From an uncultured bacterium (GTDB lineage: Bacteria > Desulfobacterota_D > UBA1144 > Nemesobacterales > UBA2774), in NCBI GenBank assembly GCA_963705505.1, contig CAVPJU010000003.1, forward strand, positions 24,021-88,020: 64,000 nt of DNA, in the 5' to 3' direction. A program made the position numbers and the translations under genes. The notes below the pieces were generated by a model, which saw only the letters and a list, made by a program, of their open reading frames with translations, was not told where the DNA came from and did no database searches. Numbering within the stretch: position 1 is the first letter of the stretch; every line of letters begins with the position of its first letter. This document shows, piece by piece, positions 1 to 64,000 of the stretch.

Positions 1-1685
1 TGGCAATCCTTCTCCAGAGCCTGTGTGCACGCCTAGGCATCGTCGCCCGCCGCGATCTGGCTCAGGTAAACCGTGAAGAATACCCTACGTTCGTCAATAT
101 CCCGCTCTACCTCCTCGCAGAGATCGCCATCATCGCGTGCGACCTTGCGGAAGTCCTGGGCTCCGCAATCGCACTCAATCTGCTCTTCGGACTGCCGCTC
201 CTGTACGGCGTGCTGCTCACCGCTCTCGACGTATTGGTGCTCCTGATGCTGTCCCGGTTCGGCATCCGGAAGCTCGAAGCCGTAATTTTATCTTTGGTAA
301 CGACCATAAGCGTGTGTCTTCTTATCGAGATAGTGCTGGCGAAGCCCGAGTGGGGAGGGATTGTACGCGGGTTTGCTCCTTCCCTGCCTAATAAAGACGC
401 TCTGTATATTGCGATTGGTATTCTGGGCGCAACGGTTATGCCGCATAACCTTTACCTGCATTCATCTCTCGTACAGTCACGACGGATCGGAGACGACCGT
501 AAAAGCATAAAACAGGCGATCCGCTGGAACACGATAGACTCCGCTTTCGCCCTCAATATCGCCTTCTTCGTAAACGCTGCCATTCTTATCATGGCGGCTG
601 CGGTCTTCTATAAAAGCGGGCACTATGAAGTGGCGGAGATCAAGGACGCGCACCGTCTTCTGGAGCCTCTGCTCGGGGTGTCAATTGCACCAATCGCTTT
701 CGCCGTCGCTCTACTCGCTTCGGGGCAAAGCTCCACAATTACCGGGACCTTCGCCGGTCAGGTCGTCATGGAAGGGTATCTCAATCTCCGGATTCGTCCC
801 TGGCTCAGACGGTTAATCACTCGGCTTTTGGCAGTCCTGCCGGCCGCCCTGACGGTATGGTATTTCGGCGACAACTCCACGGGGTCCCTCCTCGTGCTCA
901 GTCAGGTGATGCTATCGTTACAGCTTCCTTTCGCCATTATCCCGCTCATCCATTTCGTATCCGATAAGCGCCGTATGGGTGAGTTCGCCTCTCCCCGCTG
1001 GCTAAGTTCACTTGCCTGGATTGCGGCGGCTGTTATCGTCTCACTCAATGTGAAGCTGGTCATGGATGAAATTCACGGCTGGCTCAGCGGCGCCGGAGAC
1101 CGTGCCTGGACGATTGGGCTCACCGTCGTACCTGTAAGCATTGCAGTCGGAATCCTCCTCATATATATAACTCTCCGTCCCTGGATACGGAAATTCAGGA
1201 TGCAGTGGGTGGGGGTGCACGGTCCTGCAGCAGCTCCCGATATCGAGCTTCCGACGATAGAACCCTACAGGCGCGTGGGGGTGGCCATCGATTTCTCCAG
1301 CGGAAGTATGAGACTCCTCGCGGAAGCGCAGCGCATGGCGCACAACGGCGGCACGAAGATATTTCTATTGCACGTGGTGGAAAGCCCCGCAGCGCTGGTC
1401 ATGGGGCAGGAGGCCGCCGATCAGGAGACACTGAGCGACCAGGGGCGGCTTGAGGAGCTCACACGGAAACTACGAAACATGGGATTTGATGCGGAATGGC
1501 GGTTAGGGACCGGGAACCCGGCTGCGGAGCTGGCGCGGATAATCAATGACCTCGACATCGATCTCGTGATCCTCGGCGGTCATGGTCATTCCGGCATCTC
1601 CGACATCATTCACGGTACGACGGTGGACAGTCTTCGCCACCAGATCCGCGCAAGCATCCTTGTTGTGCCGCTAAAGCAGGACTGA
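1..1685 (+). CDS. mntH: NRAMP-family divalent metal (Mn2+/Fe2+) transporter MntH with a C-terminal universal stress protein (UspA) domain. 5' partial: the reading frame is open from the window edge.
   Basis: Frame 3 is open from nt 3. Translation shows NRAMP hallmarks (GPG..., MPHNLYLHSS, 10-11 TM helices) followed by a roughly 140-aa UspA-like tail (VAIDFS..., HVVE, GGHGHSG...). There is no start codon in the window, so the gene begins upstream. Confidence 0.85.
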   Translation, partial: AILLQSLCARLGIVARRDLAQVNREEYPTFVNIPLYLLAEIAIIACDLAEVLGSAIALNLLFGLPLLYGVLLTALDVLVLLMLSRFGIRKLEAVILSLVTTISVCLLIEIVLAKPEWGGIVRGFAPSLPNKDALYIAIGILGATVMPHNLYLHSSLVQSRRIGDDRKSIKQAIRWNTIDSAFALNIAFFVNAAILIMAAAVFYKSGHYEVAEIKDAHRLLEPLLGVSIAPIAFAVALLASGQSSTITGTFAGQVVMEGYLNLRIRPWLRRLITRLLAVLPAALTVWYFGDNSTGSLLVLSQVMLSLQLPFAIIPLIHFVSDKRRMGEFASPRWLSSLAWIAAAVIVSLNVKLVMDEIHGWLSGAGDRAWTIGLTVVPVSIAVGILLIYITLRPWIRKFRMQWVGVHGPAAAPDIELPTIEPYRRVGVAIDFSSGSMRLLAEAQRMAHNGGTKIFLLHVVESPAALVMGQEAADQETLSDQGRLEELTRKLRNMGFDAEWRLGTGNPAAELARIINDLDIDLVILGGHGHSGISDIIHGTTVDSLRHQIRASILVVPLKQD

Positions 1686-1827
1686 TTTGCAATGGCAGCG
1701 CGGCGACATTACTCGGAGCCGCCGCCCGAAATCGCAGCCGGAGCTAACGCTGTAGACGATCGGATAGAGGAGCAGCCGGGAAATAGCAGAAACACAATCG
1801 TCGGCTCGGGGACGCGGTTAAAGAAAG

Positions 1828-4299
1828 CTATATGTTATTTACGATAACAGGTTTTAAAAATTCAAACACGCGCGCCCTGAACTTATCGACTTTAAAGGGT
1901 TTGGTTATAAATTCGTTTCCCGTCTCCTTAAGGAAGTCTATAGTTTCGCTGCTCGGGTCGCCCGTTATAAAAATAACCTTTTTCGCAAGACCGGGATTCA
2001 ATGCCTTGACCTCGTTATAGAAAGCGATTCCGCTCATCTTGGGCATTTTGATATCGCACACTATCAGCTCGTACCTGTTTGATGCGATCTTCTCAAGCGC
2101 TTCTTCTCCGTTCCGGGCCGAATCAATTACTATATTCTCACCCTCGAGGACACCTTTTATGAGATCGATAACTATATCTTCGTCCTCCACAATCAATATA
2201 CTCTTCCCTTGATACCTGCTGGGACTGTCGGAGGGTTCTTCTTCCTTATCGTTCCCCTGGGATTTCGCGCGTGCGAGCACCGGCAGCTCGATTACGAATG
2301 CGATCCCCCCTCCCTCCGGACTTGCAGCGTGAATCCCGCCTCCGTGCTCGTTAATGATTCCGTATGCAACGGCGAGTCCGAGCCCGGTCCCTTTCCCCGG
2401 CTCCTTCGTCGTGAAAAAGGGATCGAAAATCTTCCCTACGACTTCTTTCGGGATTCCCGGTCCGTCGTCCGTAAAAGATATTTCTATAACGCTGTCGTTC
2501 CTGGCCCTAGTCGTCACTCTCAGCTGTCCCCGGTCCCTGTATCCGCTGATCGCCTGCTCGGCATTGAGTATGATATTCGTAAACACCTGCTGAATCTGGT
2601 TGGGATCGACCATCGTTTTCGGAATCCCTCTGTCGAGGTCCGTAACCACCTCTATGTTCTCGAGCTTGAGCTGGTACTCCCTGAACTCTAAAGACTGCTC
2701 CACAAGGCTGTTTACGTCCTCATACGTCCTGAGCGGCCTGTACTTCCGTGAGAACGAGAGCAGCTTCTCTATAACCCTCGCCACCCTCTGCGCCGAGGTA
2801 TTTATGATTTCGAGCGACCTCTTCTCCTTCTCGTCGAGATCGGGCCGCATTAGGAGCCTCTGCGAATAACCCATTATAGGGGTGAGCGGGTTGTTTATCT
2901 CATGCGCTATGCTCGATACGAGCTGCCCGAGAGACGCGAGCTTCTCCGACTGTACCAGCTTCTCCTGAGCGGACTTGATCTCTTCGAGCATCTTCGCCTT
3001 CGCTATGGCAATGGCGATCTGATCGCCCATAGCCGAAAGCAGGTGCACTTCATTCTCGCTGAACCTTCGCTCCTCATAGCTTAGAAACCATATAACGCCT
3101 ATCACATCATTTCCCATAAAGATAGGTATCCCGAGCAGGCTGTGGTGTCCGAGCTCCCTCCCCGCCTGACCGATATCCCCGTCCTTCTGCGCGTCTTCTA
3201 TATTTACTATTGCCCCGCTGTTGATCACCTTCCAGGTCAATCCCCTGGGATATGGCACTTTTCCGGCTCTGTTAATATAAAATTCGGGGAAGTTCCTCCA
3301 TGCCTGGATTACCGCCTCTTTCTTCTCCTTATCCACGAGATATATCATGGCCATGTCCACGTGCTCCATATTCGTGATCATGTCGAGTGCGACATTATAA
3401 ACTTCCCGGAGGTCGAGGAACCTGTGCACCGCTTTCATCAGTGTATTCAGGGCCAGAAGCTCCTCTTCGGCTCTCTTGCGCTCGGTAATGTTGCGTGTGA
3501 TGATTACCCCGCGTATTTCTCCGTTAGCCGCAATATAAGGCTTCCCCATGCATTCGAGCCACTGATACTCGCCGGCCTTGTTCAGGCCTCTGAAAGTAGC
3601 CTTCTCGGTGGAGAGATTCGATACGGCGCGTTTAAACACCGACACGACGTTAGGCAAGTCCTCGGGATGCATGAAATCGAACGCGGTCTTCCCGAGGAGC
3701 TCCGACTGCATATAACCGGCAAGTTCCGTGCAGGCCGGATTGACGTAGAGTATCCTTCCCTCGGAGTCCACCTCGTATATAAGATCGTAGCTGTTCTCCA
3801 CGATTGTCCGGTATTTTTTCTCACTCTCTATGAGTGCCTCTTCCGCCTGCCGTATCCTCGTTATATCGCGGAACACCACCACCACACCCCTGAATTCCGT
3901 CCGTTCGTATCGTACAGGGGCAAAGCTTGCGGAGATGAAGCGAGTCGAGCCTTCCCGTGTGAGGAGGACAGTGTCCCTAGGGAGTCCGAGCTTCTCTCCC
4001 GTTTCGAGAACCTCTTTAGCCGGCGCGATGAGACTTTCGCGGTTACCGTTTTTATAAAGACGGAGGACTTCCTCGAGCTGCTTCCCCACTGCTTCTTCAC
4101 TGCTCCAGCCTGTCAGCTCCCCGGCTTTCGTGTTAGTCAGGATTATTTTCCGGTCTCCGTCGGCAATTATGACGCCGTCGCCGATACTGCGGAAGATTAA
4201 AGAGAGCTCCTCGTCCGATTCCTCGTATCCTGAGACCTTGCGACGAAGCTCCGCCAGTTCGCTGATGAGCTGCTTCTTTGTCTTGGCTTCGTCTCTCAT
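1828..4299 (-). CDS. Hybrid sensor histidine kinase/response regulator (PAS-PAS-GAF-HisKA-HATPase_c plus a C-terminal receiver domain)
   Basis: The 834-aa ORF has PAS-like segments, a GAF-like region, an H-box (HEINNPLT), N/G1/G2 ATPase motifs (GTGLGLAV) and a C-terminal CheY-like domain (ILIVEDE...DIKMP). The ATG at 4299 (M12 of the ORF) is preceded by GGAGGG with a 7-nt spacer, so I prefer it over the ATG at 4332. Confidence 0.85.
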   Translation of the reverse strand: MRDEAKTKKQLISELAELRRKVSGYEESDEELSLIFRSIGDGVIIADGDRKIILTNTKAGELTGWSSEEAVGKQLEEVLRLYKNGNRESLIAPAKEVLETGEKLGLPRDTVLLTREGSTRFISASFAPVRYERTEFRGVVVVFRDITRIRQAEEALIESEKKYRTIVENSYDLIYEVDSEGRILYVNPACTELAGYMQSELLGKTAFDFMHPEDLPNVVSVFKRAVSNLSTEKATFRGLNKAGEYQWLECMGKPYIAANGEIRGVIITRNITERKRAEEELLALNTLMKAVHRFLDLREVYNVALDMITNMEHVDMAMIYLVDKEKKEAVIQAWRNFPEFYINRAGKVPYPRGLTWKVINSGAIVNIEDAQKDGDIGQAGRELGHHSLLGIPIFMGNDVIGVIWFLSYEERRFSENEVHLLSAMGDQIAIAIAKAKMLEEIKSAQEKLVQSEKLASLGQLVSSIAHEINNPLTPIMGYSQRLLMRPDLDEKEKRSLEIINTSAQRVARVIEKLLSFSRKYRPLRTYEDVNSLVEQSLEFREYQLKLENIEVVTDLDRGIPKTMVDPNQIQQVFTNIILNAEQAISGYRDRGQLRVTTRARNDSVIEISFTDDGPGIPKEVVGKIFDPFFTTKEPGKGTGLGLAVAYGIINEHGGGIHAASPEGGGIAFVIELPVLARAKSQGNDKEEEPSDSPSRYQGKSILIVEDEDIVIDLIKGVLEGENIVIDSARNGEEALEKIASNRYELIVCDIKMPKMSGIAFYNEVKALNPGLAKKVIFITGDPSSETIDFLKETGNEFITKPFKVDKFRARVFEFLKPVIVNNI

Positions 4300-4702
4300 T
4301 AATTGCCCTCCGACGTTCAGTCGAACAAACATATTCTTGTGCTTTGCGGACCTGCCCGCGCAGGGAGCAGAATGTTTCTGAAATTATTGGGTCTCTCCGG
4401 GACTCACAGGCATTCTTGCCGCCGGACTAAGCGATAAATACATATAGCGGGCATAGTTAGATATCAGCTCCCGGTTATCCTTGCGCACGGGTGTCTCGTC
4501 TTAATTATTAGTGCACTTACTCGGTTGTGTAAATAGAGATTAAAAATTTGAACGAAAGCAAAAAGAACGGGGACACGCCCGAACCATATATGAATTTCAT
4601 GTTAAACTTATAATTAATAGATGACACCGGACGGATATTGATATATCCTTCTATAAAAATAATAAATTTTGATTATATATTACGGGTAAAGGAGAGCGCC
4701 AG

Positions 4703-4927
4703 ATGGCGACCAAAAAGGAAGCAGCCCCTAAAAAGACTGCAAGCAAAAAGGTAGCGACCCCCAAGACCGCGAGCAAGAAATCCACATCGGCTAAGGAATC
4801 CGTGCGGGACAAAATCGCCAGAGTTGCATACGAGCTTTACGAGAAAAGCGGATACGTTCACGGACGGGACGCCGAACACTGGTTCGAAGCCGAGATAATT
4901 GTATTGGGCAAGAAGAAGAATAAGTAA
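4703..4927 (+). CDS. DUF2934-family small protein with a lysine/alanine-rich histone-H1-like N-terminal tail
   Basis: RBS AAAGGAGAG lies 6 nt upstream of the ATG. The C-terminal motif ARVAYELYEKSGYVHGRDAEHWFEAE matches the DUF2934 signature (YE.WE..G.P.G.D...W..AE). The N-terminus is AKKT repeats. Confidence 0.65.
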   Translation: MATKKEAAPKKTASKKVATPKTASKKSTSAKESVRDKIARVAYELYEKSGYVHGRDAEHWFEAEIIVLGKKKNK

Positions 4928-5396
4928 AACTCACATCGATTCCCAAGGGTCACGGGTCTTCGGTTTCACCGGTTTTTCCAATTCATAAATCTCATCACAG
5001 GCGAACGCATCGGTCCGCAGCGGAAGCATCCGCCGTCTAAACAGGCAACGGCTGGGACACCGCACGGCTCATGCCGCTCCATAGGCCGAACTGCATACAG
5101 TGGTATCACGATTAATAACCCGACTTATATTCTTTCCATAAAAGATGCTATGATTACTTTGCCCGATTAACCGACTCCACTTCCTGACATGCGGAGTGAT
5201 AATAAATAATCGGGTATTCATCAGTAGCTGTCGGCGCTGTAAAATAATACACACAGTGCGTGATGTCCGCGCGTATCCGGGCACACGGGAAATGACGACA
5301 CGAAAATAAGAGAGGAGGATATAAGGGCTTAGACATCCGGACGTCCCTGAGACCGGGCGCCGGTCGAACCCCGGCAGACGCCGAGCCCCTATCACC

Positions 5397-8075
5397 ATGA
5401 GTACAGGAATCAAACTCACGGCAGAAGAGAAGAGACTGAGAGAGGACCAGGAGAAAAAGGCGTACTGGAAGAAGTGGGGACCCTACTTGAGCGAAAGGCA
5501 GTGGGGGACCGTAAGGGAGGACTACAGCCCCGGGGGCACGGCGTGGGAATACCTGCCCCACGACCACGCCCGCTCGCGCGCATACAGGTGGGGGGAGGAC
5601 GGTATCGCAGGCATCTCCGACAACCACCAGAGGCTCTGTTTCGCGATCGCCCTCTGGAACGGGCACGACCCGATACTGAAGGAGAGGCTCTTCGGGCTCA
5701 CGGGCGACGAAGGCAACCACGGCGAGGACGTCAAGGAATATTACTATTATCTCGATAACACCCCGTCCCACGCTTACATGAAGTGCCTCTACAAATACCC
5801 TCACAGGGCTTACCCGTATGACGAACTCGTCGAGGTGAATAAAAAGAGGAGCCGTGACGACCCCGAGTACGAGCTCATAGATACGGGCGTGTTCGACGAA
5901 GACCGGTACTTCGACGTGTTCGTCGAGTACGCGAAGAAGTCCCCCGAAGATATCCTCATTCTCATTACCGTTGCAAACAGAGGGCCCGCTGAAGCCGTGC
6001 TCCACCTCCTCCCCACGCTCTGGTTCAGGAACACATGGTCATGGAAGGGAGGGGAAAAACCCTCTCTCCGGTACGCGGAGTCGGAAGAAAAATTAAAGGT
6101 GATAGAAGCCTCGCACCCCGCGTTCGGCAAGATGTGGTTCTACTGCGACAATCCGGGAGGGCTGCTCTTCACGGAAAACGAAACGAATTTCGAGAGGGTT
6201 TTCGGCTCGCCGAACGAATGCCCCTATGTAAAAGACGGCATCAACGACTGCATAGTCGGGGGCAGGGAGAGCGCCGTCAACAGCAAATGCACGGGGACAA
6301 AGGTGTCCGCCCATTACACCCTTACTATACCGCCGGGAAAATCCCAGACGGTTAAGCTCAGGCTTTCGGACACGATAAACCTGATTGACCCCTTCGGAAA
6401 ACTCTACGATACCGTCTTCGCGAAACGGAAGAAGGAAGCGGACGAGTTTTACAGGAGGGTCTGCCCGTACACGCTGCCGGAGGACCTCGGGAGCATACAG
6501 AGACAGGCGTTCGCCGGGATGCTCTGGACGAAGCAGTTCTATTACTACGTAGTCGAAGACTGGCTTAACGGAGACCCGCTCGACCCCCCTCCTCCAGAGT
6601 CGAGGAAGCAGGGAAGGAACCACAACTGGATACACCTCTACAACGAAGACATTCTCTCCATGCCCGACAAGTGGGAATACCCCTGGTTCGCCGCATGGGA
6701 CCTCGCCTTTCATACCGTAACGTTTTCGCTCATCGACCCCGATTTCGCCAAGCGCCAGCTCATGCTCCTCACGAGGGAATGGTATATGCACCCGAACGGC
6801 CAGATACCCGCTTACGAGTGGGCGTTCAGCGACGTGAACCCCCCCGTCCACGCGTGGGCCGCATGGAGGGTATACAACATCGAGCACAAGATGTTCGGGA
6901 GGAAAGACATCCATTTCCTGGAAAGGGTGTTTCAAAAACTCCTCCTCAACTTCACGTGGTGGGTCAACAGAAAGGACGCGGAGGGAAAGAACGTGTTCGA
7001 GGGAGGGTTCCTCGGACTCGACAACATAGGGGTCTTCGACAGGAACGCGAAGCTCCCCTCGGGAGTGATACTCGAGCAGGCTGACGGCACGAGCTGGATG
7101 GGGATGTATTGCCTCAATATGCTTGCTATAGCGATCGAGCTCGCGAAGCACAATGCGAGCTATGAAGACATAGCAAGCAAGTTCTTCGAGCACTTCCTCT
7201 ACATCGCTAGGGCGATAAACCTCCCCGAAAGGGGACACGACGGTCTCTGGGACGACGAAGACCAGTTCTACTACGACGTGCTCCACCTCCCCAACGGAAA
7301 CCACCTCCCCTTGAAGGTGCGCTCCATGGTGGGCCTCATACCGCTCTACGCGATAGAGACGATCGAGCCCGATGTGCTCGTGAAGCTCAAGGGGTTCAGG
7401 CAGAGAATGGAGTGGTTTATAGAGAACAGGCCGGACCTCGGGGAGAACGTCGCGTCCATGGAAGAAAAGGGTGTGGGCGAGAGAAGACTGCTTTCTATCG
7501 TCGATCAGGACAAGCTGAGACAGATACTGAGAAAGATGCTCGACGAGAATGAGTTCCTGAGCCCCTACGGCATACGCGCTCTCTCGAAATACCACAGGGA
7601 CAGCCCTTATGAGTTCCGCGTCGCCGAATACGACTACACAGTGGCGTACGAGCCCGCGGAATCGACGAGCGGACTCTTCGGAGGGAACTCCAACTGGAGG
7701 GGGCCAATATGGTTCCCCGTGAACTTCCTCCTGATCGAGTCGCTGCAGAAATTCCACTACTACCTGGGGGACAGCTACAAGGTCGAATGCCCGACCGGGT
7801 CGGGGAAGTATATGACCCTCTGGGAGGTGGCTAAGGAGATATCCCACAGGCTCGTCAGGATATTCAAGAAGGACGAGTCCGGAAGGAGGGCCGTTTACGG
7901 GGGCACAGAGAAATTCCAGACGGATCCGTACTGGAGCAGCTACATAAATTTCTACGAGTACTTTCACGGGGACAACGGCGCGGGCATAGGCGCGAGCCAT
8001 CAGACGGGCTGGACCGGAATCGTAGGCAAGCTCATCCGTCAGTCGGGGGAATACGGCACAATAGACGAAATATAA
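5397..8075 (+). CDS. Large cytoplasmic six-hairpin (alpha/alpha)6 glycoside hydrolase, GH63-like (MOGS/YgjK/mannosylglycerate-hydrolase superfamily)
   Basis: The 892-aa ORF has coding-type periodicity throughout, a conserved N-terminal [18 protein letters not shown] block, and a C-terminal catalytic-domain pattern ([28 protein letters not shown]) typical of GH63/GH37-like six-hairpin glycosidases. The exact substrate cannot be assigned. Confidence 0.6.
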
Positions 8076-8093
8076 TTCTTAAATATATTTAGC

Positions 8094-8122
8094 TTGACAA
8101 ATTAAGACTCATCCTTTATATT
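8094..8122 (+). promoter_or_regulatory. Sigma70-type promoter (TTGACA-N17-TATATT) in the GH63/trhO intergenic region; would drive the sRNA candidate
   Basis: Consensus -35 TTGACA at 8094-8099, a 17-nt spacer, and -10 TATATT at 8117-8122, read directly from the sequence. Confidence 0.4.
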
Positions 8123-8129
8123 AATAATG

Positions 8130-8220
8130 AAAGTTAAGTAACGCACTTAAAATCATCCTCCATCCTCCTTTAAAGAAGAGAGGGAACACTTCCGAAAATG
8201 AGTGTTCCCTCTTTTTCTTT
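8130..8220 (+). ncRNA. Candidate small RNA (about 90 nt) bounded by the promoter above and an intrinsic terminator; contains a CCUCCU anti-Shine-Dalgarno motif
   Basis: Predicted TSS is about 7 nt after the -10. No ORF longer than 5 codons. CCATCCTCCTTT at 8158-8169 is complementary to an AAGGAGG RBS. The element ends in a GC-rich hairpin plus T-run at 8176-8220. Confidence 0.3.
8176..8220 (+). terminator. Rho-independent terminator (13-bp stem AAGAGAGGGAACACT / AGTGTTCCCTCTT, followed by TTTTTCTTT)
   Basis: A perfect inverted repeat followed by a T-rich run. It could also act as the terminator of the upstream GH63 gene. Confidence 0.55.
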
Positions 8221-8259
8221 AGTTATGCGTCTCGGATTCAGGCAAGTACCCGCCACGGA

Positions 8260-8287
8260 TTGAAAAATCCAAAGAACCGCTTATAAT
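8260..8287 (+). promoter_or_regulatory. Sigma70-type promoter for trhO (TTGAAA-N16-TATAAT)
   Basis: -35 TTGAAA at 8260-8265, a 16-nt spacer, and consensus -10 TATAAT at 8282-8287, about 65 nt upstream of the trhO ATG. Confidence 0.5.
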
Positions 8288-8351
8288 TCTGTTCTGCGTC
8301 GATCAGACGCTATTTCAGTGAAATCCAGAATATGCACTCGATAAAAACACG

Positions 8352-9263
8352 ATGAACCACGTACTCATAATCCTCTTCTATAAATTTACCGACATAGCCG
8401 ACCCCGAGGGGTTCGCGGCAGGGCAGAGGGAGTTCTGCGAAAAAGAGGGGCTCCTGGGGAAGATACTCGTCGCCAGAGAGGGGATAAACGGCTCTTTTTC
8501 CGGATCACGGGAGCAGATAGAGGGCTATAAAATGTTCCTTACCGCCATACCGGGGTTCTCCGACATTACGTTCAAGGAAGAGAGCGCATCCGCGCACCCG
8601 TTCAAGAAGCTCATTATACGTGTCAAGAAAGAGATAATACGCATGGAGCAGGACCTCGACATGAGCAGGAGGGGCAAGTATATAACCCCTGAAGAGCTCA
8701 TCGCGCTCTATGAGAGCGGCGAGGACTTCATAGTACTCGACACGAGGAACAGATATGAATCGGAGGTAGGGAGGTTCAGGAACGCCGTAACCCCCGACAT
8801 AGATTCGTTCCGCGAATTCCCCGAAGCGCTTCAGAAACTGAGCGACAAAAAGAACAGGAAAATCGTGACCTACTGTACGGGCGGGATAAGGTGCGAGAAG
8901 GCCACCGCATACATGATAAGCCGCGGGTTCACGGACGTCTACCAGCTGAAGGACGGCATAATCAACTTCTGTCAGCAGTACCCGAATACGTTCTGGGAAG
9001 GGAAGTGCTTCGTATTCGACGAGCGGCTCGTCTCCGACATCGAAGCGGAGGGTGAAATTATTTCCCGCTGTATAGCGTGCGGGGAGAGCTCGGACCGCTA
9101 TCAGAACTGCAGAAACCCCTTGTGCGACGATCTGGTTATACTGTGCGGGAGATGCAGCGAAGAGCTTGGAGGCTGCTGTTCACGGGAATGCTCGAATGAC
9201 TACGAATCCTATATACTGAGGAAATCCCGCGAGAGGCAGGGGTACAAATCGAGAGCGGGCTGA
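8352..9263 (+). CDS. trhO: tRNA uridine(34) hydroxylase TrhO (rhodanese-domain protein, UPF0176/YceA family)
   Basis: N-terminal IL(F)YKF...EGINGS family block and a central rhodanese active-site loop C-TGGIRCEKA. The C-terminus is a Cys-rich zinc ribbon (CIACG...C...CDD). Confidence 0.8.
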   Translation: MNHVLIILFYKFTDIADPEGFAAGQREFCEKEGLLGKILVAREGINGSFSGSREQIEGYKMFLTAIPGFSDITFKEESASAHPFKKLIIRVKKEIIRMEQDLDMSRRGKYITPEELIALYESGEDFIVLDTRNRYESEVGRFRNAVTPDIDSFREFPEALQKLSDKKNRKIVTYCTGGIRCEKATAYMISRGFTDVYQLKDGIINFCQQYPNTFWEGKCFVFDERLVSDIEAEGEIISRCIACGESSDRYQNCRNPLCDDLVILCGRCSEELGGCCSRECSNDYESYILRKSRERQGYKSRAG

Positions 9264-9272
9264 TACGATTTA

Positions 9273-9362
9273 TCAGTCCTTGATATTCTTCGCCTTGAGA
9301 AGAAGAAGCAGCACGAAAGCCAGAAGGAACAGCGCATATAAAACGGGGGCAAGAAGCTCCAT
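9273..9362 (-). CDS. Possible 29-aa hydrophobic micro-protein (MELLAPVLYALFLLAFVLLLLLKAKNIKD)
   Basis: ATG preceded by a strong AGGAGGGAG Shine-Dalgarno, though the spacer is long (14 nt). One predicted TM helix with a basic C-terminus. The supplied ORF track has a 60-aa floor, so it is not listed there. Confidence 0.3.
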   Translation of the reverse strand: MELLAPVLYALFLLAFVLLLLLKAKNIKD

Positions 9363-9460
9363 ATCCGTTTAAATTACTCCCTCCTGTTTCAGATTTAAAA
9401 ACCTCGGGGACCCTTCGTGTCGTCTCCGGGCCCCCGTCGGAACCTTATTTCTTATCCCTA

Positions 9461-12400
9461 CTATTTATCTTTTTTCTTTCCCTTGGGTTTGGATTTCTTC
9501 GCGATAAAGTTCTTGAGCTCCGTCAGGTCAGACGCGAGGAGTTCCTTTACCCTCTCGCCGTTGACTCGGGCGACGATGATGTGCCCTATCTCCGTGTTGA
9601 CCTCCTCGTATATCCCTATGGCCTTCATACCCTGGGCCTGCTTCTGGTTATCCTCAGTCGGGCTCACATAGTGTATGGATCCGGCCTTATATCTGTGGAT
9701 AAGGAACAGATGGAGCAAAGCCATGAGCCTTTTCTGCCGGAACTTCTTGTCGAAAGTGTTCTGGTCCCTGATGGACACGAAGTTGTTTCCCCAGCGGTCG
9801 TGAATCGTTGCGAAAATCACGTCCGCCACCTTGTTTCCGACCTCATCGGCTACCGAAAGCTCCAGGAGCTCCGATCCTGCCGTATGCGGCCTCAGCTTTA
9901 CGCCCAGGCGTCCCGGTATGCCGTAGTGCTCGGACCAGAGCTCGAGCCAGTCCTCGAGTATCCTCGGCGGGACCTCCGTTTCGACCAGGTGCTGGACCTG
10001 TGTCGAGCCCTTGCCCATTGCGACCGTCGTCGCCGTACGGCCCGAAGAAGCGGCGAGCGCGCCGTCGAGACGCGGCCCTCCGACCAATGTCTGGGGCGTC
10101 CTGTAAGGGGAGTCGAGCAGCCTGAACTTCCTCTGGAGCCTCGCAAGGGCTAACATTCCGTCCTGCTTCAGCGCCGTCGCGAACTCCTCCGCGGCGAGCC
10201 CGTCTATCTGGTGTCCGCCGTAGGTGATAAAGTCGAATACGTAGCCGAGCTTCCCTATCTCTTTGGGGAAGTTCCTCATCTCTTCCTCGCTCATACCCGT
10301 CGTATCCCAGTTGAAGGAAGGAGACAGGTTGTAGGCGAGCATCTTGTCCGGGAACTCCGCGTGTATTGCCTCCGCGAATTCCCTCGCCTCTTCGTAGTTT
10401 GCAGTTTTAGTTTCCATCCATATCAGGTCGGCGTAAGGAGCGACGGCGAGCGATTTAGCGATGGCGTACTCTATTCCGCCCTTCACCTGATAATAGCCCT
10501 CGGGAGTCCTCGAAAGCTCGCAGTCCCATGGGGCTTCGATCCCCATCTGTTTCGCCCTGTCCCTCGCGTGCTGGTAGGAGGCGTGCTTCGCGAATTCGAA
10601 CCACTCCTCTATAGTCATCCCGAGGCTCCTGCCCTCTTCTATGGCGAACTCCATCTGCTCGGCGACCGCCTGGTCATAGGTCATAAGACCGGACTCCACT
10701 TCCCAGGTCTCGACGAACTTGCTGGCTGCGTTCTCGAGCGGCTTCGTGATACTCCTTTCCTTCCCTTCCTTGAGCGCCTGAATGCTCTTGTCTATTATGG
10801 GCGTGAGGCCTACCTTGTCGAACCAGGCATAAGCCTCCTCGTATTCGTCGTCCGATATTTTGTAGAGCATGAAGCCGTTCACATCGGTAATGCCCTTGTC
10901 ATAGAATCTTTTCAGGATTGCGAGATAACAGTTCTTATATCCGGGGAGGTTCGTATTCGTAGCCCCGAGTATGAACGGCTGATCGCGCTCGTCGCCTCGT
11001 CCGTCGAGCAGATTGGCTGCTTCGGCGTCAGTCCTCGCGACGATGATTCCGGGGACCTTCATTATGTCGAGCTGGAACCGGGCGGCGTTTAACCTCTTTA
11101 TCTGCTCGTCTACCGGAACGAGCGCCTTTCCGCCCTGATGGCCGCATTTTTTTGTGCCGGGCTTCTGGTCCTCAATGTGATACCCGGTCACGCCCGCTTC
11201 GACGAACCTCTTGATAAGGTTCCTTACGTGGGCGTCTCCGCCGTGGCCCGTATCGGCGTCAGCTATTATGAACGGCCTGTAATCGACCTTCGGCGTGGCC
11301 TTCCTCTCCTTCTCCGACATCCTCGACCTCATGAACTTCTGGTTCCGGTCGGCCGTGAGCAGGGCGCGGACAAGCCCCGCGGCTTCATCGGGCACCTGGC
11401 TCAGCGGATAGCTTGCGAGGTCGGGTCCCGGGTCCTCGGAGAACGAGCCCTTTGCGGAAGTCGCCCAGCCGCCGAGGTATACCCCTTCGATGCCGATTCG
11501 CTTCATCGCCACGATCTGTCCCGGCGAGTAGGGGCCGAATGTCGTTATCTGCTCGCCCCTGGCGAATAGCTCTCTCAGCCTGTTGTAGAATTCCTCGGAG
11601 TATTTTCTTGCAACCGAATGGTCCGTCTCCATCGTCCCCGCCTGCTGAACGACCTGACGGGCGGAGTAAAGACGCCTGATGCCCTTGAACCTCGGCTTCG
11701 CGAACCAGTCCTTCATTTCCCTGACTTCCCTCTCGAACGAATCGAGCTCGTCTTCGAGCGATGTGTCGAGGCGCGTGTCGGGCAGGAAGTCCAGGTTCTC
11801 CGTGATCCTGGTTCCGTCTTTCTTGAACGCGTCCATATACTGCTTTATCCTGATCTTTGCCGTTGATAGGTCGTGGTTGTTAAGGTTTATATTGAGCAGG
11901 TCTATGTACCAGGGCGTCTTTATGTTGTCGAGCACGTAAGTTTCCACTATCTCCCTCGCTATGGGGAGCGTAGTGGGCTTCGAGTCATCGTGGACGTCCT
12001 TGTCCTTTGCGGCGAGCAGCTTGTCGTATTCCTCGGCGAGGAGCCTTTCAAATAGATCGGACGTAAATATATCGCCCGCCTTGACCTCGGTCTCCTTATC
12101 GTCTTCCGTTAACACCGCCCCCTTGTCCACCCATTCCCAGAGGATGCTGAGGCGTATTTCGCCCGTGGCCATATCCTCCATCAAATATAGTATGTCGTCG
12201 TTGCCGAAGAAATCGGCTGGCTTCAAAGCCGCCGCCTGAAATCCCTGTCCGAATGCGTTCCCGTACTGAAGCGCGACCGACATGAGGTTCCTGGCCCCCC
12301 TTATAGTCCTGGGCGCGGGCTCGAGGAGTGTGAGACCTTCGGCGTCCTCATCCGTGTACGTGAGCGGCGGGAATTTTCTGCCCATCTGGTTTTCCTCTCC

Positions 12401-13708
12401 CGCTTCTTCCCATACCGGCCTTATTATGTGCACCATCTTCCAGTGCGCGACCCACTTTCCGCTTGCTCCCTCCTGCTGCTCCCTCTTCGCCCCCTCGACC
12501 GCCTTCTTCATGCCCTCTTTAACGCCCTTATCGGAGCCGACCGGGATGTTGGGCTCCATGCCGCCCTGCCATAGGGCGTAGTTGTGGTTGACGCTGGGAG
12601 TGTTGACAGCCCTCCTCACCCGGTCCTCGTAATTCCTCATATATCCGTATGTCATCGTTATCGATTCTATATTCGGGTTTATGAACGACTGGTCCCATGC
12701 CATGGCGTCCGATACGCTGTTTATGTAATCCCATCTGCCTGTATTGAATCCCGCGAAATGCCTGCCGAGCGCGGCGCGTATCTCCATAAGCTGGAATGTA
12801 GCCTCCAGCTGCTCGACGAGTACATATACCTTTATCGTGCCGAGAGGCAGGGTCAGGTGGTCCTCGAGCGCCGAAAGAAGCTCGTTCCAGAACGCGGCCT
12901 CCTCAGCCGTCTGTATCTTGGGCAGGTAGAGCACGACCGAAGAGCCGGTCTTATCGAGCTCCTGATAGTTGTTTACGACATAAAGAACGGTGTCCACGAT
13001 CGAAGCCGAAAGCATAAGACCGTTCTCGTCCCTTATGTGCCTGTCGTCCAGGTGAAGCCCCCTCGCGCGGAATATCTTTGTCGTGAACTCGAGCTGCTTT
13101 CTCCAGTCGAGAATTATTTCGTGTCCGAAAAACCCTTTCGCCCATTCGTTCATCTCCCGCGAGACCTGCTCCGCGACGTTCATGAATATGGGGTCTTTCC
13201 TTATAGCGAGTTTCAGGTTCCGCTGGTTCTCAAGCGACATCGTGTTTATCTGCCCGAGAGCGTCCTCGCCGTCGAACATCCAGCCGTCCGCCCCGGAGAG
13301 GAGCGCGTATGCCACATTCCTTATACTCTTATCAATTGAAGTGTTCGGCTTCGACGCGGGGCCCGTCCCCTGTATCCACTGCCTCTGGAGATCGTGCGGG
13401 ATATCGGATCCTACGAATTTACCGTCCCGTGCGTCCTGCACCTTTATATTAGTTCTCGGTATGAAATCATTGGGGTTGAGGAACCTTATTCTTTCCCTGT
13501 TGCGGAAGCGCTGCGCCCTCCTGGAGTACCTTTTTTCCATCAGCATTTTCTGGTCTTTGTTGAATACCGAAAGCGCTTTCAGGGCCTCTAACACCTGAGG
13601 TGTATATACGTCTGAAAACTCGCTTTCGAGGTTATTCCTTATCTGAAGAGTCCTCGGACCCGAAATAACCCTGAACGGCTGTTTTGAAATATCATGAACG
13701 GTGCTCAT
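9461..13708 (-). CDS. Fused malate synthase (N-terminal about 560 aa) and isocitrate lyase (C-terminal about 850 aa, ICL2-type with an extra C-terminal domain): a bifunctional glyoxylate-shunt enzyme in one 1415-aa polypeptide
   Basis: Uninterrupted ORF. The N-terminal half carries the malate synthase A signature [12 protein letters not shown] (compare GLNCGRWDYIFS). The C-terminal half carries the isocitrate lyase signature KKCGHQGGK, the ICL N-terminal block ([14 protein letters not shown]) and a long ICL2-like C-terminal extension. RBS AAGGAGAAGGAG lies upstream of the ATG at 13708. Confidence 0.85.
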
Positions 13709-13767
13709 GTGGCTCCTTCTCCTTACTTGGCGTTATTGCTTGCAAAATTTTAAAAAAGGGAACAATC

Positions 13768-13795
13768 ATTATAATGCAACCGACCTACAAATCAA
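13768..13795 (-). promoter_or_regulatory. Sigma70-type promoter for the malate synthase-ICL gene (TTGATT-N16-TATAAT on the minus strand)
   Basis: Minus strand reads TTGATT tgtaggtcggttgcat TATAAT. The -10 is the complement of 13768-13773 and the -35 is the complement of 13790-13795. This leaves a roughly 55-nt leader before the ATG at 13708. Confidence 0.45.
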
Positions 13796-13876
13796 ATAAA
13801 AACTCAATATCCTGCCGTATTCCTTAACAATTTTAATATACGGAAGTATTTCTGCAATAGAGCGGCACACGGTCTA

Positions 13877-13894
13877 ATTGTGCGAATGCACAAT
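13877..13894. promoter_or_regulatory. Palindromic candidate operator ATTGTGC-GAAT-GCACAAT, about 85 bp upstream of the -35 of the MS-ICL promoter
   Basis: Perfect 7-bp inverted arms around a 4-nt centre, inside a 780-bp AT-rich non-coding region. No other convincing gene is nearby. Confidence 0.3.
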
Positions 13895-14240
13895 ACATGC
13901 TCAGGTCATATGTTATAGTACCCTGCCCCTTATAAAAACATTTTACCCGTTTTTATGCCCTTGTGAATTGCCCGGCGATAATTTTTCAAAACCTTTAAAT
14001 AACAAGGTGTGTCCGGTTAATTTTACTGTTGTTTTATATAAAATGATTTTATTCCGCTTTAATTAAATCCAGGAGTTATAACTATATAGGACATTTATGA
14101 GCTCGCTAAGATACGCGCAGGCCGGGGACCTCGCGCTCGCGACGGTGATAGAGCTAATCCTCGTGCCCGTCTTCTACGCGATATTCGTGCTTGACCTCAA
14201 GATTATAAAATGGGGAAATAATAGCTAGATCGTGTGTGCG

Positions 14241-14378
14241 GCATTCGACCCTTCGACAGGCTCAGGGCGAACGGGTTTAAAAGATGAGACCCTAAAACGG
14301 GTTCAAGGCGACTAATCTTAATGAATGAAAGGTTACACCCCCATCCTAACCTTCCCCCTTTCTAAGGGGAAAGGAAAG
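14241..14378. repeat. Composite intergenic repeat: family-C unit (CCCTTCGACAGGCTC...) plus family-B hairpin unit (CCATCCTAACC + CCCCCTTTCTAAGGGGAAAGG)
   Basis: The family-C core CCCTTCGACAGGCTC recurs at 26604 and the family-B unit recurs at 22088, 32521 and 36698 (last copy inverted), all read directly from the sequence. Confidence 0.45.
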
Positions 14379-14484
14379 AATAATTGTCGTAGGAGACACA
14401 CAGTAATTATGGGAACAGACTATTTGTGTGAGCGCAGATTCTGCACCATAGATTGTGTGCACCTGATTCAGAAGAAGCTTTCTA

Positions 14485-15879
14485 TTATTTGAGCTCGTTC
14501 AGCTCTTTGGTTATGTTGCCCACTACGGCGCGGGCGTCGCCGAATACCATTATGGTCTTATCGTTAAAATAGAGCTCGTTCTCGATCCCCGCAAATCCCG
14601 GGTTCATGCTGCGCTTTATGACCATTATCTGCTTGGCCTTATCAACGTCGAGAATCGGCATTCCGTAAATGGGGCTCGCCGCGTCATGGCGCGCCGCCGG
14701 GTTCGTCACGTCGTTTGCGCCTATAACTAGCGCCACGTCCGCTTCCGGAAATTCGGGATTTATGTCGTCCATATCGAAAAGCACGTCGTAGGGCACGTTC
14801 GCTTCGGCAAGGAGCACGTTCATGTGCCCGGGCATCCTCCCCGCTACGGGATGTATCGCGTATTTGACGTCGGTGCCGCGCTCCTTGAGGATATCGGCCA
14901 TCTCTCTTACCCCGTGCTGAGCCTGCGCGGCCGCCATTCCGTATCCGGGGACGATTATGACCGATTTCGCCTTCGCGAATATCTCCGCGGCCTCTTTCGG
15001 CGTGCCGGAGCGGACGGTTTTAGCGCCTGCCTCTTCGGCAGGTACTGCGGCCCCGTCAGACGGCGTTATCTTTCCGAATGCGCCGAACAGCACGTTTGTG
15101 AAAGACCGGTTCATCGCCCTGCACATGATAATTGACAGTATGAAGCCCGAGGCGCCGTCGATCGCTCCGCCGATGATCAGGATTTTATTGTTAAGCGCGA
15201 AACCCAGAAGCGCCGCTGAAATACCGGCGTACGAGTTCAATATCGATATGACAGTCGGCATGTCCGCGGCTCCTATGGGCAGGATCAGCATCACGCCGAA
15301 CGTGAGGGCGAGGACAAGGCCGAGGTAGAAAAGGAAGCCGGTCGTGGGCACGAATACAAGGTAGATGACGATTAAGGCAATAACCCCGAGGAGGGATACG
15401 TTAAAAATGTTCTGGCCTTTATACGTCCAGGGCGCTCCCGGCAGGATGCCCTGTAATTTTCCGAAGGCCATCATGCTTCCGGTGAACGTCAGGCTCCCGA
15501 GCATGACCTCCGAGCCTATGGAAGTCATTCTCACCGTATTGAGGTCCTGGCCGTGGTAATATTCCGCGATCCCGACCAGGGCCGCAGCGAGAGCTCCGAA
15601 CGCATGCGATAACGCGGTTCGTTCGGGCATCTTCGTCATCGGAGTCCATGCCGCGATACCTATACCGGCTATAGAGCCTATGATAAGGCCGACGACGATC
15701 CACTCGTAGCTTATTATTTCACTCTGTATGAGGGTCCCGATAATGGCCATGGTCATTCCGAGGGCGGCGAGTTTCTGGCCGCGCCTGGCCGTTTCGGGCG
15801 AGTTCAGACCCTTGAGTCCGAGGATGAACAGTATGGCTGATATGAGATATATTAGGTTAGTAAAAATATGGCTCGTCAT
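14485..15879 (-). CDS. pntB: NAD(P) transhydrogenase subunit beta (PntB)
   Basis: 464 aa with N-terminal TM helices and a C-terminal NADP(H)-binding domain. Typical PntB blocks are present (GYGMAAAQAQH, AIHPVAGRMPGHMNVLLAEA). Its start overlaps the pntAB stop in an ATGA arrangement. Confidence 0.9.
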   Translation of the reverse strand: MTSHIFTNLIYLISAILFILGLKGLNSPETARRGQKLAALGMTMAIIGTLIQSEIISYEWIVVGLIIGSIAGIGIAAWTPMTKMPERTALSHAFGALAAALVGIAEYYHGQDLNTVRMTSIGSEVMLGSLTFTGSMMAFGKLQGILPGAPWTYKGQNIFNVSLLGVIALIVIYLVFVPTTGFLFYLGLVLALTFGVMLILPIGAADMPTVISILNSYAGISAALLGFALNNKILIIGGAIDGASGFILSIIMCRAMNRSFTNVLFGAFGKITPSDGAAVPAEEAGAKTVRSGTPKEAAEIFAKAKSVIIVPGYGMAAAQAQHGVREMADILKERGTDVKYAIHPVAGRMPGHMNVLLAEANVPYDVLFDMDDINPEFPEADVALVIGANDVTNPAARHDAASPIYGMPILDVDKAKQIMVIKRSMNPGFAGIENELYFNDKTIMVFGDARAVVGNITKELNELK

Positions 15880-16178
15880 TTCTGGCTCTTGTCATCACCT
15901 TTTTTAAACATTTTCAGCATACGCTCCGTGATCAAAAATCCGCCGACTACGTTACACATCGCACAGGCAACGGCGACGGTTCCGAGTACGGTAACGACCG
16001 TGCCGTGCTTACTTCCCGCAATGAGGATCGCCGCGACTACGGAGATTGCGGATATGGCATTGGTAGCCGACATGAGCGGGGTATGGAGGAGCGGGGGCAC
16101 ACGCGATATAACGATAAATCCTAAAAATGCTGCAAGAATGAATATATACAATCCCGCGACTAATAGTGCTGAATCCAT
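15876..16178 (-). CDS. pntAB: NAD(P) transhydrogenase subunit alpha part 2 (PntAB; small membrane subunit)
   Basis: 100 aa with three TM helices, lying between pntAA and pntB in the usual three-gene split arrangement. RBS AAGGAG is upstream. Confidence 0.85.
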   Translation of the reverse strand: MDSALLVAGLYIFILAAFLGFIVISRVPPLLHTPLMSATNAISAISVVAAILIAGSKHGTVVTVLGTVAVACAMCNVVGGFLITERMLKMFKKGDDKSQK

Positions 16179-16197
16179 GAGACGGTATCTCCTTTCT

Positions 16198-17331
16198 TTA
16201 TTTCACGGCTTCTTTTATGGCCGGATGCACGATCTGTCCCCCGTGAGTTATCAGCGAACCCTTAATTATATCGTCCGCGAGGTCGATATTAGCGGACTTC
16301 CCGTCAGGCGATATCAGGTTTAAAAACGCGAGTATATTCCTCGCGTAGAGCACGCTCGCGTGGACAGGCATGTTGCTCGGAATATTGTAGAAGCCTATTA
16401 TCGTTACGCCGTGTTTCACTGCTTCCTTACCGGGCTCGGAAAGCGCGCAGTTACCCCCCTGCTCCACCGCCATGTCCACGATGACTGAGCCGGGCTTCAT
16501 CTCTTTAACCATCTCTTCCGTGATAAGTATCGGGGCGCGTTTTCCGGGGATGAGCGCCGTTGTGATAATGACGTCCGCGTCCTTGGAATGCTTGCGGATC
16601 AGCTCCTGCTCGTTTTTATAAAACTCGGGCGACAGCTCTTTCGCGTAACCCCCCACGTCCTCCGCCTGCTCATGAGGGACCTCGAGGGATACGAATTCAG
16701 CGCCCAGGCTCTTTACCTGCTCTCCCGCCGCCGGCCTTACGTCAAACGCGGTCACGACTGCTCCCAAACGCTTGGCGGTAGCGATCGCCTGAAGCCCTGC
16801 AACGCCCGCTCCTATGATGATTACCCTCGCAGGGTGTATCGTTCCCGCAGCCGTGGAGAGCATAGGAAAAAACCTGCCGCACGCGTTTGCCGCCATCAGG
16901 ACGACTTTATAACCGGCGACGGTGCTCATGGTGGAGAGTGCGTCCATGCGCTGAGCGCGCGTTATCCTCGGGACCATTTCCATGGATAAGGAGCTGATAT
17001 TGTGCTCGGCGAGCTTCTTTACGACATCAGGGCTCGAAAAAGGCTGTAGAAAAGATATGACGACGGCCCCGGGTTTCATATGGCCTATCTCGTCGGTCGT
17101 TGGCTTATTCACCTTGAGGAGCACATCGGCATCCGAGAGCACCGCGTCCCTGCCGGGGGCGATCTTCGCTCCGGATTCCTCTAATTCTCGGTCGCTGATG
17201 AAAGCCGCCTCACCAGCTCCCGCCTCGATTACCACCTCCATTCCCGCCTTCGTCATCTTGCCGACGGTCTCGGGGACGGCGGCGATCCGGCGCTCACCTT
17301 CCAATGACTCTTTAATTACTCCGACTCGCAC
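16198..17331 (-). CDS. pntAA: NAD(P) transhydrogenase subunit alpha part 1 (PntAA; AlaDH/PNT domain with NAD(H)-binding Rossmann fold)
   Basis: Rossmann motif IIGAGVAGLQA and AlaDH/PNT N-terminal domain. I prefer the GTG at 17331 because GGAGA lies 5 nt upstream; the ORF-track start at 17343 is also a GTG. Confidence 0.85.
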   Translation of the reverse strand: MRVGVIKESLEGERRIAAVPETVGKMTKAGMEVVIEAGAGEAAFISDRELEESGAKIAPGRDAVLSDADVLLKVNKPTTDEIGHMKPGAVVISFLQPFSSPDVVKKLAEHNISSLSMEMVPRITRAQRMDALSTMSTVAGYKVVLMAANACGRFFPMLSTAAGTIHPARVIIIGAGVAGLQAIATAKRLGAVVTAFDVRPAAGEQVKSLGAEFVSLEVPHEQAEDVGGYAKELSPEFYKNEQELIRKHSKDADVIITTALIPGKRAPILITEEMVKEMKPGSVIVDMAVEQGGNCALSEPGKEAVKHGVTIIGFYNIPSNMPVHASVLYARNILAFLNLISPDGKSANIDLADDIIKGSLITHGGQIVHPAIKEAVK

Positions 17332-17596
17332 TAGTATCTCCACTCAGGATAAAAATCAGCGGCTTCAAATTACCTAACCTTCAATCCGCCGTCAATACCT
17401 GATATATATAATATAATCAGACACCAGATCCAAGCCCTATTTCTACGTTCCAAAAACCCAATGCTTTATGATTCTATTAGTATTTTCCAATCAGTCAAGT
17501 TTAGGAGTCCTATATGATTAAAATTAAATCTTGAGGGTCCCGGCGAGACGTATTACGAATCACGCGAAACCGCGCAGGGCCGGAGCCGCGAAGCGG

Positions 17597-17941
17597 TCAT
17601 TCGTCTTTTCCGTCCCTCTTCTTTCCGGAGGCGGGGAATAGCCAGCCGAGCGATACGAGGTTGAGGAAGGTTTCGAGGAAACCGGCTCCGGCGTTGTCGT
17701 CCCCACCGCGGTCGTCCTCGAACTCGGCGTTACGGATCACGCTCTGTATGAGCTCCTTCGCGTCCTCGTATATGTCTTCGGGGACCATAATCGTCTTCGC
17801 GTTTAACGAGCTCATATATGCGCCCGTATACATCGACCCGAAGTGCTCGTTCTGGACATAATAAGGCATATCCGAGGCCTCGAACATGCTTTTCAGGAAC
17901 ACGAGCTCCGACTCATCAGAAGGCGTATATAGTTTTTTCAT
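17597..17941 (-). CDS. DUF2007-family protein (putative signal-transducing protein)
   Basis: A 115-aa product from the ATG at 17941 (MKKLYTP...). The DUF2007 pattern is present. The upstream 52 codons of the ORF-track entry have no RBS. Confidence 0.55.
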   Translation of the reverse strand: MKKLYTPSDESELVFLKSMFEASDMPYYVQNEHFGSMYTGAYMSSLNAKTIMVPEDIYEDAKELIQSVIRNAEFEDDRGGDDNAGAGFLETFLNLVSLGWLFPASGKKRDGKDE

Positions 17942-18170
17942 TTTAATACTATGAGCGCGTATTCCGCTGAAGCCCCGAATCCATCCGCAGACGAAAACCC
18001 GGACTGTGCCGGAAACGCCGGTCAATAGCGAATAATGTACCCGAATTCTCGATACTATATAAAAGCATAAACCCGGCGGGAGCGGAAAATCCCGCACATT
18101 TAATTAAACCCGGTCTCTAAAAATGATATAATTAACTCCAATATTCGTCTATTCCCGGGAGAAAGCCGAA

Positions 18171-18641
18171 ATGCAGACACTTGAATCGATACTGAGCGAG
18201 CACTACTGCTTTAAGGGGCTCGACAAGAAGTACCTGGATATGATCGTGAAGAAGGCGTACGACGCCAGCTTCAAGGAAGGGGATTTCATATTCCACGAGA
18301 ACGATAAGGCGGACAAGCTCTACATAATCCAGGAGGGCATAGTAGCCCTCGAAACGAGACTCGCGCCCGACAGGGACCCATTAACGATTCAAATGATCGG
18401 AGAGGGCGACGTGCTCGGGTGGGCCTGGCTGTTTCCGCCCTATTTGTGCCATTTCGACGCCAAGACCGTCGCGCCCACGCGGGCGGTCGTGCTCGACGGC
18501 ACTTTTATCCGCACAAAATGCGAGGAGGACCACGACCTGGGCTACGAGCTTTTAAAAAGGTTCGCTTATATAATCCAGCAGAGGCTCCAGGCGGTGAGGC
18601 TCCAGAATCCCAACATGTACGTCGTGAAACCCAAATCCTGA
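18171..18641 (+). CDS. Cyclic nucleotide-binding (CAP effector-type) domain protein with no DNA-binding domain
   Basis: 156 aa carrying the FKEGDFIFHENDKADKLYIIQEGIV...GEGDVLG cNMP-binding beta-roll signature. Confidence 0.7.
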   Translation: MQTLESILSEHYCFKGLDKKYLDMIVKKAYDASFKEGDFIFHENDKADKLYIIQEGIVALETRLAPDRDPLTIQMIGEGDVLGWAWLFPPYLCHFDAKTVAPTRAVVLDGTFIRTKCEEDHDLGYELLKRFAYIIQQRLQAVRLQNPNMYVVKPKS

Positions 18642-18710
18642 AAAGCATCCGTAGGGGGAATAACGACAGGCAGCGGTAAGGGAGATAAGCTCTAAACCCG
18701 CCCGCGGGTC

Positions 18711-19106
18711 TTATTGATCCCGAAGCTCCTTCGCCTTGAGACTCCTTACCGCGAGCTTGAGCGTGTTGAACCCCAGGTGCGCGCAGTTTGGCCTCGTGGT
18801 TACGAGCCTTTTGCCGAGTATATCGGTTATGACGTCGGGCGGCATCGCCTCTATCTCGGAGAGGGTCTTCCCCACCGCCTTCTCGAGCATGATGGATGTA
18901 CCAGCCTGACTCACCATACACCCTTCGCCCTCGAAGCTCACGCGGCGCACTACTCCCTCCGCGTCCGCATCCATGTATATGGTTACGATGTCCCCGCAGC
19001 CGGGGTTCCCGCCCTTCTGAACGACTCCCGCATTATCGATCGGGCCGTGGTTCCTCGGGTTCTTGTAGTGCTCGAGGATGAGCTCCATTAATTCATCGTG
19101 GTCCAT
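18711..19106 (-). CDS. Fe-S cluster assembly scaffold, NifU/IscU/SufU-like
   Basis: HYKNPRNHG...GNPGCGD...C...C scaffold motifs. Start chosen at MDHDEL (ATG at 19106) by comparison with IscU/SufU N-termini; alternative ATGs exist at 19121 and 19163. Confidence 0.7.
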   Translation of the reverse strand: MDHDELMELILEHYKNPRNHGPIDNAGVVQKGGNPGCGDIVTIYMDADAEGVVRRVSFEGEGCMVSQAGTSIMLEKAVGKTLSEIEAMPPDVITDILGKRLVTTRPNCAHLGFNTLKLAVRSLKAKELRDQ

Positions 19107-19168
19107 GCTTTCTCTGTGCATCGAAGATTTATTGCCGGCAAGCGGGCCTGACGGACGGCCCATCCCGC

Positions 19169-19594
19169 CTAGTGGACGGTAACAGCCTCTTTCACCGCGC
19201 TCCTGATGCGGTTATACACCGCGGAGAGACCGAACATGCGCCTCGTGCCCAGCTTCCTGTCGAGACTCAGGCTGTGTATAAGGTTCTCGGGAGCCGATTC
19301 CAGTTCCTCGGGCGGGACGCCGCTGAACGCGTCCACGAGGAGCGAGACGAAACCCCTCACCGTCGGGGACTCCCTGGGCACGTCCGCATAGATCCTCACC
19401 TTCCCGTCCTTAATGTCGACGAAGATAAAAACAGGGGTCTCGCATTCGGGCACGCGGTTATATCCCGCGTCCCTGGCGTCCCTGTATTCCACGGGCAGCG
19501 GAGGCAGAGACTCCGAGTAATCGAGGAGCATGGAGAGCGTCTCCTGATAATCGGCTTCCTGAAACTGCCCTATTATTTCTTCGATCCTAGTCAT
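19169..19594 (-). CDS. sufE: SufE-family sulfur acceptor protein
   Basis: 141 aa, SufE/CsdE domain pattern including the conserved Cys (PECETP). Lies downstream of the rhodanese gene in the same operon. Confidence 0.75.
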   Translation of the reverse strand: MTRIEEIIGQFQEADYQETLSMLLDYSESLPPLPVEYRDARDAGYNRVPECETPVFIFVDIKDGKVRIYADVPRESPTVRGFVSLLVDAFSGVPPEELESAPENLIHSLSLDRKLGTRRMFGLSAVYNRIRSAVKEAVTVH

Positions 19595-19690
19595 GATTTC
19601 AGAATAATAATCCCGTCAGCTATAAAAAAAGGGATGCATCGTTAATAGCCGAGCATCCCCTTGATTCTAATTATAATAGTACCTAGGAAC

Positions 19691-20536
19691 TCACGGTTTC
19701 TCGATAGGAGCCTTTACGAGGTTCCCCCACTCGGTCCATGAGCCGTCGTAGTTCCTCACCTTATCGAACCCGAGGAGGTAAATGAGAACGAACCATGTAT
19801 GGGAAGACCTCTCTCCAATTCTGCAGTATGCGATAACGTCGTCTCCCTTCCTGAGCCCCTTGTCGTCTATGTATATGGACTTGAGGTCGTCCGCGGATTT
19901 GAAAGTGCCGTCTTCCTTCACTGCGGTCGCCCACGGCACGTTCTTCGCCCCGGGGATGTGACCGCCTCTTAGCGCCCCTTCCTGCGGGTACGCCTCCATG
20001 TGGAGGAGCTCTCCCGTGAACTCCTTAGGGGAGCGCACGTCTATGAGCGGGTTCTTCGAGCTCATATGCTTCGTAACGTCGTCCCTGAAGGCGCGTATGG
20101 ACTCATCTGTTCCCGAAACCTTGTAATTCGCCTTCGCGTATTTCGGGACTTCTTTCGTAAACGGCCTGCCCTCTTCGACCCACTTCTGCCTGCCGCCATT
20201 CATGATGAGGGCCTTTTTATGACCGAAGAGCTTGAATACCCAGAACGCGTAGCAGGCCCACCAGTTATTCTTGTCTCCGTAGAAGACGACCGTAGTATCG
20301 TTCGAGATACCCTTATCGGACAAGAGCTTCTCGAATTTCCCCTTATCCACATAGTCCCTGATGACCTGGTCCTGAAGGTCCGTCTGCCAGTCTATCTTGA
20401 CAGCGCCTTCGATATGACCCACGTCGTATAATAGTACGTCCTCGTCTGACTCCACTATCCTTACATTCGGATCTTTAATGTGCTCCGATACCCAACCTGT
20501 GCTGACCAATACCTCCGGATGTGCGTATTCTGCCAT
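19691..20536 (-). CDS. Two-domain rhodanese sulfurtransferase (thiosulfate/3-mercaptopyruvate sulfurtransferase family)
   Basis: 281 aa with tandem rhodanese domains and the active-site loop [18 protein letters not shown] is upstream of the ATG at 20536. Confidence 0.85.
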
Positions 20537-21205
20537 CTCTATTCTCCTTCTTACTTAATTTTTTATGATTTAGATACGGATGAGAATTAAATCGATTCCC
20601 CCTTCTATCTATTTTATTGGTTGACGAAGATTTATTCAAGTCAGACGCCTCTTTTTAACATGCCATGTTCATTAGAATTTTGGCTGCGGGATATTCGATC
20701 GCCCGCGGCTTAATTAAAATACTCCCCTATAGCGAGCCCGAAAATCCACGCAGCCGTGTTTCGGTCCAGCTTCACAGCTCCGCTCCGTATCAGCAATCTG
20801 AATGAAAGCTCGCAGCATCTTGTCGTTTGCATCCCGGTATGCCCGCGATACCCGAATGGCAAACGCCGTGCCATGAATCGGGTTATTTAATGTTCATGGG
20901 CAGTTATGCATTCATGTGGTCAGCTTCGCGGACGATTCGCATACATCTCCGTGTTATTTCCGAACCACCTGTATAAAACTTATACTGCAAACGCCAAATC
21001 CGATTCCGATGCCGCGCCGTTATCGTTATGGCTTCCGCCCTGAATGCCTTGCGCTCATTTCAAGGCATTAATGCCCGTGAGGTCATGCACACCGGGCAGG
21101 AAAAAAGGGTGTTCTTTCATTCGCTGTTTTGTGCTATTATGTAATAAGATGGGCATTTAATAATTTAAACCGCGGTAAAAAAATTTAATAAGGGGGTGAG
21201 CATCC

Positions 21206-21664
21206 ATGTTAGAAGAATTAAAAGTGCGTGACTTGATCGGCGCGAGAGACAGGGTCTTTTTTGTGGATGCTGAAGACACGGCAGACGTCGCTGCGCTAAA
21301 ACTCCGGAATTTCAAGGTGAGGACCACGGGTGTAATGAAGGCGGGCCAGATCGTCGGCGTCGTGGGGCATTCGGATTTCGCTACCAAGATAGTGGCGCTC
21401 GGCAAGAAGCCCTCCGAGGTCAGGATCGCGGAAGTCATGAGCGACGTCTTTCATACAGTCACTCTCGACACCTCTTTTTACGAATGCCTCGACCTCATGA
21501 ACGAGCACACGATCTCTCACCTCTTCATACTCGACCCCGACGGCGAATACTACGGCATGCTCGCGTGGAGCGACCTGCAGCGGATACTCGTAAAAGAGCT
21601 CAAGTACCAGCTCAAGGTAGCCCAGGAATACGCGTTCGGTCCCCATGTAGTAATCTCGAGATAA
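21206..21664 (+). CDS. CBS-domain pair protein
   Basis: 152 aa with two CBS motifs. RBS AAGGGGG is upstream of the ATG. Confidence 0.7.
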   Translation: MLEELKVRDLIGARDRVFFVDAEDTADVAALKLRNFKVRTTGVMKAGQIVGVVGHSDFATKIVALGKKPSEVRIAEVMSDVFHTVTLDTSFYECLDLMNEHTISHLFILDPDGEYYGMLAWSDLQRILVKELKYQLKVAQEYAFGPHVVISR

Positions 21665-21725
21665 TGCGATATGATCTTCACGCAGCCGGGCTCGATCGAT
21701 AAAAGCCGACTAAAGCGGAGAATGA

Positions 21726-21998
21726 ATGACTGTAGAAAAAAACACCGAGGAAATAAGGGAGAAGGCGGAAGCCGTAGAGAGGGAAGTACGGGCCAAGGAA
21801 GCTGAAACCGCCCGGAAAGTGCGGGAAGCGGGCAAACACACGCAAAAAAAAGGACTGATGCAAAGAAGGGAGAGCTTCGCCCAGTCGAGCGTACCCAACT
21901 CCCACAGGGGCTACAGCGGCAAGCCGCCCCGTGTCATGATGGTCATAATAGTGACAATGTTCATCGTCAGCTTCATACTGGCCGCAATCACCGGCTGA
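21726..21998 (+). CDS. Hypothetical small protein with a charged coiled N-terminus and a C-terminal TM anchor
   Basis: RBS GCGGAG lies 6 nt upstream. The C-terminus MMVIIVTMFIVSFILAAITG is one TM helix. No family recognised. Confidence 0.35.
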   Translation: MTVEKNTEEIREKAEAVEREVRAKEAETARKVREAGKHTQKKGLMQRRESFAQSSVPNSHRGYSGKPPRVMMVIIVTMFIVSFILAAITG

Positions 21999-22087
21999 TT
22001 GATTTTCCCGATCAAAACAATCTTTCCCCTTGACCGAATGCCTTAATCAGGAACCAATATCTTTATTCCTTCCCGTTTATATAAAAA

Positions 22088-22114
22088 CCTGAATCCCCTT
22101 TTACGAAAGGGGAA
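22088..22114. repeat. Family-B hairpin repeat copy (CCCCTTTTACGAAAGGGG), degenerate
   Basis: Same XCCTTTACGAAAGGX hairpin unit as the copies at 14336, 32521 and 36698. Confidence 0.3.
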
Positions 22115-22199
22115 AATCCCACTCGACTTCCGCCGGCGGAAGAAACAACAGAACCCCGTGCCCGGAATTGAAGACCGCCCTCCCCTACAGCCGCACACT

Positions 22200-24011
22200 C
22201 TAGTTCATGCCGTCTGCAATCTCACCCACGAGCGCTACAAGGTGATGGCCGGGCTGGGGAGCGGGCGGGTTATCGTGAGCGAAAGCCAGCAGCTCGCCGT
22301 TTTCCTTTATAAGGAATAGCGGCATCGCCTTATCGCCGTAGTGAGTCCTGAACGCATCGTAATTAAACTCCGCGGTGAGGTGCGTCTTCTTTATCACGGC
22401 GCCCGAGCCGAACTTTATCGAAATATTCTCGTACGTCGCCTCGGGGCCGAACAGGAACCTCCCCGATAATTCCGAAACAGCATCATCGTCCGACGCGGGT
22501 TTGCGGCCCGATTGCCTGGTGAGCTGATAGACCTGCGAGCGGCCGAAGGACTCGATGAAGCTCAGCGCCGCAAGCGAATTCACCTCGTCGTTCGAAGTGA
22601 CGGCGAGGAGCTTCCCTATTCCCTCGCAGTCAATGTGCTCGGAAACGTTATCGAGAATTATATTTTTATAATACGCCTTGAGACCGTCCTGGTGCGCCGA
22701 GGAAATATTCGTCCAGTTGGAATCGACGAGAGACACCTTGAAGCCGTTATCATGAAGGCACTTCGCTATCGCCCTCGCCCACGAATGGGCGCCGATGAAT
22801 AACACTCCCTGAGGATTGGGCTTCGCGATGCCGAGCCTCCTTGCCAGAGTGGGCGCTGTCAAACCGTAAATGAGCACTGTCGCGGTGATAACGAGGAACG
22901 TGATACTGACCAGATGATCCGCTTGCGGAAACCCGTCCTGCGTGAGCCTCAGACCGAATACCGAAGCCACGGAAGCCGCCACGATGCCGCGGGGCGCCAT
23001 CCACGAGAGAAACAGCTTCTCATTAAACTTTAAACCGCTCCTGCGGGTTGACAGGAAAACGCAGAGCGGCCTCGCGATAAAAAACAAGACCCCCAGGAAC
23101 AGCGCGCTCTTCCAATTAAGCACGTATTTCAGGTCATTGAGAGTGAGCCTCGAAGCCAGGATAATGAAGAGGCTCGAAATGAAGAGCACGCGCAGGGTCT
23201 CCTTGAATTCCATAATGCGCTTTATGCTTACCGTCTTCTGGTTCGCGAGGACGATGCCCATTATCGTGACAGTGATGAATCCGGACTCACTCTGCATATA
23301 GTCCGATGCCGTGAATGCGGCGATGAGGATCATGAGCGTGACGGGGCTCTGAAGGTAGTCGGGCACCCAGTACCTCTTCAATATATGGATCAATATCCGC
23401 GCGCCGGCTATGCCGATGAAACCGCCGACGGCAAATGTCTTGAGGACGCTCCAGCCGACCCGTTCCGTTGCCTCTATGACCCCGCCCGCGATTATAGCGT
23501 GGAATACAAGCACGGCGAGGAGCGCTCCTATCGGGTCGATGACTATCCCTTCCCATTTCATTATGGAGCCTATTTTTCCCGAAGCCCTTATTTCACGCAG
23601 AAGCGGCATGATTACAGTCGGCCCTGTGACGACGAGAATAGCGCCGAGCAGGGCGGCGATGCGATGGTCGAGCCCGAAGAGGAAATAAGCCGCTACTGCG
23701 GCGACCGCCCATGTGACGCAAACCCCGATAGTCACGAGGCTCACGACCACACCCCTGATCTCCCGGAGCTCCGAGAATTTGAGGTTCATCCCGCCTTCGA
23801 ACAATATCACTGCAACGAAGACCGAGACCACGGGCAGGAGCGTGTCGCCGAATATCTTGTCGGGGTCGATAAAACCCGTGACCGGGCCGGCTATGAAACC
23901 CGACGCGAGGAGGAGCAGTATGGCAGGCACGCCTAACCGCCAGGAAACCCAGTAGGCCCCTACGCCGAGCACTATTATTACCGCGAACCCGAGTAAAAAA
24001 CCTTCATCCAT
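22200..24011 (-). CDS. Monovalent cation:proton antiporter, CPA1 (NhaP-type Na+/H+ exchanger) with a C-terminal cytoplasmic regulatory domain
   Basis: 603 aa with 10 or more TM helices in the N-terminal two-thirds and CPA1-type motifs, followed by a roughly 200-aa soluble C-terminal domain. Confidence 0.8.
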   Translation of the reverse strand: MDEGFLLGFAVIIVLGVGAYWVSWRLGVPAILLLLASGFIAGPVTGFIDPDKIFGDTLLPVVSVFVAVILFEGGMNLKFSELREIRGVVVSLVTIGVCVTWAVAAVAAYFLFGLDHRIAALLGAILVVTGPTVIMPLLREIRASGKIGSIMKWEGIVIDPIGALLAVLVFHAIIAGGVIEATERVGWSVLKTFAVGGFIGIAGARILIHILKRYWVPDYLQSPVTLMILIAAFTASDYMQSESGFITVTIMGIVLANQKTVSIKRIMEFKETLRVLFISSLFIILASRLTLNDLKYVLNWKSALFLGVLFFIARPLCVFLSTRRSGLKFNEKLFLSWMAPRGIVAASVASVFGLRLTQDGFPQADHLVSITFLVITATVLIYGLTAPTLARRLGIAKPNPQGVLFIGAHSWARAIAKCLHDNGFKVSLVDSNWTNISSAHQDGLKAYYKNIILDNVSEHIDCEGIGKLLAVTSNDEVNSLAALSFIESFGRSQVYQLTRQSGRKPASDDDAVSELSGRFLFGPEATYENISIKFGSGAVIKKTHLTAEFNYDAFRTHYGDKAMPLFLIKENGELLAFAHDNPPAPQPGHHLVALVGEIADGMN

Positions 24012-24244
24012 ACGGAATCCCCGGGGCTACCACGCGTATTTATCCTGCGCTATCATGAGAAATATCCCCTGACCTGCTGTGAAGGAAGAGCTCGACAGGT
24101 CTTACCTAATTTTAAGAAAGTTTTAGTATTTACGCCAGTGGTAATTTCACGACGAGGGCAAAGAGCTGCACGGCCGGTAAATTACCTTCCGGTGATTACG
24201 GTTTATAATTCCGGGCCCGTCAGGAATACTAAATAGGGCTTGAT

Positions 24245-25567
24245 ATGACAAACAAGGGAGAGTCAGGACACCATGTCGTTATACTCGGAGGCGGTTTCGG
24301 CGGACTTTATGCCGCAAAGGCGCTCTCGCGCGCGGGCATAAAGGTAACCCTCATAGACAAGAGGAACTTCCACCTCTTCCAGCCGCTCCTCTATCAGGTG
24401 GCCGCAGGCTGGCTCTCCCCGGGCGAGATAGCCTCGCCGCTGCGCATGGTGCTCAACAGGTTTAAAAACACCTGCGTATTCCAGGCCTTAGTGACCGACA
24501 TATTGCCCGATAAAAAGGAGGTCGTGCTCAAAGACGGGAAGATCGGATACGATACGCTTATTGTCGCGACCGGGTCGAGCCACCATTATTTCGGACACGA
24601 GGAGTGGGCTAAGACCGCGCCCGGGCTTAAGACAGTCGAAGACGCTCTCGAGATGAGGAGAAAGATACTCCTCTCGTTCGAGGCCGCCGAGCGGGAGCCC
24701 GACCCCGCTATTCAAAAAGAGTGGATGACTTTCCTCATCGTCGGTGCAGGCCCCACCGGCGTAGAGCTTGCCGGGACTATCGGGGAGCTCACACGCACGA
24801 CGCTCAAGAACGACTTCAGGAATATCGATACCGGGCAGGCGGAGATCATACTCGTCGAAGGCCGGGACCACGTCCTCCCCGCCTACCCCGCCCAACTATC
24901 GGAGAAGGCGGAGAAAGCGCTCGGCAAATTGGGTGTCAAGATAAGGCTCGACACCATGGTCACGGAGATAAAGGGGAATAAAGTGATAATAAGCAGGAAC
25001 GGCGCCCGGGAGGAGATACAGTCGAGGACCATACTCTGGACAGCGGGAGTAAAGGCGTCCCCTCTCGGCAGAGTGCTCCATGAAAGAGCCGGAGCGGCGC
25101 TCGATAACGGCGGGAGGGTCATCGTCGGGCCCGATCTCACCGTCCCCGGTCACCCGGACATATTCGTCATAGGGGACCTCGCCAACTTCCCTCACCAGGG
25201 CGGAGAGCCGCTGCCCGGAGTCGCCCCGGTCGCGATGCAGGAAGGGAGATACGTCGCGGAGCTGATCGTAAACAGGCTCGCCGGGAAAGAAACGGAGCCG
25301 TTTAAGTACGTGAATAAGGGGAACCTCGCGGTCATAGGGAGGAACGCCGCCGTAGCCGACCTCCCGTGGATGAGGCTCTCCGGCTTCCCGGCGTGGCTGA
25401 TTTGGGCATTCGTCCACATAAGCTACCTCATCGAATTCGACAACAAGGTGCTCGTACTCTTCCAGTGGGCGTGGAATTACTTCACGAGGAAAAGGGGAGT
25501 GAGGCTGATTACGGGCGAGAACCCGTCCTCGCTCATCGAGAATAAAAACGGGAAGGCCACTCAGTGA
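24245..25567 (+). CDS. ndh: Type II NADH:quinone oxidoreductase (NDH-2)
   Basis: N-terminal GGGFGG FAD-binding fold, a second dinucleotide-binding motif (GAGPTGVE) and a C-terminal membrane-anchoring amphipathic segment. Confidence 0.85.
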   Translation: MTNKGESGHHVVILGGGFGGLYAAKALSRAGIKVTLIDKRNFHLFQPLLYQVAAGWLSPGEIASPLRMVLNRFKNTCVFQALVTDILPDKKEVVLKDGKIGYDTLIVATGSSHHYFGHEEWAKTAPGLKTVEDALEMRRKILLSFEAAEREPDPAIQKEWMTFLIVGAGPTGVELAGTIGELTRTTLKNDFRNIDTGQAEIILVEGRDHVLPAYPAQLSEKAEKALGKLGVKIRLDTMVTEIKGNKVIISRNGAREEIQSRTILWTAGVKASPLGRVLHERAGAALDNGGRVIVGPDLTVPGHPDIFVIGDLANFPHQGGEPLPGVAPVAMQEGRYVAELIVNRLAGKETEPFKYVNKGNLAVIGRNAAVADLPWMRLSGFPAWLIWAFVHISYLIEFDNKVLVLFQWAWNYFTRKRGVRLITGENPSSLIENKNGKATQ

Positions 25568-25595
25568 CCGGATTTATAAGAGGGTTGAGCCGAGC

Positions 25596-26081
25596 TCAGA
25601 ATTCTCTCCTTCCGAACCCGAACTTCCTCTCCATGTACACGACGCCCCTCAGCGTGGCGAGGGCGATGACGGTAACCCCGATGGCCAATAGAATTTTCGA
25701 GAGAGCGACGCATATACCGACAGCCGCGACGAAGAGAAGTGCGGCTGCCGTAGTGAGGCCCTTTACCTTGTCCTCAGAGCCACGCCTGATGATTGTGCCG
25801 GCCCCGAGAAAGCTCACGCCCGTAATTATCGCCCCTATGATTCGGAGCGGGTCCGAGCCCAGAGCTACATCACTTAAACCGAATTGCGGCACCATAAGCT
25901 TGCCCAACGACACTAACAGGGCGGCAGAGCCCGCGACGAGCATGTGTGTCCTCAATCCGGCGGGCTTATCCGCAAGCTCGCGGTCAAGGCCCACGGCAGC
26001 TCCCAGCAGCATCGATATGACTACGTAGAGCAGTATTTTTAGCTGAACGGGATTGAAGTCAAATAATCCGGTTATCTCCAT
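25596..26081 (-). CDS. mgtC: MgtC/SapB-family membrane protein
   Basis: 161 aa with 4-5 TM helices and the MgtC N-terminal domain pattern (LGAAVGLDRE..K.AGLRTH). Confidence 0.7.
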   Translation of the reverse strand: MEITGLFDFNPVQLKILLYVVISMLLGAAVGLDRELADKPAGLRTHMLVAGSAALLVSLGKLMVPQFGLSDVALGSDPLRIIGAIITGVSFLGAGTIIRRGSEDKVKGLTTAAALLFVAAVGICVALSKILLAIGVTVIALATLRGVVYMERKFGFGRREF

Positions 26082-26126
26082 ATTTATGCGCCATGCAACA
26101 CGGCAGGAATAAAAAAGCCGGTGATG

Positions 26127-26444
26127 TTACTCTCTGTCCAGAAGCTTTCCCGCCAGAACCCCCAGCAGGAAAGCGACCAATACGCTCACGAAAGGCTTCT
26201 CCGCGATCCTCCGCTCCGCTTTCCCGATCTTGTCCCCGCCTATCCTGCGGGCCGTATCGAGCCCTCCGCCAAGCTCATCATAAAGCCTCGACGCCTCCCG
26301 TCCGAGCTTCTTATTCCCGGAGGCGTACGCTTTCCGACTCACCTTGAGGAGTCTGTCCGTTATATTGGAGAATTCCGCACGGAGTTTGGCGACGTCTTCT
26401 CTCAGCACATCGATATTCTCTTTTATGCGGCCGTTATGTTCCAT
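26127..26444 (-). CDS. DUF883/ElaB-YqjD-family membrane-anchored ribosome-associated protein
   Basis: Start at ATG 26444 (MEHNG...) with a GAGGGAG RBS. Coiled-coil body and a C-terminal TM anchor (PFVSVLVAFLLGVLAGKLL). Confidence 0.6.
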   Translation of the reverse strand: MEHNGRIKENIDVLREDVAKLRAEFSNITDRLLKVSRKAYASGNKKLGREASRLYDELGGGLDTARRIGGDKIGKAERRIAEKPFVSVLVAFLLGVLAGKLLDRE

Positions 26445-26603
26445 TATTTTCTCCCTCTTACTAATCAGTATGGAACTTCGAGTCATGAGTGTCAAGAAAA
26501 ATTAAGTGAGGCAGGGGGATTAAGGGGCGGAGGGTTAAAGGCTGCGAAATGCAGGGCTTGCAGAGGAGTAACGAAGATATCGTAGATGTGTGTAGAGTCT
26601 TCG

Positions 26604-26675
26604 CCCTTCGACAGGCTCCCGACTTCGCTAAAGCTACGCCGGACAAGCAGGACGAACGGACCGGACTTCGGTTGC
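26604..26675. repeat. Family-C intergenic repeat copy (CCCTTCGACAGGCTCCCGACTTCGCTAAAGCTACGCCGGACAAGC...)
   Basis: Shares the 15-nt core CCCTTCGACAGGCTC and its 5' flank TCG(A/C)CC with the copy at 14248. Confidence 0.35.
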
Positions 26676-26777
26676 TGGCTGAGGCAATGGAGCAAGGTAG
26701 AAACCGTAAAAGGACACTATGTGTCTGTGTTTGACTTTAGCCAAGATTATCTGTACTTTATTGATTGAGGAGCGTAT

Positions 26778-27020
26778 ATGATAGGCGGACTTGGCATTTG
26801 GGAATTATTAATAATACTTGTGATTCTCCTGTTGATTTTCGGGCCCAGCAGGCTCGGGGATCTCGGGTCTTCACTCGGGAAGGGGATAAGGGGTTTCAGG
26901 AAATCCATGAAGGACGATGAAATAGACGTCACTCCCAAAAAGGAAGACTCGAAACAGATAAACGACCCTGACCTAGAGACCACGGGCACACCTTCCGAAA
27001 GCAAAAAGAACGTACAATAA
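26778..27020 (+). CDS. tatA: Twin-arginine translocase subunit TatA/E
   Basis: 80 aa with the N-terminal TM helix and hinge motif (WELLIILVILLLIFGPSRLGDLGSSLGKGIRGFRKS). RBS GAGGAG is upstream. Confidence 0.8.
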   Translation: MIGGLGIWELLIILVILLLIFGPSRLGDLGSSLGKGIRGFRKSMKDDEIDVTPKKEDSKQINDPDLETTGTPSESKKNVQ

Positions 27021-27180
27021 TCCCACTAGACTAACGGATTAATAAAGTTGTATAATTATTAACTGCCGTAGCTCTTCGTGGCGGTAGACTGCGGCATGAT
27101 CCGTCTGAACCCGGCACTCCGGGAACGGATATCAAAATATACAAATAACGATTAAGTTTCGTTCTGTTTACGGCGGGATT

Positions 27181-27651
27181 ATGCAATCAGATTGTCCTAT
27201 TGATAAGCCGAAGCCAGACCAGAGAGATCTGTATATATACAATCTTCTCGAATTGGTCTGTATTTCGCTGATAATCCTGACCGGACCCGTAATCGCGACC
27301 CACCCGGTGCTGATTTTTATCGAAATTTCGAGTATATGGCTAGTGCTGTGGGTGGTCTGGACACACAGGGTAAGTAAATTCTATATATCCACGGACCTGC
27401 CGTCCAGGACCAGGTTCGTAGCCAAAGGGCCTTACTATTTGGTAAGGTACCCGATGTACACCGCTCTCCTCCTCATAACCCTCGTCCTTATACTCGATCA
27501 TTTTGAAACCTACAGGCTCGCGCTCTGGTTTATACTGCTCGTGGTGTTCCTGATGGATATAAGGTTCGAGGAGAAGGTTTTTTCTTCCTATTTCAGCGAC
27601 TATTCGCTCTACAGGGACAGCACCTACCGTCTCGTGCCTTATGTGTATTGA
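27181..27651 (+). CDS. Isoprenylcysteine carboxyl methyltransferase (ICMT)/phospholipid methyltransferase-family membrane protein
   Basis: Four TM helices and the C-terminal family motif GPYYLVRYPMY. Confidence 0.65.
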   Translation: MQSDCPIDKPKPDQRDLYIYNLLELVCISLIILTGPVIATHPVLIFIEISSIWLVLWVVWTHRVSKFYISTDLPSRTRFVAKGPYYLVRYPMYTALLLITLVLILDHFETYRLALWFILLVVFLMDIRFEEKVFSSYFSDYSLYRDSTYRLVPYVY

Positions 27652-27804
27652 TGGGCGACGGAAGGTCGGTAGAAACCGTACATGAGCGCAGATTCTGCGC
27701 CCGTTCATCCCGAGGAATTAGCCTGTCCTGAGCTTGTCGCTCGTCCCGGCGAAGTCCCGGGCCGGAGCCGGGAAGGGTCGAAGGATAGATGATAGGATGT
27801 GGTG

Positions 27805-29094
27805 TTAAGCCCACTCCCCCATGGACTTCCTTTCGAAGGGGCACCTGCCGAGCTTTACGTGCTCCTCGAACTCATGGCGGAATTTCTTCACTATAGACTC
27901 GACGGGCATCGCGCATCCGTCGGCGAGAGCGCAGATCGTCGTCCCCCTCATCTGAAAACACGCGTCGAGAAGCGTGTCTATGTGCTCCATCCTCCCCTTC
28001 CCCTCTTCTATCGTCGTGAGCATCTTCTCTAACCACCACGTACCTTCCCTGCACTGTACGCACTGGCCGCAGGACTCGTCCCTGTAGAAGTGCGCGAGGT
28101 TCTGAGCGACCCTGACCATGCAGGTGGAATCGTCCATCACCGTCACGCCCGCAGTGCCGAGCATCGAGCCGACAGCCGCGAGGGAATCGAAGTCCATCGT
28201 CATATCGAGCTCGTCAGCGGTAAGGACGGAAGCGGAAGAGCCTCCCGGAGAGACCGCTTTCACGCTCCTGCCTTTGGGTATGCCTTCGCCGTACTCATTG
28301 ATAAGCTCGCGCAGCGTAATACCGAGAGGCAGCTCGTAGAGTCCGGGCTTGTTGATGTTGCCGCAGAGGCCGTAGATCTTGGTGCCCGTGTTCTTGGGTA
28401 TGCCTATCGAAGAAAACCATTCGGCGCCCCTGTTGATAATGTGCGGGACGCATGCGAGCGTCTCGACGTTGTTTATGATGGTCGGGCATCCGAAGAGGCC
28501 TATCTGCGCGGGGAACGGAGGCTTGGGCCTCGGCTCGCCGTTCTTTCCCTCTATGGATTCGAGGAGTCCCGTCTCCTCGCCGCAAATATATGCGCCCGCG
28601 CCCCTGAAGAGCACGACGTCGAGGTCAAAGCCCGAGTTGAGTATGTTCTTCCCGAGATACCCCTTGTCGTACGCCTCCCTGATCGCACCCTCTACGATCT
28701 TCGCGCCGTAGGGCATCTCTCCCCTGATGTATATGTAGGACTTGTGCGAATTGATCGTGTAGCAGCCGATTATAATCCCTTCCAGCATCTGGTGAGGGTC
28801 CTGCTCCAGTATTTCCCTGTCCTTGAAGCTGCCGGGCTCGCTCTCGTCCGCGTTGCAGCAGAGATAAATAGGCTTTTTGGAATCCCTCTGTATGAAGCCC
28901 CACTTCACCCCGGTCGGGAACCCTGCCCCTCCCCGTCCCCTGAGCCCCGCTTTCTTTATCTCCTCCACTATCTCCCCGGGCTGCATCTTGAGCGCCTTCG
29001 GGAGCGCCGTGTAGCCTCCGCGGGAGATGTAGGAGCTGATCGTATGTGAATCCGGCACATCGACGTACGTGCGTATTATTCTCAATTCGGGCAT
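27805..29094 (-). CDS. nuoF: NuoF-like NADH-binding 51-kDa flavoprotein subunit (FMN plus a 4Fe-4S cluster), present as an orphan with no other nuo genes in the window
   Basis: 429 aa with GRGGAGFPTG (NADH/FMN site) and a C-terminal ESCGQCVQCREGT 4Fe-4S motif. RBS AGGGG lies 7 nt upstream. No nuoE or nuoG is adjacent. Confidence 0.85.
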   Translation of the reverse strand: MPELRIIRTYVDVPDSHTISSYISRGGYTALPKALKMQPGEIVEEIKKAGLRGRGGAGFPTGVKWGFIQRDSKKPIYLCCNADESEPGSFKDREILEQDPHQMLEGIIIGCYTINSHKSYIYIRGEMPYGAKIVEGAIREAYDKGYLGKNILNSGFDLDVVLFRGAGAYICGEETGLLESIEGKNGEPRPKPPFPAQIGLFGCPTIINNVETLACVPHIINRGAEWFSSIGIPKNTGTKIYGLCGNINKPGLYELPLGITLRELINEYGEGIPKGRSVKAVSPGGSSASVLTADELDMTMDFDSLAAVGSMLGTAGVTVMDDSTCMVRVAQNLAHFYRDESCGQCVQCREGTWWLEKMLTTIEEGKGRMEHIDTLLDACFQMRGTTICALADGCAMPVESIVKKFRHEFEEHVKLGRCPFERKSMGEWA

Positions 29095-29105
29095 GAGTTA
29101 CCCCT

Positions 29106-29136
29106 GTGTAAATTTCTGATCCTGAGTAATTTACAC
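29106..29136. promoter_or_regulatory. Inverted repeat GTGTAAATT-N13-AATTTACAC in the lhgO-nuoF intercistronic region (operator or intercistronic RNA hairpin)
   Basis: Perfect 9-bp arms immediately 5' of the nuoF RBS. On the plus strand it is followed by GGGATTTTTT, but no plus-strand gene ends here. Confidence 0.3.
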
Positions 29137-29194
29137 GGGATTTTTTAACCTTGCCAAATTTTATGGAGCGCAATAAACGAGAATCTGCATACCC

Positions 29195-30400
29195 TCAGCC
29201 CAGCAGCGTATCCACCGTATGACGGGCGAAGGCCATTGAGCACGTAAACGCTGGGGATATCGCGTTCAATATATGGAGCGAATCGCCTTCCTTTATTATT
29301 ACGAAGTCGGTTACGAGTTTTTTCGCCGGCCAATCGACGAGCTGGGGGCGTATGCCGCACTTTGGAGTATCTTCTACATCGCTTATGCTTATCTCAGGCA
29401 GAAGCCCCCTCGCCTCTTTCAGCAATGTCTCGGCGGAATACTTTCTGATCTCCGTCAGCGCAGCCGCTCTGAACCCCTCGTTCGTGAAAAACATCACGCC
29501 GTCCCTGTAGAGTATCGAAAGAGATTCGAGAGAGAGGTCATCGAGAAACCCGTATTCCTCCCTGCCGAGAACAGGGATCGCCGTAGGACCAATGTACACG
29601 TCGTCATGGGCGCTCCTCGTGAAATGCACTCCGAGGAATGGGTTCCTCAAGTCGGGTACGGGATAAATGTTCCCCCTGACGAGGTAGGACTTTTCCTTTT
29701 TCAGTTTCTTATACGTGCCCTTGAACGGCAGCACCCTGTAATTACCGCCTATCCCGAACGCAGCCGCCACCCTGTCGGCAAAAGTCCCCGCCGCGTTGAC
29801 GAGATTACCGAAGGCGATATTCCCCGCACTTGTGACAGCAGTGCGCGAACCTTGGAGTCCGAGGAAAGATGTCCCGAAGAGGAACTTAACGCAGCCCCCT
29901 TCTTCGAGCTCTCTTTTGATTTCGTTAAGTATTTGGACGGGGTCTATGACTGCGGTGTCGGGGGAATATAGGGCTTTTTCTCTCGGCGCGGCGTACGGCT
30001 CGATCTCGAGCAGCTCCTTTCTGTCGATGAGGAAAGACCTCGCCCCGCATGAATCGGCACGGCGCTTAAGCTCATCGAGCGCGTCTTCCTTCTCGCCGCT
30101 GTCGGGCACTATCACCTTCCCGCTTTCTTTGAGCGTGAGCCCCCTTTCGCGGCAGTATTCCTTCATCAGCCGGTTGCCCTCGACGCAGAACCTGGCTTTG
30201 TTCGTCCCCGGCGAGTAATAGATCCCCGCGTGGAGCACTCCGCTATTCCTGCCGCTCGCGTGAGCGCCGAGCCCCGGCTCCTTCTCTATTACGAGAATAT
30301 CGTCAGCCCCGCGCCTGACGAGCTCCCGCGCCGTAGCGAGGCCCGTTATCCCCGCGCCGACGATGAGAATATTGCAGCTCTCTACCTTATGCGCGCTCAT
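29195..30400 (-). CDS. lhgO: FAD-dependent L-2-hydroxyglutarate oxidase/dehydrogenase (LhgO-like, DAO family)
   Basis: N-terminal GAGITG FAD fold and the C-terminal HILNAISPAFTCS block characteristic of LhgO/YgaF-type enzymes. Confidence 0.7.
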   Translation of the reverse strand: MSAHKVESCNILIVGAGITGLATARELVRRGADDILVIEKEPGLGAHASGRNSGVLHAGIYYSPGTNKARFCVEGNRLMKEYCRERGLTLKESGKVIVPDSGEKEDALDELKRRADSCGARSFLIDRKELLEIEPYAAPREKALYSPDTAVIDPVQILNEIKRELEEGGCVKFLFGTSFLGLQGSRTAVTSAGNIAFGNLVNAAGTFADRVAAAFGIGGNYRVLPFKGTYKKLKKEKSYLVRGNIYPVPDLRNPFLGVHFTRSAHDDVYIGPTAIPVLGREEYGFLDDLSLESLSILYRDGVMFFTNEGFRAAALTEIRKYSAETLLKEARGLLPEISISDVEDTPKCGIRPQLVDWPAKKLVTDFVIIKEGDSLHILNAISPAFTCSMAFARHTVDTLLG

Positions 30401-30430
30401 ACTCGGTTTCTTCCCTACTCCGCATCATGC

Positions 30431-30535
30431 CTAATAATAATGTCATTGCGAGGGAGCGTATGTGGCGACCGCGGCAATCTCATAAAAGGCGAGATCGCCA
30501 CGTAGCTTCGCTACTCGCGATGACAGAAAAAAGAG
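30431..30535. repeat. Family-A palindromic intergenic element (GTCATTGCGAG...GGCAATCTCA...GAGATCGCCACG...CTCGCGATGAC)
   Basis: A roughly 100-nt imperfect palindrome. Arm mismatches are T/C changes compatible with G-U pairing in an RNA. A second copy lies at 36736-36800. Confidence 0.5.
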
Positions 30536-30544
30536 GTGCCCCGC

Positions 30545-31462
30545 TTAGTCTTTCTTCCTCTTCCGCCCGCTCACAGATTTCAACAACCATCCGACGATTG
30601 TGTCCACGGTGAAGGAGGGGTTTTCCATGCAGTCGTGCTTGGCCCCGGGGATGAACGATAGTTCAGCTTTTTTGTTCCCCGATTTTTTCAGTATGCCGAG
30701 AAGCTCCTGAACTTCCTCCGCCGCGACGACGTCGTCCCTCTCCCCGTGTATGAACAGCACCGGGACCTTCACGCCCGGAATTATCTCGTTCGTCTTCGCG
30801 TTGAGCGCCTCGGGGCTCCTCATGTACCACCACGTCCTGTAAGTGAACATCTCAGCGTCAGACGGGTTGAACGAAGGCCCCCACGCCCTGTACACGATGA
30901 ATATCCTGTCGTTCTTAGTCTCCGAAGGGTCGTGGCTGAGCACCTTTTTCGCTATATCGTATATGTGCTCGTAGGAGGGGATGCTATTCCACTTATCGAG
31001 CCTCCGCTTGTGGGAGAGCGGCAGGGACGAGGAGCACCCTTCGAGAATAAGCCCTTTCACGTTCTTATGCGCCCCGCGAACGGCGTAATATACGGTGATA
31101 TTCGCCCCGAGGCTCCAGCCGAGGACATAGATTTTTTTAAAGCCTTCACCGACGAGGGCATCGACCGCGGCTTCTATGTCGAGGACCGAGTCGTCGAATA
31201 TGCCTCCCCCGAATATCTGGCCCGTGAACGCGAGTCTTGTATTTATAGACAGCGAGCTAATACCCCGCTCGACGAGCGCGTTCGGGAGGAGTCTCGGAGT
31301 CCCCCTCGCGAGGAAATGCCCGAGCACCCCGTGGACGAGGAGCACTATGGGAGAGTTATAGAGGTCTTTTTCCTTTTTGAATTCGCCCGACACGAGGACC
31401 GCGTTTATAAGAAAACCGTCCGCGGCGTTAAAGGTGAGTAGTCTTCTTTGTCTCGGAACCAT
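30545..31462 (-). CDS. Alpha/beta-hydrolase fold protein (GWSLG nucleophile elbow)
   Basis: 305 aa with GXSXG (GWSLG), a downstream Asp and a His (GAKHD). RBS GGGGA is upstream. It is the second gene of a tandem paralog pair. Confidence 0.7.
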   Translation of the reverse strand: MVPRQRRLLTFNAADGFLINAVLVSGEFKKEKDLYNSPIVLLVHGVLGHFLARGTPRLLPNALVERGISSLSINTRLAFTGQIFGGGIFDDSVLDIEAAVDALVGEGFKKIYVLGWSLGANITVYYAVRGAHKNVKGLILEGCSSSLPLSHKRRLDKWNSIPSYEHIYDIAKKVLSHDPSETKNDRIFIVYRAWGPSFNPSDAEMFTYRTWWYMRSPEALNAKTNEIIPGVKVPVLFIHGERDDVVAAEEVQELLGILKKSGNKKAELSFIPGAKHDCMENPSFTVDTIVGWLLKSVSGRKRKKD

Positions 31463-31477
31463 TTTGCGGCATCCCCG

Positions 31478-32380
31478 CTAGCTTTTGAATCTCTTGTCGA
31501 GCCACCTGACGATGATCTCCCCGAGCTCTTCTTCTTTGCCCTCGAACGTGTGCCCCGCGTTTACGTAGAAAGCGGAGACGTCCTGGTTTCCCGCCTGTAT
31601 CGCGATGTCGGCGAGCCTGTGCGTCTCCTCGGGCTTTACGACGTCGTCATACCAGCCCTGTATCAGGAGGAGCGGCAGCTTTATCCTCTCCATCTTGAGA
31701 TACGCTTTGGCGGTGTCGGCCTCGGGCCCGGCGAGGAACCACCACGTCTTATACGTGTAGATCTCGGTGTGCCAGGGGAGGTAGGTGTTCCCCCGGCCTT
31801 TATAAATCAGGATCGTGCGGTCGTGCTGTGAATTATAAGGGTCGGGCTTCAGTATCTCCTTCGACTCTTCATATACCTCGTCGTAGGATGGCTCGCTCCT
31901 CCACCTGTTCCAGCGCTTCCTTATGGACTCGGGCATCGAATAGGGAGTGGCGAGCGACATGACTCCTTTCAGGTGCGGGTACCGCTCGGGGTCGTTCCTG
32001 AGATACGCGTACCTGAGCACTATGCACGTGCCGAGGCTGTAGCCGGAAATTATGATTTTTTTATACCCCATGCCGACCAGGTAATCGACGGCGCTGTCTA
32101 TCTGCGGCATCACGTCGTCTATTATCCCGTAGCCGAAGAAGAGGCCGAAGTTAGCCATGCGTGTGTTTATGGCGAGGGAGGAATAGCCGCCCTCGGCGAG
32201 TATCGGAGGGAGGAATCGCTGGCTCCCGTCGAGGAAATTCCCGAGGAAGCCGTGGACATGGACAATCGCCGTGTCCTTTTCCGGAAGACGGTCGTCCCTG
32301 ACAGTGCTGTGGTAGTAGAGGGCGTCTATCTTGCCGTCGCCCGAGGGTATGGACACAAGCTCCTGCTCCATGTATTTCAT
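31478..32380 (-). CDS. Alpha/beta-hydrolase fold protein, paralog of the downstream gene (GYSLG nucleophile elbow)
   Basis: Same architecture as the 30545-31462 gene, with the same domain order, the HVHGFLG/LVHGVLGHFL oxyanion block and TYKTWW/TYRTWW, at roughly 30% identity by eye. The start is ambiguous: ATG at 32380, or TTG at 32398 in the ORF track. Confidence 0.65.
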   Translation of the reverse strand: MKYMEQELVSIPSGDGKIDALYYHSTVRDDRLPEKDTAIVHVHGFLGNFLDGSQRFLPPILAEGGYSSLAINTRMANFGLFFGYGIIDDVMPQIDSAVDYLVGMGYKKIIISGYSLGTCIVLRYAYLRNDPERYPHLKGVMSLATPYSMPESIRKRWNRWRSEPSYDEVYEESKEILKPDPYNSQHDRTILIYKGRGNTYLPWHTEIYTYKTWWFLAGPEADTAKAYLKMERIKLPLLLIQGWYDDVVKPEETHRLADIAIQAGNQDVSAFYVNAGHTFEGKEEELGEIIVRWLDKRFKS

Positions 32381-32520
32381 ATCAGTATCCGCACACACAA
32401 TGTTCGCTTATACATGATTTCCGCATTAATCTTCTGCCTAGCCGATAAGAGCGTCATGTGCCTGTGCCGTTCTTATTCTGTGCATTTCCGAATATCATAT
32501 AGAAAAGCATTGTTTAAAAT

Positions 32521-32550
32521 CCACCCTAACCCTCCTTTACGAAAGGAGGG
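32521..32550. repeat. Family-B hairpin repeat copy (CCACCCTAACC + CCTCCTTTACGAAAGGAGG)
   Basis: A perfect 9-bp stem with an ACG loop, preceded by the CCACCCTAACC leader shared with the copy at 14336. Confidence 0.45.
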
Positions 32551-32649
32551 AAATAAAAGACGAGAAAAATTATCTCTATTTTAGCAGAGATTTCGGTTCG
32601 GAGAATAGCTGAGGAAATAATTGAGGAAGTAGTTAGTCACGGACGGAAT

Positions 32650-32868
32650 TCAAACAGGCTCGGAAAAATAACTGCCGGGCTCGCTTATCACCCTGTCGGC
32701 GAAGTGCTTGGCCTCTTCCCAGGTGGACGACTTCCCGAGCTCAAGCACCCTTTTCGATAAAACGCCCTGCGCGAAAAGGGTCTTCGTCTTCGGGTCCCAG
32801 ATTATCTGCCAGTTGTCCTGGCCGGCCCCCCTCACCCAGCCGAAGGGAAATGTTCCGACTTCGCCCAA
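32650..32868 (-). CDS. Hypothetical 72-aa cytoplasmic protein
   Basis: ORF 89 nt downstream of the secreted Cys-repeat gene on the same strand. No family recognised. Confidence 0.3.
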   Translation of the reverse strand: MGEVGTFPFGWVRGAGQDNWQIIWDPKTKTLFAQGVLSKRVLELGKSSTWEEAKHFADRVISEPGSYFSEPV

Positions 32869-32957
32869 TTATGAATACTCCGGTACTGAGGATTAGCACC
32901 CGGTCTCGGGTGCGCAAGAGTAAATTATTACCAATCCGGCTTTTGTCAAGCCGAGGG

Positions 32958-33680
32958 TTAATGTATCTCCCTCACGACTTCCCTCGTACCCATGGGGTTC
33001 GTGAAGACGACCTGCGTGAAGCCGCAATCCTTCATCCTCTCCATTGCCGTCCTGCCGTCAGACACGGTAAGCAGGAACGGCGCGATGAACGACTTCTGAA
33101 AAGGGCAGTTGAGGCATGTGAAAACTATGACCTCGTTCAAGTCCCCCCTCGATGAAATCCGGATAGTGGGATAGTCCTTCTGGTACTGCGCGCTCCAGTC
33201 GTTTATGCAGACAAGCCTGTTCGGGTCCGGGAATACTTTCGGCACTTCGACGACGATCGCCTCGGACCCCCTCATCCCCTTGAATACCGCCTGTGTGAAG
33301 CCGCATTCATGGAGCCTCATCATCCCTGTTTCCCCCCTGTACTCGGTCTCGAGGAACGGCTTTACAAAATGCTCGTCGAGGCTGCAGTCGGGACAGTGAA
33401 ATACCGCGATCTCGTTATAGTGCCCCCTCGTAGTCACTTCGATATCCGCCTTCTGCCCCTTATAAAGCTTCGTCCACTGCTCGGCGCAGTAAAGACGCTG
33501 AGGCTCGGGCTCGATATCAGCCTCTTCAACTTTCTCCGCCTCTCCCATGGTCTCGACCGGAGCGTTCTCAGCGCGATGAGAATGCTTGGCGGTACCGGCC
33601 GCGTGGGATTTCGTGATGCCGTAACCGCATAGGAACACCGCTATTAATGTAAAACTCAAGAGACTATGGATATGCCTCAT
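32958..33680 (-). CDS. Secreted protein built from two tandem copies of a roughly 85-aa four-cysteine domain of unknown function
   Basis: Start at ATG 33680 (GGAGG RBS) gives a signal peptide (MRHIHSLLSFTLIAVFLCGYGITKSHA). Repeat 1 runs YCAEQW...HCPDCS...HECGFTQAVF and repeat 2 runs VCINDW...TCLNCP...KDCGFTQVVF. Confidence 0.55.
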   Translation of the reverse strand: MRHIHSLLSFTLIAVFLCGYGITKSHAAGTAKHSHRAENAPVETMGEAEKVEEADIEPEPQRLYCAEQWTKLYKGQKADIEVTTRGHYNEIAVFHCPDCSLDEHFVKPFLETEYRGETGMMRLHECGFTQAVFKGMRGSEAIVVEVPKVFPDPNRLVCINDWSAQYQKDYPTIRISSRGDLNEVIVFTCLNCPFQKSFIAPFLLTVSDGRTAMERMKDCGFTQVVFTNPMGTREVVREIH

Positions 33681-33844
33681 TCCAGTCATCCTCCTCTGTT
33701 CCACTTATTTTACAGCATTTCGAGGATATATGGAATACCTTATAGTAATACATTAATTTCGCCCTAAAACCTACGGGGGATAAAGGAGGAATACTATTTT
33801 GTCCGGCATGTCCCGCTTAAGCTAAAATGTACGGAGCCGGGCAC

Positions 33845-34459
33845 TCAATCAATCCCCGAACGGAGCCCCTCGAGGTCCCTGTGTATCTCCCTCGCCTCCG
33901 ACCTGAACTCGTCGAGGCCCGAGAGCATCCGAGCGTCACAACCCGCCCGTTTCCTTTTGAAAATCGGGGAATGGATGAGACAAACGCCGAGTCCGAGCCA
34001 CGCTCCCCAAAAGACCCACGCAACGAAAACCGACCCGGAGTATATCAATATAAGTAAGCCTATATATTTGCCCGACAGTATCACTAACGGGAAAATGATT
34101 ACTCCCTTCAGCGTCGAAATAATAGCCGATAACAGACCGCCCGACCGCCCGCCTGAACCCGAGAGCCCGCCTCCGAGGCTCGCCCCGGCGAGTATCCCCG
34201 CAAGCAGGGGGAACATCGGCGAGATCAGCAGATATATGAACCCCGATATGAATCCCGTGAATGCCGCCCTCGTTAGCGATACCCCGCTCCCGCTGTAAAT
34301 CGCGGACACGGCGGCGACGCCGGTCAGGAGCGCAGGATAGAAAAACATATGACCGAGAGGCAGGTTATTGAGCAGAGTGTATCCCAGTAAGAATGTTATC
34401 ACTCCCCATGCGCCTGAGAGGAGTACCGGGACTGTGAGTGATTTGAATCGGGCGTTCAT
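33845..34459 (-). CDS. Polytopic membrane protein with a Gly/Ser-rich loop; third gene of the pspA-VWA operon
   Basis: RBS AAAGGAGA upstream. 5-6 TM helices. No family recognised. Confidence 0.5.
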   Translation of the reverse strand: MNARFKSLTVPVLLSGAWGVITFLLGYTLLNNLPLGHMFFYPALLTGVAAVSAIYSGSGVSLTRAAFTGFISGFIYLLISPMFPLLAGILAGASLGGGLSGSGGRSGGLLSAIISTLKGVIIFPLVILSGKYIGLLILIYSGSVFVAWVFWGAWLGLGVCLIHSPIFKRKRAGCDARMLSGLDEFRSEAREIHRDLEGLRSGID

Positions 34460-34517
34460 TTTTATCTCCTTTCAAACGGGGAGCGGTCATTCTCACCGCC
34501 CCCATGGATTCTCTTCT

Positions 34518-35930
34518 CTACTTCTGAGCTTCCCTCGCGTTTGCCTTCTGTTCTTTTATGAGCTTCTTTCCGTCGTCGGATGCAGGAGCAGGCGCTGCGG
34601 GGGACGACATGTTCGTGAGCGCATCTCTAAGCTCCGCTTCCTGCTCCGCGGTCTTCGCGTTCCCGTAGGGGCTCCTGTTGAGGTTCGCGACGCTTTCGTA
34701 GGCCCTCTTTATTTTGGAAACAGCGCTCTCCCTGTCTCCCTCCTCGTACGCCGTGGTCGCCTGGTAGTATTCCCCTGAGGCGTCGACAGATACCCACCTC
34801 GCGGTAACGTCCTTGTTCTCGTTCTGAGCGACCTTGTCCTTATCTTCCGTCACCCGGTAAGAGAGCATCGTGTTAAGCCCCGAGGCTTTGTTCTCCCTGA
34901 GCAGGTCGGTGAATTCGAGGGACGCAGTGCCGAGGTCTTTCATTCCGGCCGCCTCTGCGGGGACCTTGAATTTCACGAGTATGTCCCTCTCCTGACCGCC
35001 GAAGAAATCACCGAGCTTGATCTCGACCTTTCCGCCAGCCGTCTTCGTGTACGTGTAACCGTACACCTCATCGACTGCGACGCCCGGAGCGAGAGCGAGC
35101 TTTATGACGGGGTCCTTCGCGACCGTGGCTGCGATCTGTCCGAACTCCTTTTGAAAAATGCCCGTAAGCTGCGTGGGTGATTCTATGAAGTAGTAATTCC
35201 CCGCTCCGTACTCGGCGAGGTTCATCATGAGGTTCTCGTCGTAATCGACTCCGAGACCCATCGTCGTGATGTGTATGCCCTTCTCGGACGCCCGGCTCGC
35301 AACCCTGCCGAGCTCGCCCAGGTCCGTGATACCGACGTTCGCGAGCCCGTCGGAAAGGAGTATGACGCGGTTTACGTATCCCCCGCGCTCTATAGAATCC
35401 AGCTGCTCTATGCCCGCCGTGAGTCCGCCCGAGAGGTTGGTAGATTCAGTAGGATAGAGCGAATCGACGACCGTTATCGCTCCGTCCTTATTCTTTAAGA
35501 ACTGTATCGGGTACAGGAGCTCGACCTCCGTCGAATATGCCACGACCGCGAGCCTGTCCTCTTTATTGAGCCCGGCGATTATCTGCTTCGCCGCCTCCTT
35601 CGCGTACTCGATCTTCCCCTTATCACTCATCGAGCCGCTGCGGTCTATAACGAGGACGAGGTTAACGGGTGTCCTCTGCTGGAGTTGGCCCTCCTTGCCC
35701 TTTATCCTCATGTTGAGCATCAATTCCCGGTCCGAGCCTTTCTCGACGAACGGGTGGCTCAGCCTGAGGTCCCACGTGACCGTATCGGTATTTGAAGTCG
35801 TCACCGTTTTCTTGTCCTCCTCGTTTGGTTTTGGTATAGTCGGGAAGGCCGAGATATATTTCCCTCCCGCGAGTATTGCAAATACGATCAGGAAAATCCC
35901 GATTATGAGCTTATTCTTATCCTTATTCAT
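34518..35930 (-). CDS. Membrane-anchored von Willebrand factor type A (VWA) domain protein
   Basis: N-terminal TM helix. The VWA MIDAS motif DRSGSM...S...T...D is present. Its ATG overlaps the pspA stop (ATGA). Confidence 0.8.
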   Translation of the reverse strand: MNKDKNKLIIGIFLIVFAILAGGKYISAFPTIPKPNEEDKKTVTTSNTDTVTWDLRLSHPFVEKGSDRELMLNMRIKGKEGQLQQRTPVNLVLVIDRSGSMSDKGKIEYAKEAAKQIIAGLNKEDRLAVVAYSTEVELLYPIQFLKNKDGAITVVDSLYPTESTNLSGGLTAGIEQLDSIERGGYVNRVILLSDGLANVGITDLGELGRVASRASEKGIHITTMGLGVDYDENLMMNLAEYGAGNYYFIESPTQLTGIFQKEFGQIAATVAKDPVIKLALAPGVAVDEVYGYTYTKTAGGKVEIKLGDFFGGQERDILVKFKVPAEAAGMKDLGTASLEFTDLLRENKASGLNTMLSYRVTEDKDKVAQNENKDVTARWVSVDASGEYYQATTAYEEGDRESAVSKIKRAYESVANLNRSPYGNAKTAEQEAELRDALTNMSSPAAPAPASDDGKKLIKEQKANAREAQK

Positions 35931-36592
35931 TTCTTACCGCCTCCCTTGTTTATATTCTTTTTAAGCATCTCGACTTCTTCCGCGATGAGCTTCTCCTCCC
36001 TCTCCCACGCCTCTTTTTCCTTTTCCCGCGCCATGCTGAAGGACTCGCTCTCCTCTTCCACACGCTCCTCGATCTTCCTGAAAACGCTGAAAGGCTCATC
36101 CGTGAGGGATTCGGGGCATCCGGTGATGTCCTCTTTCCCGGCGGGCGCCCCCTTTGCGAGGCTTATTTCCCTGAGCAGGAGAGTCCGCTTCGTCTTCGCC
36201 GCCTGCACGCGGTTCTCAAGCCCGGCGTACCGCTCTTCATAGTCCCTCAGCTTCGACCTGTCTTTCGTGAGGTTTATGCCGAGCCTCCTCTCCTTCTCTT
36301 CGAGAATCCTCCTCTTCCTCACGGCTTCTCTCGCGTTCTCGTCCATCCCCTTGCCGACGTAATCCTCCGCCCTCTCCTGCCAGTATCCGATCTGCTCGCG
36401 GGTTCTCTTCGAGAGCTTCGCCTGCTCGTCTATCCTGAACCTGAGCGCGCCTATCTTGACCCTCGCTTTCTCGAGCCCCTCCTCCATCTCCTCCACGGCC
36501 TGGTTCAATATCTTCTCCGGGTCCTCCGCCCTCGACACCCAGTCGTTAAACTGAGACTTCACTATCACTCCGACTCTCTTCTTGAATCCCAT
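35927..36592 (-). CDS. pspA: PspA/IM30 (phage shock protein A / ESCRT-III-like) family protein
   Basis: The N-terminus aligns with E. coli PspA (block AEDPEK...QA..EMEE.L...R) and the body is coiled-coil. Strong RBS AAGGAGAG lies upstream of the ATG at 36592. Confidence 0.8.
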   Translation of the reverse strand: MGFKKRVGVIVKSQFNDWVSRAEDPEKILNQAVEEMEEGLEKARVKIGALRFRIDEQAKLSKRTREQIGYWQERAEDYVGKGMDENAREAVRKRRILEEKERRLGINLTKDRSKLRDYEERYAGLENRVQAAKTKRTLLLREISLAKGAPAGKEDITGCPESLTDEPFSVFRKIEERVEEESESFSMAREKEKEAWEREEKLIAEEVEMLKKNINKGGGKK

Positions 36593-36697
36593 GACTTCTC
36601 TCCTTACTGCGGATTTAAGGATTATTACGAACGGGGGGGAGGAAAGTTTTACACACCTAGTGTGTTTCTACGATTGCTGCGTTATTCCTCTGCTTCT

Positions 36698-36870
36698 TAT
36701 TAATTCCCTCCCCTTTGAAGGGGGAGGGTTCGGGTGGGGGTGTCATTGCGAGCGTAGCGAAATGGAGCGCGGCAATCTCAAAGAAACAGAGAGATCGCCA
36801 CGGCCACTCACGTGGCCTCGCGAAGACAGAAACAATTTGTCATTTCGACCGGAGGGAGAAATGACAGGGA
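36698..36870. repeat. Composite repeat cluster: inverted family-B unit (CCCTCCCCTTTGAAGGGGGAGGGTTCGGGTGG), a family-A palindromic element, and an A-prime hairpin (TGTCATTTCGACCGGAGGGAGAAATGACA)
   Basis: Lies between the anti-sigma gene and pspA. All three units recur elsewhere in the window. Confidence 0.5.
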
Positions 36871-36915
36871 AGGCACTGTCAGTTAGTAAGGAGAGATTTA
36901 AGACCGCAAAGATTC

Positions 36916-37947
36916 TCAGTTCACCGGACCCGGCGTGGGGTTCGCACTCCCGAGCCTCTCGACCGACTTCTGCTTGAGCTCCATTATCCTGCTGTTGGCA
37001 AAGGAGGTCTCGGCGGGCGAGACCTGCTGGAGCTGATTGTAATTCATGAGGGCCTTATCGAGCTTCCCCTCCTTCTCGTAGCACTCGGCAAGCGAGCGGT
37101 AGGACTGCGCGCGCACGTATCGAGGCGGCTCGGGATCGGATTTCAACAAATCCTCGTTCGTCTTTATGGAGGACTCGCAGTCCCCCTCCGTCTGCTGCTT
37201 GAGAGCGAGGCTCAGTTGACCGCTATAGTCCTTCACATTCTCGACCGATGCCGCTTCTGATTGCGAGGATGCGGGCACCTCTTCAGGAGCGGATTTTTTC
37301 GCTGCGGTATCGAGGAGCGCCGATTCTTTATTGTCTGCGTCCCGCTCCCTGTCACCCGTCAGGCCCGCTTCATTCCCGGCGGCGGAGTACATTTCCTTAG
37401 ACGGCGGAGGCGGCGCTGCAGGAGCCGGGCTTAGCTGGTTTTCATGAGCCTCCCTCTCGCGCAATGCGAGTGAAGACTCCGCTGATTCGGAATATCGGGT
37501 CGATTCCCTTTTCAATTCAGGGACAGCCTGCCCCCTCGTCTCCATGTGGCTTCCGGGCTCTTTCACCTTGCTCGCCATGACGTCCCTCGAAATCGTATCC
37601 GTGTACGGTCTCTCACCGTGGCCGTAATAGAACCAGACCATGAGCGCGATAGTAGCGGAGAGTGCGGGTATGAGGATCGGCGAATAGGGCCACCTCTTCC
37701 AGAACGGGCGCCTGTCCCCGGCGACCTTTTCCCTCGCGGCTCTGGACAACCTGGCCATGACTTCGGGCGAAGGCTCGGGCAGAGCGGCATCCTCCGTCAC
37801 GGCCCTCCTTATCTCGGCGTATTCCTCGTATTCCCTCATGCACGCTTCACAGCCCCGGAGGTGCTCCATTACGGCGTCCCTCTCTTCAGGGCTAAGCTCG
37901 CCGTGTATAAGCTCGACCAATATCTCGCTGCATCTATCGCAATTCAT
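36916..37947 (-). CDS. Anti-sigma factor: N-terminal zinc-finger (zf-HC2) anti-sigma domain, one TM helix, periplasmic TPR-like C-terminus
   Basis: Motif CDRC...H...C..C within the first 40 aa. A TM helix near residue 95. Starts 9 nt after the ECF sigma stop. Confidence 0.7.
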   Translation of the reverse strand: MNCDRCSEILVELIHGELSPEERDAVMEHLRGCEACMREYEEYAEIRRAVTEDAALPEPSPEVMARLSRAAREKVAGDRRPFWKRWPYSPILIPALSATIALMVWFYYGHGERPYTDTISRDVMASKVKEPGSHMETRGQAVPELKRESTRYSESAESSLALREREAHENQLSPAPAAPPPPSKEMYSAAGNEAGLTGDRERDADNKESALLDTAAKKSAPEEVPASSQSEAASVENVKDYSGQLSLALKQQTEGDCESSIKTNEDLLKSDPEPPRYVRAQSYRSLAECYEKEGKLDKALMNYNQLQQVSPAETSFANSRIMELKQKSVERLGSANPTPGPVN

Positions 37948-37956
37948 CTTTTCCCT

Positions 37957-38547
37957 TTACACCCCTCTCGCTTTCTGCCTGTCCTCAAAATATCCCGACT
38001 CCGCGAAGACCTGCCTCAGCCCCTTGTACGCGTATCTGAGACGGCTCTTTACGGTGCCGAGCGGCGATTCCGTGACCATCGCGATCTCCTCGAGCGATAG
38101 CCCCTCGACTTCTCTCAGTAAAAATACTTCCCTGAACTCCTCTTTCAACCCCTTGACCCCGATATCGATGAGGGCCTTCACTTCGAGATCGAACGCCTTC
38201 TCTTCCTGGTCCCTCTCCTCGCTCCGCACTATCTCGAGGACGACCGCCCCGCCCTCCTCGCCGCCTGAGAGCGGCGCGTCTAACGAGCTGTGCCTCCTGT
38301 AGCTCTCGGTCCGGAGATAATCTATGCAGTGGTTCCGCGCTATGCTGTAAAGCCACGTCGAGAACTTCTGAGACGGGTCGTACCTTTTTCTCCGCTCTAT
38401 CACCTTCAAAAATATCTCCTGGAGCAGGTCCTCCGCCTGGGTCTTCTGCACCCCGGTCATCTTCATAATGAACCTGAGCACACCGGCTCCGTGCCGGCTG
38501 AGGAGAGTGTCGAAGCTCCCCTCGTCGCCCATCTGAAATTTCCGCAT
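37957..38547 (-). CDS. ECF (group 4) RNA polymerase sigma-70 factor
   Basis: Sigma70 regions 2 and 4 are present. I prefer the ATG at 38547 (GAAGAGG RBS) over the GTG at 38592 used by the ORF track. Confidence 0.8.
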   Translation of the reverse strand: MRKFQMGDEGSFDTLLSRHGAGVLRFIMKMTGVQKTQAEDLLQEIFLKVIERRKRYDPSQKFSTWLYSIARNHCIDYLRTESYRRHSSLDAPLSGGEEGGAVVLEIVRSEERDQEEKAFDLEVKALIDIGVKGLKEEFREVFLLREVEGLSLEEIAMVTESPLGTVKSRLRYAYKGLRQVFAESGYFEDRQKARGV

Positions 38548-38792
38548 AGCCTCTTCGTCCGATAATCCGCTTCTCAGCTCTATTCCAAACACCTGGCGTC
38601 CGTCCGGGACCGCATGCTTTATAGGTTAATTATACGATGGAAAAGGGAGAAAGTTTTAAAGCCTGCCGTTAGATTCGAATTACAACACAGGGAAGCTCGT
38701 AAAGGAATAGTGGAGTACCGAGAAAAAGAAAAGGGCAGCCGGACGGCTGCCCCTCTCGAATTGATGGTTTATCTAAGATGTGGAACTGCAGG

Positions 38793-39613
38793 CTAGGAAT
38801 GTGATGCCCGGCGTCTGCGGAGCGCAATCAAAGCCAGGATTCCGAACGTCCCCGCAGTAAGTATCATCCCCCATTCGGAGAGCGTCGGCACATCAACCTG
38901 AAGCAGGCCGCCGTCTATGAACACATTGTCCAGCTGACAGAACGCGGGACCCGAAAAATTCTCGGGAACAATCCAGTCGAAGCTTATCCTGACTCTTTGA
39001 CCGGCAAACCCGCTGACATCCACCGTGGCCGTTTGATTTCCCCCCGTATCGGGTAATGCAGTAGTCCCCGCTACCGCTGTAAGAATAAGGTCGGTTTGAA
39101 GCGGAGCGCCTCCGCGTGCCGGCTCTATATTTACTTCAAAAGTCCTGTTTAGAGTAGCTCCGAAATTGAGCAAGTCCCAGCCGCACTGGTATTCGAACGA
39201 CAACGTGGTCGCTCCCGGCGCTAGTCCTACATCCTGAGCTAAGCTTATTGTTCCGGGTCCGTTCCCGTCGAAACCTGTCAACGCCGCAAAAACTCCCTGC
39301 GGAGGGTCGCTTGTGAATAAACCGAAATCCGGGGATATCCCCGCTACGCCTACCTGGAGGGGGAAAAAGGGATCGGACAGATCCTGCGTGACCCAGCCAG
39401 CTAAAAGTTGCCTCTTTCGAATCCGCAATTTATGACGGGGTTCGGTAAGGCCTCGCAATTAAATCCGTCGACTGCGTAAGCGCTTTCCGCGGGCCTGAAA
39501 AATATTAAAACAGAGAAGATCGAAAGAATTAAAACCGATTTAAGAACAGCGGAGCCAAAAACCGCAATCACGCGACTCTGCAATAAGCCGCTCACTTTAA
39601 CTTTATCCATCAT
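38793..39613 (-). CDS. Secreted protein with a C-terminal IPTL-CTERM sorting signal, interrupted by a frame shift within the 39404-39458 overlap (ORFs 39401-39613 and 38793-39458)
   Basis: The upstream ORF supplies a signal peptide. The downstream ORF ends PTLSEWGMILTAGTFGILALIALRRRRAS, which matches the IPTL-CTERM motif (PTLSEWG + TM + Arg cluster). The two frames overlap across 39401-39458; a G4 run lies in that window. Confidence 0.45.
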
Positions 39614-39807
39614 CCTTCCTCCCTGGGATTATATATATTCATGCATAATTCTATTTCTTTATCCATTTTACTATAAATTCATATGCAATAGAAGGAGGAA
39701 TATTCAAGCAACATGACGGGGCGGTATTATGTTGAATTCCAGCCGCCATACTCGGCGAAGAAGGACGAAGTGAAGATCAGGCTTTTCTTTAATGTGTGAG
39801 CCGAAGC

Positions 39808-39841
39808 GCATGTGACAAGTGACAGTCGTGCAGGGTATATA
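39808..39841. repeat. 34-bp direct repeat, left copy (GCATGTGACAAGTGACAGTCGTGCAGGGTATATA)
   Basis: Identical to 40955-40988. Together they flank the AlbA_2 gene. Confidence 0.7.
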
Positions 39842-39951
39842 GTTCTGCGAAGGGAGGGTAAGTCGATATTATCTTGTTTTTCACACACAGCATCATCGAA
39901 GAATTGAATTAACTCAATAGTTTAATTATTCTATAACCGGAAATTCTACCA

Positions 39952-40767
39952 ATGAATAATTTTTTTGATAAAGCAACATACACCGAAGACGATATCAATG
40001 ATTTGATTAATAACCAGATTGAGGAGGCAATAGATTTAGAATTTAAAGAAGCTGGTGCATTAAATAATACTGACTCAAATAAAAACGAAATCTCTAAAGA
40101 TGTCGCTTCTTTTGCAAATTCGGCAGGTGGAATAATTGTATATGGTATTAGTGAAACAGAGCATAAGGCAACTTCAACATCATTGATTGACGGTAATAGA
40201 ATCACAAAAGAGTGGCTTGAACAAGTAATTCATTCAAACATAAAACAAAAGATAGACAATATAGAAATATTTCCTGTCAGATTTGATAATGATATCGCTC
40301 GGTCCGTGTATATCGTAAAGATACCGCAAAGCAATTCTAGTCCTCACATGTCTCGTGACAACAAATACTATAGAAGATATAACTTCCAATCAGTTCCAAT
40401 GGAAGAATATGAAGTCAGAAATCTTTATTACATGACTCATAGAACAGAACTTGAAATTGTAGAGGTTGCTATAGCAGGTTACGGAAGCACGGGAACTCTA
40501 AAAAGTGGTTTACACATTATAACTTTTAACCTGCAAATGAAGGTATATAATTCGGGTAAATCCATTGAGAACAATTATAAAATTAAACTCCATATACCTA
40601 ATATAATCCTTGCTGCCCGCGAACCGAAAATGACTAAATATTCACTTGAACATCAAACTGAAAAATATTCACTCATATCTTTTCCTAATTGTTCACCGCT
40701 ATTTCCCGAAGAGCCTGCGTATTCGGAAACCTCCAGTGTTGTAATTTCAAAAAAAACCTTACGATAA
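39952..40767 (+). CDS. AlbA_2/Schlafen-like putative DNA-binding domain protein (N-terminus) with an uncharacterised C-terminal domain; low-GC accessory gene
   Basis: The N-terminus matches the AlbA_2 pattern (LEFKEAGALN...ISKDVASFANSAGGIIVYGISE). The gene is markedly AT-rich with different codon usage from its neighbours and is bracketed by the 34-bp direct repeats. Confidence 0.55.
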   Translation: MNNFFDKATYTEDDINDLINNQIEEAIDLEFKEAGALNNTDSNKNEISKDVASFANSAGGIIVYGISETEHKATSTSLIDGNRITKEWLEQVIHSNIKQKIDNIEIFPVRFDNDIARSVYIVKIPQSNSSPHMSRDNKYYRRYNFQSVPMEEYEVRNLYYMTHRTELEIVEVAIAGYGSTGTLKSGLHIITFNLQMKVYNSGKSIENNYKIKLHIPNIILAAREPKMTKYSLEHQTEKYSLISFPNCSPLFPEEPAYSETSSVVISKKTLR

Positions 40768-40954
40768 TCCAGAGAATTTTAAACTGAAGTCGTTATTATA
40801 TTACTCCAATGGCATTAAAGAATATTTATATGACCTGAGAGAACTCCTAATCATAGAGGATAACCTCATCTGTAAAGAAATGTTTGTGGGTGATTGAATT
40901 ATTCTCTTTAGGTTTTACGATCTGTTTCGTATGTGACTTGCCCCGTAATCCCCC

Positions 40955-40988
40955 GCATGTGACAAGTGACAGTCGTGCAGGGTATATA
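40955..40988. repeat. 34-bp direct repeat, right copy (identical to 39808-39841), followed by a partial inverted copy (CTGTCACTTTGTCACTTGG)
   Basis: Exact match, then an imperfect inverted repeat of the TGTGACAAGTGACAG core at 40999-41017. Confidence 0.7.
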
Positions 40989-41158
40989 CCCCGGACATCT
41001 GTCACTTTGTCACTTGGTGCCATCCCTATACCCTGCATCGGCGGCGGATTGCGCAAACTCTACTTTCTTTTCCCTTCCTTTTGTAATCATTGTTAGATAT
41101 TATTTAGACGTATTTCAATATACCTCGCGCGTCTCTGTAGGGGTGACGGAGGCAGTGA

Positions 41159-41398
41159 GTGAGGGTAATAATCTGCGGGTCTCCGCAGTGGACTTATGAC
41201 GAAATAGTAAAGGACGAGGTGGTCCGTCTGCGCCGGGAGTCGAGATTGTCCGGCAGGAAGCTCCTTATCATTCACGGCGCGACCGTCCCGAAACCGTTGC
41301 GCATGAGTATTGCAGAAACTCGGCATCGATACCATGGTACAGAATGCCGTCTGGGTAATGGGGCAGAACTGCTATTTCGCGGAGAACCGAGATCATGA
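41159..41398 (+). pseudogene. Possible remnant of a DUF2493/SLOG-family gene (MRVIICGS...IIHG...)
   Basis: 79-aa ORF whose N-terminus resembles DUF2493 (MRV..CGSR.WTD....HGG), but it is truncated and divergent. Confidence 0.2.
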
Positions 41399-41741
41399 GG
41401 AAGCTTTAATCCACAAATGGCCCTTGTGGGGAACACTACCATGCTTACCTTGAACAATTAGATTCTGCACGCGGCTTGCTCTTGGCCGCCCGATGATCGA
41501 TTACAAGAGCATGACTTGAGAGATGTTTATGAAGGTAGGATACTGGTCCAGAGGCTAGTTCAGTTTTAAAAGTCATAAATCTGGCGGAGTTCAAATTACG
41601 CAAAATCATAAGAGATGTACCAGAGAAGGAAAAAGAAGTTCAAGATGCTTTTGAGAATCTTCTCATAGGTGCAGATATACCTTATTCTAAGGAGGCGGAA
41701 AGCATTGAATACTCTACTAAAAATTCCTCAACTATCACAAA

Positions 41742-41900
41742 CCCGACCTGGTCATCTGCTTCGCCCTGTCGTTCAAGGAGAGCGCTGTCGCCGCCGATAT
41801 GATAAAGAGAGCGGAGGTGAAGGGGATCAAGACCAAGGCGATAGACTACGTGAGCATCGTGAAACGCAACAGCGACGATATCCCGATAAGGCCGGTGTGA
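41742..41900 (+). pseudogene. 3' remnant (52 codons, GC-rich) of a host gene whose 5' part has been replaced by AT-rich foreign DNA
   Basis: The in-frame peptide PDLVICFALSFKESAVAADMIKRAEVKGIKTKAIDYVSIVKRNSDDIPIRPV* has no start codon and a sharp GC shift at about 41742. Upstream AT-rich frames encode unrelated peptide fragments. Confidence 0.3.
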
Positions 41901-42047
41901 AGCCATAGGTGATGACCCGAAGGGAAGGAAATGTAATCCCCCTGCGGATTCCAATCATAAAACCACACTACGTGTGCCCATTAGAAAAATATCCCCCTTA
42001 TGGCATAATTATTTCTCCCTAAACAAAGCACACAAGGAGGAGTTTTT

Positions 42048-43454
42048 ATGGCCAGTAAAAATACGAGAACAGAATACGATTCGATGGGGGAGATGGAAGT
42101 CCCCTCAAGCGCATATTACGGCGCCCAGACGGCGAGGGCGATAGAGAATTTCCCCATCAGCGGCATACGCAAGCACGCCCTGCTCGTGAAGGCGATGGGG
42201 ATGATAAAGCTCGCCGGCGCGGAGGCCAACATGGAGCTCGGTCTCCTGAGCAAGAAGACAGGCAGCGCGATAGTGAGGGCGGCAAAGGAGGTCATCGACG
42301 GGAAGCTCGACGACCACTTCATCCTCGACGTTTTCCAGACGGGGTCCGGCACGTCCACCAACATGAACACGAACGAAGTGATAGCCAACCGCGCGAACGA
42401 AATAATCGGGGGCAGGAAAGGAGACAAGTCGGGTATCCATCCGAACGACCACGTTAACATGGGACAGTCGAGTAACGACGTTTACCCGACGGCGATACAC
42501 GTCTCGGCGATCCTCGCGATAAACGAGATACTCATGCCCGCGCTCAAGAACCTCGAGAAGGCGCTTTCAGCAAAGGCGCGCGAGTTCAACAAGATAGTCA
42601 AGATCGGACGCACGCACCTCCAGGACGCTACCCCCATCAGGCTCGGCCAGGAGTTCAGCGGCTACGCGAGCATGATAACGCACGGCATCAGGAGAGTGGA
42701 GCACGCGAGGGAAGAGCTGTCAGAGCTCGCGATAGGCGGCACCGCTGTCGGCACCGGGATCAACACGCATCCGAAATTCGCCGGGCTCGTCGTGAAGAGG
42801 CTCAGCAAAATGACGGGGACGAAGCTGAGGGAGGCGGAGAACCATTTCGAGGCCCAGGGATCCAAGGACGCCGTAGTCGAGGCGAGCGGGTCTCTCAAGA
42901 CCCTCGCCGTGAGCCTCATGAAGATAGCGAACGATATAAGGTGGCTCGGGAGCGGCCCGCGCTGCGGGATAGGGGAGATAATGATTCCTGCCGTCCAGCC
43001 GGGCTCGTCGATCATGCCGGGGAAGGTGAACCCCGTCATACCCGAAGCCGTGTGCCAGGTGGCGGCGCAGGTCATAGGGAACGACCTCACGATTACCATA
43101 GGCGGACAGTTCGGGAACTTCGAGCTAAACGTCATGATGCCGGTGAAGGGGCACAACCTTCTCCAGTCCATAGAGCTCCTGGGCAAGGTCTCTCAGGTAT
43201 TCACCGACAAGTGCGTGAAGGGTATAAAGGCCGACAGGAAGCGCTGCGAGGAGATGATAGAGAAGAGCCTCGCCATGTGCACGAGCCTGGCGCCCGTCAT
43301 CGGATACGATAGCGCCGCCAAGATAGCGAAGGAGGCCTACGAGACGGGCAAGACCGTGAGGCAGGTCGCTCTCGAGAAGAAGGTGCTCCCGGCTGAGAAG
43401 CTGAAGCAGCTCCTCGACCCCTGGTCTATGACGGAGCCCGGGACAAAGAAGTAG
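42048..43454 (+). CDS. aspA: Aspartate ammonia-lyase (aspartase)
   Basis: RBS AAGGAGGAG. Contains the fumarase/aspartase signature GSSIMPGKVNP. The N-terminal and internal blocks (AYYGAQTARAIENFPISG, NMNTNEVIANRANEI, GRTHLQDATPIRLGQEF) match E. coli AspA more closely than FumC. Confidence 0.75.
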   Translation: MASKNTRTEYDSMGEMEVPSSAYYGAQTARAIENFPISGIRKHALLVKAMGMIKLAGAEANMELGLLSKKTGSAIVRAAKEVIDGKLDDHFILDVFQTGSGTSTNMNTNEVIANRANEIIGGRKGDKSGIHPNDHVNMGQSSNDVYPTAIHVSAILAINEILMPALKNLEKALSAKAREFNKIVKIGRTHLQDATPIRLGQEFSGYASMITHGIRRVEHAREELSELAIGGTAVGTGINTHPKFAGLVVKRLSKMTGTKLREAENHFEAQGSKDAVVEASGSLKTLAVSLMKIANDIRWLGSGPRCGIGEIMIPAVQPGSSIMPGKVNPVIPEAVCQVAAQVIGNDLTITIGGQFGNFELNVMMPVKGHNLLQSIELLGKVSQVFTDKCVKGIKADRKRCEEMIEKSLAMCTSLAPVIGYDSAAKIAKEAYETGKTVRQVALEKKVLPAEKLKQLLDPWSMTEPGTKK

Positions 43455-43627
43455 ATCCGGGATTGGGAGAAACATCGGGGAAATCCTTCCTGCAGCGACC
43501 AATAATTTCCCTCTCCCTTGAGGGACAGTTGTAAGTGAGCGTGCAACTGGTCACGCCAGGACGAAGGCATTGAAACCACTTAACTTCGGTATAATGCTGC
43601 CTAAACCAAATTAGGGTTGTGGTGAGG

Positions 43628-43709
43628 TGTCATTTCGACCGGAGGGAGAAATCTGTTTTCAAATAGTAAAGAATAAAAGATAGATTTCTCATGTACATTC
43701 GAAATGACA
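43628..43709. repeat. Family A-prime hairpin element (TGTCATTTCGACCGGAGGGAGAAATC ... TCGAAATGACA) with an expanded AT-rich loop
   Basis: Shares the 25-nt core with the copies at 36836 and 46793. The arms TGTCATTTCGA/TCGAAATGACA are complementary. Confidence 0.45.
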
Positions 43710-43770
43710 AGGTAGGCAAGGTATATATCTCCCCGCCCATTTCAGACAGGGGAATTGCAGGAGGCAAATC

Positions 43771-44556
43771 ATGAACGTAAAAGAGCTATTCGACCTCACG
43801 GGTAAGACGGCCGTAGTCACGGGGGGCTACACGGGCATAGGCAGGCAGATGGCTCTTGCGCTTGCTGAAGCAGGCGCTGACGTGGTCATATGCGCGAGGA
43901 ACCTCGAGGGCTGCGTAGCTGCAGCGGAAGAGATAAGCAGGTACGCGGGAGTAAAGACCCTACCCCTCAAGTGCGACGTCTCCGACGAAGCCGATGTTAA
44001 GAAGATGGTCGGGGATACGATCAAGAAATTCGGGACGATAGACATACTCGTCAACAACGCGGGCATCGCCATGGGCGGGCTCCCTCAGGACACGGCAATC
44101 GAAGACTGGGAAAAAGTCCTCAAGATAAACCTCACCGGCACGTTCCTCTGCTGCAGGGAAGCCGGGAAGGAGATGATAAAAGCGAACAGCGGGAAGATAA
44201 TCAACATATCCTCCGTAATGGGCTACCAGACGACGTCCCTCGTGAGCGCCCCCGCCTACGTCGCCTCGAAGGGCGCCGTTGTCACGCTGACGAAGGACCT
44301 CGCGGTGAGGTGGATACAGCATAACATCAACGTAAACGCGATCGCCCCCGGATGGTTCCCGACCAACATGACCGAGCCCGTGATAAGCCCCGAGCTCATG
44401 AACAAAGGGGACGAGCTGCTCGAGTCCATACCGGCGGGAAGGTTCGGGGGAGAGGACGACCTCAAGGGCGCGACCGTGCTGCTCGCGTCGAGGGCGTCCG
44501 ACTACATCACCGGAGAGGTGATCGTGGTAGACGGCGGCACACTTTCGAGATACTGA
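43771..44556 (+). CDS. Short-chain dehydrogenase/reductase (SDR) family oxidoreductase
   Basis: TGGYTGIG cofactor motif, NNAG, and catalytic S...YxxxK (YVASK). Confidence 0.8.
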   Translation: MNVKELFDLTGKTAVVTGGYTGIGRQMALALAEAGADVVICARNLEGCVAAAEEISRYAGVKTLPLKCDVSDEADVKKMVGDTIKKFGTIDILVNNAGIAMGGLPQDTAIEDWEKVLKINLTGTFLCCREAGKEMIKANSGKIINISSVMGYQTTSLVSAPAYVASKGAVVTLTKDLAVRWIQHNINVNAIAPGWFPTNMTEPVISPELMNKGDELLESIPAGRFGGEDDLKGATVLLASRASDYITGEVIVVDGGTLSRY

Positions 44557-44741
44557 GACGCGGAATCCGTGCTGATGTACGATCCATTCGTCAATCCTCT
44601 GCCTCGCCTGCACTCTCATTACGAGCCCTTCGACATCGCTCAGGACAGGCTTGGCGCGATTCTTTATACCGTCATTGCGAAGAAGCGACTGCGGCAATCT
44701 CATCTTTTTCCCGCTATTCCCGCCTTAAAAGAAAAGAAGCA

Positions 44742-45320
44742 TCAAAAGAGCCTGCCCTCACCGTAGGCGTGAAAGATCGACTTCATGTGCTCGTCCACCC
44801 TCGCGCAAAGGAGCTGAAGCAGGAGGCATTCGAGGGACGATATAAGAAGGAGTATGAGAGCAGCGTAAAAGAACGCTTCGTTATAACCTATCATAAACGT
44901 ATATATGACGAATATGTATCCTGCCAGTCCCGACGCCTTCGTCAGGTAAAGATGGAGGTTGGCTATCCTCCTGAACTTTATCCACCCGACGGCGAAGGAA
45001 AGGGCTTCGACGACGATCCAGGCGGATAGGAGGAGCTTATGCCCGGTAAAGATTTCGGGCTTCAGCAGTAAAACGGAGGCCACGATCGATATTTCAATAA
45101 GAGTATCGGCGATCGAATCGAGCCTGCTCCCGTAAGCCGTGACGAGACTCCATTTGCGGGCGATAAATCCGTCGAGCGCGTCCGTGAGACCCGCAGCGAT
45201 GAGCGCTGCGCCGACGTAGAACGGCTGGTTCAATAGAGCGAGCGCCCAGATGACCGGAACAAGGAGGAGCCTGAGCACACTCAACACATTCGGTATCGAT
45301 TGATGGGAGATGGTTTTCAT
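44742..45320 (-). CDS. CDP-alcohol phosphatidyltransferase family membrane protein
   Basis: DALDGFIAR family motif plus several TM helices. Start at ATG 45320 preferred over the GTG at 45347. Confidence 0.7.
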   Translation of the reverse strand: MKTISHQSIPNVLSVLRLLLVPVIWALALLNQPFYVGAALIAAGLTDALDGFIARKWSLVTAYGSRLDSIADTLIEISIVASVLLLKPEIFTGHKLLLSAWIVVEALSFAVGWIKFRRIANLHLYLTKASGLAGYIFVIYTFMIGYNEAFFYAALILLLISSLECLLLQLLCARVDEHMKSIFHAYGEGRLF

Positions 45321-45656
45321 CGAGGACCATCCGGGAGAGATCAGCACCTTTGAGACTCCGCAGCATTTTGCCGTCTCGTTGAGAATTCTAACCGATAACG
45401 GCCCGCGGGAATATCGCGCGGCCGCCCCTCAAAGTGCTTCGAATACAGGAAGCGGAGACGCGCCTTTAGAGAGAGCGCAGCGAATGTTCAGTAGAGATAC
45501 CGGCCTTCACGGACCCGGAGCCTGCCCCCGCCTAAATTACTTAAATAATTGGGCCATGCCTGCATTATTAGCACATGCGTCTCTTAACATTACCTTAATA
45601 TACGTATCCCGCCAGAATGAAACGATTATTAATTTGTGCATTTGCGAATAAAACCC

Positions 45657-45684
45657 TTGACATCATCCCGATCCTGTTTATATT
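45657..45684 (+). promoter_or_regulatory. Sigma70-type promoter TTGACA-N16-TATATT upstream of the phasin-like gene
   Basis: Consensus -35 at 45657-45662 and -10 at 45679-45684, about 33 nt upstream of the AGGAGG RBS. Confidence 0.45.
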
Positions 45685-45717
45685 GTTCATAGAAAAAACT
45701 TATCAGGAGGTTATACC

Positions 45718-46155
45718 ATGTCCGAATCAACAAAGAAGGCGGCTTCGAAAGTTAAGGAATTTGCGGAGCCTGTAAAGGAGTTTTCAGGTTTAGTAAAAGA
45801 GAATTACCTGAACGGGTTGGAATTCACGTTCTCGCTCTTCGAGCAGAATCTGAAAGCCCTCACCACTCAGGCAGATCATATGTTCGATCTCGAAAAGGAG
45901 TTCGTAACAAACGTAAGCGGCTTCTATAAGGAATTCCCGAAGGACCTGCCGTTCGTAAAAGAACTGCCGTATGACGGGAGCGTTAAAAAGATTTCCGAGC
46001 AGCTTGACCGCTATATTACATACCGTAAAGAGCAGCTCCAGACCGCTAAGAACATGTCCGAAAAATTCGCGAAGGACGCTCGCGCTATGGCTCAGGAAAA
46101 TATCGAAAGGACGTTCTCCCTCTTCGGCGAATACTTCAACCTCTTCAACGCCTAA
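45718..46155 (+). CDS. Hypothetical coiled-coil protein, possibly phasin-family-like
   Basis: Strong AGGAGG RBS and consensus promoter. 145 aa, all-helical, Lys/Glu-rich. The family assignment is tentative. Confidence 0.35.
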   Translation: MSESTKKAASKVKEFAEPVKEFSGLVKENYLNGLEFTFSLFEQNLKALTTQADHMFDLEKEFVTNVSGFYKEFPKDLPFVKELPYDGSVKKISEQLDRYITYRKEQLQTAKNMSEKFAKDARAMAQENIERTFSLFGEYFNLFNA

Positions 46156-46416
46156 TACGGTACCGGGACTCTTACAATCTGAACTCAATTTCAGGCGATG
46201 ATGGAATTCCAGGTGTGTGAAGGTTTCATGCACCTGGAATGTTTTCCCTTCCCGCCGGATCCGCGGGGCCGGTCGGCCTGCAATTTATACCTGTCTAGTC
46301 CCTGTCTCAGGCCGTATAAAATCAGTCACCGGAAATTAGCGGTGCCTCCCAAAATCAATTATAATGTAGCCATTGACCGCACTACCGGTTTAAATAATAT
46401 TCCCGGGGGTAATAAA

Positions 46417-46695
46417 GTGATCCGCCTTCTGCTCATAGTGCTGACCGTTATACTGATCCTCCCTGTGATCGGCTGCAACACATTCAAGACGGGGAAGGAC
46501 ATCGCTATCGACAATCCGATGAGTGAATCCAAAAAGAAGCAATCGTTAAACGACGCGAGGCAGGAAGTTGAAAAGTCGAGATACCTCCTCGACCAGTGCC
46601 TCCGGGCCAATTCGGGCGACCAGACGAGGTGCCAGAGCCAAAAGGACACTTACGATAAGGACGTTGCGGATTACGTCTCGCTGCAGACCGATTGA
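46417..46695 (+). CDS. Small lipoprotein (lipobox VIGC)
   Basis: GTG start with a GGGGG RBS. Signal peptide IRLLLIVLTVILILPVIGC followed by a polar 70-aa body. Confidence 0.5.
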   Translation: MIRLLLIVLTVILILPVIGCNTFKTGKDIAIDNPMSESKKKQSLNDARQEVEKSRYLLDQCLRANSGDQTRCQSQKDTYDKDVADYVSLQTD

Positions 46696-46792
46696 TGAGA
46701 ACGGCCCGGGCGGTGTCCCATGGAAGGCACGATAGAAGTAATTTGAGAAAGGGGGAATTTACTAAGCTCGTTCTCCTCGTCCCCACCCACAC

Positions 46793-46866
46793 TGTCATTT
46801 CGACCAACGGGAGAAATCTCATCATTTTGTCATTCCCGAAAATCGGGAATCCGGTATTTCGTCATT
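46793..46866. repeat. Family A-prime hairpin element copy (TGTCATTTCGACCAACGGGAGAAATC...) plus a second hairpin (ATTCCCGAAAATCGGGAAT)
   Basis: Core shared with the copies at 36836 and 43628. Confidence 0.4.
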
Positions 46867-46984
46867 AAAATAAATTGCAGGAGCGGCTTACAGCCGCGAT
46901 CCGTTTTACATTAAACCCCCCCCTAACGGGTTTAAGACTCCCCTTGTTAGCAATGAATCTGTAGTGAGGACGGATAGGGAGGGA

Positions 46985-48518
46985 TTAAAACCTTATCTGG
47001 AAGTCGAACATGTAGCTCCACTCGTCGATGCTCTTGTCGGCGCCGTAAAGCGGGAACTGCACGTTAAAGCCCGGGCTGTATTTCCTGCCGAACCTTATAC
47101 CCGAGGACGCGAAGAGGTCGGTCTTCTCGAACGTGTCCGCGGTGAGGCACGAATAGCCGTTAAATTCGGCGAAGAGGACGGGGGACGCGATCACGGGGAA
47201 GTTGATGCCGGCGGACGCGCTGTAGTCCACCCTGAACTCGAAATTCTGCCCCTCGAGCTCGCTCGCATTGAGCACCCAGTCCGTCGCGGCCATCGCCTGT
47301 ATATTGAATATGCCCCTCCACGCCGCAGCGGTTACATAAGGCGTTACCGTCCAGGCCTTCTGGAGGTTTATCGGAAAATTCCTTCTGAATAGCGTGAGCG
47401 TCGAGAGCCTGTCTATATTGTCCTTATATGAAGTCGGGAGTATGAGCTGGAGACCTCCCGGAGACGACAGAGTTATGGGTCTTGAAAAGGAGGAACTTGC
47501 CCCCGGCCAGCAGGTTGGCTAATTCGAATCCGTCCTTAACTGCCTCCTTGTTCACGTCCACCGCGTTCACTCCGGACTGAGAGAGCTTGACGTACACCCC
47601 CCAGAGCTGGTTCGATGAAGGGATGTCCGCCCTGATCGAATAGAATACGAATTGTCCGGTGATGTCATTTTTCATATTGACTATCTCGAGGTCGGCCCTG
47701 AACCTGCCTAAAGGCAGGGGCTCTTCCATGAAAAAGGGATAGGCGAGGTCTATGGCTTCGTCCTTATTGGGAGTGAATTCTATGGGGCCGCTTACAGACA
47801 TGAAGGTCTTCGTGAACGGGTTGTATAAACCGATCTGCCTGTCGTAGACGAAATTCCTCATGGGGTTGAGGATGTGACCGAGTATCTTCGCCGGCACGAA
47901 GTTGGTGGAGACGAGCCAGTTGGACGACTCCTCGAGCACGATGCCGAGCGCCGTGCCGACGACAGGGGTCGAAATGAGGTCCTGGAGCGACGGGGTCTCG
48001 ACCGTCCCCTCGACCGTGTATTCGAATAGGGTGCTCTGTACAACGGCTCCGAGCGCGGACACCAGGACGCTGTGCCCCATCGCCCTGTAGAACAGGTAAT
48101 CCTGGGAGCCTATGACCGGGTGAGTCACCCAATTAGTGAAGAACGAATCGCCGTCGTCCCATTCCGGCCACTGTGATATATTGTCCCACCATTTGGAGAA
48201 GGACGCAGAGAATATCCTGCTGTTCTTGTTCCTTACGTAAAAGAACCTGGCGGCCCATTGACCTGCGTACAAGATCGCCGTATCGCGGAGAAAGGCCTTA
48301 ACACCGAGATGTTCCTCATACGACCCGCCGAAACCATACTTCTCGGGCTTGATTTTCTCCTCATCCTTGGTCTGGTTCTCGTATCCGGAATCCACGCTGC
48401 CTGAGGCTGCGTAATCGAAAAGGTCTTTTACCTCGACGTTTTCCTGCGCGCCCGCCTGCGCCGCAATGACGACGATCAAAATAATAAAGATATGCCCGTA
48501 CACAATCCTCACTCTCAC
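46985..48518 (-). CDS. DUF3943-family secreted/outer-membrane-associated protein, apparently split by a frame shift (ORFs 47424-48518 and 46985-47293); the downstream frame is open from 47518
   Basis: The upstream ORF has a signal peptide and the DUF3943 body. The downstream frame translates as beta-strand-rich sequence ending ...FDFQIRF (C-terminal Phe, beta-barrel-like). The two frames overlap around a C5 run at 47500-47504. Confidence 0.4.
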
Positions 48519-48596
48519 TCCCTCGTCCTGCGGTCCGGCTCGAATCCGATAAAATTGAAGAGATAAAATACCCTAAAAATTATATATTCTAAATAG

Positions 48597-49748
48597 TTAT
48601 TTGAGGCCGAGTAATTTTTTCGCCCTTTCCTCCCAGGTATAGCCCTTTACGTCGGAATAGGCTCTCTCCGAGATTCGTTTGGCGAGGCTCGGGTCCCCGA
48701 GGATTTTTTGTATGCCCTCGAAGAGCGCCTGAGCGCTGTCGGGCTTAACGAGGACCGCATTCACCCCGTCTTCCAGTATCTCGCAGACGGATGGTATGGA
48801 CGTGGCCAGGATCGGACGGCCTGAGGCCATGTACTCGAATAATTTTATCGGGGATGTGAAATCCTGCGCTTTCGTCCCCCCCCTGATCGTCATCCGGGAC
48901 GTATAGGGCATGACCAGGAGGTCCGATGCAGCGAGATAAAGCGGCACGGTGTGGTGAGAGACGTAGCTCGTAAGCCTGAAATTCACGGCGTTTTTTTCCT
49001 TGGCGAGCTTCCTGTACCTGACGACATCGCTCTCGAGACCCCCCACGATAAGGAAAAGGACGTCGTCCAGGCGTGACGCGATGTCTATTAAATACTCGAT
49101 CCCCCTCCCCTCGTAAATGTTCCCCGTGTAACACACTATCTTCTTTTCCGCGGGCAGTCCGAGGTCAGCCCGAGCTTTCTCAAACGCCGGAAGCGACTTG
49201 TAGCGCTCGAGGTCCACACCGTTATGCGCGATCACGAGCTTCTCCGGGGGAAGCCCTTCCTTGAGATATATGTCCCCGAGCCCCCGGGAATTGACCGAGA
49301 AACGCAAGAGGCTCTGAGAGTCCTTAAACGACTTGAACAGCACGCGTGCGCCCGTCACCAGGGGGTGGTGAGCGTCGTACACCGTGGGGATGCCGAAAAC
49401 ATTTATCGCGAGCCAGGCGAACACGATGTTCCTCGTCACGGCGACATCGAACTCGCTCCGCTTCGTCCTCGCATACACCGCGCTGAGCGCGCCGTGCACT
49501 ATATTCCTCACGGACGAGTTGCCGAAGTAGGGGAACGAAACGATCCTGAAATTCGACTCCACGCCGTAATACTGATATATCTCGCCGGGGCTCCTGTATG
49601 CGGGGATTATGAGCCGGGTGCTGATGCCTAACCGTCCCATCGCCTGGCACATTTTCATTATATGTATGGCGCTTGCGCCCTTTGAAAAGAGCTCGGGGCT
49701 CCCTATGTAGACAACTCTCGAAGGCAATCCGCTCTGCATCATCAACAC
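48597..49748 (-). CDS. Family 4 glycosyltransferase (GT4, retaining GT-B fold)
   Basis: The C-terminal half carries the GT4 E-X7-E region (FEYMASGRPILAT...). Start codon ambiguous (GTG 49748, ATG 49742 or ATG 49739). Confidence 0.75.
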   Translation of the reverse strand: MLMMQSGLPSRVVYIGSPELFSKGASAIHIMKMCQAMGRLGISTRLIIPAYRSPGEIYQYYGVESNFRIVSFPYFGNSSVRNIVHGALSAVYARTKRSEFDVAVTRNIVFAWLAINVFGIPTVYDAHHPLVTGARVLFKSFKDSQSLLRFSVNSRGLGDIYLKEGLPPEKLVIAHNGVDLERYKSLPAFEKARADLGLPAEKKIVCYTGNIYEGRGIEYLIDIASRLDDVLFLIVGGLESDVVRYRKLAKEKNAVNFRLTSYVSHHTVPLYLAASDLLVMPYTSRMTIRGGTKAQDFTSPIKLFEYMASGRPILATSIPSVCEILEDGVNAVLVKPDSAQALFEGIQKILGDPSLAKRISERAYSDVKGYTWEERAKKLLGLK

Positions 49749-49955
49749 CGGCTCGAATCAGGAAAGTTCACCGGAATATTATATGTTCAATTTTAATATT
49801 GACCAGTTTCGTTTGACCGGGAGCCGGGGTATTTTGCCCCGAATTAGAAATAGACGTGCGTGTTGGATATAATTAGCGTGTATTTGCTTTATGTAATAAG
49901 AGACTGACCGTCCGGATCAACACAAAAAACATATATCCAATCTCAAGGAAGCATA

Positions 49956-51214
49956 ATGGAAGTACGATCGATAAGGGGATTCCACGACATCCTGCCCGAG
50001 GAAATCAGAAGGTGGCATTATATAGAGGAAAAGGCCAAAACCGTCTTCGAGCTCTACGGGTTTTCCGAGATCAGGATACCCGTCATCGAATTCACTGAAA
50101 TCTTCTCAAGGAGCCTGGGCACGACTACGGATATCGTGGAGAAGGAGATGTACACGTTTGAGGACAGGGACGGCTCGTCGCTGACGCTCAGGCCCGAAGG
50201 CACTGCGGGCGTCGTCAGAGCGTTCATAGAGAACTCGATGTGGGCGAAATCCCCCGTCACGAAGCTCTACTACGGGGGCATGATGTTCAGACACGAAAGG
50301 CCGCAAAAGGGGCGCTACAGGGGGTTTTATCAGATAGGCGCGGAAATCTTCGGACCCGAAGAGCCGTCTTCGGATGCGGAGCTCATAGCGATGGTCTGGA
50401 GGCTATTCGAGGAGATCGGAATAACGGAGTATTTAAAACTCGAGTTAAGCTCGCTCGGGGACAAAAACTGCAGGCCGCAGTACAAGGAAAAACTCACCGC
50501 GTATTTCACCCCTCAAAGGGGTGAGCTCTGCGAGGACTGCAGGAGGAGGCTCGAGACGAATCCCCTCAGAATACTCGACTGCAAGGAGAAGGGGTGCAGG
50601 GAGATCGCCGAGCGCGCCCCCAAGATGATAGACAACCTCTGCGCAGACTGCACCCGGCATTTCGACGAGGTAAAGGAAAATCTGGAGAGCGTCGGCGTCC
50701 CATTCGTCATCAACCCCAAGATAGTCAGGGGGCTTGACTACTATACGCGGACGGTTTTCGAAATAACCACCGAAGAGCTCGGGTCGCAGAACGCGGTCGC
50801 CGCAGGCGGGAGGTACGACGGGCTCGTCGAGGAGCTGGGAGGGCCCCTGGTACGCCGGCAGTCGGGTTTGCCATGGGCCTGGAGAGGCTCGTGCTGCTTC
50901 ACGAGAAGGCTTTCCCCGACGGGTTCGGCAAGGAAGTCAGGGTGTTCATCGCACACCTGGGCGAAGAAGCCAGGAAAAAGGCGTTTATGCTCGCGTCCGA
51001 GCTCAGGAAAAAAGGCGTCCCCACGGAGACCGAGTACGGCGTCAAGAGCCTCAAAAGCCAGCTCAAGCGCGCCGACAAATCGGGGGCCAGGTATACGTTT
51101 ATATTAGGCGAAGACGAGCTTAACCGGGGCGTCGTAAAGGTGAGGTATATGGATACGAGCACCGAGGAAGAGATGGAAACCGGCCGCGCGCTGAAGCTCG
51201 TCACCGAACGATAA
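49956..51214 (+). CDS. hisS: Histidine--tRNA ligase (HisS), interrupted by an apparent single-base deletion at a C4 run (50844-50847); the two pieces are ORFs 49956-51107 and 50873-51214
   Basis: Class II aaRS motifs 1-3 lie in the first ORF. After GGRYDGLVEELGGP the frame is lost. In the +2 frame the sequence continues TPAVGFAMGLERLVLL, which is the canonical HisS motif 3 and anticodon-binding domain. Inserting one C restores GGPPGTPAVGFAMGLERL. Confidence 0.75.
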
Positions 51215-51256
51215 TGCAGGGACGGGAGTCCCTTAAGCAGCTATATCGTCACCCGC

Positions 51257-51778
51257 TCACTTTGCTTTCCAGTAAAGCGAGTTCACTTCGAGGTAGTCCT
51301 TGATGAACATATCGGCGAGCTCGGAAACGTTCCCCTCGACGCATTCCTTAAGCTCAGCAGTATTGCATGACAGGAGCTTCCCCACAGACCACGTGGAGGC
51401 AGCGGTCGTGATATTCTGCCCGAGCTTCTTCCCGAAAAGCACCACGGTCTGGCATAGCTCGAGGTCGAGGTAAATGGCGTAGTGATCGCCGCTCGCAGCT
51501 TTGCTGGCGACGACTTTAACGAGGAGGTAAGCGCCTCCGAAGACGGTGAACCACTTCCTGTCCTCGAGCACCTTTATATTCGCCTTGTCGAGCTTCTGTA
51601 CTATTAACCCCTTTATGTCCCCTTCCTTAACCCCGTCCTCTCTCGCGAAGTCCGATACCTCGTCCACTATTACGGCGACGCCGGATATGTCGGCGAGCGT
51701 TTCCTTGCCCGCGGCCAAAGCCGATACGCCCGGGAGAAGCACGCTAAGAAACAAAATGACTGTCGGAGCGATTCTCAA
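51257..51778 (-). CDS. Hypothetical secreted protein (signal peptide; TTG start)
   Basis: N-terminal signal peptide MRIAPTVILFLSVLLPGVSALAAG. No RBS and a TTG start, so confidence is low. Confidence 0.35.
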   Translation of the reverse strand: MRIAPTVILFLSVLLPGVSALAAGKETLADISGVAVIVDEVSDFAREDGVKEGDIKGLIVQKLDKANIKVLEDRKWFTVFGGAYLLVKVVASKAASGDHYAIYLDLELCQTVVLFGKKLGQNITTAASTWSVGKLLSCNTAELKECVEGNVSELADMFIKDYLEVNSLYWKAK

Positions 51779-51882
51779 TCCGTTTATAAATATATTCAGT
51801 CCGGCGATGAATTAAAAGCGTGATATTCAGAGGATGGCGGGACCGTATAAGGGGCGAATATGCACGGTAAGGAAGCCCGGGC

Positions 51883-54800
51883 TCAGGAGACGTCGCCTGA
51901 TACCTTCTTTCCGCAGAATTCACAGAGGAGCTCGAGATTGGTTTTCACTATTTCGTGGGGACCGGGATAGGATTTTTTTGTAAACACCTTCAAGGCTTCC
52001 TGATAGGCTTCGGCAGCCTTGTCGCTATTCCGCGAGCGGTCTTCCTCCTCGGCGAGGGTCGTATACGCGCCGCCTATATTATTCTCCGTGGTCGCGTACT
52101 GGATGGGGAATTTATCGACCGTGTAGACGATGAGGGCCGTCTCATAGGCGTTGATCGCCCTCTTGCAGTTCTTTGCCCTCTCCTCGACTTCGGAAAGCAT
52201 CCTGTACACGACTCCCAGGTTATTCTGCGTCGCCGCGAACTGCAGCGGGTAGCTCTGGATCGTCCTCACCTTGAGCGCCTTTTCGAACGTCTTCACGGCC
52301 ATCTTGCAGTTGGCCTCTTTTTCCTCGACGTCCGCAAGCGTCATGTAGGCAGTACCGAGGTTATTCTTCGTGGAGCCGAACTGGACGGGGTGCTCCTTTT
52401 CGTTGTATACCCTGAACGCCTCCCTGTAGGAATTCACGGCCCTCTTGCAGTTCTTCCCCTTCTCCTCGACCTCGGCGAGAGTCCTGTAAACTATGCCAAG
52501 GTTGTTCTGTGTCGCGGCGTACTCGAGCGGGTATTCCTTGAGGTTATACACTTTGAGCACGCGCTCGAAAGATCTTACGCCCTTCTTCAAATACTCCGCC
52601 GCTTCCCCTGTCTCGGCCAGACGCTTATACAGGGTCCCGAGGCTGCTCAGTATGGACGCGTATTCCACGGGCATCCGCTCGCACGTATAGTATTTGAGCG
52701 CCTCCTCAAACGACTCCGCCGCGGCTTTGAAGCTCTCGGGGTCGCCTGAATTTTCAGAAATGCTCTCAAAGGCGGCCGCGATATTCTTCCGGATGAGCCC
52801 GTAGTCCTGCGGCGAGTTTTCAAAAGTAATAACGGCCAGCGCCTTTTCGTATGCGTCTATCGCCTTTCCGTAATACTCCGTCTGCCCCTTCTTGCGGGCA
52901 ATATTGCCGTAGGCTATGCCCATGTACTTATTTATTTCGGCGAAATCAAACGGAGAGGTCTCGCGGCCATATCCGCCGAGCGCTTTCGTGAACGCATCCA
53001 CCGCCAGGAAATTATCGTCGGCGCGCTCCTCGACCTCGGCGAGGACACCGTAAGCGAACCCTATATGCTTCTCTATCCGGCAGTGCTTGGACAGGTGCTG
53101 CGCGGGATCGAAAACACCGAGCGCTTCGGTGTATGCGCCGATCGCCTTTTTATACTCCCCCGGATGACCTTTTATCTCCGCAAGCGCGCGGTATATGTTG
53201 CCCGTGCTCTCCTTAATCGCGCCGAACTCGAGTGGGGATTTTTCCTTCGTGAGCACACGTAAAGCCTCGTTATACGCACCGATAGCCCGTTCATAGCTCT
53301 TGACGTCACCCGATTTCTCGGCAATATGCGTGCATGAAGACGCGATGCCGCTTTGTGTCGCCGCATACTCCTCGGGGGACTCTTCAAACGAATAGAATTT
53401 GAGAGCGTCTTCGTAAGATTTCAACGCCTTTCTGAAATTATTCTGAACCCCGCTGGTCATCCCCAGCTCCTCATACGCTCTGCCGAGACCCAGCTTCAGT
53501 GATGCGTACAGGAGAGGCGATTCCCCGGACGAGTCATGCTTTAAGCTCTCTTCGTAGTACTCCACAGCCTCTTCGGGGTTATCGAATTCGACTTCCCGGG
53601 AGAGGGTTATAATATCCGCCTCTTCACCGGGCGCGCTCCCGCACTCTTCTGTCTGCGCCGGCTCCGACCCGGTTTCGTATTCGTCATGCTTTACGATTTT
53701 CAGCAGAGGGCGCTCTCTATCTTTTTCGGGCTCTTCAACTGCGGACTGAAATTCATTAGCTTCGTCTGTTTCAGCGGTCCCGGCCTCATCATTCCCGGAC
53801 ATTAAGCCCCGCACGTTCCCGAGGCTTTCCATAACCTCTCCATATTCACGGGGAAACTCATCAGGGGTAAAAACCCTGAGCGCCTCCTCAAACGCGTGAA
53901 CGGCGCTCTCCATGCTCCCTGGTTCATCCGGAGCCGCGAGGATTTCCGAATAGAGCTTCCCGATCTCGCTCTGGATCCCGGCGTATTCGGACGGATGATC
54001 GGAAATATTAAAAATCCCGAGCGCGTGCTTATACGCTTCGACCGCCTTCCCCGCGTTGATAAGCGGCTCTTCAACCCTGCTCAGAGCGGCGTAAGCGGAG
54101 CCCAGCCGCTTCCGTATGACCGCGTGCTCGAGCGGGAAAAGCCCTGCAGTATGGTAGTTGAGCGCTTCCTGATAACATCCTATCTTTTTATTGATGTCCC
54201 ACGCCTCTACATCTCCGAGCTCACTTAAGAGCCCCCCCAGAAGCCCGTATAGCTCCTTCCGCTTATCCGCGCACGGTTCATCGGTGAAGAAGGAGAGGGC
54301 TTCCTTATAAGAATCTACGGCAAGCTCAATATTGACCGCCCTCTCGTCCGTTATGCTCCCGTAAAAATCGCCGATCCTCCTGTGGGCTTCCGCGTACTCG
54401 GCCGGGAAATCGAGCGGGTCATAGAGACTGAGTAGCCCTCTATAGCTCACGGCCGCTCCCTCGCGGTCTCCCGAGCTCTCGAGCGATTCGGCAAGCGCCG
54501 TATACAATGCACCGAGAGAGCGGGTGATATCCATATATTCCTCCTCCCTCTCACGGCCGCAGCACTCCAGCGCTTCGGAATAAGCGACTATAGCCTTCCT
54601 CAGGTCATCGACACCGCCTCTTTCTCTGTAGAGCCTTTCGAATACTTCTCCAAGCTTTCTACCATTAGCCGAGTGCTCCCTTCGGGCGATTTCCTCGGGA
54701 TAGTGCATGAGCGCCTCGTCGTAGTATTCGATCGCCTTTTCCGGATCGTTCGATTCAGCCTGCATATCGCCGAGCGCCTTGAGCACATCCCCGATTCTGA

Positions 54801-56148
54801 TGTTAACTATTCTCGAATCCTCTGCGGCGCTTTCGCGAGTGTAGATGCTTAATGATTCCTCATAAGCATTCAACGCTTCCTCGTAGACAGCCCTGTCGCC
54901 GTTAGCGCGGGCGAGCGACTCGTAAGCATCGCCGAGCCTCATTTTCATAAGCGCATACTCGGCCGGTGAATTCTCAAGCAGTCCGCAGGAAAGAGATTCC
55001 AGAAAAGACTCCACTGCCTGCCTCCCGTACTCACGCTCCCCAGTCAGGGAGAAGAGAGCGCCGAGCGCGACCCCGAGGTTATTGCGGACTGCGGCAAACT
55101 CGCGGGGGTACCTGTCGGCCCTGAAGAACCCGAGGACCTCTTTATAGATACCTGCGGCTCTCTCAATATTATCCTTCTCATCCTGTGAAAACGAATAGCG
55201 TATGAGCGTGTCGGCAAGCTTCTTTCCCATTATGGCCGCGAGTAATCCGGGTTTTTCCCGCCCGAGTATCCTTTCGTAGACCCCGGCGCACTTCCCTGAA
55301 TACCGACGCAGAACGTCGGTGTCGTCCTCCGATTCCAGGAGTCCCGAATAGAGGGACGCGAGACAGCTGAGGATCCGTGAAGGGACCTGCCTGCCCGTCT
55401 TCGATTCCCATGCGTCGAGCTCTTCGTATAATTCGTCAACGTCGGCGAAGCCGAAATCGTTCCGCGATGTGCAGTATCCGGACACCCTGAGCGCGGCATT
55501 CCGCAAGCTGCCGGCGTCTTCCGGACGCGGAATCTCGACGGTATTGAGACAATCGTTGATATAGCTCTCCATGATCCCGGGGAGAGCTTGCTCTAATCTT
55601 TTCATTATCGGATTTTCGGGGGATTCGCCGTGCTCGACACCGGCTGGGGGTCCGAGGTCTATGCTTTCCTGCAAATGACCGTTCAGAACTTTTTCGTAGT
55701 AAAAGCGTGCCGAATCCAACACACGCCCGGTTTCCGGCTCAAAGGAAGTTTTGGAATCTCCGTTCCGGTTTATCTCCCCGTCCGCTCCGTTTGACGAGCA
55801 TTTTCTTCCGAGAGTGAGGATAATTTTTCCACCGCCCCTCAGAAACCCGAATTCATAAAACTCGTCAGGGCCCAGTCCGTCGAGTATAAGGACACCGAGC
55901 AGACATTCCCTGGCAAGCTCTTCGAAACGATCGATGTATTGTCCGTTCAGAAAGGCGTAATCGGAGAGTAAATTGACCTGAATACCTTTTTGGAGGAGAT
56001 AATTCCTGAGGGGGTCGAGAATATCGCGGATGTCGCCGGCATTGCTCCCTGACCCGTGCAGAACGACGCACGTGAGCTCACTCCCGGCACTGATAAGCCC
56101 GCAGATTTTCCTTGTTCCCGTTAACCCGGACTGAGTCCTGCCTGACAT
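51883..56148 (-). CDS. Giant (1421 aa) cytoplasmic tetratricopeptide-like repeat protein with an uncharacterised roughly 130-aa N-terminal alpha/beta domain (possibly TIR/Rossmann-like)
   Basis: RBS GAGGGG. About 25 tandem 40-42-aa repeats with the recurring pattern EYA.TQNNLG.VYR.LAEVEE...NC..A...Y.EAL.VYT. The N-terminal domain (CVVLHGSGSNAGDIRDILDPLRNYLLQKGIQVNLLSDYAFLNG...) matches nothing I can name. No NTPase motif is visible. Confidence 0.7.
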   Translation of the reverse strand: MSGRTQSGLTGTRKICGLISAGSELTCVVLHGSGSNAGDIRDILDPLRNYLLQKGIQVNLLSDYAFLNGQYIDRFEELARECLLGVLILDGLGPDEFYEFGFLRGGGKIILTLGRKCSSNGADGEINRNGDSKTSFEPETGRVLDSARFYYEKVLNGHLQESIDLGPPAGVEHGESPENPIMKRLEQALPGIMESYINDCLNTVEIPRPEDAGSLRNAALRVSGYCTSRNDFGFADVDELYEELDAWESKTGRQVPSRILSCLASLYSGLLESEDDTDVLRRYSGKCAGVYERILGREKPGLLAAIMGKKLADTLIRYSFSQDEKDNIERAAGIYKEVLGFFRADRYPREFAAVRNNLGVALGALFSLTGEREYGRQAVESFLESLSCGLLENSPAEYALMKMRLGDAYESLARANGDRAVYEEALNAYEESLSIYTRESAAEDSRIVNIRIGDVLKALGDMQAESNDPEKAIEYYDEALMHYPEEIARREHSANGRKLGEVFERLYRERGGVDDLRKAIVAYSEALECCGREREEEYMDITRSLGALYTALAESLESSGDREGAAVSYRGLLSLYDPLDFPAEYAEAHRRIGDFYGSITDERAVNIELAVDSYKEALSFFTDEPCADKRKELYGLLGGLLSELGDVEAWDINKKIGCYQEALNYHTAGLFPLEHAVIRKRLGSAYAALSRVEEPLINAGKAVEAYKHALGIFNISDHPSEYAGIQSEIGKLYSEILAAPDEPGSMESAVHAFEEALRVFTPDEFPREYGEVMESLGNVRGLMSGNDEAGTAETDEANEFQSAVEEPEKDRERPLLKIVKHDEYETGSEPAQTEECGSAPGEEADIITLSREVEFDNPEEAVEYYEESLKHDSSGESPLLYASLKLGLGRAYEELGMTSGVQNNFRKALKSYEDALKFYSFEESPEEYAATQSGIASSCTHIAEKSGDVKSYERAIGAYNEALRVLTKEKSPLEFGAIKESTGNIYRALAEIKGHPGEYKKAIGAYTEALGVFDPAQHLSKHCRIEKHIGFAYGVLAEVEERADDNFLAVDAFTKALGGYGRETSPFDFAEINKYMGIAYGNIARKKGQTEYYGKAIDAYEKALAVITFENSPQDYGLIRKNIAAAFESISENSGDPESFKAAAESFEEALKYYTCERMPVEYASILSSLGTLYKRLAETGEAAEYLKKGVRSFERVLKVYNLKEYPLEYAATQNNLGIVYRTLAEVEEKGKNCKRAVNSYREAFRVYNEKEHPVQFGSTKNNLGTAYMTLADVEEKEANCKMAVKTFEKALKVRTIQSYPLQFAATQNNLGVVYRMLSEVEERAKNCKRAINAYETALIVYTVDKFPIQYATTENNIGGAYTTLAEEEDRSRNSDKAAEAYQEALKVFTKKSYPGPHEIVKTNLELLCEFCGKKVSGDVS

Positions 56149-56607
56149 ATCCCGTTATCCCCTCTGGAGCTCCCGGAAACTTACGCGCTTTAATAAATCC
56201 ATTCGACAAAAAGCGCCGCTTCCGGATTACATCTGCAAACAGTCTGAGGGAGGGAATCCTGAAGACACAGTGCCGGCTAAGACACATTTAAGGAGCGAAC
56301 TTAAGGCATGTCCCGACTTCGGCAGCCCAGCCGCCGTCATGCTCGATCTGAGAGCATTAAGGCCTGTGACTTTGCGTCCCACCCTTTCGAATGGTTTGCC
56401 TTTTCGGTCATGGAAATCTATGACCCCAACTTAATAAAAGTTATATCTTATTCGGGTCCGTGTCAATGTAATTTCAATAATAATTACGGACATAAAGATG
56501 GAGAAGAGCCCCTTTTCAGGTAAAATTCCGCCCTCTCGGTTGAATTTTATTTTGAATGCTGTGTTTTATCCGAATCCGGACTACCCGATCCGACCCGCCC
56601 CAGGTTT

Positions 56608-57039
56608 TTATTCTATTTTTTTGAAGCACTGGCCGCAAAATTTCGTCCCCTCGTATATCTCCGCCCCGCAGTCGCAAAAAGCCACGACCCTCGGTTTGGC
56701 AAGGGCCATGACGCTCCCGAGGGCCTTGCTGGCGTTTACATGCACAAGCCTCAGCCGCTCCTCCCACTCTTCGATCTCGGCCTCGATATTATCTATTTCA
56801 CCGCACCTCGCCCCTATGGTCTCTTCGACGACTTTCCCCGTATGCTTGAACGTCCTGTAAACGGTGCTCCCCATATCGAATAGAGCCTCCCTCTTCCTGC
56901 GGCCAAGCTGCCTCAGGGTGTTTTTGATTCTAATCGCGTCGTATGCCTCTTTCGACCTTATATTTATTATCCTGAGGCCTTTATTTACCCCGTCTTTAAA
57001 TATTGTTAGAATGTCCCGGGTGTCCGGATTATCCGACAT
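56608..57039 (-). CDS. Small protein with a C-terminal zinc-ribbon (CDCG...CGQC)
   Basis: RBS GAGAGGAG. 143 aa with a C-terminal four-Cys ribbon. Lies upstream of the giant TPR gene on the same strand. Confidence 0.5.
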   Translation of the reverse strand: MSDNPDTRDILTIFKDGVNKGLRIINIRSKEAYDAIRIKNTLRQLGRRKREALFDMGSTVYRTFKHTGKVVEETIGARCGEIDNIEAEIEEWEERLRLVHVNASKALGSVMALAKPRVVAFCDCGAEIYEGTKFCGQCFKKIE

Positions 57040-57372
57040 TGTCTCGCTCCTCTCGTTTAATCAATAAAACCGTCCCGTCGGGCAGGCTCTCAAAATGATA
57101 CTCGATTAAGTCAAAAGGAGAAACGGATAATTCATTGCGAAGCTCAAAAAAGAACCCGGACATTCTCGATTGTCCCCTGCCCCGAGGAAAAATGATTGAC
57201 TGGGGGAAGAGATAGGATAATCTTTTATAAGTCTTTTTCGGTTATGTCTTTTAGAGGAGTGTAAGAAATATCGTCTTTCTACTCGCACCACGCTGCTGAC
57301 CCTCCTGAAAAGCCCGGAAGTCAGGCTGCCCTGCCCGAAAATATTAACAGATAAATCCTAGGGGGAATTTCG

Positions 57373-59850
57373 ATGAAATCGTTATACCGGAATTGCTATG
57401 GCAAAGAAAACTGGACATATGATATGAACCCGAAAACGTCCCGCATCCGTCTCGCGCTGCTGATTATCCTGTCGATATCGGCGGTATGTGTTTCCATGCC
57501 GTTCGCATCGGTATCCGGGGAAAACCCCGCGAAGCCGGAAGAAACTGTCGTCGTGCTTGAGGAATGGCAGGTAAAAGGGCTCACCGGAGCCTTGCAAGAC
57601 CCGAATCCCGCGGTCGTGCAAAAGGCGATAGGGGAGCTTGCCAAAACCAAGAAAAGGAGCGATATCCCCGAGCTCCCCGGGCTGCTGAAGGATAAGGATA
57701 TTCAGGTCCGTAAAGCCGCATTGATGGCTGCCGGGGGGATGGGGGCATCTTCAAAAGACCTCCTTCCTCAGATCGTTGAGAATCTGGGCGACAGTAACGA
57801 TAGCATCCGCTACAACGCGGTGGCGGCCCTCAGTAAAATCGGCGGCTTGAATTCGAAACAGACCCAGTCGGTGATTCCGCTCCTGGGCGACAAGGACAAA
57901 TTGGTAAGCCTCGCGGCCGTCGAGGTGATCGCAAGTAATTCGAAGGCATCCGCTCAGCAGATACAGGCGGTAGTGCGTCTCCTGAATAATAAAAACCCCG
58001 ACACGCGCTCGGCTGCGGCAGCCGTGCTCGGCAAAATGGGGCCTGCGGGCTCGCGGCAGAGCGCCAAAATTGCAAGACTCCTCAAGGATGAGGACGAAGA
58101 GGTCAGGATAAGCGCAGTACGCGCTCTCGGGGCGTTCGGGGAATCCTCAAAACCCTACGCGAAGGAAATCGCCGGCTTATTAAGAGACAGGAGCGGGTAC
58201 ATAAGGCTCAGTGTTCTACAATCGCTCGGAAATATCGGCGACATACCGAAAGAGTCACGGTCCCTCGTAGTCGCGTTATTAAAGGACAGGGACAGGAGAG
58301 TCAACGACGAAGCTGCAAGAACTATAGGCAAGATCGGTAAAGGGAAAAGCGATACAGTGGACGCAGTCGTGTATCTGCTGAAAGACCTGAACACAAATGT
58401 GAGAATGAACGCGCTTAACGCACTGGGCGAGCTCGGAACCAGCGCCCAGGATAAAGCGCCCCGGGTAGCGGAGCTTCTTAACGACCCGGACCCTTTCGTA
58501 CGCATGTCGGCAATTAATGCTTTGGCTAAAATGGGGGAGCGCGGGAAAGCAGAGGCCCCTAAGATCGAGGAGCACGTCAGGGATCAAGACACGAGAGTCA
58601 GCTACAACGCGATCAGAGCGTTGAGCAAAATGGGGAAACAGGGGGAAAATTACACCGAAGTATTCATGGAGCTGCTCAAGTCCAATGATAAAGTAATCAG
58701 GTCCAACGCTGCCCTGGAAATTGCATCTGCGGGAGAGCTTACGAAACCCCAGTTGGAGCAAATCGTGGGGATGCTGAAAAACAGGGAAATAAAATTCCGC
58801 AGTACCGGGACATTCATTCTCGGCAAGATGGGAGAAAAGGCGGGGGACGCGGTGCCTTCCATTGCCGAGCTTCTGAAGGACCCGAACCCTGTGATAAGGT
58901 CTACGGCGCTCGATGCGCTGGGGAAGATAGGGCAGGCCTCAAGCGGCCAGGCACCCCAGATCGCTTCCATGCTGAACGACCCCGACGAGGACGTCCGCGC
59001 CAATGCCGCATGGGCTCTCGGACAAATCGGCCCCTCGGCCGAACCCGAGATTCCCGGGATTGCGAAACTATTGAAGGACAAATCGGTCAAGGTGCGGATC
59101 AATGCGGTGGACGCCTTGCTCAGTCTGGGTGAGCCGGCCCGGAATTATAATTCCGATATAGCCGCCCTTCTTAACGATGAGGACGAGAAAGTCAGGACTA
59201 TTACGGCGATTGCGCTCGGGAGGATGGGCCCTCGAGCGGCGGACCAGGCTCCGAAGCTCGGTGAATTCATAAAAACCCGGAACGACGGCAAGCGGGAGAA
59301 CAGGAATAGCGTCAATGCAGGCCTCGAAGCACTGGGAAACATGGGGAACGCGGCGAGCGGACAAGCCGGAGTGGTCGTAGAAACCCTCAACAGCGAGAAA
59401 CAGATAATCCGTGTTACGGCAAGGGAAGCGCTCTGGAAAATGAGCCCCCTCGATAATAAGGCGGTGCTGGGAATACTCGCCGCCACATACAATAATCCGT
59501 CCGGCACCGACGATCTCAGACTGCTCGCACACTACGCCGGCGGAGGGGACGAGACAACCGAAATGCTTATAAAATGGGTAGGCGCCAATGCGGAAAAAGC
59601 ACCCGCCTCTATGGACAGAAAGGAGAGTGCGGAAGTGCTTAACCTTTATCTCGACAATTGGGAATACACCGGGGGGAACGTGAAAATGCGTGAGGATTTC
59701 GTTAACCGCATTTCGGGAGCGGTGGAAGCCGGGGAATGGACAAGGGAAGACCTCCCACTGTTGAAAAAGGCCGAGGAAACCCTGAAGTCCGGCAAATACG
59801 AAAACCAGGCTAACGCGATAAATGAGAAGATAGGAAAGGTGGAGGGATAG
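57373..59850 (+). CDS. Secreted HEAT/PBS-lyase-type repeat protein (825 aa)
   Basis: RBS AGGGGGA. Signal peptide, then about 20 repeats of roughly 31 aa each (D..VR..A..ALG.IG....P.L..LL.D.). Divergently transcribed from the zinc-ribbon gene. Confidence 0.7.
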   Translation: MKSLYRNCYGKENWTYDMNPKTSRIRLALLIILSISAVCVSMPFASVSGENPAKPEETVVVLEEWQVKGLTGALQDPNPAVVQKAIGELAKTKKRSDIPELPGLLKDKDIQVRKAALMAAGGMGASSKDLLPQIVENLGDSNDSIRYNAVAALSKIGGLNSKQTQSVIPLLGDKDKLVSLAAVEVIASNSKASAQQIQAVVRLLNNKNPDTRSAAAAVLGKMGPAGSRQSAKIARLLKDEDEEVRISAVRALGAFGESSKPYAKEIAGLLRDRSGYIRLSVLQSLGNIGDIPKESRSLVVALLKDRDRRVNDEAARTIGKIGKGKSDTVDAVVYLLKDLNTNVRMNALNALGELGTSAQDKAPRVAELLNDPDPFVRMSAINALAKMGERGKAEAPKIEEHVRDQDTRVSYNAIRALSKMGKQGENYTEVFMELLKSNDKVIRSNAALEIASAGELTKPQLEQIVGMLKNREIKFRSTGTFILGKMGEKAGDAVPSIAELLKDPNPVIRSTALDALGKIGQASSGQAPQIASMLNDPDEDVRANAAWALGQIGPSAEPEIPGIAKLLKDKSVKVRINAVDALLSLGEPARNYNSDIAALLNDEDEKVRTITAIALGRMGPRAADQAPKLGEFIKTRNDGKRENRNSVNAGLEALGNMGNAASGQAGVVVETLNSEKQIIRVTAREALWKMSPLDNKAVLGILAATYNNPSGTDDLRLLAHYAGGGDETTEMLIKWVGANAEKAPASMDRKESAEVLNLYLDNWEYTGGNVKMREDFVNRISGAVEAGEWTREDLPLLKKAEETLKSGKYENQANAINEKIGKVEG

Positions 59851-60015
59851 AGTCGGCAGTATTGCCCGGTGCCCGGTACGAAAGAGGGCATGCAAAACAA
59901 GCGTTTTTTTCAGGTATGATTCCCACCTTAACGAATGACGCGTTATTTCGTCGAACCCGAAAACTCCGATAACGCCGATGTAACCTCAAGACCTTAGGGA
60001 AAGAAGAGAGACTTT

Positions 60016-61263
60016 ATGTTCGGGAAAAAGATATTCTACGGCTGGTACATCGTCGCGGCTTCCCTGGTAATTATCATACTCGACGGTCTCCTCCTCTACT
60101 CCTTCGGCGTATTCCTGCCATATCTCAACAAAGACTTCGGACTCACGACCGCAGCAGGCTCATCGCTCTTCTCTTTCAGGTCTCTCGTCCAGGCGCCTTG
60201 CTTCATACTCGCCGGGAGGCTCATAGACAAATTCGACCCCAGGGCCGTAATCTTCGGCGGCGGGGCGATCGCCGCGGCCGGAATGATCTTCTCCGGGCTC
60301 GCGGTAACCACGTGGCAGCTTTACATCTCCTACGGATTTTTCGTCGGGTTGGGGGACGCGGTCTTATACATAACCTGCGTAGCTCTCGTGAGCAGATGGT
60401 TCGTAAAGAAACGGGCCCTCGCCATAGGGATCATAACGACGGGCGTCCCGCTCAGCGGGCTCATAACCAACCCCCTCACGGCATGGCTGATACACTCGTT
60501 CGGCGTCAGAAATGCCCTCTTTTCGTTAGGCGGCCTCATGATTACGGTGCTGATGGCGGCTTTCGTATTGAGGTCGCGCCCCGAAGATAAGAACCTCAAG
60601 CCCTACGGGGAGGAAAACGGCGGACACGAAGAAATAGCCCGGGACAATAACACCGGCCTAAAGACTGATAAAAGGGACTGGACCGCGCTCGAAGCAATTT
60701 CAACACCGAACTACTGGCTCATGTACTCCGTGTACTTCCTCGGTTTCACTACGTTCCTGATTATCGTGACTCAGTACTACAACTTCGAGATCGATCTCCA
60801 CGTCCCCGCACTGGCCGCAGCGGGACCCCCTGCCGCCATAGGTCTCGGCAGCATAATCGGAAGGACGATTCTCTCCTCCATACTCGCGGAGTCTCTCGAA
60901 TACAGGAAAGTCATCCTGATATGCTTCTTAGCTCAGGGGAGCTCCATAATCCTCCTCCTCGTCTTCGACCATATCTGGGCGTTTTACCTCTTCGGGTTTC
61001 TTTTCGGATTCTTCTACAGCGCATGGGTGCCGATCTTCCCCACTCTTCTCGGGAAGTTTTTCGGACTGGGCGCCCTGGGCACGATATACGGGATATTCGG
61101 CACGTCCTACTCTATAGCCGCGATCGGCGGCCCCCTGCTTGCGGGATATGTCCATGACGTTACAGGAACCTATATGTACCCGTTCCTCTTCACCATACTC
61201 TGCTGCTACCTCGCGGCTGCGGGCGCCTTTTTCATAAAGACACCCGTCCGCAAACCTGCCTGA
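60016..61263 (+). CDS. Major facilitator superfamily transporter (oxalate/formate antiporter-like)
   Basis: 12 predicted TM helices with MFS motif positions after TM2 and TM8. Confidence 0.75.
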   Translation: MFGKKIFYGWYIVAASLVIIILDGLLLYSFGVFLPYLNKDFGLTTAAGSSLFSFRSLVQAPCFILAGRLIDKFDPRAVIFGGGAIAAAGMIFSGLAVTTWQLYISYGFFVGLGDAVLYITCVALVSRWFVKKRALAIGIITTGVPLSGLITNPLTAWLIHSFGVRNALFSLGGLMITVLMAAFVLRSRPEDKNLKPYGEENGGHEEIARDNNTGLKTDKRDWTALEAISTPNYWLMYSVYFLGFTTFLIIVTQYYNFEIDLHVPALAAAGPPAAIGLGSIIGRTILSSILAESLEYRKVILICFLAQGSSIILLLVFDHIWAFYLFGFLFGFFYSAWVPIFPTLLGKFFGLGALGTIYGIFGTSYSIAAIGGPLLAGYVHDVTGTYMYPFLFTILCCYLAAAGAFFIKTPVRKPA

Positions 61264-61374
61264 TCCCGCAATTACAAAACCGGCCGGCGATTTTCTTTTA
61301 AGGCAAAAAACGGGTTCTATATAATCTGCCGGAATCAATTTGTCCCGGAAGAAATAAAATCTGGAGACGTTTAA

Positions 61375-62850
61375 TTGAGCAACGATACGGCGAGGCTCAT
61401 AAGGTCCGAAGGCGAAAGCTTACTCAGGGGGCTCTACGGGGAGCTGTTCATGAACCTTGCGGGCAGAAGGACAGAAGCCCGCACAGCGGACATTTACAAC
61501 GCCCACAGAGAGCTCCTCGAGCCCGAGCTCTTCATATCCCACAAAGGGGCCGCGCGTATAGAACAAAACCCGGGCGGCATGCTCATATCCTCGTTTCTGG
61601 CCGGTGCTTTCCTCGGGGGAAAGTGCTCGGGACTCACCGACAGGATACTGACCCTCGAGGCGGGTGAAGAATTCCGGGCGGGCGGCAGGAAAATTACAAT
61701 TCGATCTATGAAGGCAGAGATACTGTCCGAGCCGAAAAAACAAAAAAGGGTTGAAATCGGGAGCGGGAGCGGTGAAATATTAAACAGGCTCAACCCGCTC
61801 TACAGTCAAAAACTCGAGAAACTCACCGAATGCTCCGAGGCGCTCGGCTTCAGGAACTACGGAGAGCTAATAGACGCGACCGCAGGTCTCGGTATCTCGC
61901 GCCTTAAAGAGGAGGCGGGAAAGTTTCTCAAGGATACCGACTACATCGCGGGCGATATACTGAAGTGGTTTTTTATGAAAAAAATGGAATTGAATCCGAG
62001 AGACGCCTCTCTCGGCGATATGATTCACTTATTGAACTCAGCCGAGCTGAGGGGATATTTTCCGAAAGTCGATCCTGCGGTTTTCTCGAGAACCGTTCTC
62101 GATGGGATGTCTCTCTCTCCGGCTCACGAAACCAAATTCGACACGGAGAAAAGGAGAGGGAAAGCGACGGACGCTTTCTCAATTCCCGTGAACCCTCCGT
62201 TTGAGGCCGCCATATCCATATACCCCGCAGGCGGTATTCAGGATTACGAATCGTTACTGGGATGCCTCGGACACTCATTATGCTTCCTATTTACGGAACC
62301 CGGCGACGACTTCGAATTCTTATTCCTTAGAGACGAAACTCTCACCGATACATTCTCCCGGCTATTCGCGAATATGCTCTATGAACCGAAATGGCTGAGG
62401 AAGCATTTAAAAATCGATACGGACGGGGATTTCCTCAATTTTCTCTATCTTAGACGGCTCATGTCGGCAAGGCTCGACGCGGCGCGTGCGCTCTATGCAG
62501 GGGAGCTCTTCGGCGGCGGGGAGACGCGCGAGATGCCCGATTTGTTCTCTCAGATTATGGGAGACGCCGTGAAATGCAGCGTAAGCGGCAAAAGCTATCT
62601 CGCGGAATCCCTGTCTCCGGTCTGCTCGCCTTTCCGGTTTAAGGCCGAGCTTGCAGTGCCCGGGCTCCGTCATTTCATGATGGAATCGTTCGACGAGGAG
62701 TGGTGGAGGACGAAGGCGGCGGGGGATTTCATGAGAGGCATCTGGTCCGGCGGCGGCAGGATAACAGCCGACTCGCTTTTGACGAAATCAGGCTGTAAAG
62801 AGTCCGATTCGAAAATGCTAGTTCGGAATTTCGAAGATCCGCTCCGGTAA
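61375..62850 (+). CDS. Hypothetical protein, 491 aa; possibly a degenerate M3-peptidase-like fold lacking the HEXXH zinc motif
   Basis: TTG start with GGAGA 9 nt upstream. The segment GCLGHSLCFLFTEP sits where M3 peptidases carry HEXXH, but the Glu and second His are absent. The assignment is weak. Confidence 0.3.
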   Translation: MSNDTARLIRSEGESLLRGLYGELFMNLAGRRTEARTADIYNAHRELLEPELFISHKGAARIEQNPGGMLISSFLAGAFLGGKCSGLTDRILTLEAGEEFRAGGRKITIRSMKAEILSEPKKQKRVEIGSGSGEILNRLNPLYSQKLEKLTECSEALGFRNYGELIDATAGLGISRLKEEAGKFLKDTDYIAGDILKWFFMKKMELNPRDASLGDMIHLLNSAELRGYFPKVDPAVFSRTVLDGMSLSPAHETKFDTEKRRGKATDAFSIPVNPPFEAAISIYPAGGIQDYESLLGCLGHSLCFLFTEPGDDFEFLFLRDETLTDTFSRLFANMLYEPKWLRKHLKIDTDGDFLNFLYLRRLMSARLDAARALYAGELFGGGETREMPDLFSQIMGDAVKCSVSGKSYLAESLSPVCSPFRFKAELAVPGLRHFMMESFDEEWWRTKAAGDFMRGIWSGGGRITADSLLTKSGCKESDSKMLVRNFEDPLR

Positions 62851-62881
62851 GTCCGTTCCGTGGACGAAATCGACCGTCTGA

Positions 62882-63673
62882 TCAAGGGACAGACGCGTCG
62901 ATTTTTTTCCGGAGCTCTATCATGGGCTGCTGGCTTACCCTGATTGCGCCCGATAGGCTGCGGTCGAGGTCGGCGATCAGGTATATGACCGCCGAGAAAG
63001 TAAGGGCCAGGAGAATACTTATAATAAAGCTCCTGCCGCCCGTGATTCCGAACTCATACCCTACAGCGCCCATAGCGAGAACGGTTACAAAAATCAGTGC
63101 ATACCAGATGACGGCGGGAATGTGGTACATAAGTGCTACGGTTACTCTCTTCGTATGAAAATCTATTACCTCGTTGAGCGATTCTATGAAACTTGACGTG
63201 ATCTCCTGGTTCGGGGTCTTCGCCACCGCCTCCACCGCCCGGGACCATAGCTTATCCTGGATCTCCTCCGATTCAATTAACAACTCCTGGAGCCTCCCCG
63301 GTTCCGATAACCATGCCGCTCGGATATCCACGTAATCACGGAAAAGCTTTCTAATTTCCGTACGGTAGGGTTCGACTAAAAAATCTGTACGGAGAAATGA
63401 CGTCCCTATCGCGTTCACCTCATCGAGAAGCAGCTGCTTTCTGGTATCGAAACGTGAAGCCGATATTCCGAATGTGAAAGCCAGCATGAATGCGAGCAGT
63501 CCTAGGGTGGCGCCGACGATAGAACCTATAGGCCCCACTTCCTTGTCAGCAGAATGCCTCCTGTTATAGCAGCCTATCCTGTAGCCAAGGAAGACCGACA
63601 GAATAACGAGCAAAAATGAGCCTGTGAATACTCCCCATAGAGGAATTTCAGGCACTAGCGTATTAATATCCAT
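62882..63673 (-). CDS. DUF4239-family membrane protein
   Basis: RBS GGGAGG. One N-terminal TM helix, a helical cytoplasmic domain and two C-terminal TM helices, consistent with DUF4239 topology. Confidence 0.5.
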   Translation of the reverse strand: MDINTLVPEIPLWGVFTGSFLLVILSVFLGYRIGCYNRRHSADKEVGPIGSIVGATLGLLAFMLAFTFGISASRFDTRKQLLLDEVNAIGTSFLRTDFLVEPYRTEIRKLFRDYVDIRAAWLSEPGRLQELLIESEEIQDKLWSRAVEAVAKTPNQEITSSFIESLNEVIDFHTKRVTVALMYHIPAVIWYALIFVTVLAMGAVGYEFGITGGRSFIISILLALTFSAVIYLIADLDRSLSGAIRVSQQPMIELRKKIDASVP

Positions 63674-63701
63674 TTAATAGCCTCCCAGGACGCTCCGGGT
63701 C

Positions 63702-64000
63702 TCACGGGTTCAATATCACCTTTCCGAACTGGCTCCTGTCCTCGAGCATCTTCTGCGCCAGGGCCGCTTCCGAAAGCGGGAATTTCTTGTCTATCACCGG
63801 ACTGAGCCTGCCGAGCGACACGAGGTTGATGACGTTGATGAGATTACTCCTCGGCGCATTGAACACCGTAACACCCAGCACGGACAAATCCCTCACGATT
63901 ACGGGCCCGAAGTTAAATGTCGTCTGTCCTCCCCCGACTACGCCGATAAGGAGAAGCCTGCCCTTCATCTTAAGCGACTTGAGGTTGTTCTCCCAGACAG
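63702..64000 (-). CDS. C-terminal fragment of a zinc-type alcohol dehydrogenase/quinone oxidoreductase (MDR family); the gene continues beyond the window end
   Basis: The frame is open to nt 64000. The C-terminal peptide ...LLLIGVVGGG...RSQFGKVILNP resembles MDR-family C-termini. Confidence 0.5.
   Translation of the reverse strand, partial: VWENNLKSLKMKGRLLLIGVVGGGQTTFNFGPVIVRDLSVLGVTVFNAPRSNLINVINLVSLGRLSPVIDKKFPLSEAALAQKMLEDRSQFGKVILNP

Follow-up and report, generated by a model that had tools for sequence, protein, structure and literature searches.

The fused gene and its flanking signals

The 64,000-nt stretch of DNA analysed here (the window) carries on its minus strand a gene for a 1415-aa protein in which a malate synthase (MS) is followed by an isocitrate lyase (ICL) of the ICL2 type. 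The open reading frame begins with ATG, covers 4248 nt including the stop codon and is uninterrupted, as an earlier sequence-only reading had stated with no strand given. The gene, its parts and the flanking signals are as follows.

9461..13708 (-): fusion gene, MS, linker, ICL2 catalytic domain and GNAT-like C-terminal domain, 1415 aa (ORF and domain searches)
11786..13708 (-): malate synthase half, divergent long A-type, aa 1-641 (PF01274, PF20659, structure alignment)
11738..11785 (-): fusion linker, 16 aa, acidic, aa 642-657 (comparison with split relatives)
10013..11737 (-): isocitrate lyase catalytic domain, aa 658-1232 (PF00463, TIGR01346, 6edw)
10505..10957 (-): helical insertion in the ICL domain, roughly aa 918-1068 (split ICL profile match, 6edw alignment)
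9494..9976 (-): GNAT-like C-terminal regulatory domain, aa 1245-1405 (8g8k match, alignment to the C-terminal domain of Mycobacterium tuberculosis ICL2)
13713..13724 (-): Shine-Dalgarno region AAGGAGAAGGAG, ending 4 nt upstream of the ATG at 13708 (sequence, conservation)
13768..13795 (-): putative proximal sigma-70-like promoter, TTGATT-N16-TATAAT (10 of 12 consensus matches)
13910..13984 (-): distal conserved upstream block, about 75 nt (invariant alignment columns in a row, first-sequence positions 27-101)
9398..9436 (-): terminator-like G+C-rich hairpin at 9405-9436, then UUUUU at 9398-9402 (RNA folding; low confidence)

The domain junction, which had been put near nt 12000, lies at nt 11738-11785, and the two motifs quoted earlier are found at aa 324-331 (GRWDYINS) and aa 853-861 (KKCGHQGGK). 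The sequence-only reading had also credited the gene with a promoter and a strong ribosome-binding site of its own. A promoter-like sequence and the site AAGGAGAAGGAG are both present, and three other species (L001, L002 and L058) share the two hexamers and this site without change, their upstream regions having an overall identity of 84%; the putative promoter is, however, a consensus match, and promoter-like sites are not significantly enriched in the region as a whole (6, against 3.5 ± 2.0 in shuffles). The distal block includes another promoter-like site, TTCACA-N16-TAAAAT, at 13967-13940 on the minus strand (10 of 12 matches), and may serve as an additional promoter or bind a regulator. 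A palindrome upstream of the gene, TTGTGC-N4-GCACAA, is not conserved in the same three species and was dropped as a candidate. A search for regulatory RNA in the gene and in the 776 nt of intergenic sequence upstream of it gave no Rfam match at E ≤ 1. Downstream, the hairpin lies 25 nt past the stop codon and has a 9-bp stem in the MFE structure as well as in the centroid structure (z-score only -1.67); its loop is too long for the consensus terminator scan, which did not return it.

Domains and active sites of the two halves

In profile searches, of the kind that the sequence-only reading had proposed, the Pfam domains of MS and ICL were both found above their cutoffs. In the N-terminal half, MS_TIM-barrel (PF01274) matches aa 212-441 at 154.1 bits (cutoff 26.4) and MS_C (PF20659) matches aa 506-571 at 32 bits (cutoff 23.1). 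The NCBIfam equivalog model for malate synthase A, TIGR01344, reaches 229.9 bits, and because this is below its trusted cutoff of 594.5 we class the half, from its profile scores, as a divergent A-like malate synthase and not as canonical AceB; the MS G models give only about 22-25 bits. The TIM-barrel plus C-terminal plug fold is shared with malate synthase A (E. coli 3CUZ and 3CV2, B. anthracis 3CUX), as are the catalytic Arg, Glu, Asp and Asp in matching motifs. In a Foldseek comparison with E. coli MS A (3cv2_B) the half aligns with an E value of 1.1e-18 and a TM score of 0.73 at 21% identity, and it matches 3cux at only 147 bits. Alignment to 3cux and to E. coli 3cuz identifies the catalytic and Mg2+ residues as R214/R216, E299, D327 and D512, which sit in the motifs RxRGxHL, E(T/Q)L, GRWDY and MEDxAT and are invariant in all 121 relatives over which residue conservation was counted. 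The E. coli counterparts of R216, E299, D327 and D512 we take to be R166, E250, D278 and D447.

Compared with malate synthase A, the half is about 100 aa longer, with a longer C-terminal region and with insertions near aa 74-84, 118-127, 172-200 and 496-506. It also differs in being paired with ICL2 at every locus examined. A conserved 10-residue segment (aa 632-641) stands at its end. The earlier description of an MS A-like N-terminal half is therefore right as to fold and catalytic residues, but the subtype is a divergent, longer one. Given a score far below the MS A cutoff and some 100 additional residues, its acyl-CoA or 2-oxoacid specificity could differ from that of MS A. The half is under purifying selection, with a dN/dS of about 0.04 against three other species.

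The remainder of the protein is, as had been claimed, a complete ICL2-type isocitrate lyase that includes the additional C-terminal domain. PF00463 matches in two stretches, the first at aa 661-925 (432.1 bits, cutoff 26), TIGR01346 gives 457.2 bits (cutoff 275.9), and among PDB entries M. tuberculosis ICL2 (6edw) matches best, its chain residues 27-785 aligning with aa 644-1405 at 1142 bits. The catalytic part is 66-68% identical to the M. tuberculosis ICL2 chains, and residues convert to the numbering of the fusion with an offset of +640, anchored on the KKCGH of the active-site loop (M. tuberculosis 213-217, here K853-K-C855-G-H857). This loop, the acidic Mg2+ ligands D817, D819, E846 and D847 and the further conserved residues W748 and R892 are invariant in 121 of 121 relatives, and the dN/dS of the catalytic domain is about 0.03 against three other species. 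The interruption of the profile match corresponds to the "unique helical substructure" of M. tuberculosis ICL2 (residues 278-428) and of eukaryotic ICLs. The alignment to 6edw runs colinearly through this insertion, the AlphaFold model has helices across aa ~920-1070, and aa 926-1075 form the least conserved stretch of the ICL domain among the 121 relatives.

In the C-terminal region, where a linker joins the GNAT-like domain to the catalytic domain as in the M. tuberculosis ICL2 type, 8g8k aligns to aa 1245-1405 at 172 bits, and aa 1233-1405 align with M. tuberculosis ICL2 residues 593-765 with no gaps (194 bits, 54% identity). Almost no variation is seen in the basic R-x-K-R-L motif (R1324, K1326, R1327 and L1328; M. 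tuberculosis R684, K686, R687 and L688) or in the NTD-interaction loop, A-G-S-E-L-L at aa 1277-1282, and the domain has a dN/dS of about 0.08 against three other species. R608 of M. tuberculosis, which forms a salt bridge linking the C-terminal domain to the helical substructure, is replaced by P1248, with an Arg one position later. In M. tuberculosis ICL2 this domain binds acetyl-CoA or propionyl-CoA, which activates the enzyme (PMC6788997; PMC13102942); that enzyme also cleaves methylisocitrate and is activated by propionyl-CoA (PMC6788997). Both proteins thus have the KKCGH loop, a large helical insertion and a GNAT-like domain, but M. tuberculosis ICL2 is a stand-alone protein of 766 aa, to which the fusion adds a 641-aa malate synthase at the N-terminus.

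Fused and split states of a two-gene module

The same four Pfam domains occur together in at least 190 protein clusters (90% identity) from many bacterial phyla. Contigs as long as 8.8 Mb carry members of these fused clusters, and so do two cultured Planctomycetes, Bythopirellula polymerisocia and Aeoliella straminimaris. A search of related genomes for the same fusion, also proposed by the sequence-only reading, returned 32 fused loci among GTDB species representatives; the nearest loci, 93-94% identical, are in Dadabacteria/Thermodesulfobacteriota MAGs, by which the genome of the window is taken to be Dadabacteria-like, and a fused myxobacterial member (Archangiaceae, L045) is present in the set. 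Matches of 2,000-4,800 aa, at first suspected to be eukaryotic, proved to come from MAGs of Omnitrophota and Chlamydiota. Across the family the junction has almost no gaps, and the order, MS and then ICL, is kept together with the junction even inside the giant Omnitrophota proteins.

In 46 of the 78 related loci for which the state was scored, MS and ICL2 are adjacent, separate, co-directional genes with spacers of 0-90 nt, some of them overlapping. Malate synthase is thus encoded immediately upstream of ICL2 in the split relatives, unlike the stand-alone ICL2 of M. tuberculosis. The linker sits where these relatives have a stop codon, a short spacer with a ribosome-binding site and a start codon: MS stops directly after ...ITENLDF, and ICL2 begins M..FE.EV..WF..PRF. 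Many split loci have both genes in the same frame with one stop codon and a few codons between them, so that a single mutation toggles the state, and the state has changed at least seven times on the gene tree. Distances among the MS halves and among the ICL halves co-vary (r = 0.70, reached by none of 999 Mantel permutations). The new point of the analysis is that a two-gene module, a divergent MS followed by ICL2, has the fusion as one of its states. Neighbour clustering over 79 loci gave no neighbours beyond MS and ICL2 that are conserved across phyla; only within the Dadabacteria synteny do TrhO and an RND efflux operon recur near the locus. Elsewhere in the window, a fumarase is encoded at 42048-43454.

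Members of the Dadabacteria-type clade have a linker of 16-17 aa, and its length and sequence differ in the other clades; its dN/dS is 0.15-0.30. When aa 45-1244 were modelled with AlphaFold as one chain of what is probably a tetramer (pTM 0.51, mean pLDDT 74.5), pLDDT fell below 50 at model residues 598-608 (aa 642-652), and this part of the linker is predicted to be disordered. No confident MS-ICL arrangement, fixed interface or tunnel was found in this monomer model. The sequence-only reading had suggested that a fusion would channel glyoxylate; this analysis gives that suggestion no specific support. With the enzymes separate in 46 of 78 loci, at least seven switches of state, a linker predicted to be disordered and no confident arrangement of the halves, covalent fusion of MS and ICL2 is evidently not required.

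An assembly or sequencing artefact, in which a lost stop codon or a collapsed indel has joined adjacent genes, could in principle give the same frame, as very little sequence separates the split and fused states and the stretch stems from a metagenome-type assembly. We give this explanation next to no weight: assemblies made independently for ten or more related species (L001-L005, L025, L027, L058, L060 and L011) share this 16-aa linker, with conservative changes, the protein is 100% identical to database entry P0001 and 98% identical to another entry from a different contig, and purifying selection extends through the linker. These points, together with the recurrence of the architecture, uphold the earlier view that the gene is no assembly chimera; the fusion gene is real, and it looks expressed and functional. 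It is also improbable, in our estimate, that the N-terminal domain is a related Claisen-condensing enzyme for another substrate (propionyl-CoA, another acyl-CoA or a 2-oxoacid other than glyoxylate) and that the module serves another pathway, such as one tied to the cleavage of methylisocitrate known from M. tuberculosis ICL2. The low scores against TIGR01344 and the MS G models, the 21% structural identity to E. coli MS A, the several insertions with the longer C-terminal region, and the use of methylisocitrate and propionyl-CoA by M. tuberculosis ICL2 all lean that way. All four catalytic and Mg2+ positions are nevertheless conserved with their surrounding MS motifs, both Pfam domains score well above their cutoffs, and the obligatory genomic partner is an isocitrate lyase, the product of which is glyoxylate.

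A further possibility, somewhat unlikely to our minds but deserving more weight than either of these, is that both enzymes are active and the fusion itself is selectively near-neutral, providing no more than 1:1 co-expression, with neither channelling nor any special communication between the domains; a translationally coupled two-gene operon already nearly secures such co-expression. The 46 split against 32 fused loci with their repeated changes of state, the ease with which one mutation toggles in-frame loci, the faster-evolving linkers that vary in length and sequence among clades, and the predicted disorder at a pTM of 0.51 are all consistent with it. Less easily accommodated are the linker of the Dadabacteria-type clade, fixed at 16-17 aa, acidic and with a dN/dS below 1, the almost ungapped junction throughout the family, and the retention of order and junction in the giant Omnitrophota proteins.

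Proposed function and relation to other fusions

We consider it likely that the protein is a bifunctional glyoxylate-shunt enzyme, in which an ICL2-type lyase and a malate synthase form an acetyl-CoA-gated tetramer, and that it arose from a mobile, repeatedly fused two-gene module. The ICL2-type domain would cleave isocitrate to succinate and glyoxylate, and the N-terminal domain would condense the glyoxylate with acetyl-CoA to malate. By analogy with M. tuberculosis ICL2, the tetramer would most likely form through the ICL core, with four MS domains tethered to its N-termini by short disordered linkers, and binding of acetyl-CoA (or propionyl-CoA) by the four GNAT-like domains would turn on the lyase. 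The enzyme would then make glyoxylate only when the co-substrate for its removal is at hand, and always at a 1:1 stoichiometry of lyase to the synthase that consumes it. Both activities, the tetramer, activation by acetyl-CoA and any kinetic benefit of proximity or channelling are what we infer for this protein. The fusion itself probably originated, repeatedly, when two translationally coupled genes lost the stop codon and the short spacer that separated them.

The MS/ICL of Euglena gracilis (Nakazawa 2005) has the same order, with MS N-terminal and ICL C-terminal, and catalyses the same consecutive reactions in one polypeptide. This enzyme and its relatives in Acanthamoeba, chrysophytes and a kinetoplastid are eukaryotic, mitochondrial proteins, unlike the bacterial fusion, and MS/ICL fusion has been stated to be reported only from these eukaryotes (2021, PMC8219788). 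ICL-1 of Caenorhabditis elegans likewise unites both glyoxylate-cycle activities in one polypeptide, but in the reversed order (ICL-MS); it combines a short proteobacterial-type ICL with a Bacillus-type MS (PMC1630690) and, unlike the bacterial fusion, has no GNAT-like regulatory domain. The literature thus agrees with the domain orders given for Euglena and nematodes in the sequence-only reading. Among bacteria, an ICL/MS fusion in Anaeromyxobacter is mentioned as a computational result by Kondrashov et al. 2006 and appears as fig|404589.10.peg.3099 in Henry et al. 2016; its ICL groups with Mycobacterium ICL2 and the insertion-bearing eukaryotic type. Since it is a bacterial fusion with an ICL of this grouping, it very probably belongs to the same MS-ICL2 family. 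A homology search seeded with the myxobacterial member gave no named Anaeromyxobacter match. The claim of novelty therefore holds in part: we found no biochemically characterised bacterial MS-ICL fusion in the literature, but the family is in hundreds of public genomes and the Anaeromyxobacter fusion was mentioned in 2006 and 2016.

The bacterial family to which the fusion belongs is widespread and had been noted before, though not characterised biochemically, and current understanding of the glyoxylate shunt is not overturned by it. As the MS-ICL2 family is present in more than a dozen bacterial phyla, the protist-only statement on MS/ICL fusions is too narrow; so is the statement that Group III (ICL2-type) ICLs are known only from mycobacteria (2026, PMC13102942), which, judged by sequence, does not hold for this family. 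A broader proposal, which we put forward tentatively and regard as rather unlikely, is that the divergent MS and ICL2 pair, fused or split, forms an obligate allosterically gated complex, and that the module is the ancestral home of ICL2-type enzymes and the bacterial source both of the insertion-bearing "eukaryotic-type" ICL and of the Euglena, Acanthamoeba and chrysophyte MS/ICL fusions. If so, the lyase would be opened, through acetyl-CoA bound at the GNAT-like domain, only at times when glyoxylate can be consumed by the tethered MS, making the module a self-contained, feed-forward-controlled glyoxylate shunt. Most lineages couple the lyase physically or genetically to an MS, which needs acetyl-CoA to detoxify the lyase product, and this coupling offers a simple reason for an acetyl-CoA-sensing domain on ICL2. 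The repeated switching between fused and split states is a natural experiment on the kinetic benefit of fusing enzymes around a reactive intermediate, for which the cultured Planctomycetes are tractable fused representatives.

Architecture and conservation of the fusion protein

The sequence-only reading had proposed a bacterial fusion of malate synthase (MS) with isocitrate lyase (ICL) of the long ICL2 type, and its open reading frame is exact: 9461-13708 on the minus strand, with an ATG start and 1415 uninterrupted codons. The protein contains both motifs that it quoted, with GRWDYINS spanning aa 324-331 and KKCGHQGGK spanning aa 853-861. Matches in Pfam, NCBIfam and the PDB, together with alignment and an AlphaFold model, define the following architecture.

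Domain make-up of the 1415-aa protein
aa 1-641: divergent long A-like MS (profile, PDB, alignment and model matches)
aa 212-441: MS_TIM-barrel (Pfam, 154 bits)
aa 506-571: MS_C (Pfam)
aa 642-657: linker
aa 658-1232: ICL2 catalytic domain with helical insertion
two stretches: ICL (Pfam, 432 bits)
aa ~1245-1405: GNAT-like regulatory domain

In the PDB search, aa 644-1405 match Mycobacterium tuberculosis (Mtb) ICL2 (6edw, 1142 bits), aa 1245-1405 match the isolated ICL2 C-terminal domain (8g8k), and aa 30-533 match Bacillus anthracis malate synthase A (3cux, 147 bits). Over Mtb residues 593-765, the alignment with the C-terminal domain is free of gaps and shows 54% identity. In the AlphaFold model of aa 45-1244 (mean pLDDT 74.5), the ICL half is 66-68% identical to Mtb ICL2 chains and the MS half resembles E. 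coli malate synthase A (3cv2_B, E 1e-18, TM 0.73). At the level of single residues, R214/R216, E299, D327 and D512 align within the malate synthase A motifs RxRGxHL, E-x-L, GRWDY and MEDxAT. The protein passes the NCBIfam isocitrate lyase model TIGR01346 (457 bits, cutoff 275.9) and misses the cutoff of the malate synthase A model TIGR01344 (229.9 versus 594.5 bits, match over aa 36-594). Every sequence feature tested thus assigns it to the ICLs, to the ICL2 type and to the malate synthase superfamily, while its score places it outside the canonical malate synthase A equivalog. On domain matches, active-site residues and relatives, the MS-ICL2 fusion is real and was correctly interpreted.

The catalytic residues checked in both enzymes are all invariant among 121 aligned family members, in which both halves are highly conserved and the junction is nearly gap-free. 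In comparison with three other species, dN/dS is ∼0.04 in MS and ∼0.03 in ICL, rises to ∼0.08 in the C-terminal domain and reaches 0.15-0.30 in the 16-codon linker, at dS values (0.75-0.97) that are near saturation. The MS, ICL and C-terminal modules are all under purifying selection. Two elements of the regulatory domain are nearly invariant: the basic R-x-K-R-L segment (Mtb 684-688) and the loop equivalent to Mtb 635-642, which touches the catalytic domain once the Mtb enzyme is activated (PMC13102942). Beyond the Mtb ICL2-homologous region lies a lysine-rich C-terminal tail (aa 1404-1415, window 9464-9499), which is missing or different in many relatives, with 38% gaps in that alignment block.

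Distribution and the fused or split state

Among 5.8 billion proteins searched, at least 190 clusters share the four Pfam domains of the window protein, at lengths of 1366-1428 aa; their source annotations read 'isocitrate lyase/PEP mutase family protein', 'Isocitrate lyase 2' or 'Malate synthase A'. Some fused members lie on contigs as long as 8.8 Mb, and others come from cultured Planctomycetes, namely Bythopirellula polymerisocia and Aeoliella straminimaris. An artefactual origin of the fusion is ruled out by these same-architecture clusters, long contigs and cultured organisms, and the earlier judgement that the gene is no assembly chimera holds.

Scanning GTDB species representatives gave at least 585 confirmed stretches, and the best 80 loci were analyzed. 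These 80 come from Ca. Dadabacteria and other Thermodesulfobacteriota, bacterium HR37, Calditrichota, Krumholzibacteriia, Acidobacteriota (four classes), Nitrospirales, Planctomycetota, Gemmatimonadota, Myxococcota, Bdellovibrionota, Bacteroidota, Ignavibacteriaceae, Spirochaetia, Verrucomicrobiota and Actinomycetota. Among the matches listed, the closest loci belong to Dadabacteria/Thermodesulfobacteriota MAGs at 93-94% identity, and the window is therefore assigned to that group. With the MS half alone as query, an exhaustive phmmer search found 310 representatives at E ≤ 1e-30, and its matches include a stand-alone 634-aa MS that is 73% identical. They also include giant predicted bacterial proteins of 1950-4828 aa from MAGs of Ca. 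Omnitrophota (P0145, P0131, P0128, P0125 and P0126) and Chlamydiota (P0240), in which this MS type and an ICL are set among further domains; these may be true multi-enzyme polypeptides or merged gene calls. P0145 combines ICL, triosephosphate isomerase (TIM), class II aldolase, MS and GAPDH domains, P0125 carries ICL, MS and HEAT repeats, and in P0131 the alignment to the window protein stays colinear across the MS-ICL junction.

The same fusion, which the sequence-only reading had suggested looking for in related genomes, occurs as a single reading frame in 32 of the best 80 loci; in 46 of these 80, MS (∼631 aa) and ICL2 (∼750-780 aa) are separate, adjacent and co-directional genes, one such pair being that of Conexibacter sp. 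S30A1 (NZ_CP097127, L043). The split MS genes stop immediately past a conserved 10-residue segment (window aa 632-641), and the split ICL2 genes begin at M-x-x-FE-x-EV...WF..PRF (window aa ∼657); thus, the window linker exactly replaces a stop codon, RBS spacer and start codon. Spacers at split loci are 0-90 nt, stop and start codons overlap in some, and the two genes are often in frame with a single stop codon between them. Among fused clades, the linker varies in sequence and in length: it is 16-17 aa and acidic in the Dadabacteria type, ∼10-12 aa in Holophagae/Planctomycetes and up to ∼30 aa elsewhere.

At least seven fused/split changes are needed on a tree whose topology departs from organismal phylogeny, a count that is indicative only, as the tree is a midpoint-rooted neighbor-joining tree of concatenated proteins without support values. 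Pairwise distances of the MS and ICL halves co-vary (r = 0.70, reached by 0 of 999 permutations), and no neighbor besides MS and ICL2 is kept across phyla in these best 80 loci. Together, these comparisons indicate that the unit of inheritance is the MS+ICL2 pair, horizontally mobile and repeatedly fused or split.

Dadabacteria-labeled MAGs fall in different gene-tree clades, with split loci L012, L066 and L076 versus fused loci L001-L004 and L011; loci from Acidobacteriota and Planctomycetota show a similar scatter. Such a pattern suggests that the module has been transferred horizontally. Two related loci carry defects that may be pseudogenes or assembly errors: in L061 (∼11491), the MS frame is interrupted directly past the MEDMAT motif, and in L047 (∼11878-12128), the ICL2 frame lacks the N-terminal ∼80 residues.

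Upstream signals and gene neighborhood

Features around the fusion gene
13795-13768, minus: promoter-like TTGATT-N16-TATAAT (10/12 consensus matches)
13724-13713, minus: RBS, AAGGAGAAGGAG
14485-17343, minus: pntA/pntB, upstream across a 776-nt intergenic region
8352-9263, convergent: TrhO-like rhodanese, downstream
42048-43454: class II fumarase

The gene had been described as having its own promoter and RBS and hence as looking expressed. Both signals are present, and the RBS and both hexamers are unchanged in three other species in upstream regions otherwise 84% identical. Since the region as a whole shows no excess of promoter-like sites (6 versus 3.5 ± 2.0 in shuffles), the promoter is best described as a conserved consensus match, which is not proof of expression. 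A ∼75-nt block at 13910-13984 (minus), ∼200 nt 5' of the start codon, is nearly invariant in four species and includes another promoter-like site, TTCACA-N16-TAAAAT (13967-13940); the block may act as an additional promoter or bind a regulator. On the other side of the gene, 25 nt past the stop codon, a weak G+C-rich hairpin (z = -1.67) precedes a UUUUU run. An Rfam search of 9200-14600 gave no match.

No other glyoxylate-shunt genes occur within the 64-kb window. A 3'-end relic of an RND-type efflux pump gene remains in the intergenic region ahead of the fusion gene (14106-14213, plus, inside a small ORF at 14097-14228). It shares 86% identity with aa 1168-1203 of a 1208-aa pump whose gene, in related locus L005, lies upstream of the fusion gene. 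Related Dadabacteria loci have a whole efflux operon at the equivalent place, which seems to have been deleted in the window, with pntAB now beyond it. The window also encodes a 1421-aa TPR-repeat protein (51883-56148, minus), an 825-aa HEAT-repeat protein (57373-59850, plus) and an Nramp-type metal transporter with a fused C-terminal universal stress protein domain (210-1685, plus).

Known enzymes, proposed mechanism and significance

Among established bifunctional glyoxylate-cycle enzymes, that of Euglena has the order MS-ICL and that of nematodes ICL-MS. In bacteria, a gene fusion in Anaeromyxobacter dehalogenans was already listed by Kondrashov et al. 2006; its ICL clusters with Mycobacterium ICL2 and with the eukaryotic type that has the insertion. 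Henry et al. 2016 listed the ICL/MS fusion of Anaeromyxobacter sp. Fw109-5 to illustrate how genes fuse around a reactive intermediate. We found no biochemical study of any bacterial MS-ICL2 fusion member in the literature, in agreement with the sequence-only reading, which knew of no characterized bacterial example. The family is therefore database-visible, previously noted and biochemically uncharacterized.

A single polypeptide thus joins the active sites for two consecutive reactions, both intact and under selection, to a conserved domain homologous to an allosteric domain that binds acetyl-CoA. Mtb ICL2 is a tetramer through its ICL core, and acetyl-CoA or propionyl-CoA at the C-terminal domain activates the lyase (PMC6788997; PMC13102942). 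By analogy, the window protein would tetramerize through the ICL core, and either CoA ester on its C-terminal domain would activate the lyase. The attached MS would use acetyl-CoA as co-substrate too, so that glyoxylate would be released only when it can be consumed, at a fixed 1:1 enzyme stoichiometry. Strict channelling is not specifically supported, because the linker is predicted to be disordered, AlphaFold gives no confident MS-ICL arrangement (pTM 0.51) and the module switches freely between fused and split states.

The distribution of the MS-ICL2 family contradicts the claims that the ICL2 type is limited to mycobacteria (PMC13102942) and that MS/ICL fusions are limited to a few eukaryotes (PMC8219788). 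What the analysis chiefly adds is the recognition of an MS+ICL2 module that is widespread, mobile and alternately fused or split, and of a putative acetyl-CoA-sensing ICL2 outside mycobacteria.

Follow-up and report, generated by a model that had tools for sequence, protein, structure and literature searches.

The locus described here is probably a two-promoter envelope-stress regulon under an ECF sigma/anti-sigma pair, with an exported VWA protein gene (vwa) as the ancestral target, pspA and tm6 as an added pair, and a partnership between PspA and the membrane protein TM6. It lies within a 64-kb stretch of DNA (the window) and is predicted to be a lineage-specific variant of an ECF-driven envelope-stress circuit in a Dadabacteria-like uncultured bacterium. 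In the proposed mechanism, a zf-HC2 anti-sigma factor would keep the sigma factor at the membrane, and the periplasmic C-terminal TPR-like domain of the anti-sigma factor would be the likely site of input. Once freed, the sigma factor would transcribe from two AAACTTT-N12-TCGTA promoters; P_sig would drive the sigma/anti-sigma operon in a positive autoregulatory loop, and P_pspA would drive pspA-vwa-tm6. The ancestral, conserved target would be the Sec-exported VWA/MIDAS protein, and in one Dadabacteria-like branch pspA and tm6 would have been added so that they flank vwa, with the promoter and leader staying the same, and thereafter kept or lost as a pair. PspA would work at the cytoplasmic face of the inner membrane, where TM6 may recruit or regulate it by way of a conserved cytoplasmic C-terminal helix, as a parallel to LiaI-LiaH and YdjG/H-PspA. 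In the periplasm, the VWA protein would act by binding a ligand at its metal site. It would therefore share regulation and translational coupling with PspA, yet reside in a different compartment.

An ORF scan placed all five genes on the minus strand, as are all features described below, in the order sigma, anti-sigma, pspA, vwa, tm6. The sigma gene (37957..38592; 211 aa, GTG start) was classed as an ECF (group 4) sigma factor because Pfam detected Sigma70_r2 (1.7e-18) and r4_2 but no region 3. It scored 98.9 bits against the NCBIfam sigma70-ECF model (cutoff 42.9), and SigW and RpoE were among its top NCBIfam matches, both below their equivalog cutoffs. The anti-sigma gene (36916..37947; 343 aa) begins 10 nt past the sigma stop codon and encodes a single-pass protein with a cytoplasmic zf-HC2 domain (9e-8, 32.5 bits against a cutoff of 22.2; motif H29-x3-C33-x2-C36), one TM segment (residues 88-109) and, on the periplasmic side, an acidic Ser/Ala/Pro-rich linker and a TPR-like domain at the C-terminus with a weak Pfam TPR match at residues 274-305. 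In distant loci the N- and C-terminal domains are kept and the linker is variable. The Pfam domains and the TM segment bear out the ECF sigma factor and zf-HC2 anti-sigma factor that an earlier reading of the DNA, made from the sequence alone, had placed upstream on the same strand, and its gene layout was confirmed by the ORF scan, Pfam domains and coordinates. The span that this sequence-only reading had assigned, 33845-38592, holds the genes as described, but the unit is larger: four further conserved genes extend it downstream as far as 30545, and at 38633-38757, likewise outside the span, lie an insulating terminator and the sigma promoter. The terminator (38728..38757; a 13-bp stem, 8 of its pairs GC, and then a T-run) belongs to an IPTL-CTERM gene upstream of sigma and is predicted to shield the sigma promoter from upstream transcription; the Rfam ctRNA-like match on this hairpin was weak and below gathering.

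The pattern AAACTTT-N12-TCGTA matched exactly twice in the 64-kb window, against 0.08 matches expected. One match is the predicted autoregulatory promoter P_sig (38633..38656), 41 bp upstream of the sigma GTG, and the other is the predicted target promoter P_pspA (36626..36649), 34 bp upstream of the pspA ATG. The spacing of the motif is AAAC-N16-CGTA, the geometry of the B. subtilis sigmaW consensus. The related form AAAC(T/C)TT-N12-TCGTA occurs in 24 instances across 15 related loci, once before sigma and once before pspA, or before vwa where pspA is absent. The motif upstream of sigma is conserved in 10 loci, and the distance from the target motif to the gene downstream is 21-35 bp for pspA and, in loci that lack pspA, 33-43 bp for vwa. 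An extra relaxed-pattern match in L086 falls inside vwa on the opposite strand, and in L087 the motif is retained before pspA although IS elements have replaced the sigma genes. The search for an ECF promoter motif upstream of pspA returned a single motif, found in the window only before sigma and before pspA, and supports the prediction that the ECF sigma factor drives both its own genes and the pspA operon.

Linkage of pspA to vwa was checked in relatives and was kept: in 11 of 16 orthologous loci pspA lies immediately upstream of vwa, in the order pspA-VWA-TM6, and this arrangement persists to about 34% PspA identity. In the five loci without pspA (L004, L005, L086, L088 and L090), vwa is retained directly behind the motif. 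A bootstrapped VWA tree placed L004 and L005, which lack both pspA and tm6, at the base, and L086, L088 and L090 nested within the group that carries pspA. We interpret pspA and tm6 as an accessory pair that was gained in one branch and lost later in some lineages. The conserved target of the sigma factor is predicted to be vwa with p248, p72 and the two hydrolase genes, not pspA. The module proposed earlier, in which an ECF sigma factor drives an envelope-stress response through an IM30 protein and a VWA protein, is therefore supported by linkage and motif, but its conserved target is the VWA protein rather than PspA.

Downstream of tm6, p248 (32958..33704) encodes an exported protein of no known family with an N-terminal hydrophobic segment (residues 12-30) and two tandem four-Cys repeats of ~85 aa (38% identical, E 7e-25); it is conserved after VWA or TM6 in most loci. 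The next gene, p72 (32650..32868), encodes a small soluble protein of unknown family, without a Pfam match, that is conserved at 43-78% identity in every orthologous locus reaching that far, including those without pspA, except L088. Two paralogous alpha/beta-hydrolase genes follow, hyd1 (31478..32398; 306 aa, no signal peptide, Pfam alpha/beta-hydrolase families) and, 15 nt further on, hyd2 (30545..31462; 305 aa, Hydrolase_4 and Abhydrolase_6). Hyd1 is 61-92% identical and syntenic in all loci but L088, and hyd2 is syntenic in the same loci. Gaps of 140, 89 and 251 bp lie between tm6 and hyd1, and neither the promoter motif nor a terminator was found in them. A terminator scan called no site between genes from pspA through hyd2; two weak in-gene matches were disregarded, as shuffled sequences give more. 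The target transcript probably extends from pspA-vwa-tm6 through p248, p72 and both hydrolase genes.

PspA (35927..36592; 221 aa) is a member of the PspA/IM30/Vipp1 family (PF04012, 3e-22; 79.8 bits against a PspA_IM30 cutoff of 33.9), and residues 1-182 align to Vipp1/PspA structures with E about 1e-16. Neither a TM segment nor a signal peptide was found in it, and it is predicted to be cytoplasmic. The strong ribosome-binding site noted earlier is AAGGAG at 36600-36605, 7 nt before the ATG. The ATGA overlap of the pspA stop and vwa start codons was likewise verified, and an ATGA or TAATG overlap, together with a vwa Shine-Dalgarno sequence within the 3' end of pspA, was present in all nine other pspA-containing loci examined. 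The text of two large PspA neighbourhood surveys, as far as it goes, does not mention PspA-VWA adjacency, in agreement with the earlier remark that a VWA protein is not among the known partners of PspA.

TM6 (33845..34459; 204 aa) is an orphan membrane protein. Its AF2 model (pLDDT 79) contains six TM helices and a C-terminal helix (residues 180-202), which is amphipathic, conserved (GLxEFRSEAxEIxRDL) and cytoplasmic; the Gly/Ser-rich loop described earlier is GGGLSGSGGRSGG at residues 97-107. TM6 had no Pfam match even at E<=10 and no fold match in the PDB, and no resemblance to LiaI, PspB/C or a solved structure was detected. Only 36 homologues were found, with 24 representative clusters among 1.84 billion proteins. 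The tm6 gene is present in 10 of 10 pspA-containing loci with sequence available and absent from 5 of 5 loci without pspA, counts that come from related, phylogenetically non-independent loci. Since the two genes are always present or absent together, TM6 is a candidate for the membrane partner of PspA.

In the VWA protein (34518..35930; 470 aa, Pfam VWA 5e-22) a signal peptide or anchor is followed by a beta-sandwich, the VWA domain and another beta-sandwich, and the C-terminal part is a helical bundle that carries a conserved basic tail. The MIDAS residues D96-x-S98-x-S100, T164 and D194 do not vary among 16 orthologues, and no DUF3520 domain was detected by Pfam. The earlier description of a membrane-anchored VWA/MIDAS protein holds for the domain and its metal site, but the signal peptides of the orthologues are of the classical cleavable type and the protein is predicted to be exported. 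The AF2 model (pLDDT 78.5) gave 4fx5, ArnB/ArnAB, Sec23/24 and ITIH1 as its best Foldseek matches; 4fx5, ArnB (5a8j/8s05) and the Sec23/24 trunk matched with TM-scores of 0.63-0.69 on the query, E 1e-20 to 1e-25 and 16-18% identity.

A doubtful alternative gives the VWA protein a signalling role, as a co-sensor in the periplasm or a modulator that feeds back on the anti-sigma factor, comparable to RseB or CpxP, and leaves PspA and TM6 as the true effectors; its MIDAS might bind the acidic linker, or its basic C-terminal tail the TPR domain. Conservation of the C-terminal tail and of the anti-sigma TPR domain contrasts with a variable linker, and the trio of sigma factor, zf-HC2-TPR anti-sigma factor and VWA protein recurs outside the lineage (L065 and the Planctomycetota loci L073 and L074). 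An adjacent ECF sigma gene is present at 9 of 66 remote VWA loci, and ECF289 anti-sigma factors bear a fused VWA-DUF3520 module (PMC7826278). Locus L088, however, has vwa and the promoter without adjacent sigma/anti-sigma genes. A co-sensing VWA protein would be compatible with the two-promoter regulon.

A physical complex of PspA with the VWA protein at the cytoplasmic membrane face is very unlikely; in it, the VWA protein would be held by an uncleaved N-terminal anchor, and the two would act in membrane remodelling as a Sec23/24- and ArnB-like VWA protein with an ESCRT-III-like PspA. The conserved translational coupling, the cytoplasmic ArnB/ArnAB and Sec23/24 coat proteins among the top structural matches, and the weakly asymmetric charge around the N-terminal helix of the window protein favour such a complex. 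Against it, the orthologues have cleavable sites in the same alignment columns (e.g., ...LSALA|KAG and ...HAGA|KSL), the five loci without pspA carry vwa behind the same promoter, and the fold is also found in extracellular proteins such as ITIH1 and pilus adhesins. As the VWA protein carries a signal peptide and is predicted to be Sec-exported, direct contact with PspA is topologically unlikely.

The 323-bp spacer between the anti-sigma gene and pspA (36593-36915) contains the block of palindromic repeats reported earlier. When it was compared with L001 and L010, conservation was limited to a promoter/leader block at ~36599-36651. A nested-palindrome dispersed repeat of ~85 nt (MITE/REP-like; 36741..36828) has terminal inverted repeats TGTCnTCGCGAG / CTCGCAATGACA and folds as RNA at -40.6 kcal/mol (z = -4.4); L008 has a copy at another site, upstream of sigma. 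A second, diverged copy (30430..30520), identified from blastn segments and alignment to the first, sits right after the hyd2 stop codon and may mark the 3' end of the unit. A hairpin without a T-tail (CCCTCCCCCTT-C-AAAGGGGAGGG; 36706..36728), an 11-nt inverted repeat with 91% complementarity, is part of the variable repeat block, and L001 and L007 have comparable G/C-rich hairpins at positions that are not homologous. The 13-bp palindrome CACAC-TAG-GTGTG (CACACTAGGTGTG; 36652..36664) is present 60-72 bp upstream of the pspA ATG, as noted earlier, but is limited to the closest relatives and dispersed. Its exact match is unique in the window (0.00 expected), and the motif occurs also at 41964 and in 4-5 copies in L006 and L008. 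The palindrome could be an operator or a small repeat, and CACAC-N3-GTGTG abutting the -35 element in the closest relatives hints at an additional regulator. Together, the palindrome and the repeat block appear to be dispersed lineage-specific repeats outside the conserved promoter.

Also very unlikely is a coincidental adjacency in which pspA-vwa is transcribed by a housekeeping sigma factor or controlled by a CACAC-N3-GTGTG regulator and the ECF pair controls other genes. In four close loci the palindrome does abut the -35 element, its arms conserved and its loops variable (as in L006, L007 and L008), and the -10 regions continue into sigma70-like TATAAT (at P_sig) or TAATAAT sequences, so housekeeping transcription is possible. 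A consensus scan, however, called no sigma70-type promoter at P_pspA, the spacer has no sigma54-type site, L004, L005, L009-L011 and L086-L088 have no palindrome (L089-L091 lay outside that scan) yet all keep AAAC...TCGTA, and in every locus other than L089, where the -35 element deviates, the region upstream of sigma carries the motif as well.

For the two-promoter regulon, the closest apparent precedent is B. subtilis, with pspA-ydjGHI under sigmaW and with YdjG/H as the membrane proteins that anchor PspA (PMC3498285, PMC8581546). ECF control of pspA is thus already known, and the earlier proposal that an ECF sigma factor drives pspA has both motif support and this precedent (PMC3498285, PMC8581546). 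Both systems combine an ECF sigma factor and a single-pass anti-sigma factor with a pspA-first operon that includes membrane proteins (PMC3498285, PMC8581546). Unlike pspA-ydjGHI, the operon in the window has no SPFH/Band-7 protein such as YdjI; pspA is instead accompanied by genes for an exported VWA protein and for an orphan 6-TM protein that shows no detectable relation to known families. The sigma genes here adjoin the target operon, unlike those of the sigmaW system, the sigma factor falls below the SigW equivalog cutoff, and the lineage, unlike B. subtilis, is Gram-negative-type and uncultured.

The proteobacterial Psp system (PspF / sigma54 / PspABC) likewise has a PspA/IM30-family effector, and an inner-membrane stress response would be expected here as well. 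In contrast to that system, this locus lacks pspB, pspC, pspF and a sigma54-type promoter, and an ECF sigma/anti-sigma pair would take the place of an enhancer-binding protein that PspA sequesters. As in the Firmicutes Lia system (LiaI-LiaH), a PspA homologue is predicted to be co-expressed with a small polytopic membrane protein that is a potential anchor, a role that strict co-occurrence suggests for TM6; Lia is controlled by the LiaFSR two-component system rather than an ECF sigma factor, and TM6 is without any Pfam match. ECF289 systems, which have a VWA-DUF3520 anti-sigma factor (Casas-Pastor et al. 2021, PMC7826278), resemble this locus in that an ECF sigma factor appears to have a functional link to an extracytoplasmic VWA domain. 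Here, in contrast, a zf-HC2/TPR protein serves as the anti-sigma factor, and the VWA domain, in which no DUF3520 was detected, is encoded by a gene of its own behind the target promoter. The VWA protein shares its overall fold of VWA domain, beta-sandwich and helical parts with 4fx5, ArnB and Sec23/24, but unlike ArnB and Sec23/24, which are cytoplasmic, it bears a signal peptide.

All genes of the cluster lie on the minus strand, and the open reading frame list and Pfam agreed with the gene calls of the sequence-only reading (ECF sigma factor, anti-sigma factor, pspA, VWA gene and a six-TM protein, with an ATGA overlap), all of which were confirmed. The first gene (37957-38592) encodes a sigma factor of 211 aa. 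Its only Pfam domains are Sigma70_r2 and r4_2 (r4_2/r4), the two-region, ~200-aa arrangement of ECF (group 4) sigma factors, and it scored 98.9 bits against the sigma70-ECF model TIGR02937 (cutoff 42.9). The SigW and RpoE models ranked among its best NCBIfam matches, yet below their equivalog cutoffs. The anti-sigma gene (36916-37947) starts 10 nt past the sigma stop, and this adjacency, together with a putative autoregulatory promoter, is consistent with the ECF assignment. The encoded protein matched PF13490 (32.5 bits, cutoff 22.2), in which H29, C33 and C36 of the H-x3-C-x2-C motif are present, and is predicted to be a zf-HC2 (ZAS-like, class I) anti-sigma factor. After a single TM segment (residues 88-109) come a linker, acidic and rich in Ser, Ala and Pro, and a TPR-like region at the C-terminus.

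Downstream lie pspA (35927-36592), the VWA gene (34518-35930), whose start overlaps pspA by ATGA, and tm6 (33845-34459), which encodes a 204-aa membrane protein. The PspA protein belongs to the PF04012 family (79.8 bits, cutoff 33.9, residues 5-211) but did not reach the equivalog cutoffs of the PspA and LiaH models in NCBIfam, and it is therefore a family member that is an orthologue of neither. Residues 1-182 aligned with residues 1-180 of the Vipp1/PspA chains 8qfv, 8qbw and 6zvr (E about 1e-16), and this alignment to solved structures places an amphipathic N-terminal helix and a coiled-coil hairpin in the protein. It carries no export signal.

The unit is larger than the five genes of the sequence-only reading. 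Four more follow tm6: p248 (32958-33704), which encodes an exported protein, p72 (32650-32868), which encodes a soluble protein of 72 aa, and the paralogous alpha/beta-hydrolase genes hyd1 (31478-32398) and hyd2 (30545-31462). The p248 protein contains two tandem repeats of ~85 aa with four cysteines each (38% identical, E 7e-25), and its gene is present in most of the cluster loci; neither p248 nor p72 matched a family in Pfam or NCBIfam. Neighbourhoods of VWA orthologues and tblastn showed that the order sigma, anti-sigma, [pspA], vwa, [tm6], p248, p72, hyd1, hyd2 is kept, with the bracketed genes absent from some loci. Named matches placed the lineage among Candidatus Dadabacteria / 'Thermodesulfobacteriota' MAGs.

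The regions upstream of the sigma gene and of pspA were compared between loci, and one bipartite motif was found to be common to intergenic DNA that was otherwise unalignable. The pattern AAACYTT-N11-13-TCGTA matched exactly twice on both strands of the 64-kb window, against 0.08 matches expected. One site, the predicted promoter P_sig (38633-38656, minus strand), lies 41 bp before the sigma GTG, and the other, the predicted promoter P_pspA (36626-36649, minus strand), lies 34 bp before the pspA ATG, where the motif is conserved in 10 further loci that contain pspA. Its geometry is AAAC-N16-CGTA, a spacing typical of ECF promoters such as the B. subtilis sigmaW consensus; this looser pattern was not significant alone (3 matches in the window, 1.3 expected). 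In the related loci a slightly relaxed pattern identified one site before sigma and one before pspA, with three exceptions: the L010 and L011 sequences begin too near pspA to reveal the region upstream of sigma, the -35 of the L089 sigma site departs from the pattern, and L086 has an extra match inside vwa on the opposite strand. The five loci that lack pspA have their second site 33-43 bp before vwa. Past TCGTA, loci with pspA next and loci with vwa next share a homologous leader (ATAAT..TAAATC), and the promoter and leader were the sole portion of the 323-bp spacer between the anti-sigma gene and pspA found conserved in L001 and L010 by blastn. The motif search upstream of pspA that the sequence-only reading had recommended thus yielded the two window sites and a total of 24 instances across 15 loci, with the consensus tTAAAaCtTT-N~11-tTCGTAtTAat.

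Other routes of transcription into pspA were also assessed. A TGGCAC-N5-TTGC-like sigma54 site was sought in 36593-36915 with up to two mismatches, and a sigma70 consensus site was sought in the same spacer; neither was found. No canonical terminator was identified between the anti-sigma gene and pspA, so read-through from P_sig may occur. P_sig itself is shielded from the gene upstream of it by a strong terminator (38728-38757). Control of pspA by the ECF sigma factor, as had been proposed, is well supported in silico by the motif counts, with sites only before sigma and pspA in the window and likewise in relatives, and by the conservation, the geometry and the absence of sigma54 and sigma70 sites.

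The palindrome CACACTAGGTGTG (36652-36664, minus strand) does lie upstream of pspA as had been described, yet it is dispersed and is not conserved with the promoter. Arms of the form CACAC-N3-GTGTG also adjoin the -35 in L006, L007 and L008, with differing loops. The form recurs in the window at 41964-41976, 84 bp before the fumarase gene fumC (42048), and as a variant at 26714-26726, and L006 and L008 carry 4-5 copies each, a copy number far above chance for 10 specified bases. It is absent from L004, L005, L009-L011 and L086-L088, all of which keep the promoter, and a role as a conserved core promoter element was rejected on this ground. The palindrome could be a lineage-specific operator or regulator site, or a small repeat.

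The remainder of the 323-bp spacer consists of dispersed structured repeats. The nested palindrome of ~85 nt at 36741-36828 (RNA fold -40.6 kcal/mol, z = -4.4) has the terminal inverted repeats TGTCnTCGCGAG / CTCGCAATGACA. A second copy lies right after hyd2 (about 30430-30520), and in L008 (2147-2240) a copy is found elsewhere, before the sigma gene. The repeat resembles a dispersed element of the MITE/REP-like kind. Rfam returned no family for the intergenic repeats and matched only the upstream terminator, below threshold. On the other side of the sigma gene, the segment 38793-41960, which separates the sigma operon from fumC (42048-43454), encodes a protein with an IPTL-CTERM sorting signal (38793-39458) and a Schlafen/AlbA_2 protein (39952-40767) whose gene falls within a patch of 41% GC, compared with about 54% elsewhere. 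The segment looks like an insertion, because fumC sits much nearer the sigma operon in L001 and L086 than in the window.

Conservation of the pspA-vwa linkage was assessed in the 16 loci with orthologous VWA genes. The linkage holds within the lineage: pspA lies directly upstream of vwa in 11 of them (the window, L001, L006-L011, L087, L089 and L091), down to identities of 49-52% for VWA and 34-37% for PspA. The stop/start overlap and a vwa Shine-Dalgarno sequence within the pspA 3' end were found in all nine pspA-containing relatives examined. The proposed order pspA-VWA-TM therefore stood for most of the lineage but not for L004, L005, L086, L088 and L090, which lack both pspA and tm6; conversely, tm6 is present in every pspA-containing locus with downstream sequence (10/10). 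In a bootstrapped neighbour-joining tree of VWA, L004 and L005 were basal and the pspA-containing L011 and L087 branched next (81% support), while the pspA-less L086, L090 and L088 were nested beside the main pspA-containing clade (100% support). The simplest history consistent with these sequences would be that pspA and tm6 were gained once and were later lost together.

PspA as a general partner of the VWA family was rejected, as none of 66 remoter VWA loci (29-45% VWA identity) has a PspA_IM30 ORF immediately upstream. An ECF sigma gene adjoins VWA in 9 of the 66. The trio of ECF sigma factor, zf-HC2/TPR anti-sigma factor and exported VWA protein was also observed in L065 (5097-8915), an unclassified MAG in which a LEA_2 protein is encoded between the anti-sigma and VWA genes, and in the Planctomycetota loci L073 and L074 (8001-10643), in which the VWA gene comes first. 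This recurrence suggests an older functional link of this anti-sigma type with the VWA family. The VWA protein is thus the predicted conserved ECF target, and PspA and TM6 a putative accessory pair, because pspA and tm6 are present or absent together, PspA was not found immediately upstream of the remoter VWA genes and the trio recurs.

Two further arrangements were observed among the relatives. In L087 (4438-6001), IS1595 and rve transposase genes stand where the sigma and anti-sigma genes would be, and the N-terminus of pspA contains an in-frame TAG (AEDP*). This pspA retains an intact ECF-type promoter, and the copy may be decaying or may respond to a sigma factor whose gene lies elsewhere. 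A large AsmA/YhdP-like gene lies divergently upstream of sigma in L086 (1195-3894), L089 (1-2287) and L090 (182-2878), and is not found at that position in the window. AsmA/YhdP is a family of outer-membrane lipid transport proteins, and such a neighbour fits the envelope theme.

Residues D96, S98, S100, T164 and D194 of the VWA protein (D-x-S-x-S, T, D) are invariant across 16 orthologues and form the predicted metal-coordinating MIDAS site. Its AF2 model (pLDDT 78.5) comprises a beta-sandwich, the VWA domain, a second beta-sandwich and a helical bundle, and the best structural matches were the bacterial VWA protein 4fx5, archaeal ArnB/ArnAB, the Sec23/24 trunk and ITIH1. Orthologues have classical cleavable signal peptides at the same N-terminal columns, which indicates that the VWA protein is exported. 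PspA and VWA are indeed co-encoded in a putative ECF operon, as the sequence-only reading had it, but with VWA exported and PspA free of an export signal, direct contact between them appears unlikely. The more probable role of the ATGA overlap between pspA and vwa is to fix their expression ratio.

TM6 is the best candidate for a membrane partner of PspA, by analogy with LiaI or YdjG/H (PMC8581546), because of its conserved C-terminal helix and its strict co-occurrence with pspA. In its AF2 model (pLDDT 79), six TM helices are followed by a helix at the C-terminus. This amphipathic helix, cytoplasmic and with the sequence GLxEFRSEAxEIxRDL, is the most conserved soluble feature. TM6 is an orphan family, of which only 36 homologues were found: it had no match in Pfam up to E<=10 or in NCBIfam, a Foldseek search of the PDB with the model gave nothing below E=1, and a profile search of 1.84 billion proteins gave 24 representative clusters of the same small family only. 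A speculative and rather improbable extension would join the parts into one trans-envelope device, in which the periplasmic VWA protein would use its MIDAS site to sense an envelope defect that depends on a cation or ligand and would dock on TM6, the TM6 helix would nucleate ESCRT-III-like PspA polymerisation there, and VWA would feed back on the anti-sigma TPR domain. If true, PspA would be recruited in a new, spatially targeted manner and by way of a partner family not known before.

The proposal of an envelope-stress module was supported, with the corrections that VWA is exported and is the predicted core target, that PspA and TM6 are probably accessory, and that the palindrome is not conserved. 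Regulation and membrane targeting of PspA/IM30 are poorly understood beyond a few model organisms, and this locus offers a compact, well-defined case. Its regulon can be tested directly, and it supplies a candidate for a new membrane anchor or partner family of PspA as well as an apparent example of an existing ECF regulon recruiting a PspA module. It also connects envelope stress with the combination of ECF sigma factor, TPR anti-sigma factor and VWA protein that recurs in several phyla. The evidence is computational throughout and the locus is narrowly distributed; as the organisms are uncultured, the impact will be moderate unless its parts can be rebuilt in a heterologous host.

Literature searches for a PspA-VWA operon gave no relevant report, and VWA is unmentioned in those parts of the text and supplements of two large PspA context surveys that were available (PMC11237479, PMC9239133). 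The operon joins PspA to an exported MIDAS-VWA protein and an orphan six-TM family, partners that are, as far as these survey portions extend, absent from published neighbourhood surveys. The classical Psp system (PspF-PspABC) has a sigma54 promoter and PspF, whereas here there is neither a sigma54-type site nor an AAA+ regulator, the neighbours are an ECF sigma/anti-sigma pair, and none of the nine cluster proteins had a Pfam match to PspB or PspC. A tie between ECF sigma factors and VWA domains is already known in ECF289, where the anti-sigma factor itself carries VWA and DUF3520 as fused parts (PMC7826278); by Pfam, the anti-sigma factor described here lacks a VWA domain, and the VWA protein lacks DUF3520 and an anti-sigma domain. 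The principle of ECF control of pspA has precedent in B. subtilis, in which sigmaW drives pspA-ydjGHI (PMC3498285, PMC8581546). That operon differs in encoding the SPFH/Band-7 protein YdjI, a family with no Pfam match (Band_7/SPFH) among the cluster proteins, and resembles the present one in the predicted ECF-type promoter directly before pspA.

Follow-up and report, generated by a model that had tools for sequence, protein, structure and literature searches.

A Schlafen gene between directly oriented hairpins: a probable non-autonomous cassette, in decay, in an uncultivated Dadabacteria-like lineage

Introduction

The role of prokaryotic Schlafens as phage-defence tRNases was first demonstrated in 2026. 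In pSlfn5 (RorSlfn5), a 43.1 kDa protein, a Schlafen nuclease is combined with an Ig-like sensor, reported to have an integrin-like fold, to form a phage-triggered tRNase, and the catalytic motif Ex4(E/D)xK has been defined for prokaryotic Schlafens (Perez Taboada et al., Nat Microbiol 2026, PMC13056530). Integron cassettes are also reported to carry phage-defence functions (PMC12614218). The spread of single-gene Schlafen effectors is little known to date, and a literature search turned up no specific report of defence cassettes flanked by hairpins. Small integrase-less units that host enzymes mobilise are found in the Xer-dependent modules (pdif modules, IMEXs), whose borders are short recombination sites, A/T-rich at the centre.

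Here we describe a locus in the window (the whole 64-kb stretch of DNA analysed) that unites a pSlfn5-type gene on a discrete 1.15-kb unit with structurally conserved hairpin borders and several insertion contexts. It also offers a natural hairpin-only site in a close relative, in an uncultivated phylum and with no integrase in sight. On balance, we favour the view that positions 39807-41018 are a non-autonomous, hairpin-bounded Schlafen cassette that is gained or lost at a hairpin and that the copy in the window is decaying.

Table 1. Features of the hotspot (window coordinates)
Feature	Position	Strand	Remarks
IPTL-CTERM surface-protein gene	38793..39613	-	left hotspot border; Pfam IPTL-CTERM match
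Xanthine/uracil permease tail	39751..39800	+	last 17 codons and stop; 98% identical to L088 445-494
Upstream hairpin copy, incomplete	39807..39841	+	two GTGACA boxes (left arm) and TATATA centre; right arm absent
Cassette leader	39842..39951	+	aligned with upstream regions of L001, L005, L073, L074
Prokaryotic Schlafen (AlbA_2) nuclease gene, predicted C-terminal Ig-like domain, pSlfn5-type	39952..40897	+	PF04326 match; frameshifted
3' spacer of cassette	40898..40953	+	ATTATT..GGTTTTAC..TAAT..CCCC; conserved, aligned in 5/5 cassettes
Downstream hairpin, full, GTGACA type	40954..41018	+	ssDNA fold -17.5 kcal/mol, z = -4.4
Putative degenerate second hairpin, CCGACA type	41019..41051	+	GCCATCC..CTATACCC..TGC..TCGG..GGCGGAT; internal deletions; by-eye comparison with L001 upstream hairpin
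Resident YAcAr/DUF2493 (SLOG) gene, 5' part	41159..41397	+	internal frameshifts; L088 ortholog intact
AT-rich insertion within YAcAr gene, 329 bp	41398..41726	+	stop-riddled 5' fragment of DpnII/MboI-like (PF18742) REase-fold gene
YAcAr gene, 3' part	41727..41900	+	P0249 aa 81-138, 95% identity; 97.5% nt identity to L088 1009-1329
fumC, class II fumarate hydratase	42048..43454	+	right hotspot border; Pfam Lyase_1 and FumaraseC_C

A frameshifted Schlafen gene with a predicted Ig-like domain

The annotated ORF (39952-40767) encodes 271 amino acids, and residues 27-150 match the profile SLFN_AlbA_2 (PF04326; E = 1.2e-17, 64.9 bits against a cut-off of 25.3), in agreement with the AlbA_2/Schlafen N-terminal domain proposed in the original prediction. 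A profile of 61 homologs matches chains of SLFN13, SLFN5, SLFN12 and SLFN14, and the Ex4ExK motif is present in the window protein as E25-AIDL-E30-F-K32, with E24, E25 and K32 invariant across the 61 homologs. Most of the 1,492 homologs identified are ~313 aa long. In the window copy, a run of A (A8, 40749-40756) is one A too long, which throws the ORF out of frame and ends it at 40767, and the ~45 C-terminal residues of the homologs are encoded in the next frame. With one A deleted from the A8, a 314-aa protein is obtained that aligns end to end with homologs of 312-314 aa, and the window DNA is 78% identical, up to 40925, to that of two related loci, L001 and L005. The window gene is either a frameshifted pseudogene or an assembly error.

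An AF2 model (pLDDT 93.4) was made on P0002, which is 75% identical to the window protein, and was matched by Foldseek with probability 1.00 to 5yd0 (SLFN13), 7zel (SLFN11), 9uie and 9nyy (SLFN14) and 3lmm (DIP2311). Residues ~165-312 are all-beta in this model and the Foldseek matches include beta-sandwiches, from integrin alphaV/alphaIIb and the Fn3-like domains of GH3/GH20. As modelled, the protein is a prokaryotic Schlafen with a predicted C-terminal Ig-like beta-sandwich, the pSlfn5 architecture, and its gene adds a new member to an established family. PADLOC returned no match for the protein and there are no other defence genes nearby, so that it is the architecture that points to a role in defence. 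NCBIfam and PHROGs provided nothing useful for the protein except a weak match to a helicase-family PHROG, and a profile scan of viral contigs recovered mostly relatives of the N-terminal domain and no close cassette. By analogy with pSlfn5, we infer a phage-defence function for the cassette, in which the Ig-like domain would sense a phage protein and free the Ex4ExK nuclease to cut tRNA, with the infection presumably then aborted or weakened.

A strain-variable hotspot with broken resident genes

The gene lies in a hotspot between an ECF-sigma operon and fumC that is strain-variable, and four allelic states of this one intergenic region were recovered. GC content across 39500-40900 is 0.27-0.40, down from 0.55-0.62, with the Schlafen gene at 33% against 57% for its flanks. 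The foreign composition recurs in all four loci measured, with gene GC at 33% against 51-64% for the flanks. Together with a family that is mostly named from Bacteroidota and Ignavibacteria, this bears out the earlier suggestion that the patch was acquired horizontally. There is no tRNA at the locus that could have served as an integration target, and an Rfam scan (E <= 1) gave only a sub-threshold ctRNA match (38722-38756) and no match to the hairpins described below.

At the left border, the IPTL-CTERM gene is broken into two ORFs by a 2-nt insertion at 39409-39410. Its ortholog at the related locus L076 is intact (271 aa), and tblastn places the window counterpart in two frames, with the alignment gap at 39409-39410. 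The permease tail is present also in L105 and L076, and the matching stretch of L088, 445-494, closes an ORF that shares 63% identity with the C-terminal part of the L077 Xan_ur_permease (569 aa). The original prediction included a decapitated host gene and one does exist, but it is this tail, at the left edge of the patch; the last 52 codons to which the description had been applied are instead the 3' part of the YAcAr gene to which a 79-aa ORF upstream of them also belongs. At the right border, the gene first named aspA is fumC, as indicated by its Pfam matches and its closest homologs, which are 98% identical and named class II fumarate hydratase.

Gene debris was correctly predicted to the right of the Schlafen gene, but it was partly misread as three independent pieces: the 79-aa ORF and the 52-codon tail are one YAcAr gene, split by a DpnII/MboI-like fragment. 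The 79-aa ORF (41159-41398) has a weak Pfam match to DUF2493 (E = 0.005), and the resemblance to DUF2493/SLOG noticed earlier is genuine, with 87-95% identity to the intact 138-aa YAcAr protein P0249, residues 1-45 and 54-78 of which map to 41159-41296 and 41313-41387, respectively, in different frames. L088 is contiguous over the insertion point (L088 1008/1009 = window 41397/41727). The AT-rich translations, rightly taken for fragments of a foreign gene, correspond at 57% identity to residues 7-104 of P0252, a protein with a PF18742 match, over 41431-41724. One separate TM-AlbA_2/YAcAr pair exists. For this family, a two-gene system of Schlafen and YAcAr was considered and rejected, as YAcAr is next to none of the other pSlfn5-like genes, and the corresponding site in L088 carries YAcAr without a Schlafen gene. 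The three frameshifts within 2.5 kb could, in part, be MAG consensus errors of a strain-variable region.

Structurally conserved hairpins at both ends

An exact direct repeat of 35 nt is present at 39807-39841 and 40954-40988. Zero matches are expected by chance for a 35-nt repeat, and the 64 kb contain no further copy at <=3 mismatches. The identical repeats originally reported are thus real, although 35 rather than 34 nt long and beginning at 39807 and 40954 rather than 39808 and 40955, and the partial inverted copy noted beside them is the right arm of an imperfect palindrome (40954-41018). They do not exactly bracket the gene, as had been stated, the left copy ending 110 nt before the ATG and the right copy starting 57 nt past the reconstructed stop. 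Nor are they simple att footprints or terminal inverted repeats: the 35-nt repeat is the left arm and loop of a ~60-nt hairpin-forming palindrome, and so one half of an element that also exists solo.

In each hairpin, two NNGACA boxes are followed by an inner stem and by a TATA(TA)C centre, past which the same elements recur in mirror image. The hairpins are 60-68 nt long, and all of a set of ten full copies fold as stable ssDNA hairpins (z = -4 to -7); a solo hairpin at L076, folded separately, is weaker (-8 kcal/mol). Over 11 copies, 88% of the cells are paired and five pairs have compensatory changes, which within the boxes give GT/AC, CC/GG, GC/GC and GG/CC; none of 500 shuffles matched the observed pairing and slid controls collapsed. 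The box cores GACA and TGTC are invariant in all 11 copies. At all loci, both copies score higher on the strand of the gene. Top- and bottom-strand energies are similar and there is no consistent G-T bias, so that a ssDNA or RNA hairpin and a symmetric dsDNA protein-binding site fit these observations equally.

The upstream copy in the window does not fold (z = +0.4). It is preceded by CGAAGCG, a left flank identical to that of the L076 solo hairpin. The leader that follows is longer than the 20-nt leaders of the other cassettes and contains what may be remnants of a right arm of the CCGACA type (CTGCG...), as well as a TTAGTTTATATTATCTT-like motif in two copies. The downstream hairpin is 94.5% identical to the L076 solo hairpin and 92% identical to a solo hairpin in a Ca. 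Dadabacteria MAG (L006). Judged from its letters, the sequence at 41019..41051 is tentatively assigned as a second hairpin, below the nhmmer threshold; it is missing from L088, homology to which begins at window 41052.

The cassette in other genomes and sites without it

Related metagenomic genomes have the hairpin-gene-hairpin unit, with an orthologous gene (70-75% amino acid and 78% nucleotide identity), in no fewer than four further contexts. In L001-L004 it has pntB to the left and an MGE-type DnaB-like helicase gene to the right; in L005 there is a different IPTL-CTERM gene to the left and a DnaB-like helicase gene to the right; in L073 a rhodanese-like gene is to the left; and L074/L075 provide a further context, in which the hairpins on the two sides of the gene belong to different sequence types. 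Five contexts are known in all, and the metagenomic contigs that carry them are mostly short. The window was judged to hold no remnant of the DnaB-like helicase. Hairpin variants specific to the upstream or to the downstream side are common to L001, L073 and L005, which argues that both hairpins travel with the gene.

Sites without the gene are also present. The flanks of L076 are 91-94% identical to those in the window and enclose one solo hairpin and no gene, L088 and L105 have neither hairpin nor cassette at the site, and window 13984-14484 lacks the cassette and helicase block that L001 has between orthologous flanks. The unit occupies differing chromosomal places in related Dadabacteria-like genomes, and L076 has its solo hairpin at exactly the position seen here, so that gain or loss of the cassette takes place by recombination at the hairpin. 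The difference between L076 and the window is either an insertion into a resident hairpin or a deletion that left a scar, and loss in L076 could be explained by plain homologous recombination between the 60-nt repeats. Both flanking direct repeats and a relative with a single-copy empty site, as expected of attL/attR-type borders, were thus found. The original proposal that the repeats bound a small, integrase-less unit with one defence-type gene agrees with the gene-free hairpin of L076 and the at least four other contexts: the 1147-bp unit carries the Schlafen gene alone and encodes no integrase.

Flanking repeats were rejected as a feature of the whole family. Distant members (32-60% identity, 66 loci) have none, except for L014, with a 21-nt direct repeat, and L064, with REP inverted repeats; in the flank survey of distant relatives, 33 came from the metagenome scan, 30 of them with usable flanks. 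The association with hairpins is therefore lineage-specific.

Discussion

In the arrangement we propose, a hairpin, a single AT-rich gene and a second, directly oriented hairpin would form the mobile unit. No recombinase or transposase was found among the 20 large ORFs of the window (no Phage_integrase match) and the other neighbours are syntenic housekeeping genes, so that recombination is probably catalysed in trans, with both the enzyme and its chemistry hypothetical. Decay of the window copy comprises the +1A frameshift, which removes the last ~45 residues of the sensor domain, and loss of the right arm of the upstream hairpin, and the neighbouring YAcAr and IPTL-CTERM genes are broken too. 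Bounded by hairpins, the cassette may represent a new form of cassette mobility. It is conceivable, although we think it improbable, that a cassette system as yet undescribed and independent of integrons uses the (NNGACA)x2-TATAC-(TGTCNN)x2 hairpins as its recombination sites. In it, a putative recombinase of the host or of a mobile element would recognise the folded or symmetric hairpin and shuttle single AT-rich defence genes, here for a Schlafen tRNase, from one chromosomal site to another and among GC-rich Dadabacteria/Desulfobacterota genomes. Solo hairpins would then be landing pads or scars, and the A8 run possibly an on/off phase switch of a toxic effector.

An explanation with about as modest a chance is that these REP-rich genomes simply have the hairpins among their ordinary REP- or MITE-like intergenic repeats, and that homologous or illegitimate recombination of a generic kind between the hairpins moved or deleted the gene, with no dedicated cassette system. 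Solo hairpins without the gene (L006, L076) are consistent with this, as is the lack of a recombinase among the large ORFs of the window. Another common repeat (CCCTCTCCC..GGGTGAGGGGGTACCTTAAT) lies ~20 nt upstream of the hairpin in five of seven cases and is also present without hairpins at window 14336-14376 and in L088, and the intergenic regions here are mosaics of several repeat families. The many dispersed intergenic copies of a REP family were, however, not found. There are none in the window beyond the two that flank the Schlafen gene and none outside cassette and solo sites in the 105 fetched loci (~580 kb, of which ~100 kb is from syntenic relatives); a strict-pattern search of 185,579 genomes gave one match, the L006 solo copy, and viral contigs scanned for both hairpin types gave 0 matches. 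The original prediction had conceded that it would fall if the repeat were a common REP element, but the repeat is uncommon in this ~640 kb and yet flanks one gene on both sides in five contexts. The side-specific variants are conserved across contexts, arguing that the pair moves with the gene, and the compensatory changes preserve the hairpin structure.

It is very unlikely that the unit is an integron-type cassette, CALIN-like, with the hairpins as attC sites recombined by an IntI encoded elsewhere. The resemblance is in a single ORF with a GC content unlike that of the host, followed by an imperfect palindrome of 57-70 nt with two boxes per arm. As for attC (57-141 nt after the ORF), structure is conserved rather than sequence. 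Integron cassettes are mobilised in trans, as proposed here, and their reported phage-defence cargo (PMC12614218) and the two hairpin sequence types of L074/L075, as in cassette arrays, also favour this reading. Against it, the invariant box core is GAC...GTC and not the AAC...GTT of R''/R' (RYYYAAC/GTTRRRY), with no AAC/GTT at the hairpin feet and GACA/TGTC cores in the 11 copies, and the boxes of one arm are direct repeats 1-3 nt apart rather than an inverted R/L pair with an unpaired spacer. Unlike in integrons, the upstream hairpin also moves with the gene; no IntI was seen among the large ORFs of the 64 kb, nor any attI or cassette array, and there was no match to a structured-RNA or attC-like family at E <= 1.

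We regard as similarly remote a passenger element of IS200/IS605 or REPIN type, whose subterminal hairpins would be recognised in trans by a Y1 HUH transposase (TnpA or RAYT) that moves the element as ssDNA. IS200/IS605 elements, their transposase-less derivatives (PATEs) and REP/REPIN-RAYT systems share with this unit directly oriented hairpins, here similar but not identical at the two ends, the absence of terminal inverted repeats and of target duplications outside the hairpins, and non-autonomous copies; the solo hairpins could be minimal derivatives, and covariation conserves the structure. The window hairpins are, in contrast, ~3x longer than those of the IS608 type, nearly perfectly symmetric and low in copy number, and their passenger is a defence-type gene. 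No TnpA, RAYT or other Y1 transposase was identified among the large ORFs of the window, the two strands are similar in hairpin stability with no consistent G-T bias, a conserved cleavage tetranucleotide was not identified, and the window unit appears inserted at the hairpin centre and not next to a target motif.

Least credible is a cis-regulatory or insulating role of the hairpins at a toxic nuclease gene, as repressor operators or bidirectional terminators kept for expression control: the upstream hairpin does end 20 nt before the ATG in L001, L005, L073 and L074, and the downstream hairpin is 55 nt past the stop and, in L001 and L005, adjoins the stop of the convergent helicase gene, but there is no T-tract or terminator call at the hairpins, promoter-like sites do not exceed shuffled expectation, solo hairpins occur away from any Schlafen gene, and the empty/occupied polymorphism maps to the hairpin. 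The hairpin as carrier of a sigma-70 promoter or as an intrinsic terminator found no support in promoter and terminator predictions and in reading of the sequence. Regulation and mobility are compatible with each other, not mutually exclusive.

We thus return to a hairpin-bounded cassette. If the hairpins are true recombination sites, they would define a compact new vehicle for defence genes, similar to an integron cassette but with different sites, and would offer a handle in the search for the recombinase. Should they be no more than REP-like repeats, the locus would nonetheless illustrate clearly the gain, breakage and loss of accessory genes in intergenic hotspots rich in repeats.

With the Xer modules, the window unit has in common its small size, the lack of an integrase and an A/T-rich site centre (here TATA(TA)C), whereas its sites are 60 nt long with tandem outer boxes, strongly divergent between loci and directly oriented. 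The gene itself is likened to pSlfn5 by architecture and fold: both are single-gene systems with an N-terminal PF04326 domain that contains the Ex4(E/D)xK motif and a C-terminal Ig-like beta-sandwich, predicted here, for which the nearest solved folds are integrin ectodomains. Unlike RorSlfn5, of 43.1 kDa, the window family has proteins of ~313 aa, its host is an uncultivated Dadabacteria-like lineage and the gene has no neighbouring defence genes. The window copy is also frameshifted, with no intact open reading frame, and it is on a hairpin-bounded cassette, an arrangement not described in the pSlfn5 paper (PMC13056530).

Hairpin-bounded Schlafen gene

The Schlafen gene in the window is foreign and lies on a discrete unit that is bounded by hairpins of conserved structure and is present at several loci. 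As the original prediction stated, the base composition collapses here, the GC content dropping from 0.55-0.62 to 0.27-0.40 over ~39500-40900 with mixed GC onward to 42000, and the low-GC gene is bracketed by identical direct repeats, which are exact over 35 nt. Chance alone would give no such match, and a search of the window with up to 3 mismatches allowed found only these two copies. The downstream copy of the repeat forms the left arm and centre of an imperfect palindrome that is predicted to fold as single-stranded DNA (-17.5 kcal/mol, z = -4.4). Upstream, the right arm is missing and the repeat does not fold. Reading the sequence by eye, the region that immediately follows the intact hairpin may be a degenerate hairpin of the CCGACA type. 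A hairpin profile search detected no further copies in the window and, across 105 loci (~580 kb), matched only cassette and solo sites, so that, within this DNA, the repeat is not a common REP element.

Coordinates of features in the window and on related contigs
Feature	Location	Strand	Remarks
Malate synthase/isocitrate lyase ORF	9461-13708	-	1415 aa
Empty counterpart of L001 site	13984-14484		Orthologous pntB-flanking site
REP-like repeats	14250-14376, 22088-22116, 26605-26659, 27720-27754, 30442-30498, 32516-32556
ctRNA_p42d match	38722-38756	-	Gap between sigma-factor and IPTL-CTERM genes
IPTL-CTERM gene	38793-39613	-	2-nt insertion at 39409-39410 leaves two ORFs, 70 aa and 221 aa
Permease tail	39751-39800		Last 17 codons
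Direct repeat, upstream copy	39807-39841
Schlafen ORF	39952-40767		271 aa, 33% GC
A8 run	40749-40756		Site of frameshift
Direct repeat, downstream copy	40954-40988
Palindrome	40954-41018		Two GTGACA boxes, inner stem, TATATAC centre, then mirror image
Candidate degenerate hairpin	41019-41051
YAcAr, 5′ part	41159-41397		79-aa ORF
PF18742 fragment	41398-41726		329-bp insertion
YAcAr, 3′ part	41727-41900		GC-rich tail
Helicase, L001	1590-2969		459 aa
Helicase, L005	2039-3418		459 aa
Schlafen homolog, L014	1-1098
Schlafen-domain gene and YAcAr ortholog, L083	1300-2869
Schlafen-domain gene and YAcAr ortholog, L085	1917-3486

Schlafen protein

The ORF between the repeat copies matches PF04326 (SLFN_AlbA_2; E = 1.2e-17), confirming the predicted N-terminal AlbA_2 domain. 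The Schlafen sequence resumes in the next frame past an A8 run, and removal of one A reconstructs a 314-aa protein that aligns over 100% of its length with homologs of 312-314 aa. A homology search returned 1,492 matches, a large family of ~313-aa proteins; the named members come mainly from Bacteroidota or Ignavibacteria, under the label 'AlbA family DNA-binding' or 'ATP-binding' protein. The closest relatives have 78% DNA identity, extending past the frameshift to 40925. The Schlafen catalytic motif Ex4ExK is present in the window protein (E25-AIDL-E30-F-K32), with E24, E25, K32 and other residues invariant in 61 homologs. In an AlphaFold model (pLDDT 93.4) of P0002, a homolog 75% identical to the window protein, the N-terminal half has structural matches to SLFN13, SLFN11, SLFN14 and DIP2311, and the C-terminal half, an all-beta sandwich of Ig-like type, matches integrin ectodomains and Fn3-like domains. 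The window gene fits the prokaryotic Schlafen (pSlfn) family and, judged from this model, the pSlfn5 architecture named by Perez Taboada et al. (PMC13056530). In the pSlfn5 system, the Ig-like domain detects a T5-type tail assembly chaperone and the nuclease cuts tRNA (PMC13056530), and the protein encoded in the window would, by analogy, be a phage-triggered tRNase. No model in PADLOC 2023 covers pSlfn5. The window copy of the gene is presumably non-functional. The homopolymer at the frameshift is A8, versus A5-A6 in relatives, and could provide slipped-strand on/off switching of a toxic effector instead of reflecting simple decay.

Cassette in other genomic contexts

The four closest proteins (70-75% identity) were followed to their contigs. 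P0002 is encoded at loci L001-L004, between pntB on the left and a mobile-element-type DnaB-N/AAA_25 helicase on the right; P0005 at L005, between a non-orthologous IPTL-CTERM gene and the same helicase; P0003 at L073, between a rhodanese-like gene and an unrelated gene; and P0004 at L074/L075. The helicase has a DnaB N-terminal domain, an AAA_25/RecA-like ATPase and a C-terminal wHTH, and scores under every cellular DnaB cut-off. The window itself has the orthologous pntB-flanking site, the empty counterpart of the L001 cassette and helicase site. At all these loci, the gene lies between two directly oriented palindromes of ~60 nt, an architecture as in the window with a different sequence, the boxes being CCGACA, GCGACA or GGGACA in place of GTGACA. 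A leader of ~20 nt and a 3′ spacer of ~55 nt are conserved among the cassettes, and the Schlafen gene has 33% GC at 4/4 loci, with adjacent genes at 51-64%.

All ten full hairpin copies folded are stable (z = -4 to -7). In an 11-copy alignment, 88% of cells are paired and there are both-sided changes in five pairs (18 cells), matched by none of 500 shuffles; in slid registers, pairing collapses to 20-45%. The upstream and downstream hairpins differ by small variants (TATACCC against TATACTC, and changes in the inner stem) that are common to L001, L073 and L005, and both hairpins have therefore moved with the gene into different contexts. At L014, a family member with 44% identity lies between exact 21-nt direct repeats, TTCGCAACTGACGAGAAGCGG, inside which is a 9-nt inverted repeat (GTTAGTGGC / GCCACTAAC), on a contig that stops within the repeat. 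L014 may thus represent a further cassette-like arrangement, unrelated to this one.

Sites with a solo hairpin

Scanning 185,579 species genomes with a strict pattern gave one match, in Candidatus Dadabacteria bacterium RIFCSPHIGHO2_12_FULL_53_21 (L006), where a full hairpin stands alone with no adjoining Schlafen gene. A syntenic locus without the insert, L076, was found through the neighbouring fumC gene (protein P0129, 98% identical). The flanks share 91-94% identity with the window, where 38747-39799 corresponds to L076 1-1051, and 41936 onward to L076 from 1543 onward. Between them are REP-like repeats and one solo GTGACA-type hairpin, and the Schlafen gene is absent. The solo hairpin is 94.5% identical to window 40964-41018, folds more weakly than the ten copies above (-8 kcal/mol) and is preceded by CGAAGCG, as is the upstream copy in the window. 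What sets the window apart is therefore a unit of 1147 bp, flanked by a duplicated left arm and centre on one side and a complete hairpin on the other; the comparison with L076 supports the original prediction of a small mobile element with a solo defence-type gene.

Upstream of fumC, the further relative L105 has a permease and REPs, and L088 has a permease, REPs and an intact YAcAr (DUF2493/SLOG family) gene; a permease is also at this site in the more distant relatives L077-L081. In L076, the IPTL-CTERM gene and then the permease tail are followed by a solo hairpin, with REPs on either side, before fumC. In the window, the same two are followed by the hairpin left arm, the Schlafen gene and the full hairpin, and then by the apparent degenerate hairpin, the broken YAcAr gene and fumC. 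The metagenomic data sets behind L076, L088 and L005 are ERZ27248239, SRR8718986 and SRR32818119, respectively.

Neighbouring broken genes

Used as a homology query, a composite of the AT-rich fragments and the GC-rich tail that follows them identified two unrelated families. The original prediction was correct that the debris on the right includes a foreign gene fragment. The three pieces are, however, not separate, as the 79-aa ORF and the GC-rich tail, read originally as a decapitated host gene, are the 5′ and 3′ parts of the same YAcAr gene. The intact protein P0249 (138 aa) maps onto the window in three frames, through aa 1-45, 54-78 and 81-138, and L088 has an unbroken copy of the gene in the same place (94-97% identity). 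It is split by a clean insertion, with no flanking repeats, of a stop-containing 5′ fragment of a PF18742 DpnII/MboI-like (REase-fold) gene (aa 7-104, 57% identity). YAcAr is thus a resident gene since broken, and not cassette-borne debris. The true decapitated host gene is a xanthine/uracil permease, intact at the corresponding position in L088, L105 and L077-L081, with the IPTL-CTERM gene in its place in the window and L076. The IPTL-CTERM gene, intact (271 aa) in L076, is the third broken gene inside 2.5 kb. Genuine decay, or errors of the MAG consensus where strains vary, could account for the frameshifts in this region.

At L083 and L085, in an unrelated context, another Schlafen-domain gene (265 aa, N-terminal transmembrane segment and AlbA_2) is directly 5′ of a YAcAr ortholog. 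This second adjacency may be fortuitous, or YAcAr could be the marker of a hotspot for insertions; YAcAr is present at 0 of 66 pSlfn5-like loci.

REP-like repeats and other features

Short REP-like repeats of several families, for example CCCTCTCCC..GGGAGAGGG then GGGTGAGGGGGTACCTTAAT, and CCTTCGACAGGCTCAGGACGAACGG, are common to the window and related contigs (L001, L006, L073-L076, L088, L105), and the intergenic regions are mosaics. The hairpin is ~20 nt 3′ of a GGGTG..CCTTAAT element in 5 of 7 cases. The window also has an ORF with N-terminal malate synthase domains and a C-terminal isocitrate lyase domain that appears to encode a fused glyoxylate-shunt enzyme, and a ctRNA_p42d Rfam match (29.6 bits versus a gathering score of 50, E = 0.003) that is probably a chance hairpin.

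Probable mobility of the cassette

Recombination at the hairpin, by an enzyme acting in trans, probably accounts for gain or loss of the cassette. None of the large ORFs in the window encodes a recombinase; these are housekeeping genes syntenic with the relatives. The unit could have been inserted at a hairpin already resident there, or L076 could have lost it through a deletion between hairpins, and the hairpin could act either as folded single-stranded DNA or as a symmetric duplex site.

The gene family is already explained. The cassette, bounded by hairpins, lacking an integrase and known from natural alleles both occupied and empty, gives a concrete lead to what may be an undescribed mechanism of mobilisation. 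Integron cassettes are the closest likeness to the vehicle but their defining site features are lacking: the hairpin has GAC/GTC in place of the AAC/GTT core, its boxes repeat in direct orientation, and neither IntI, among the large ORFs of the window, nor a cassette array was seen. IS200/IS605-type elements likewise have directly oriented end hairpins, but the cassette hairpins stand apart in their length and symmetry, and a Y1 transposase was not seen in the window. In copy number, within the DNA examined, the hairpins are unlike REPs. Based on these comparisons, the Schlafen gene is a new member of a known family, and the cassette is provisionally a new form of hairpin-associated cassette mobility.
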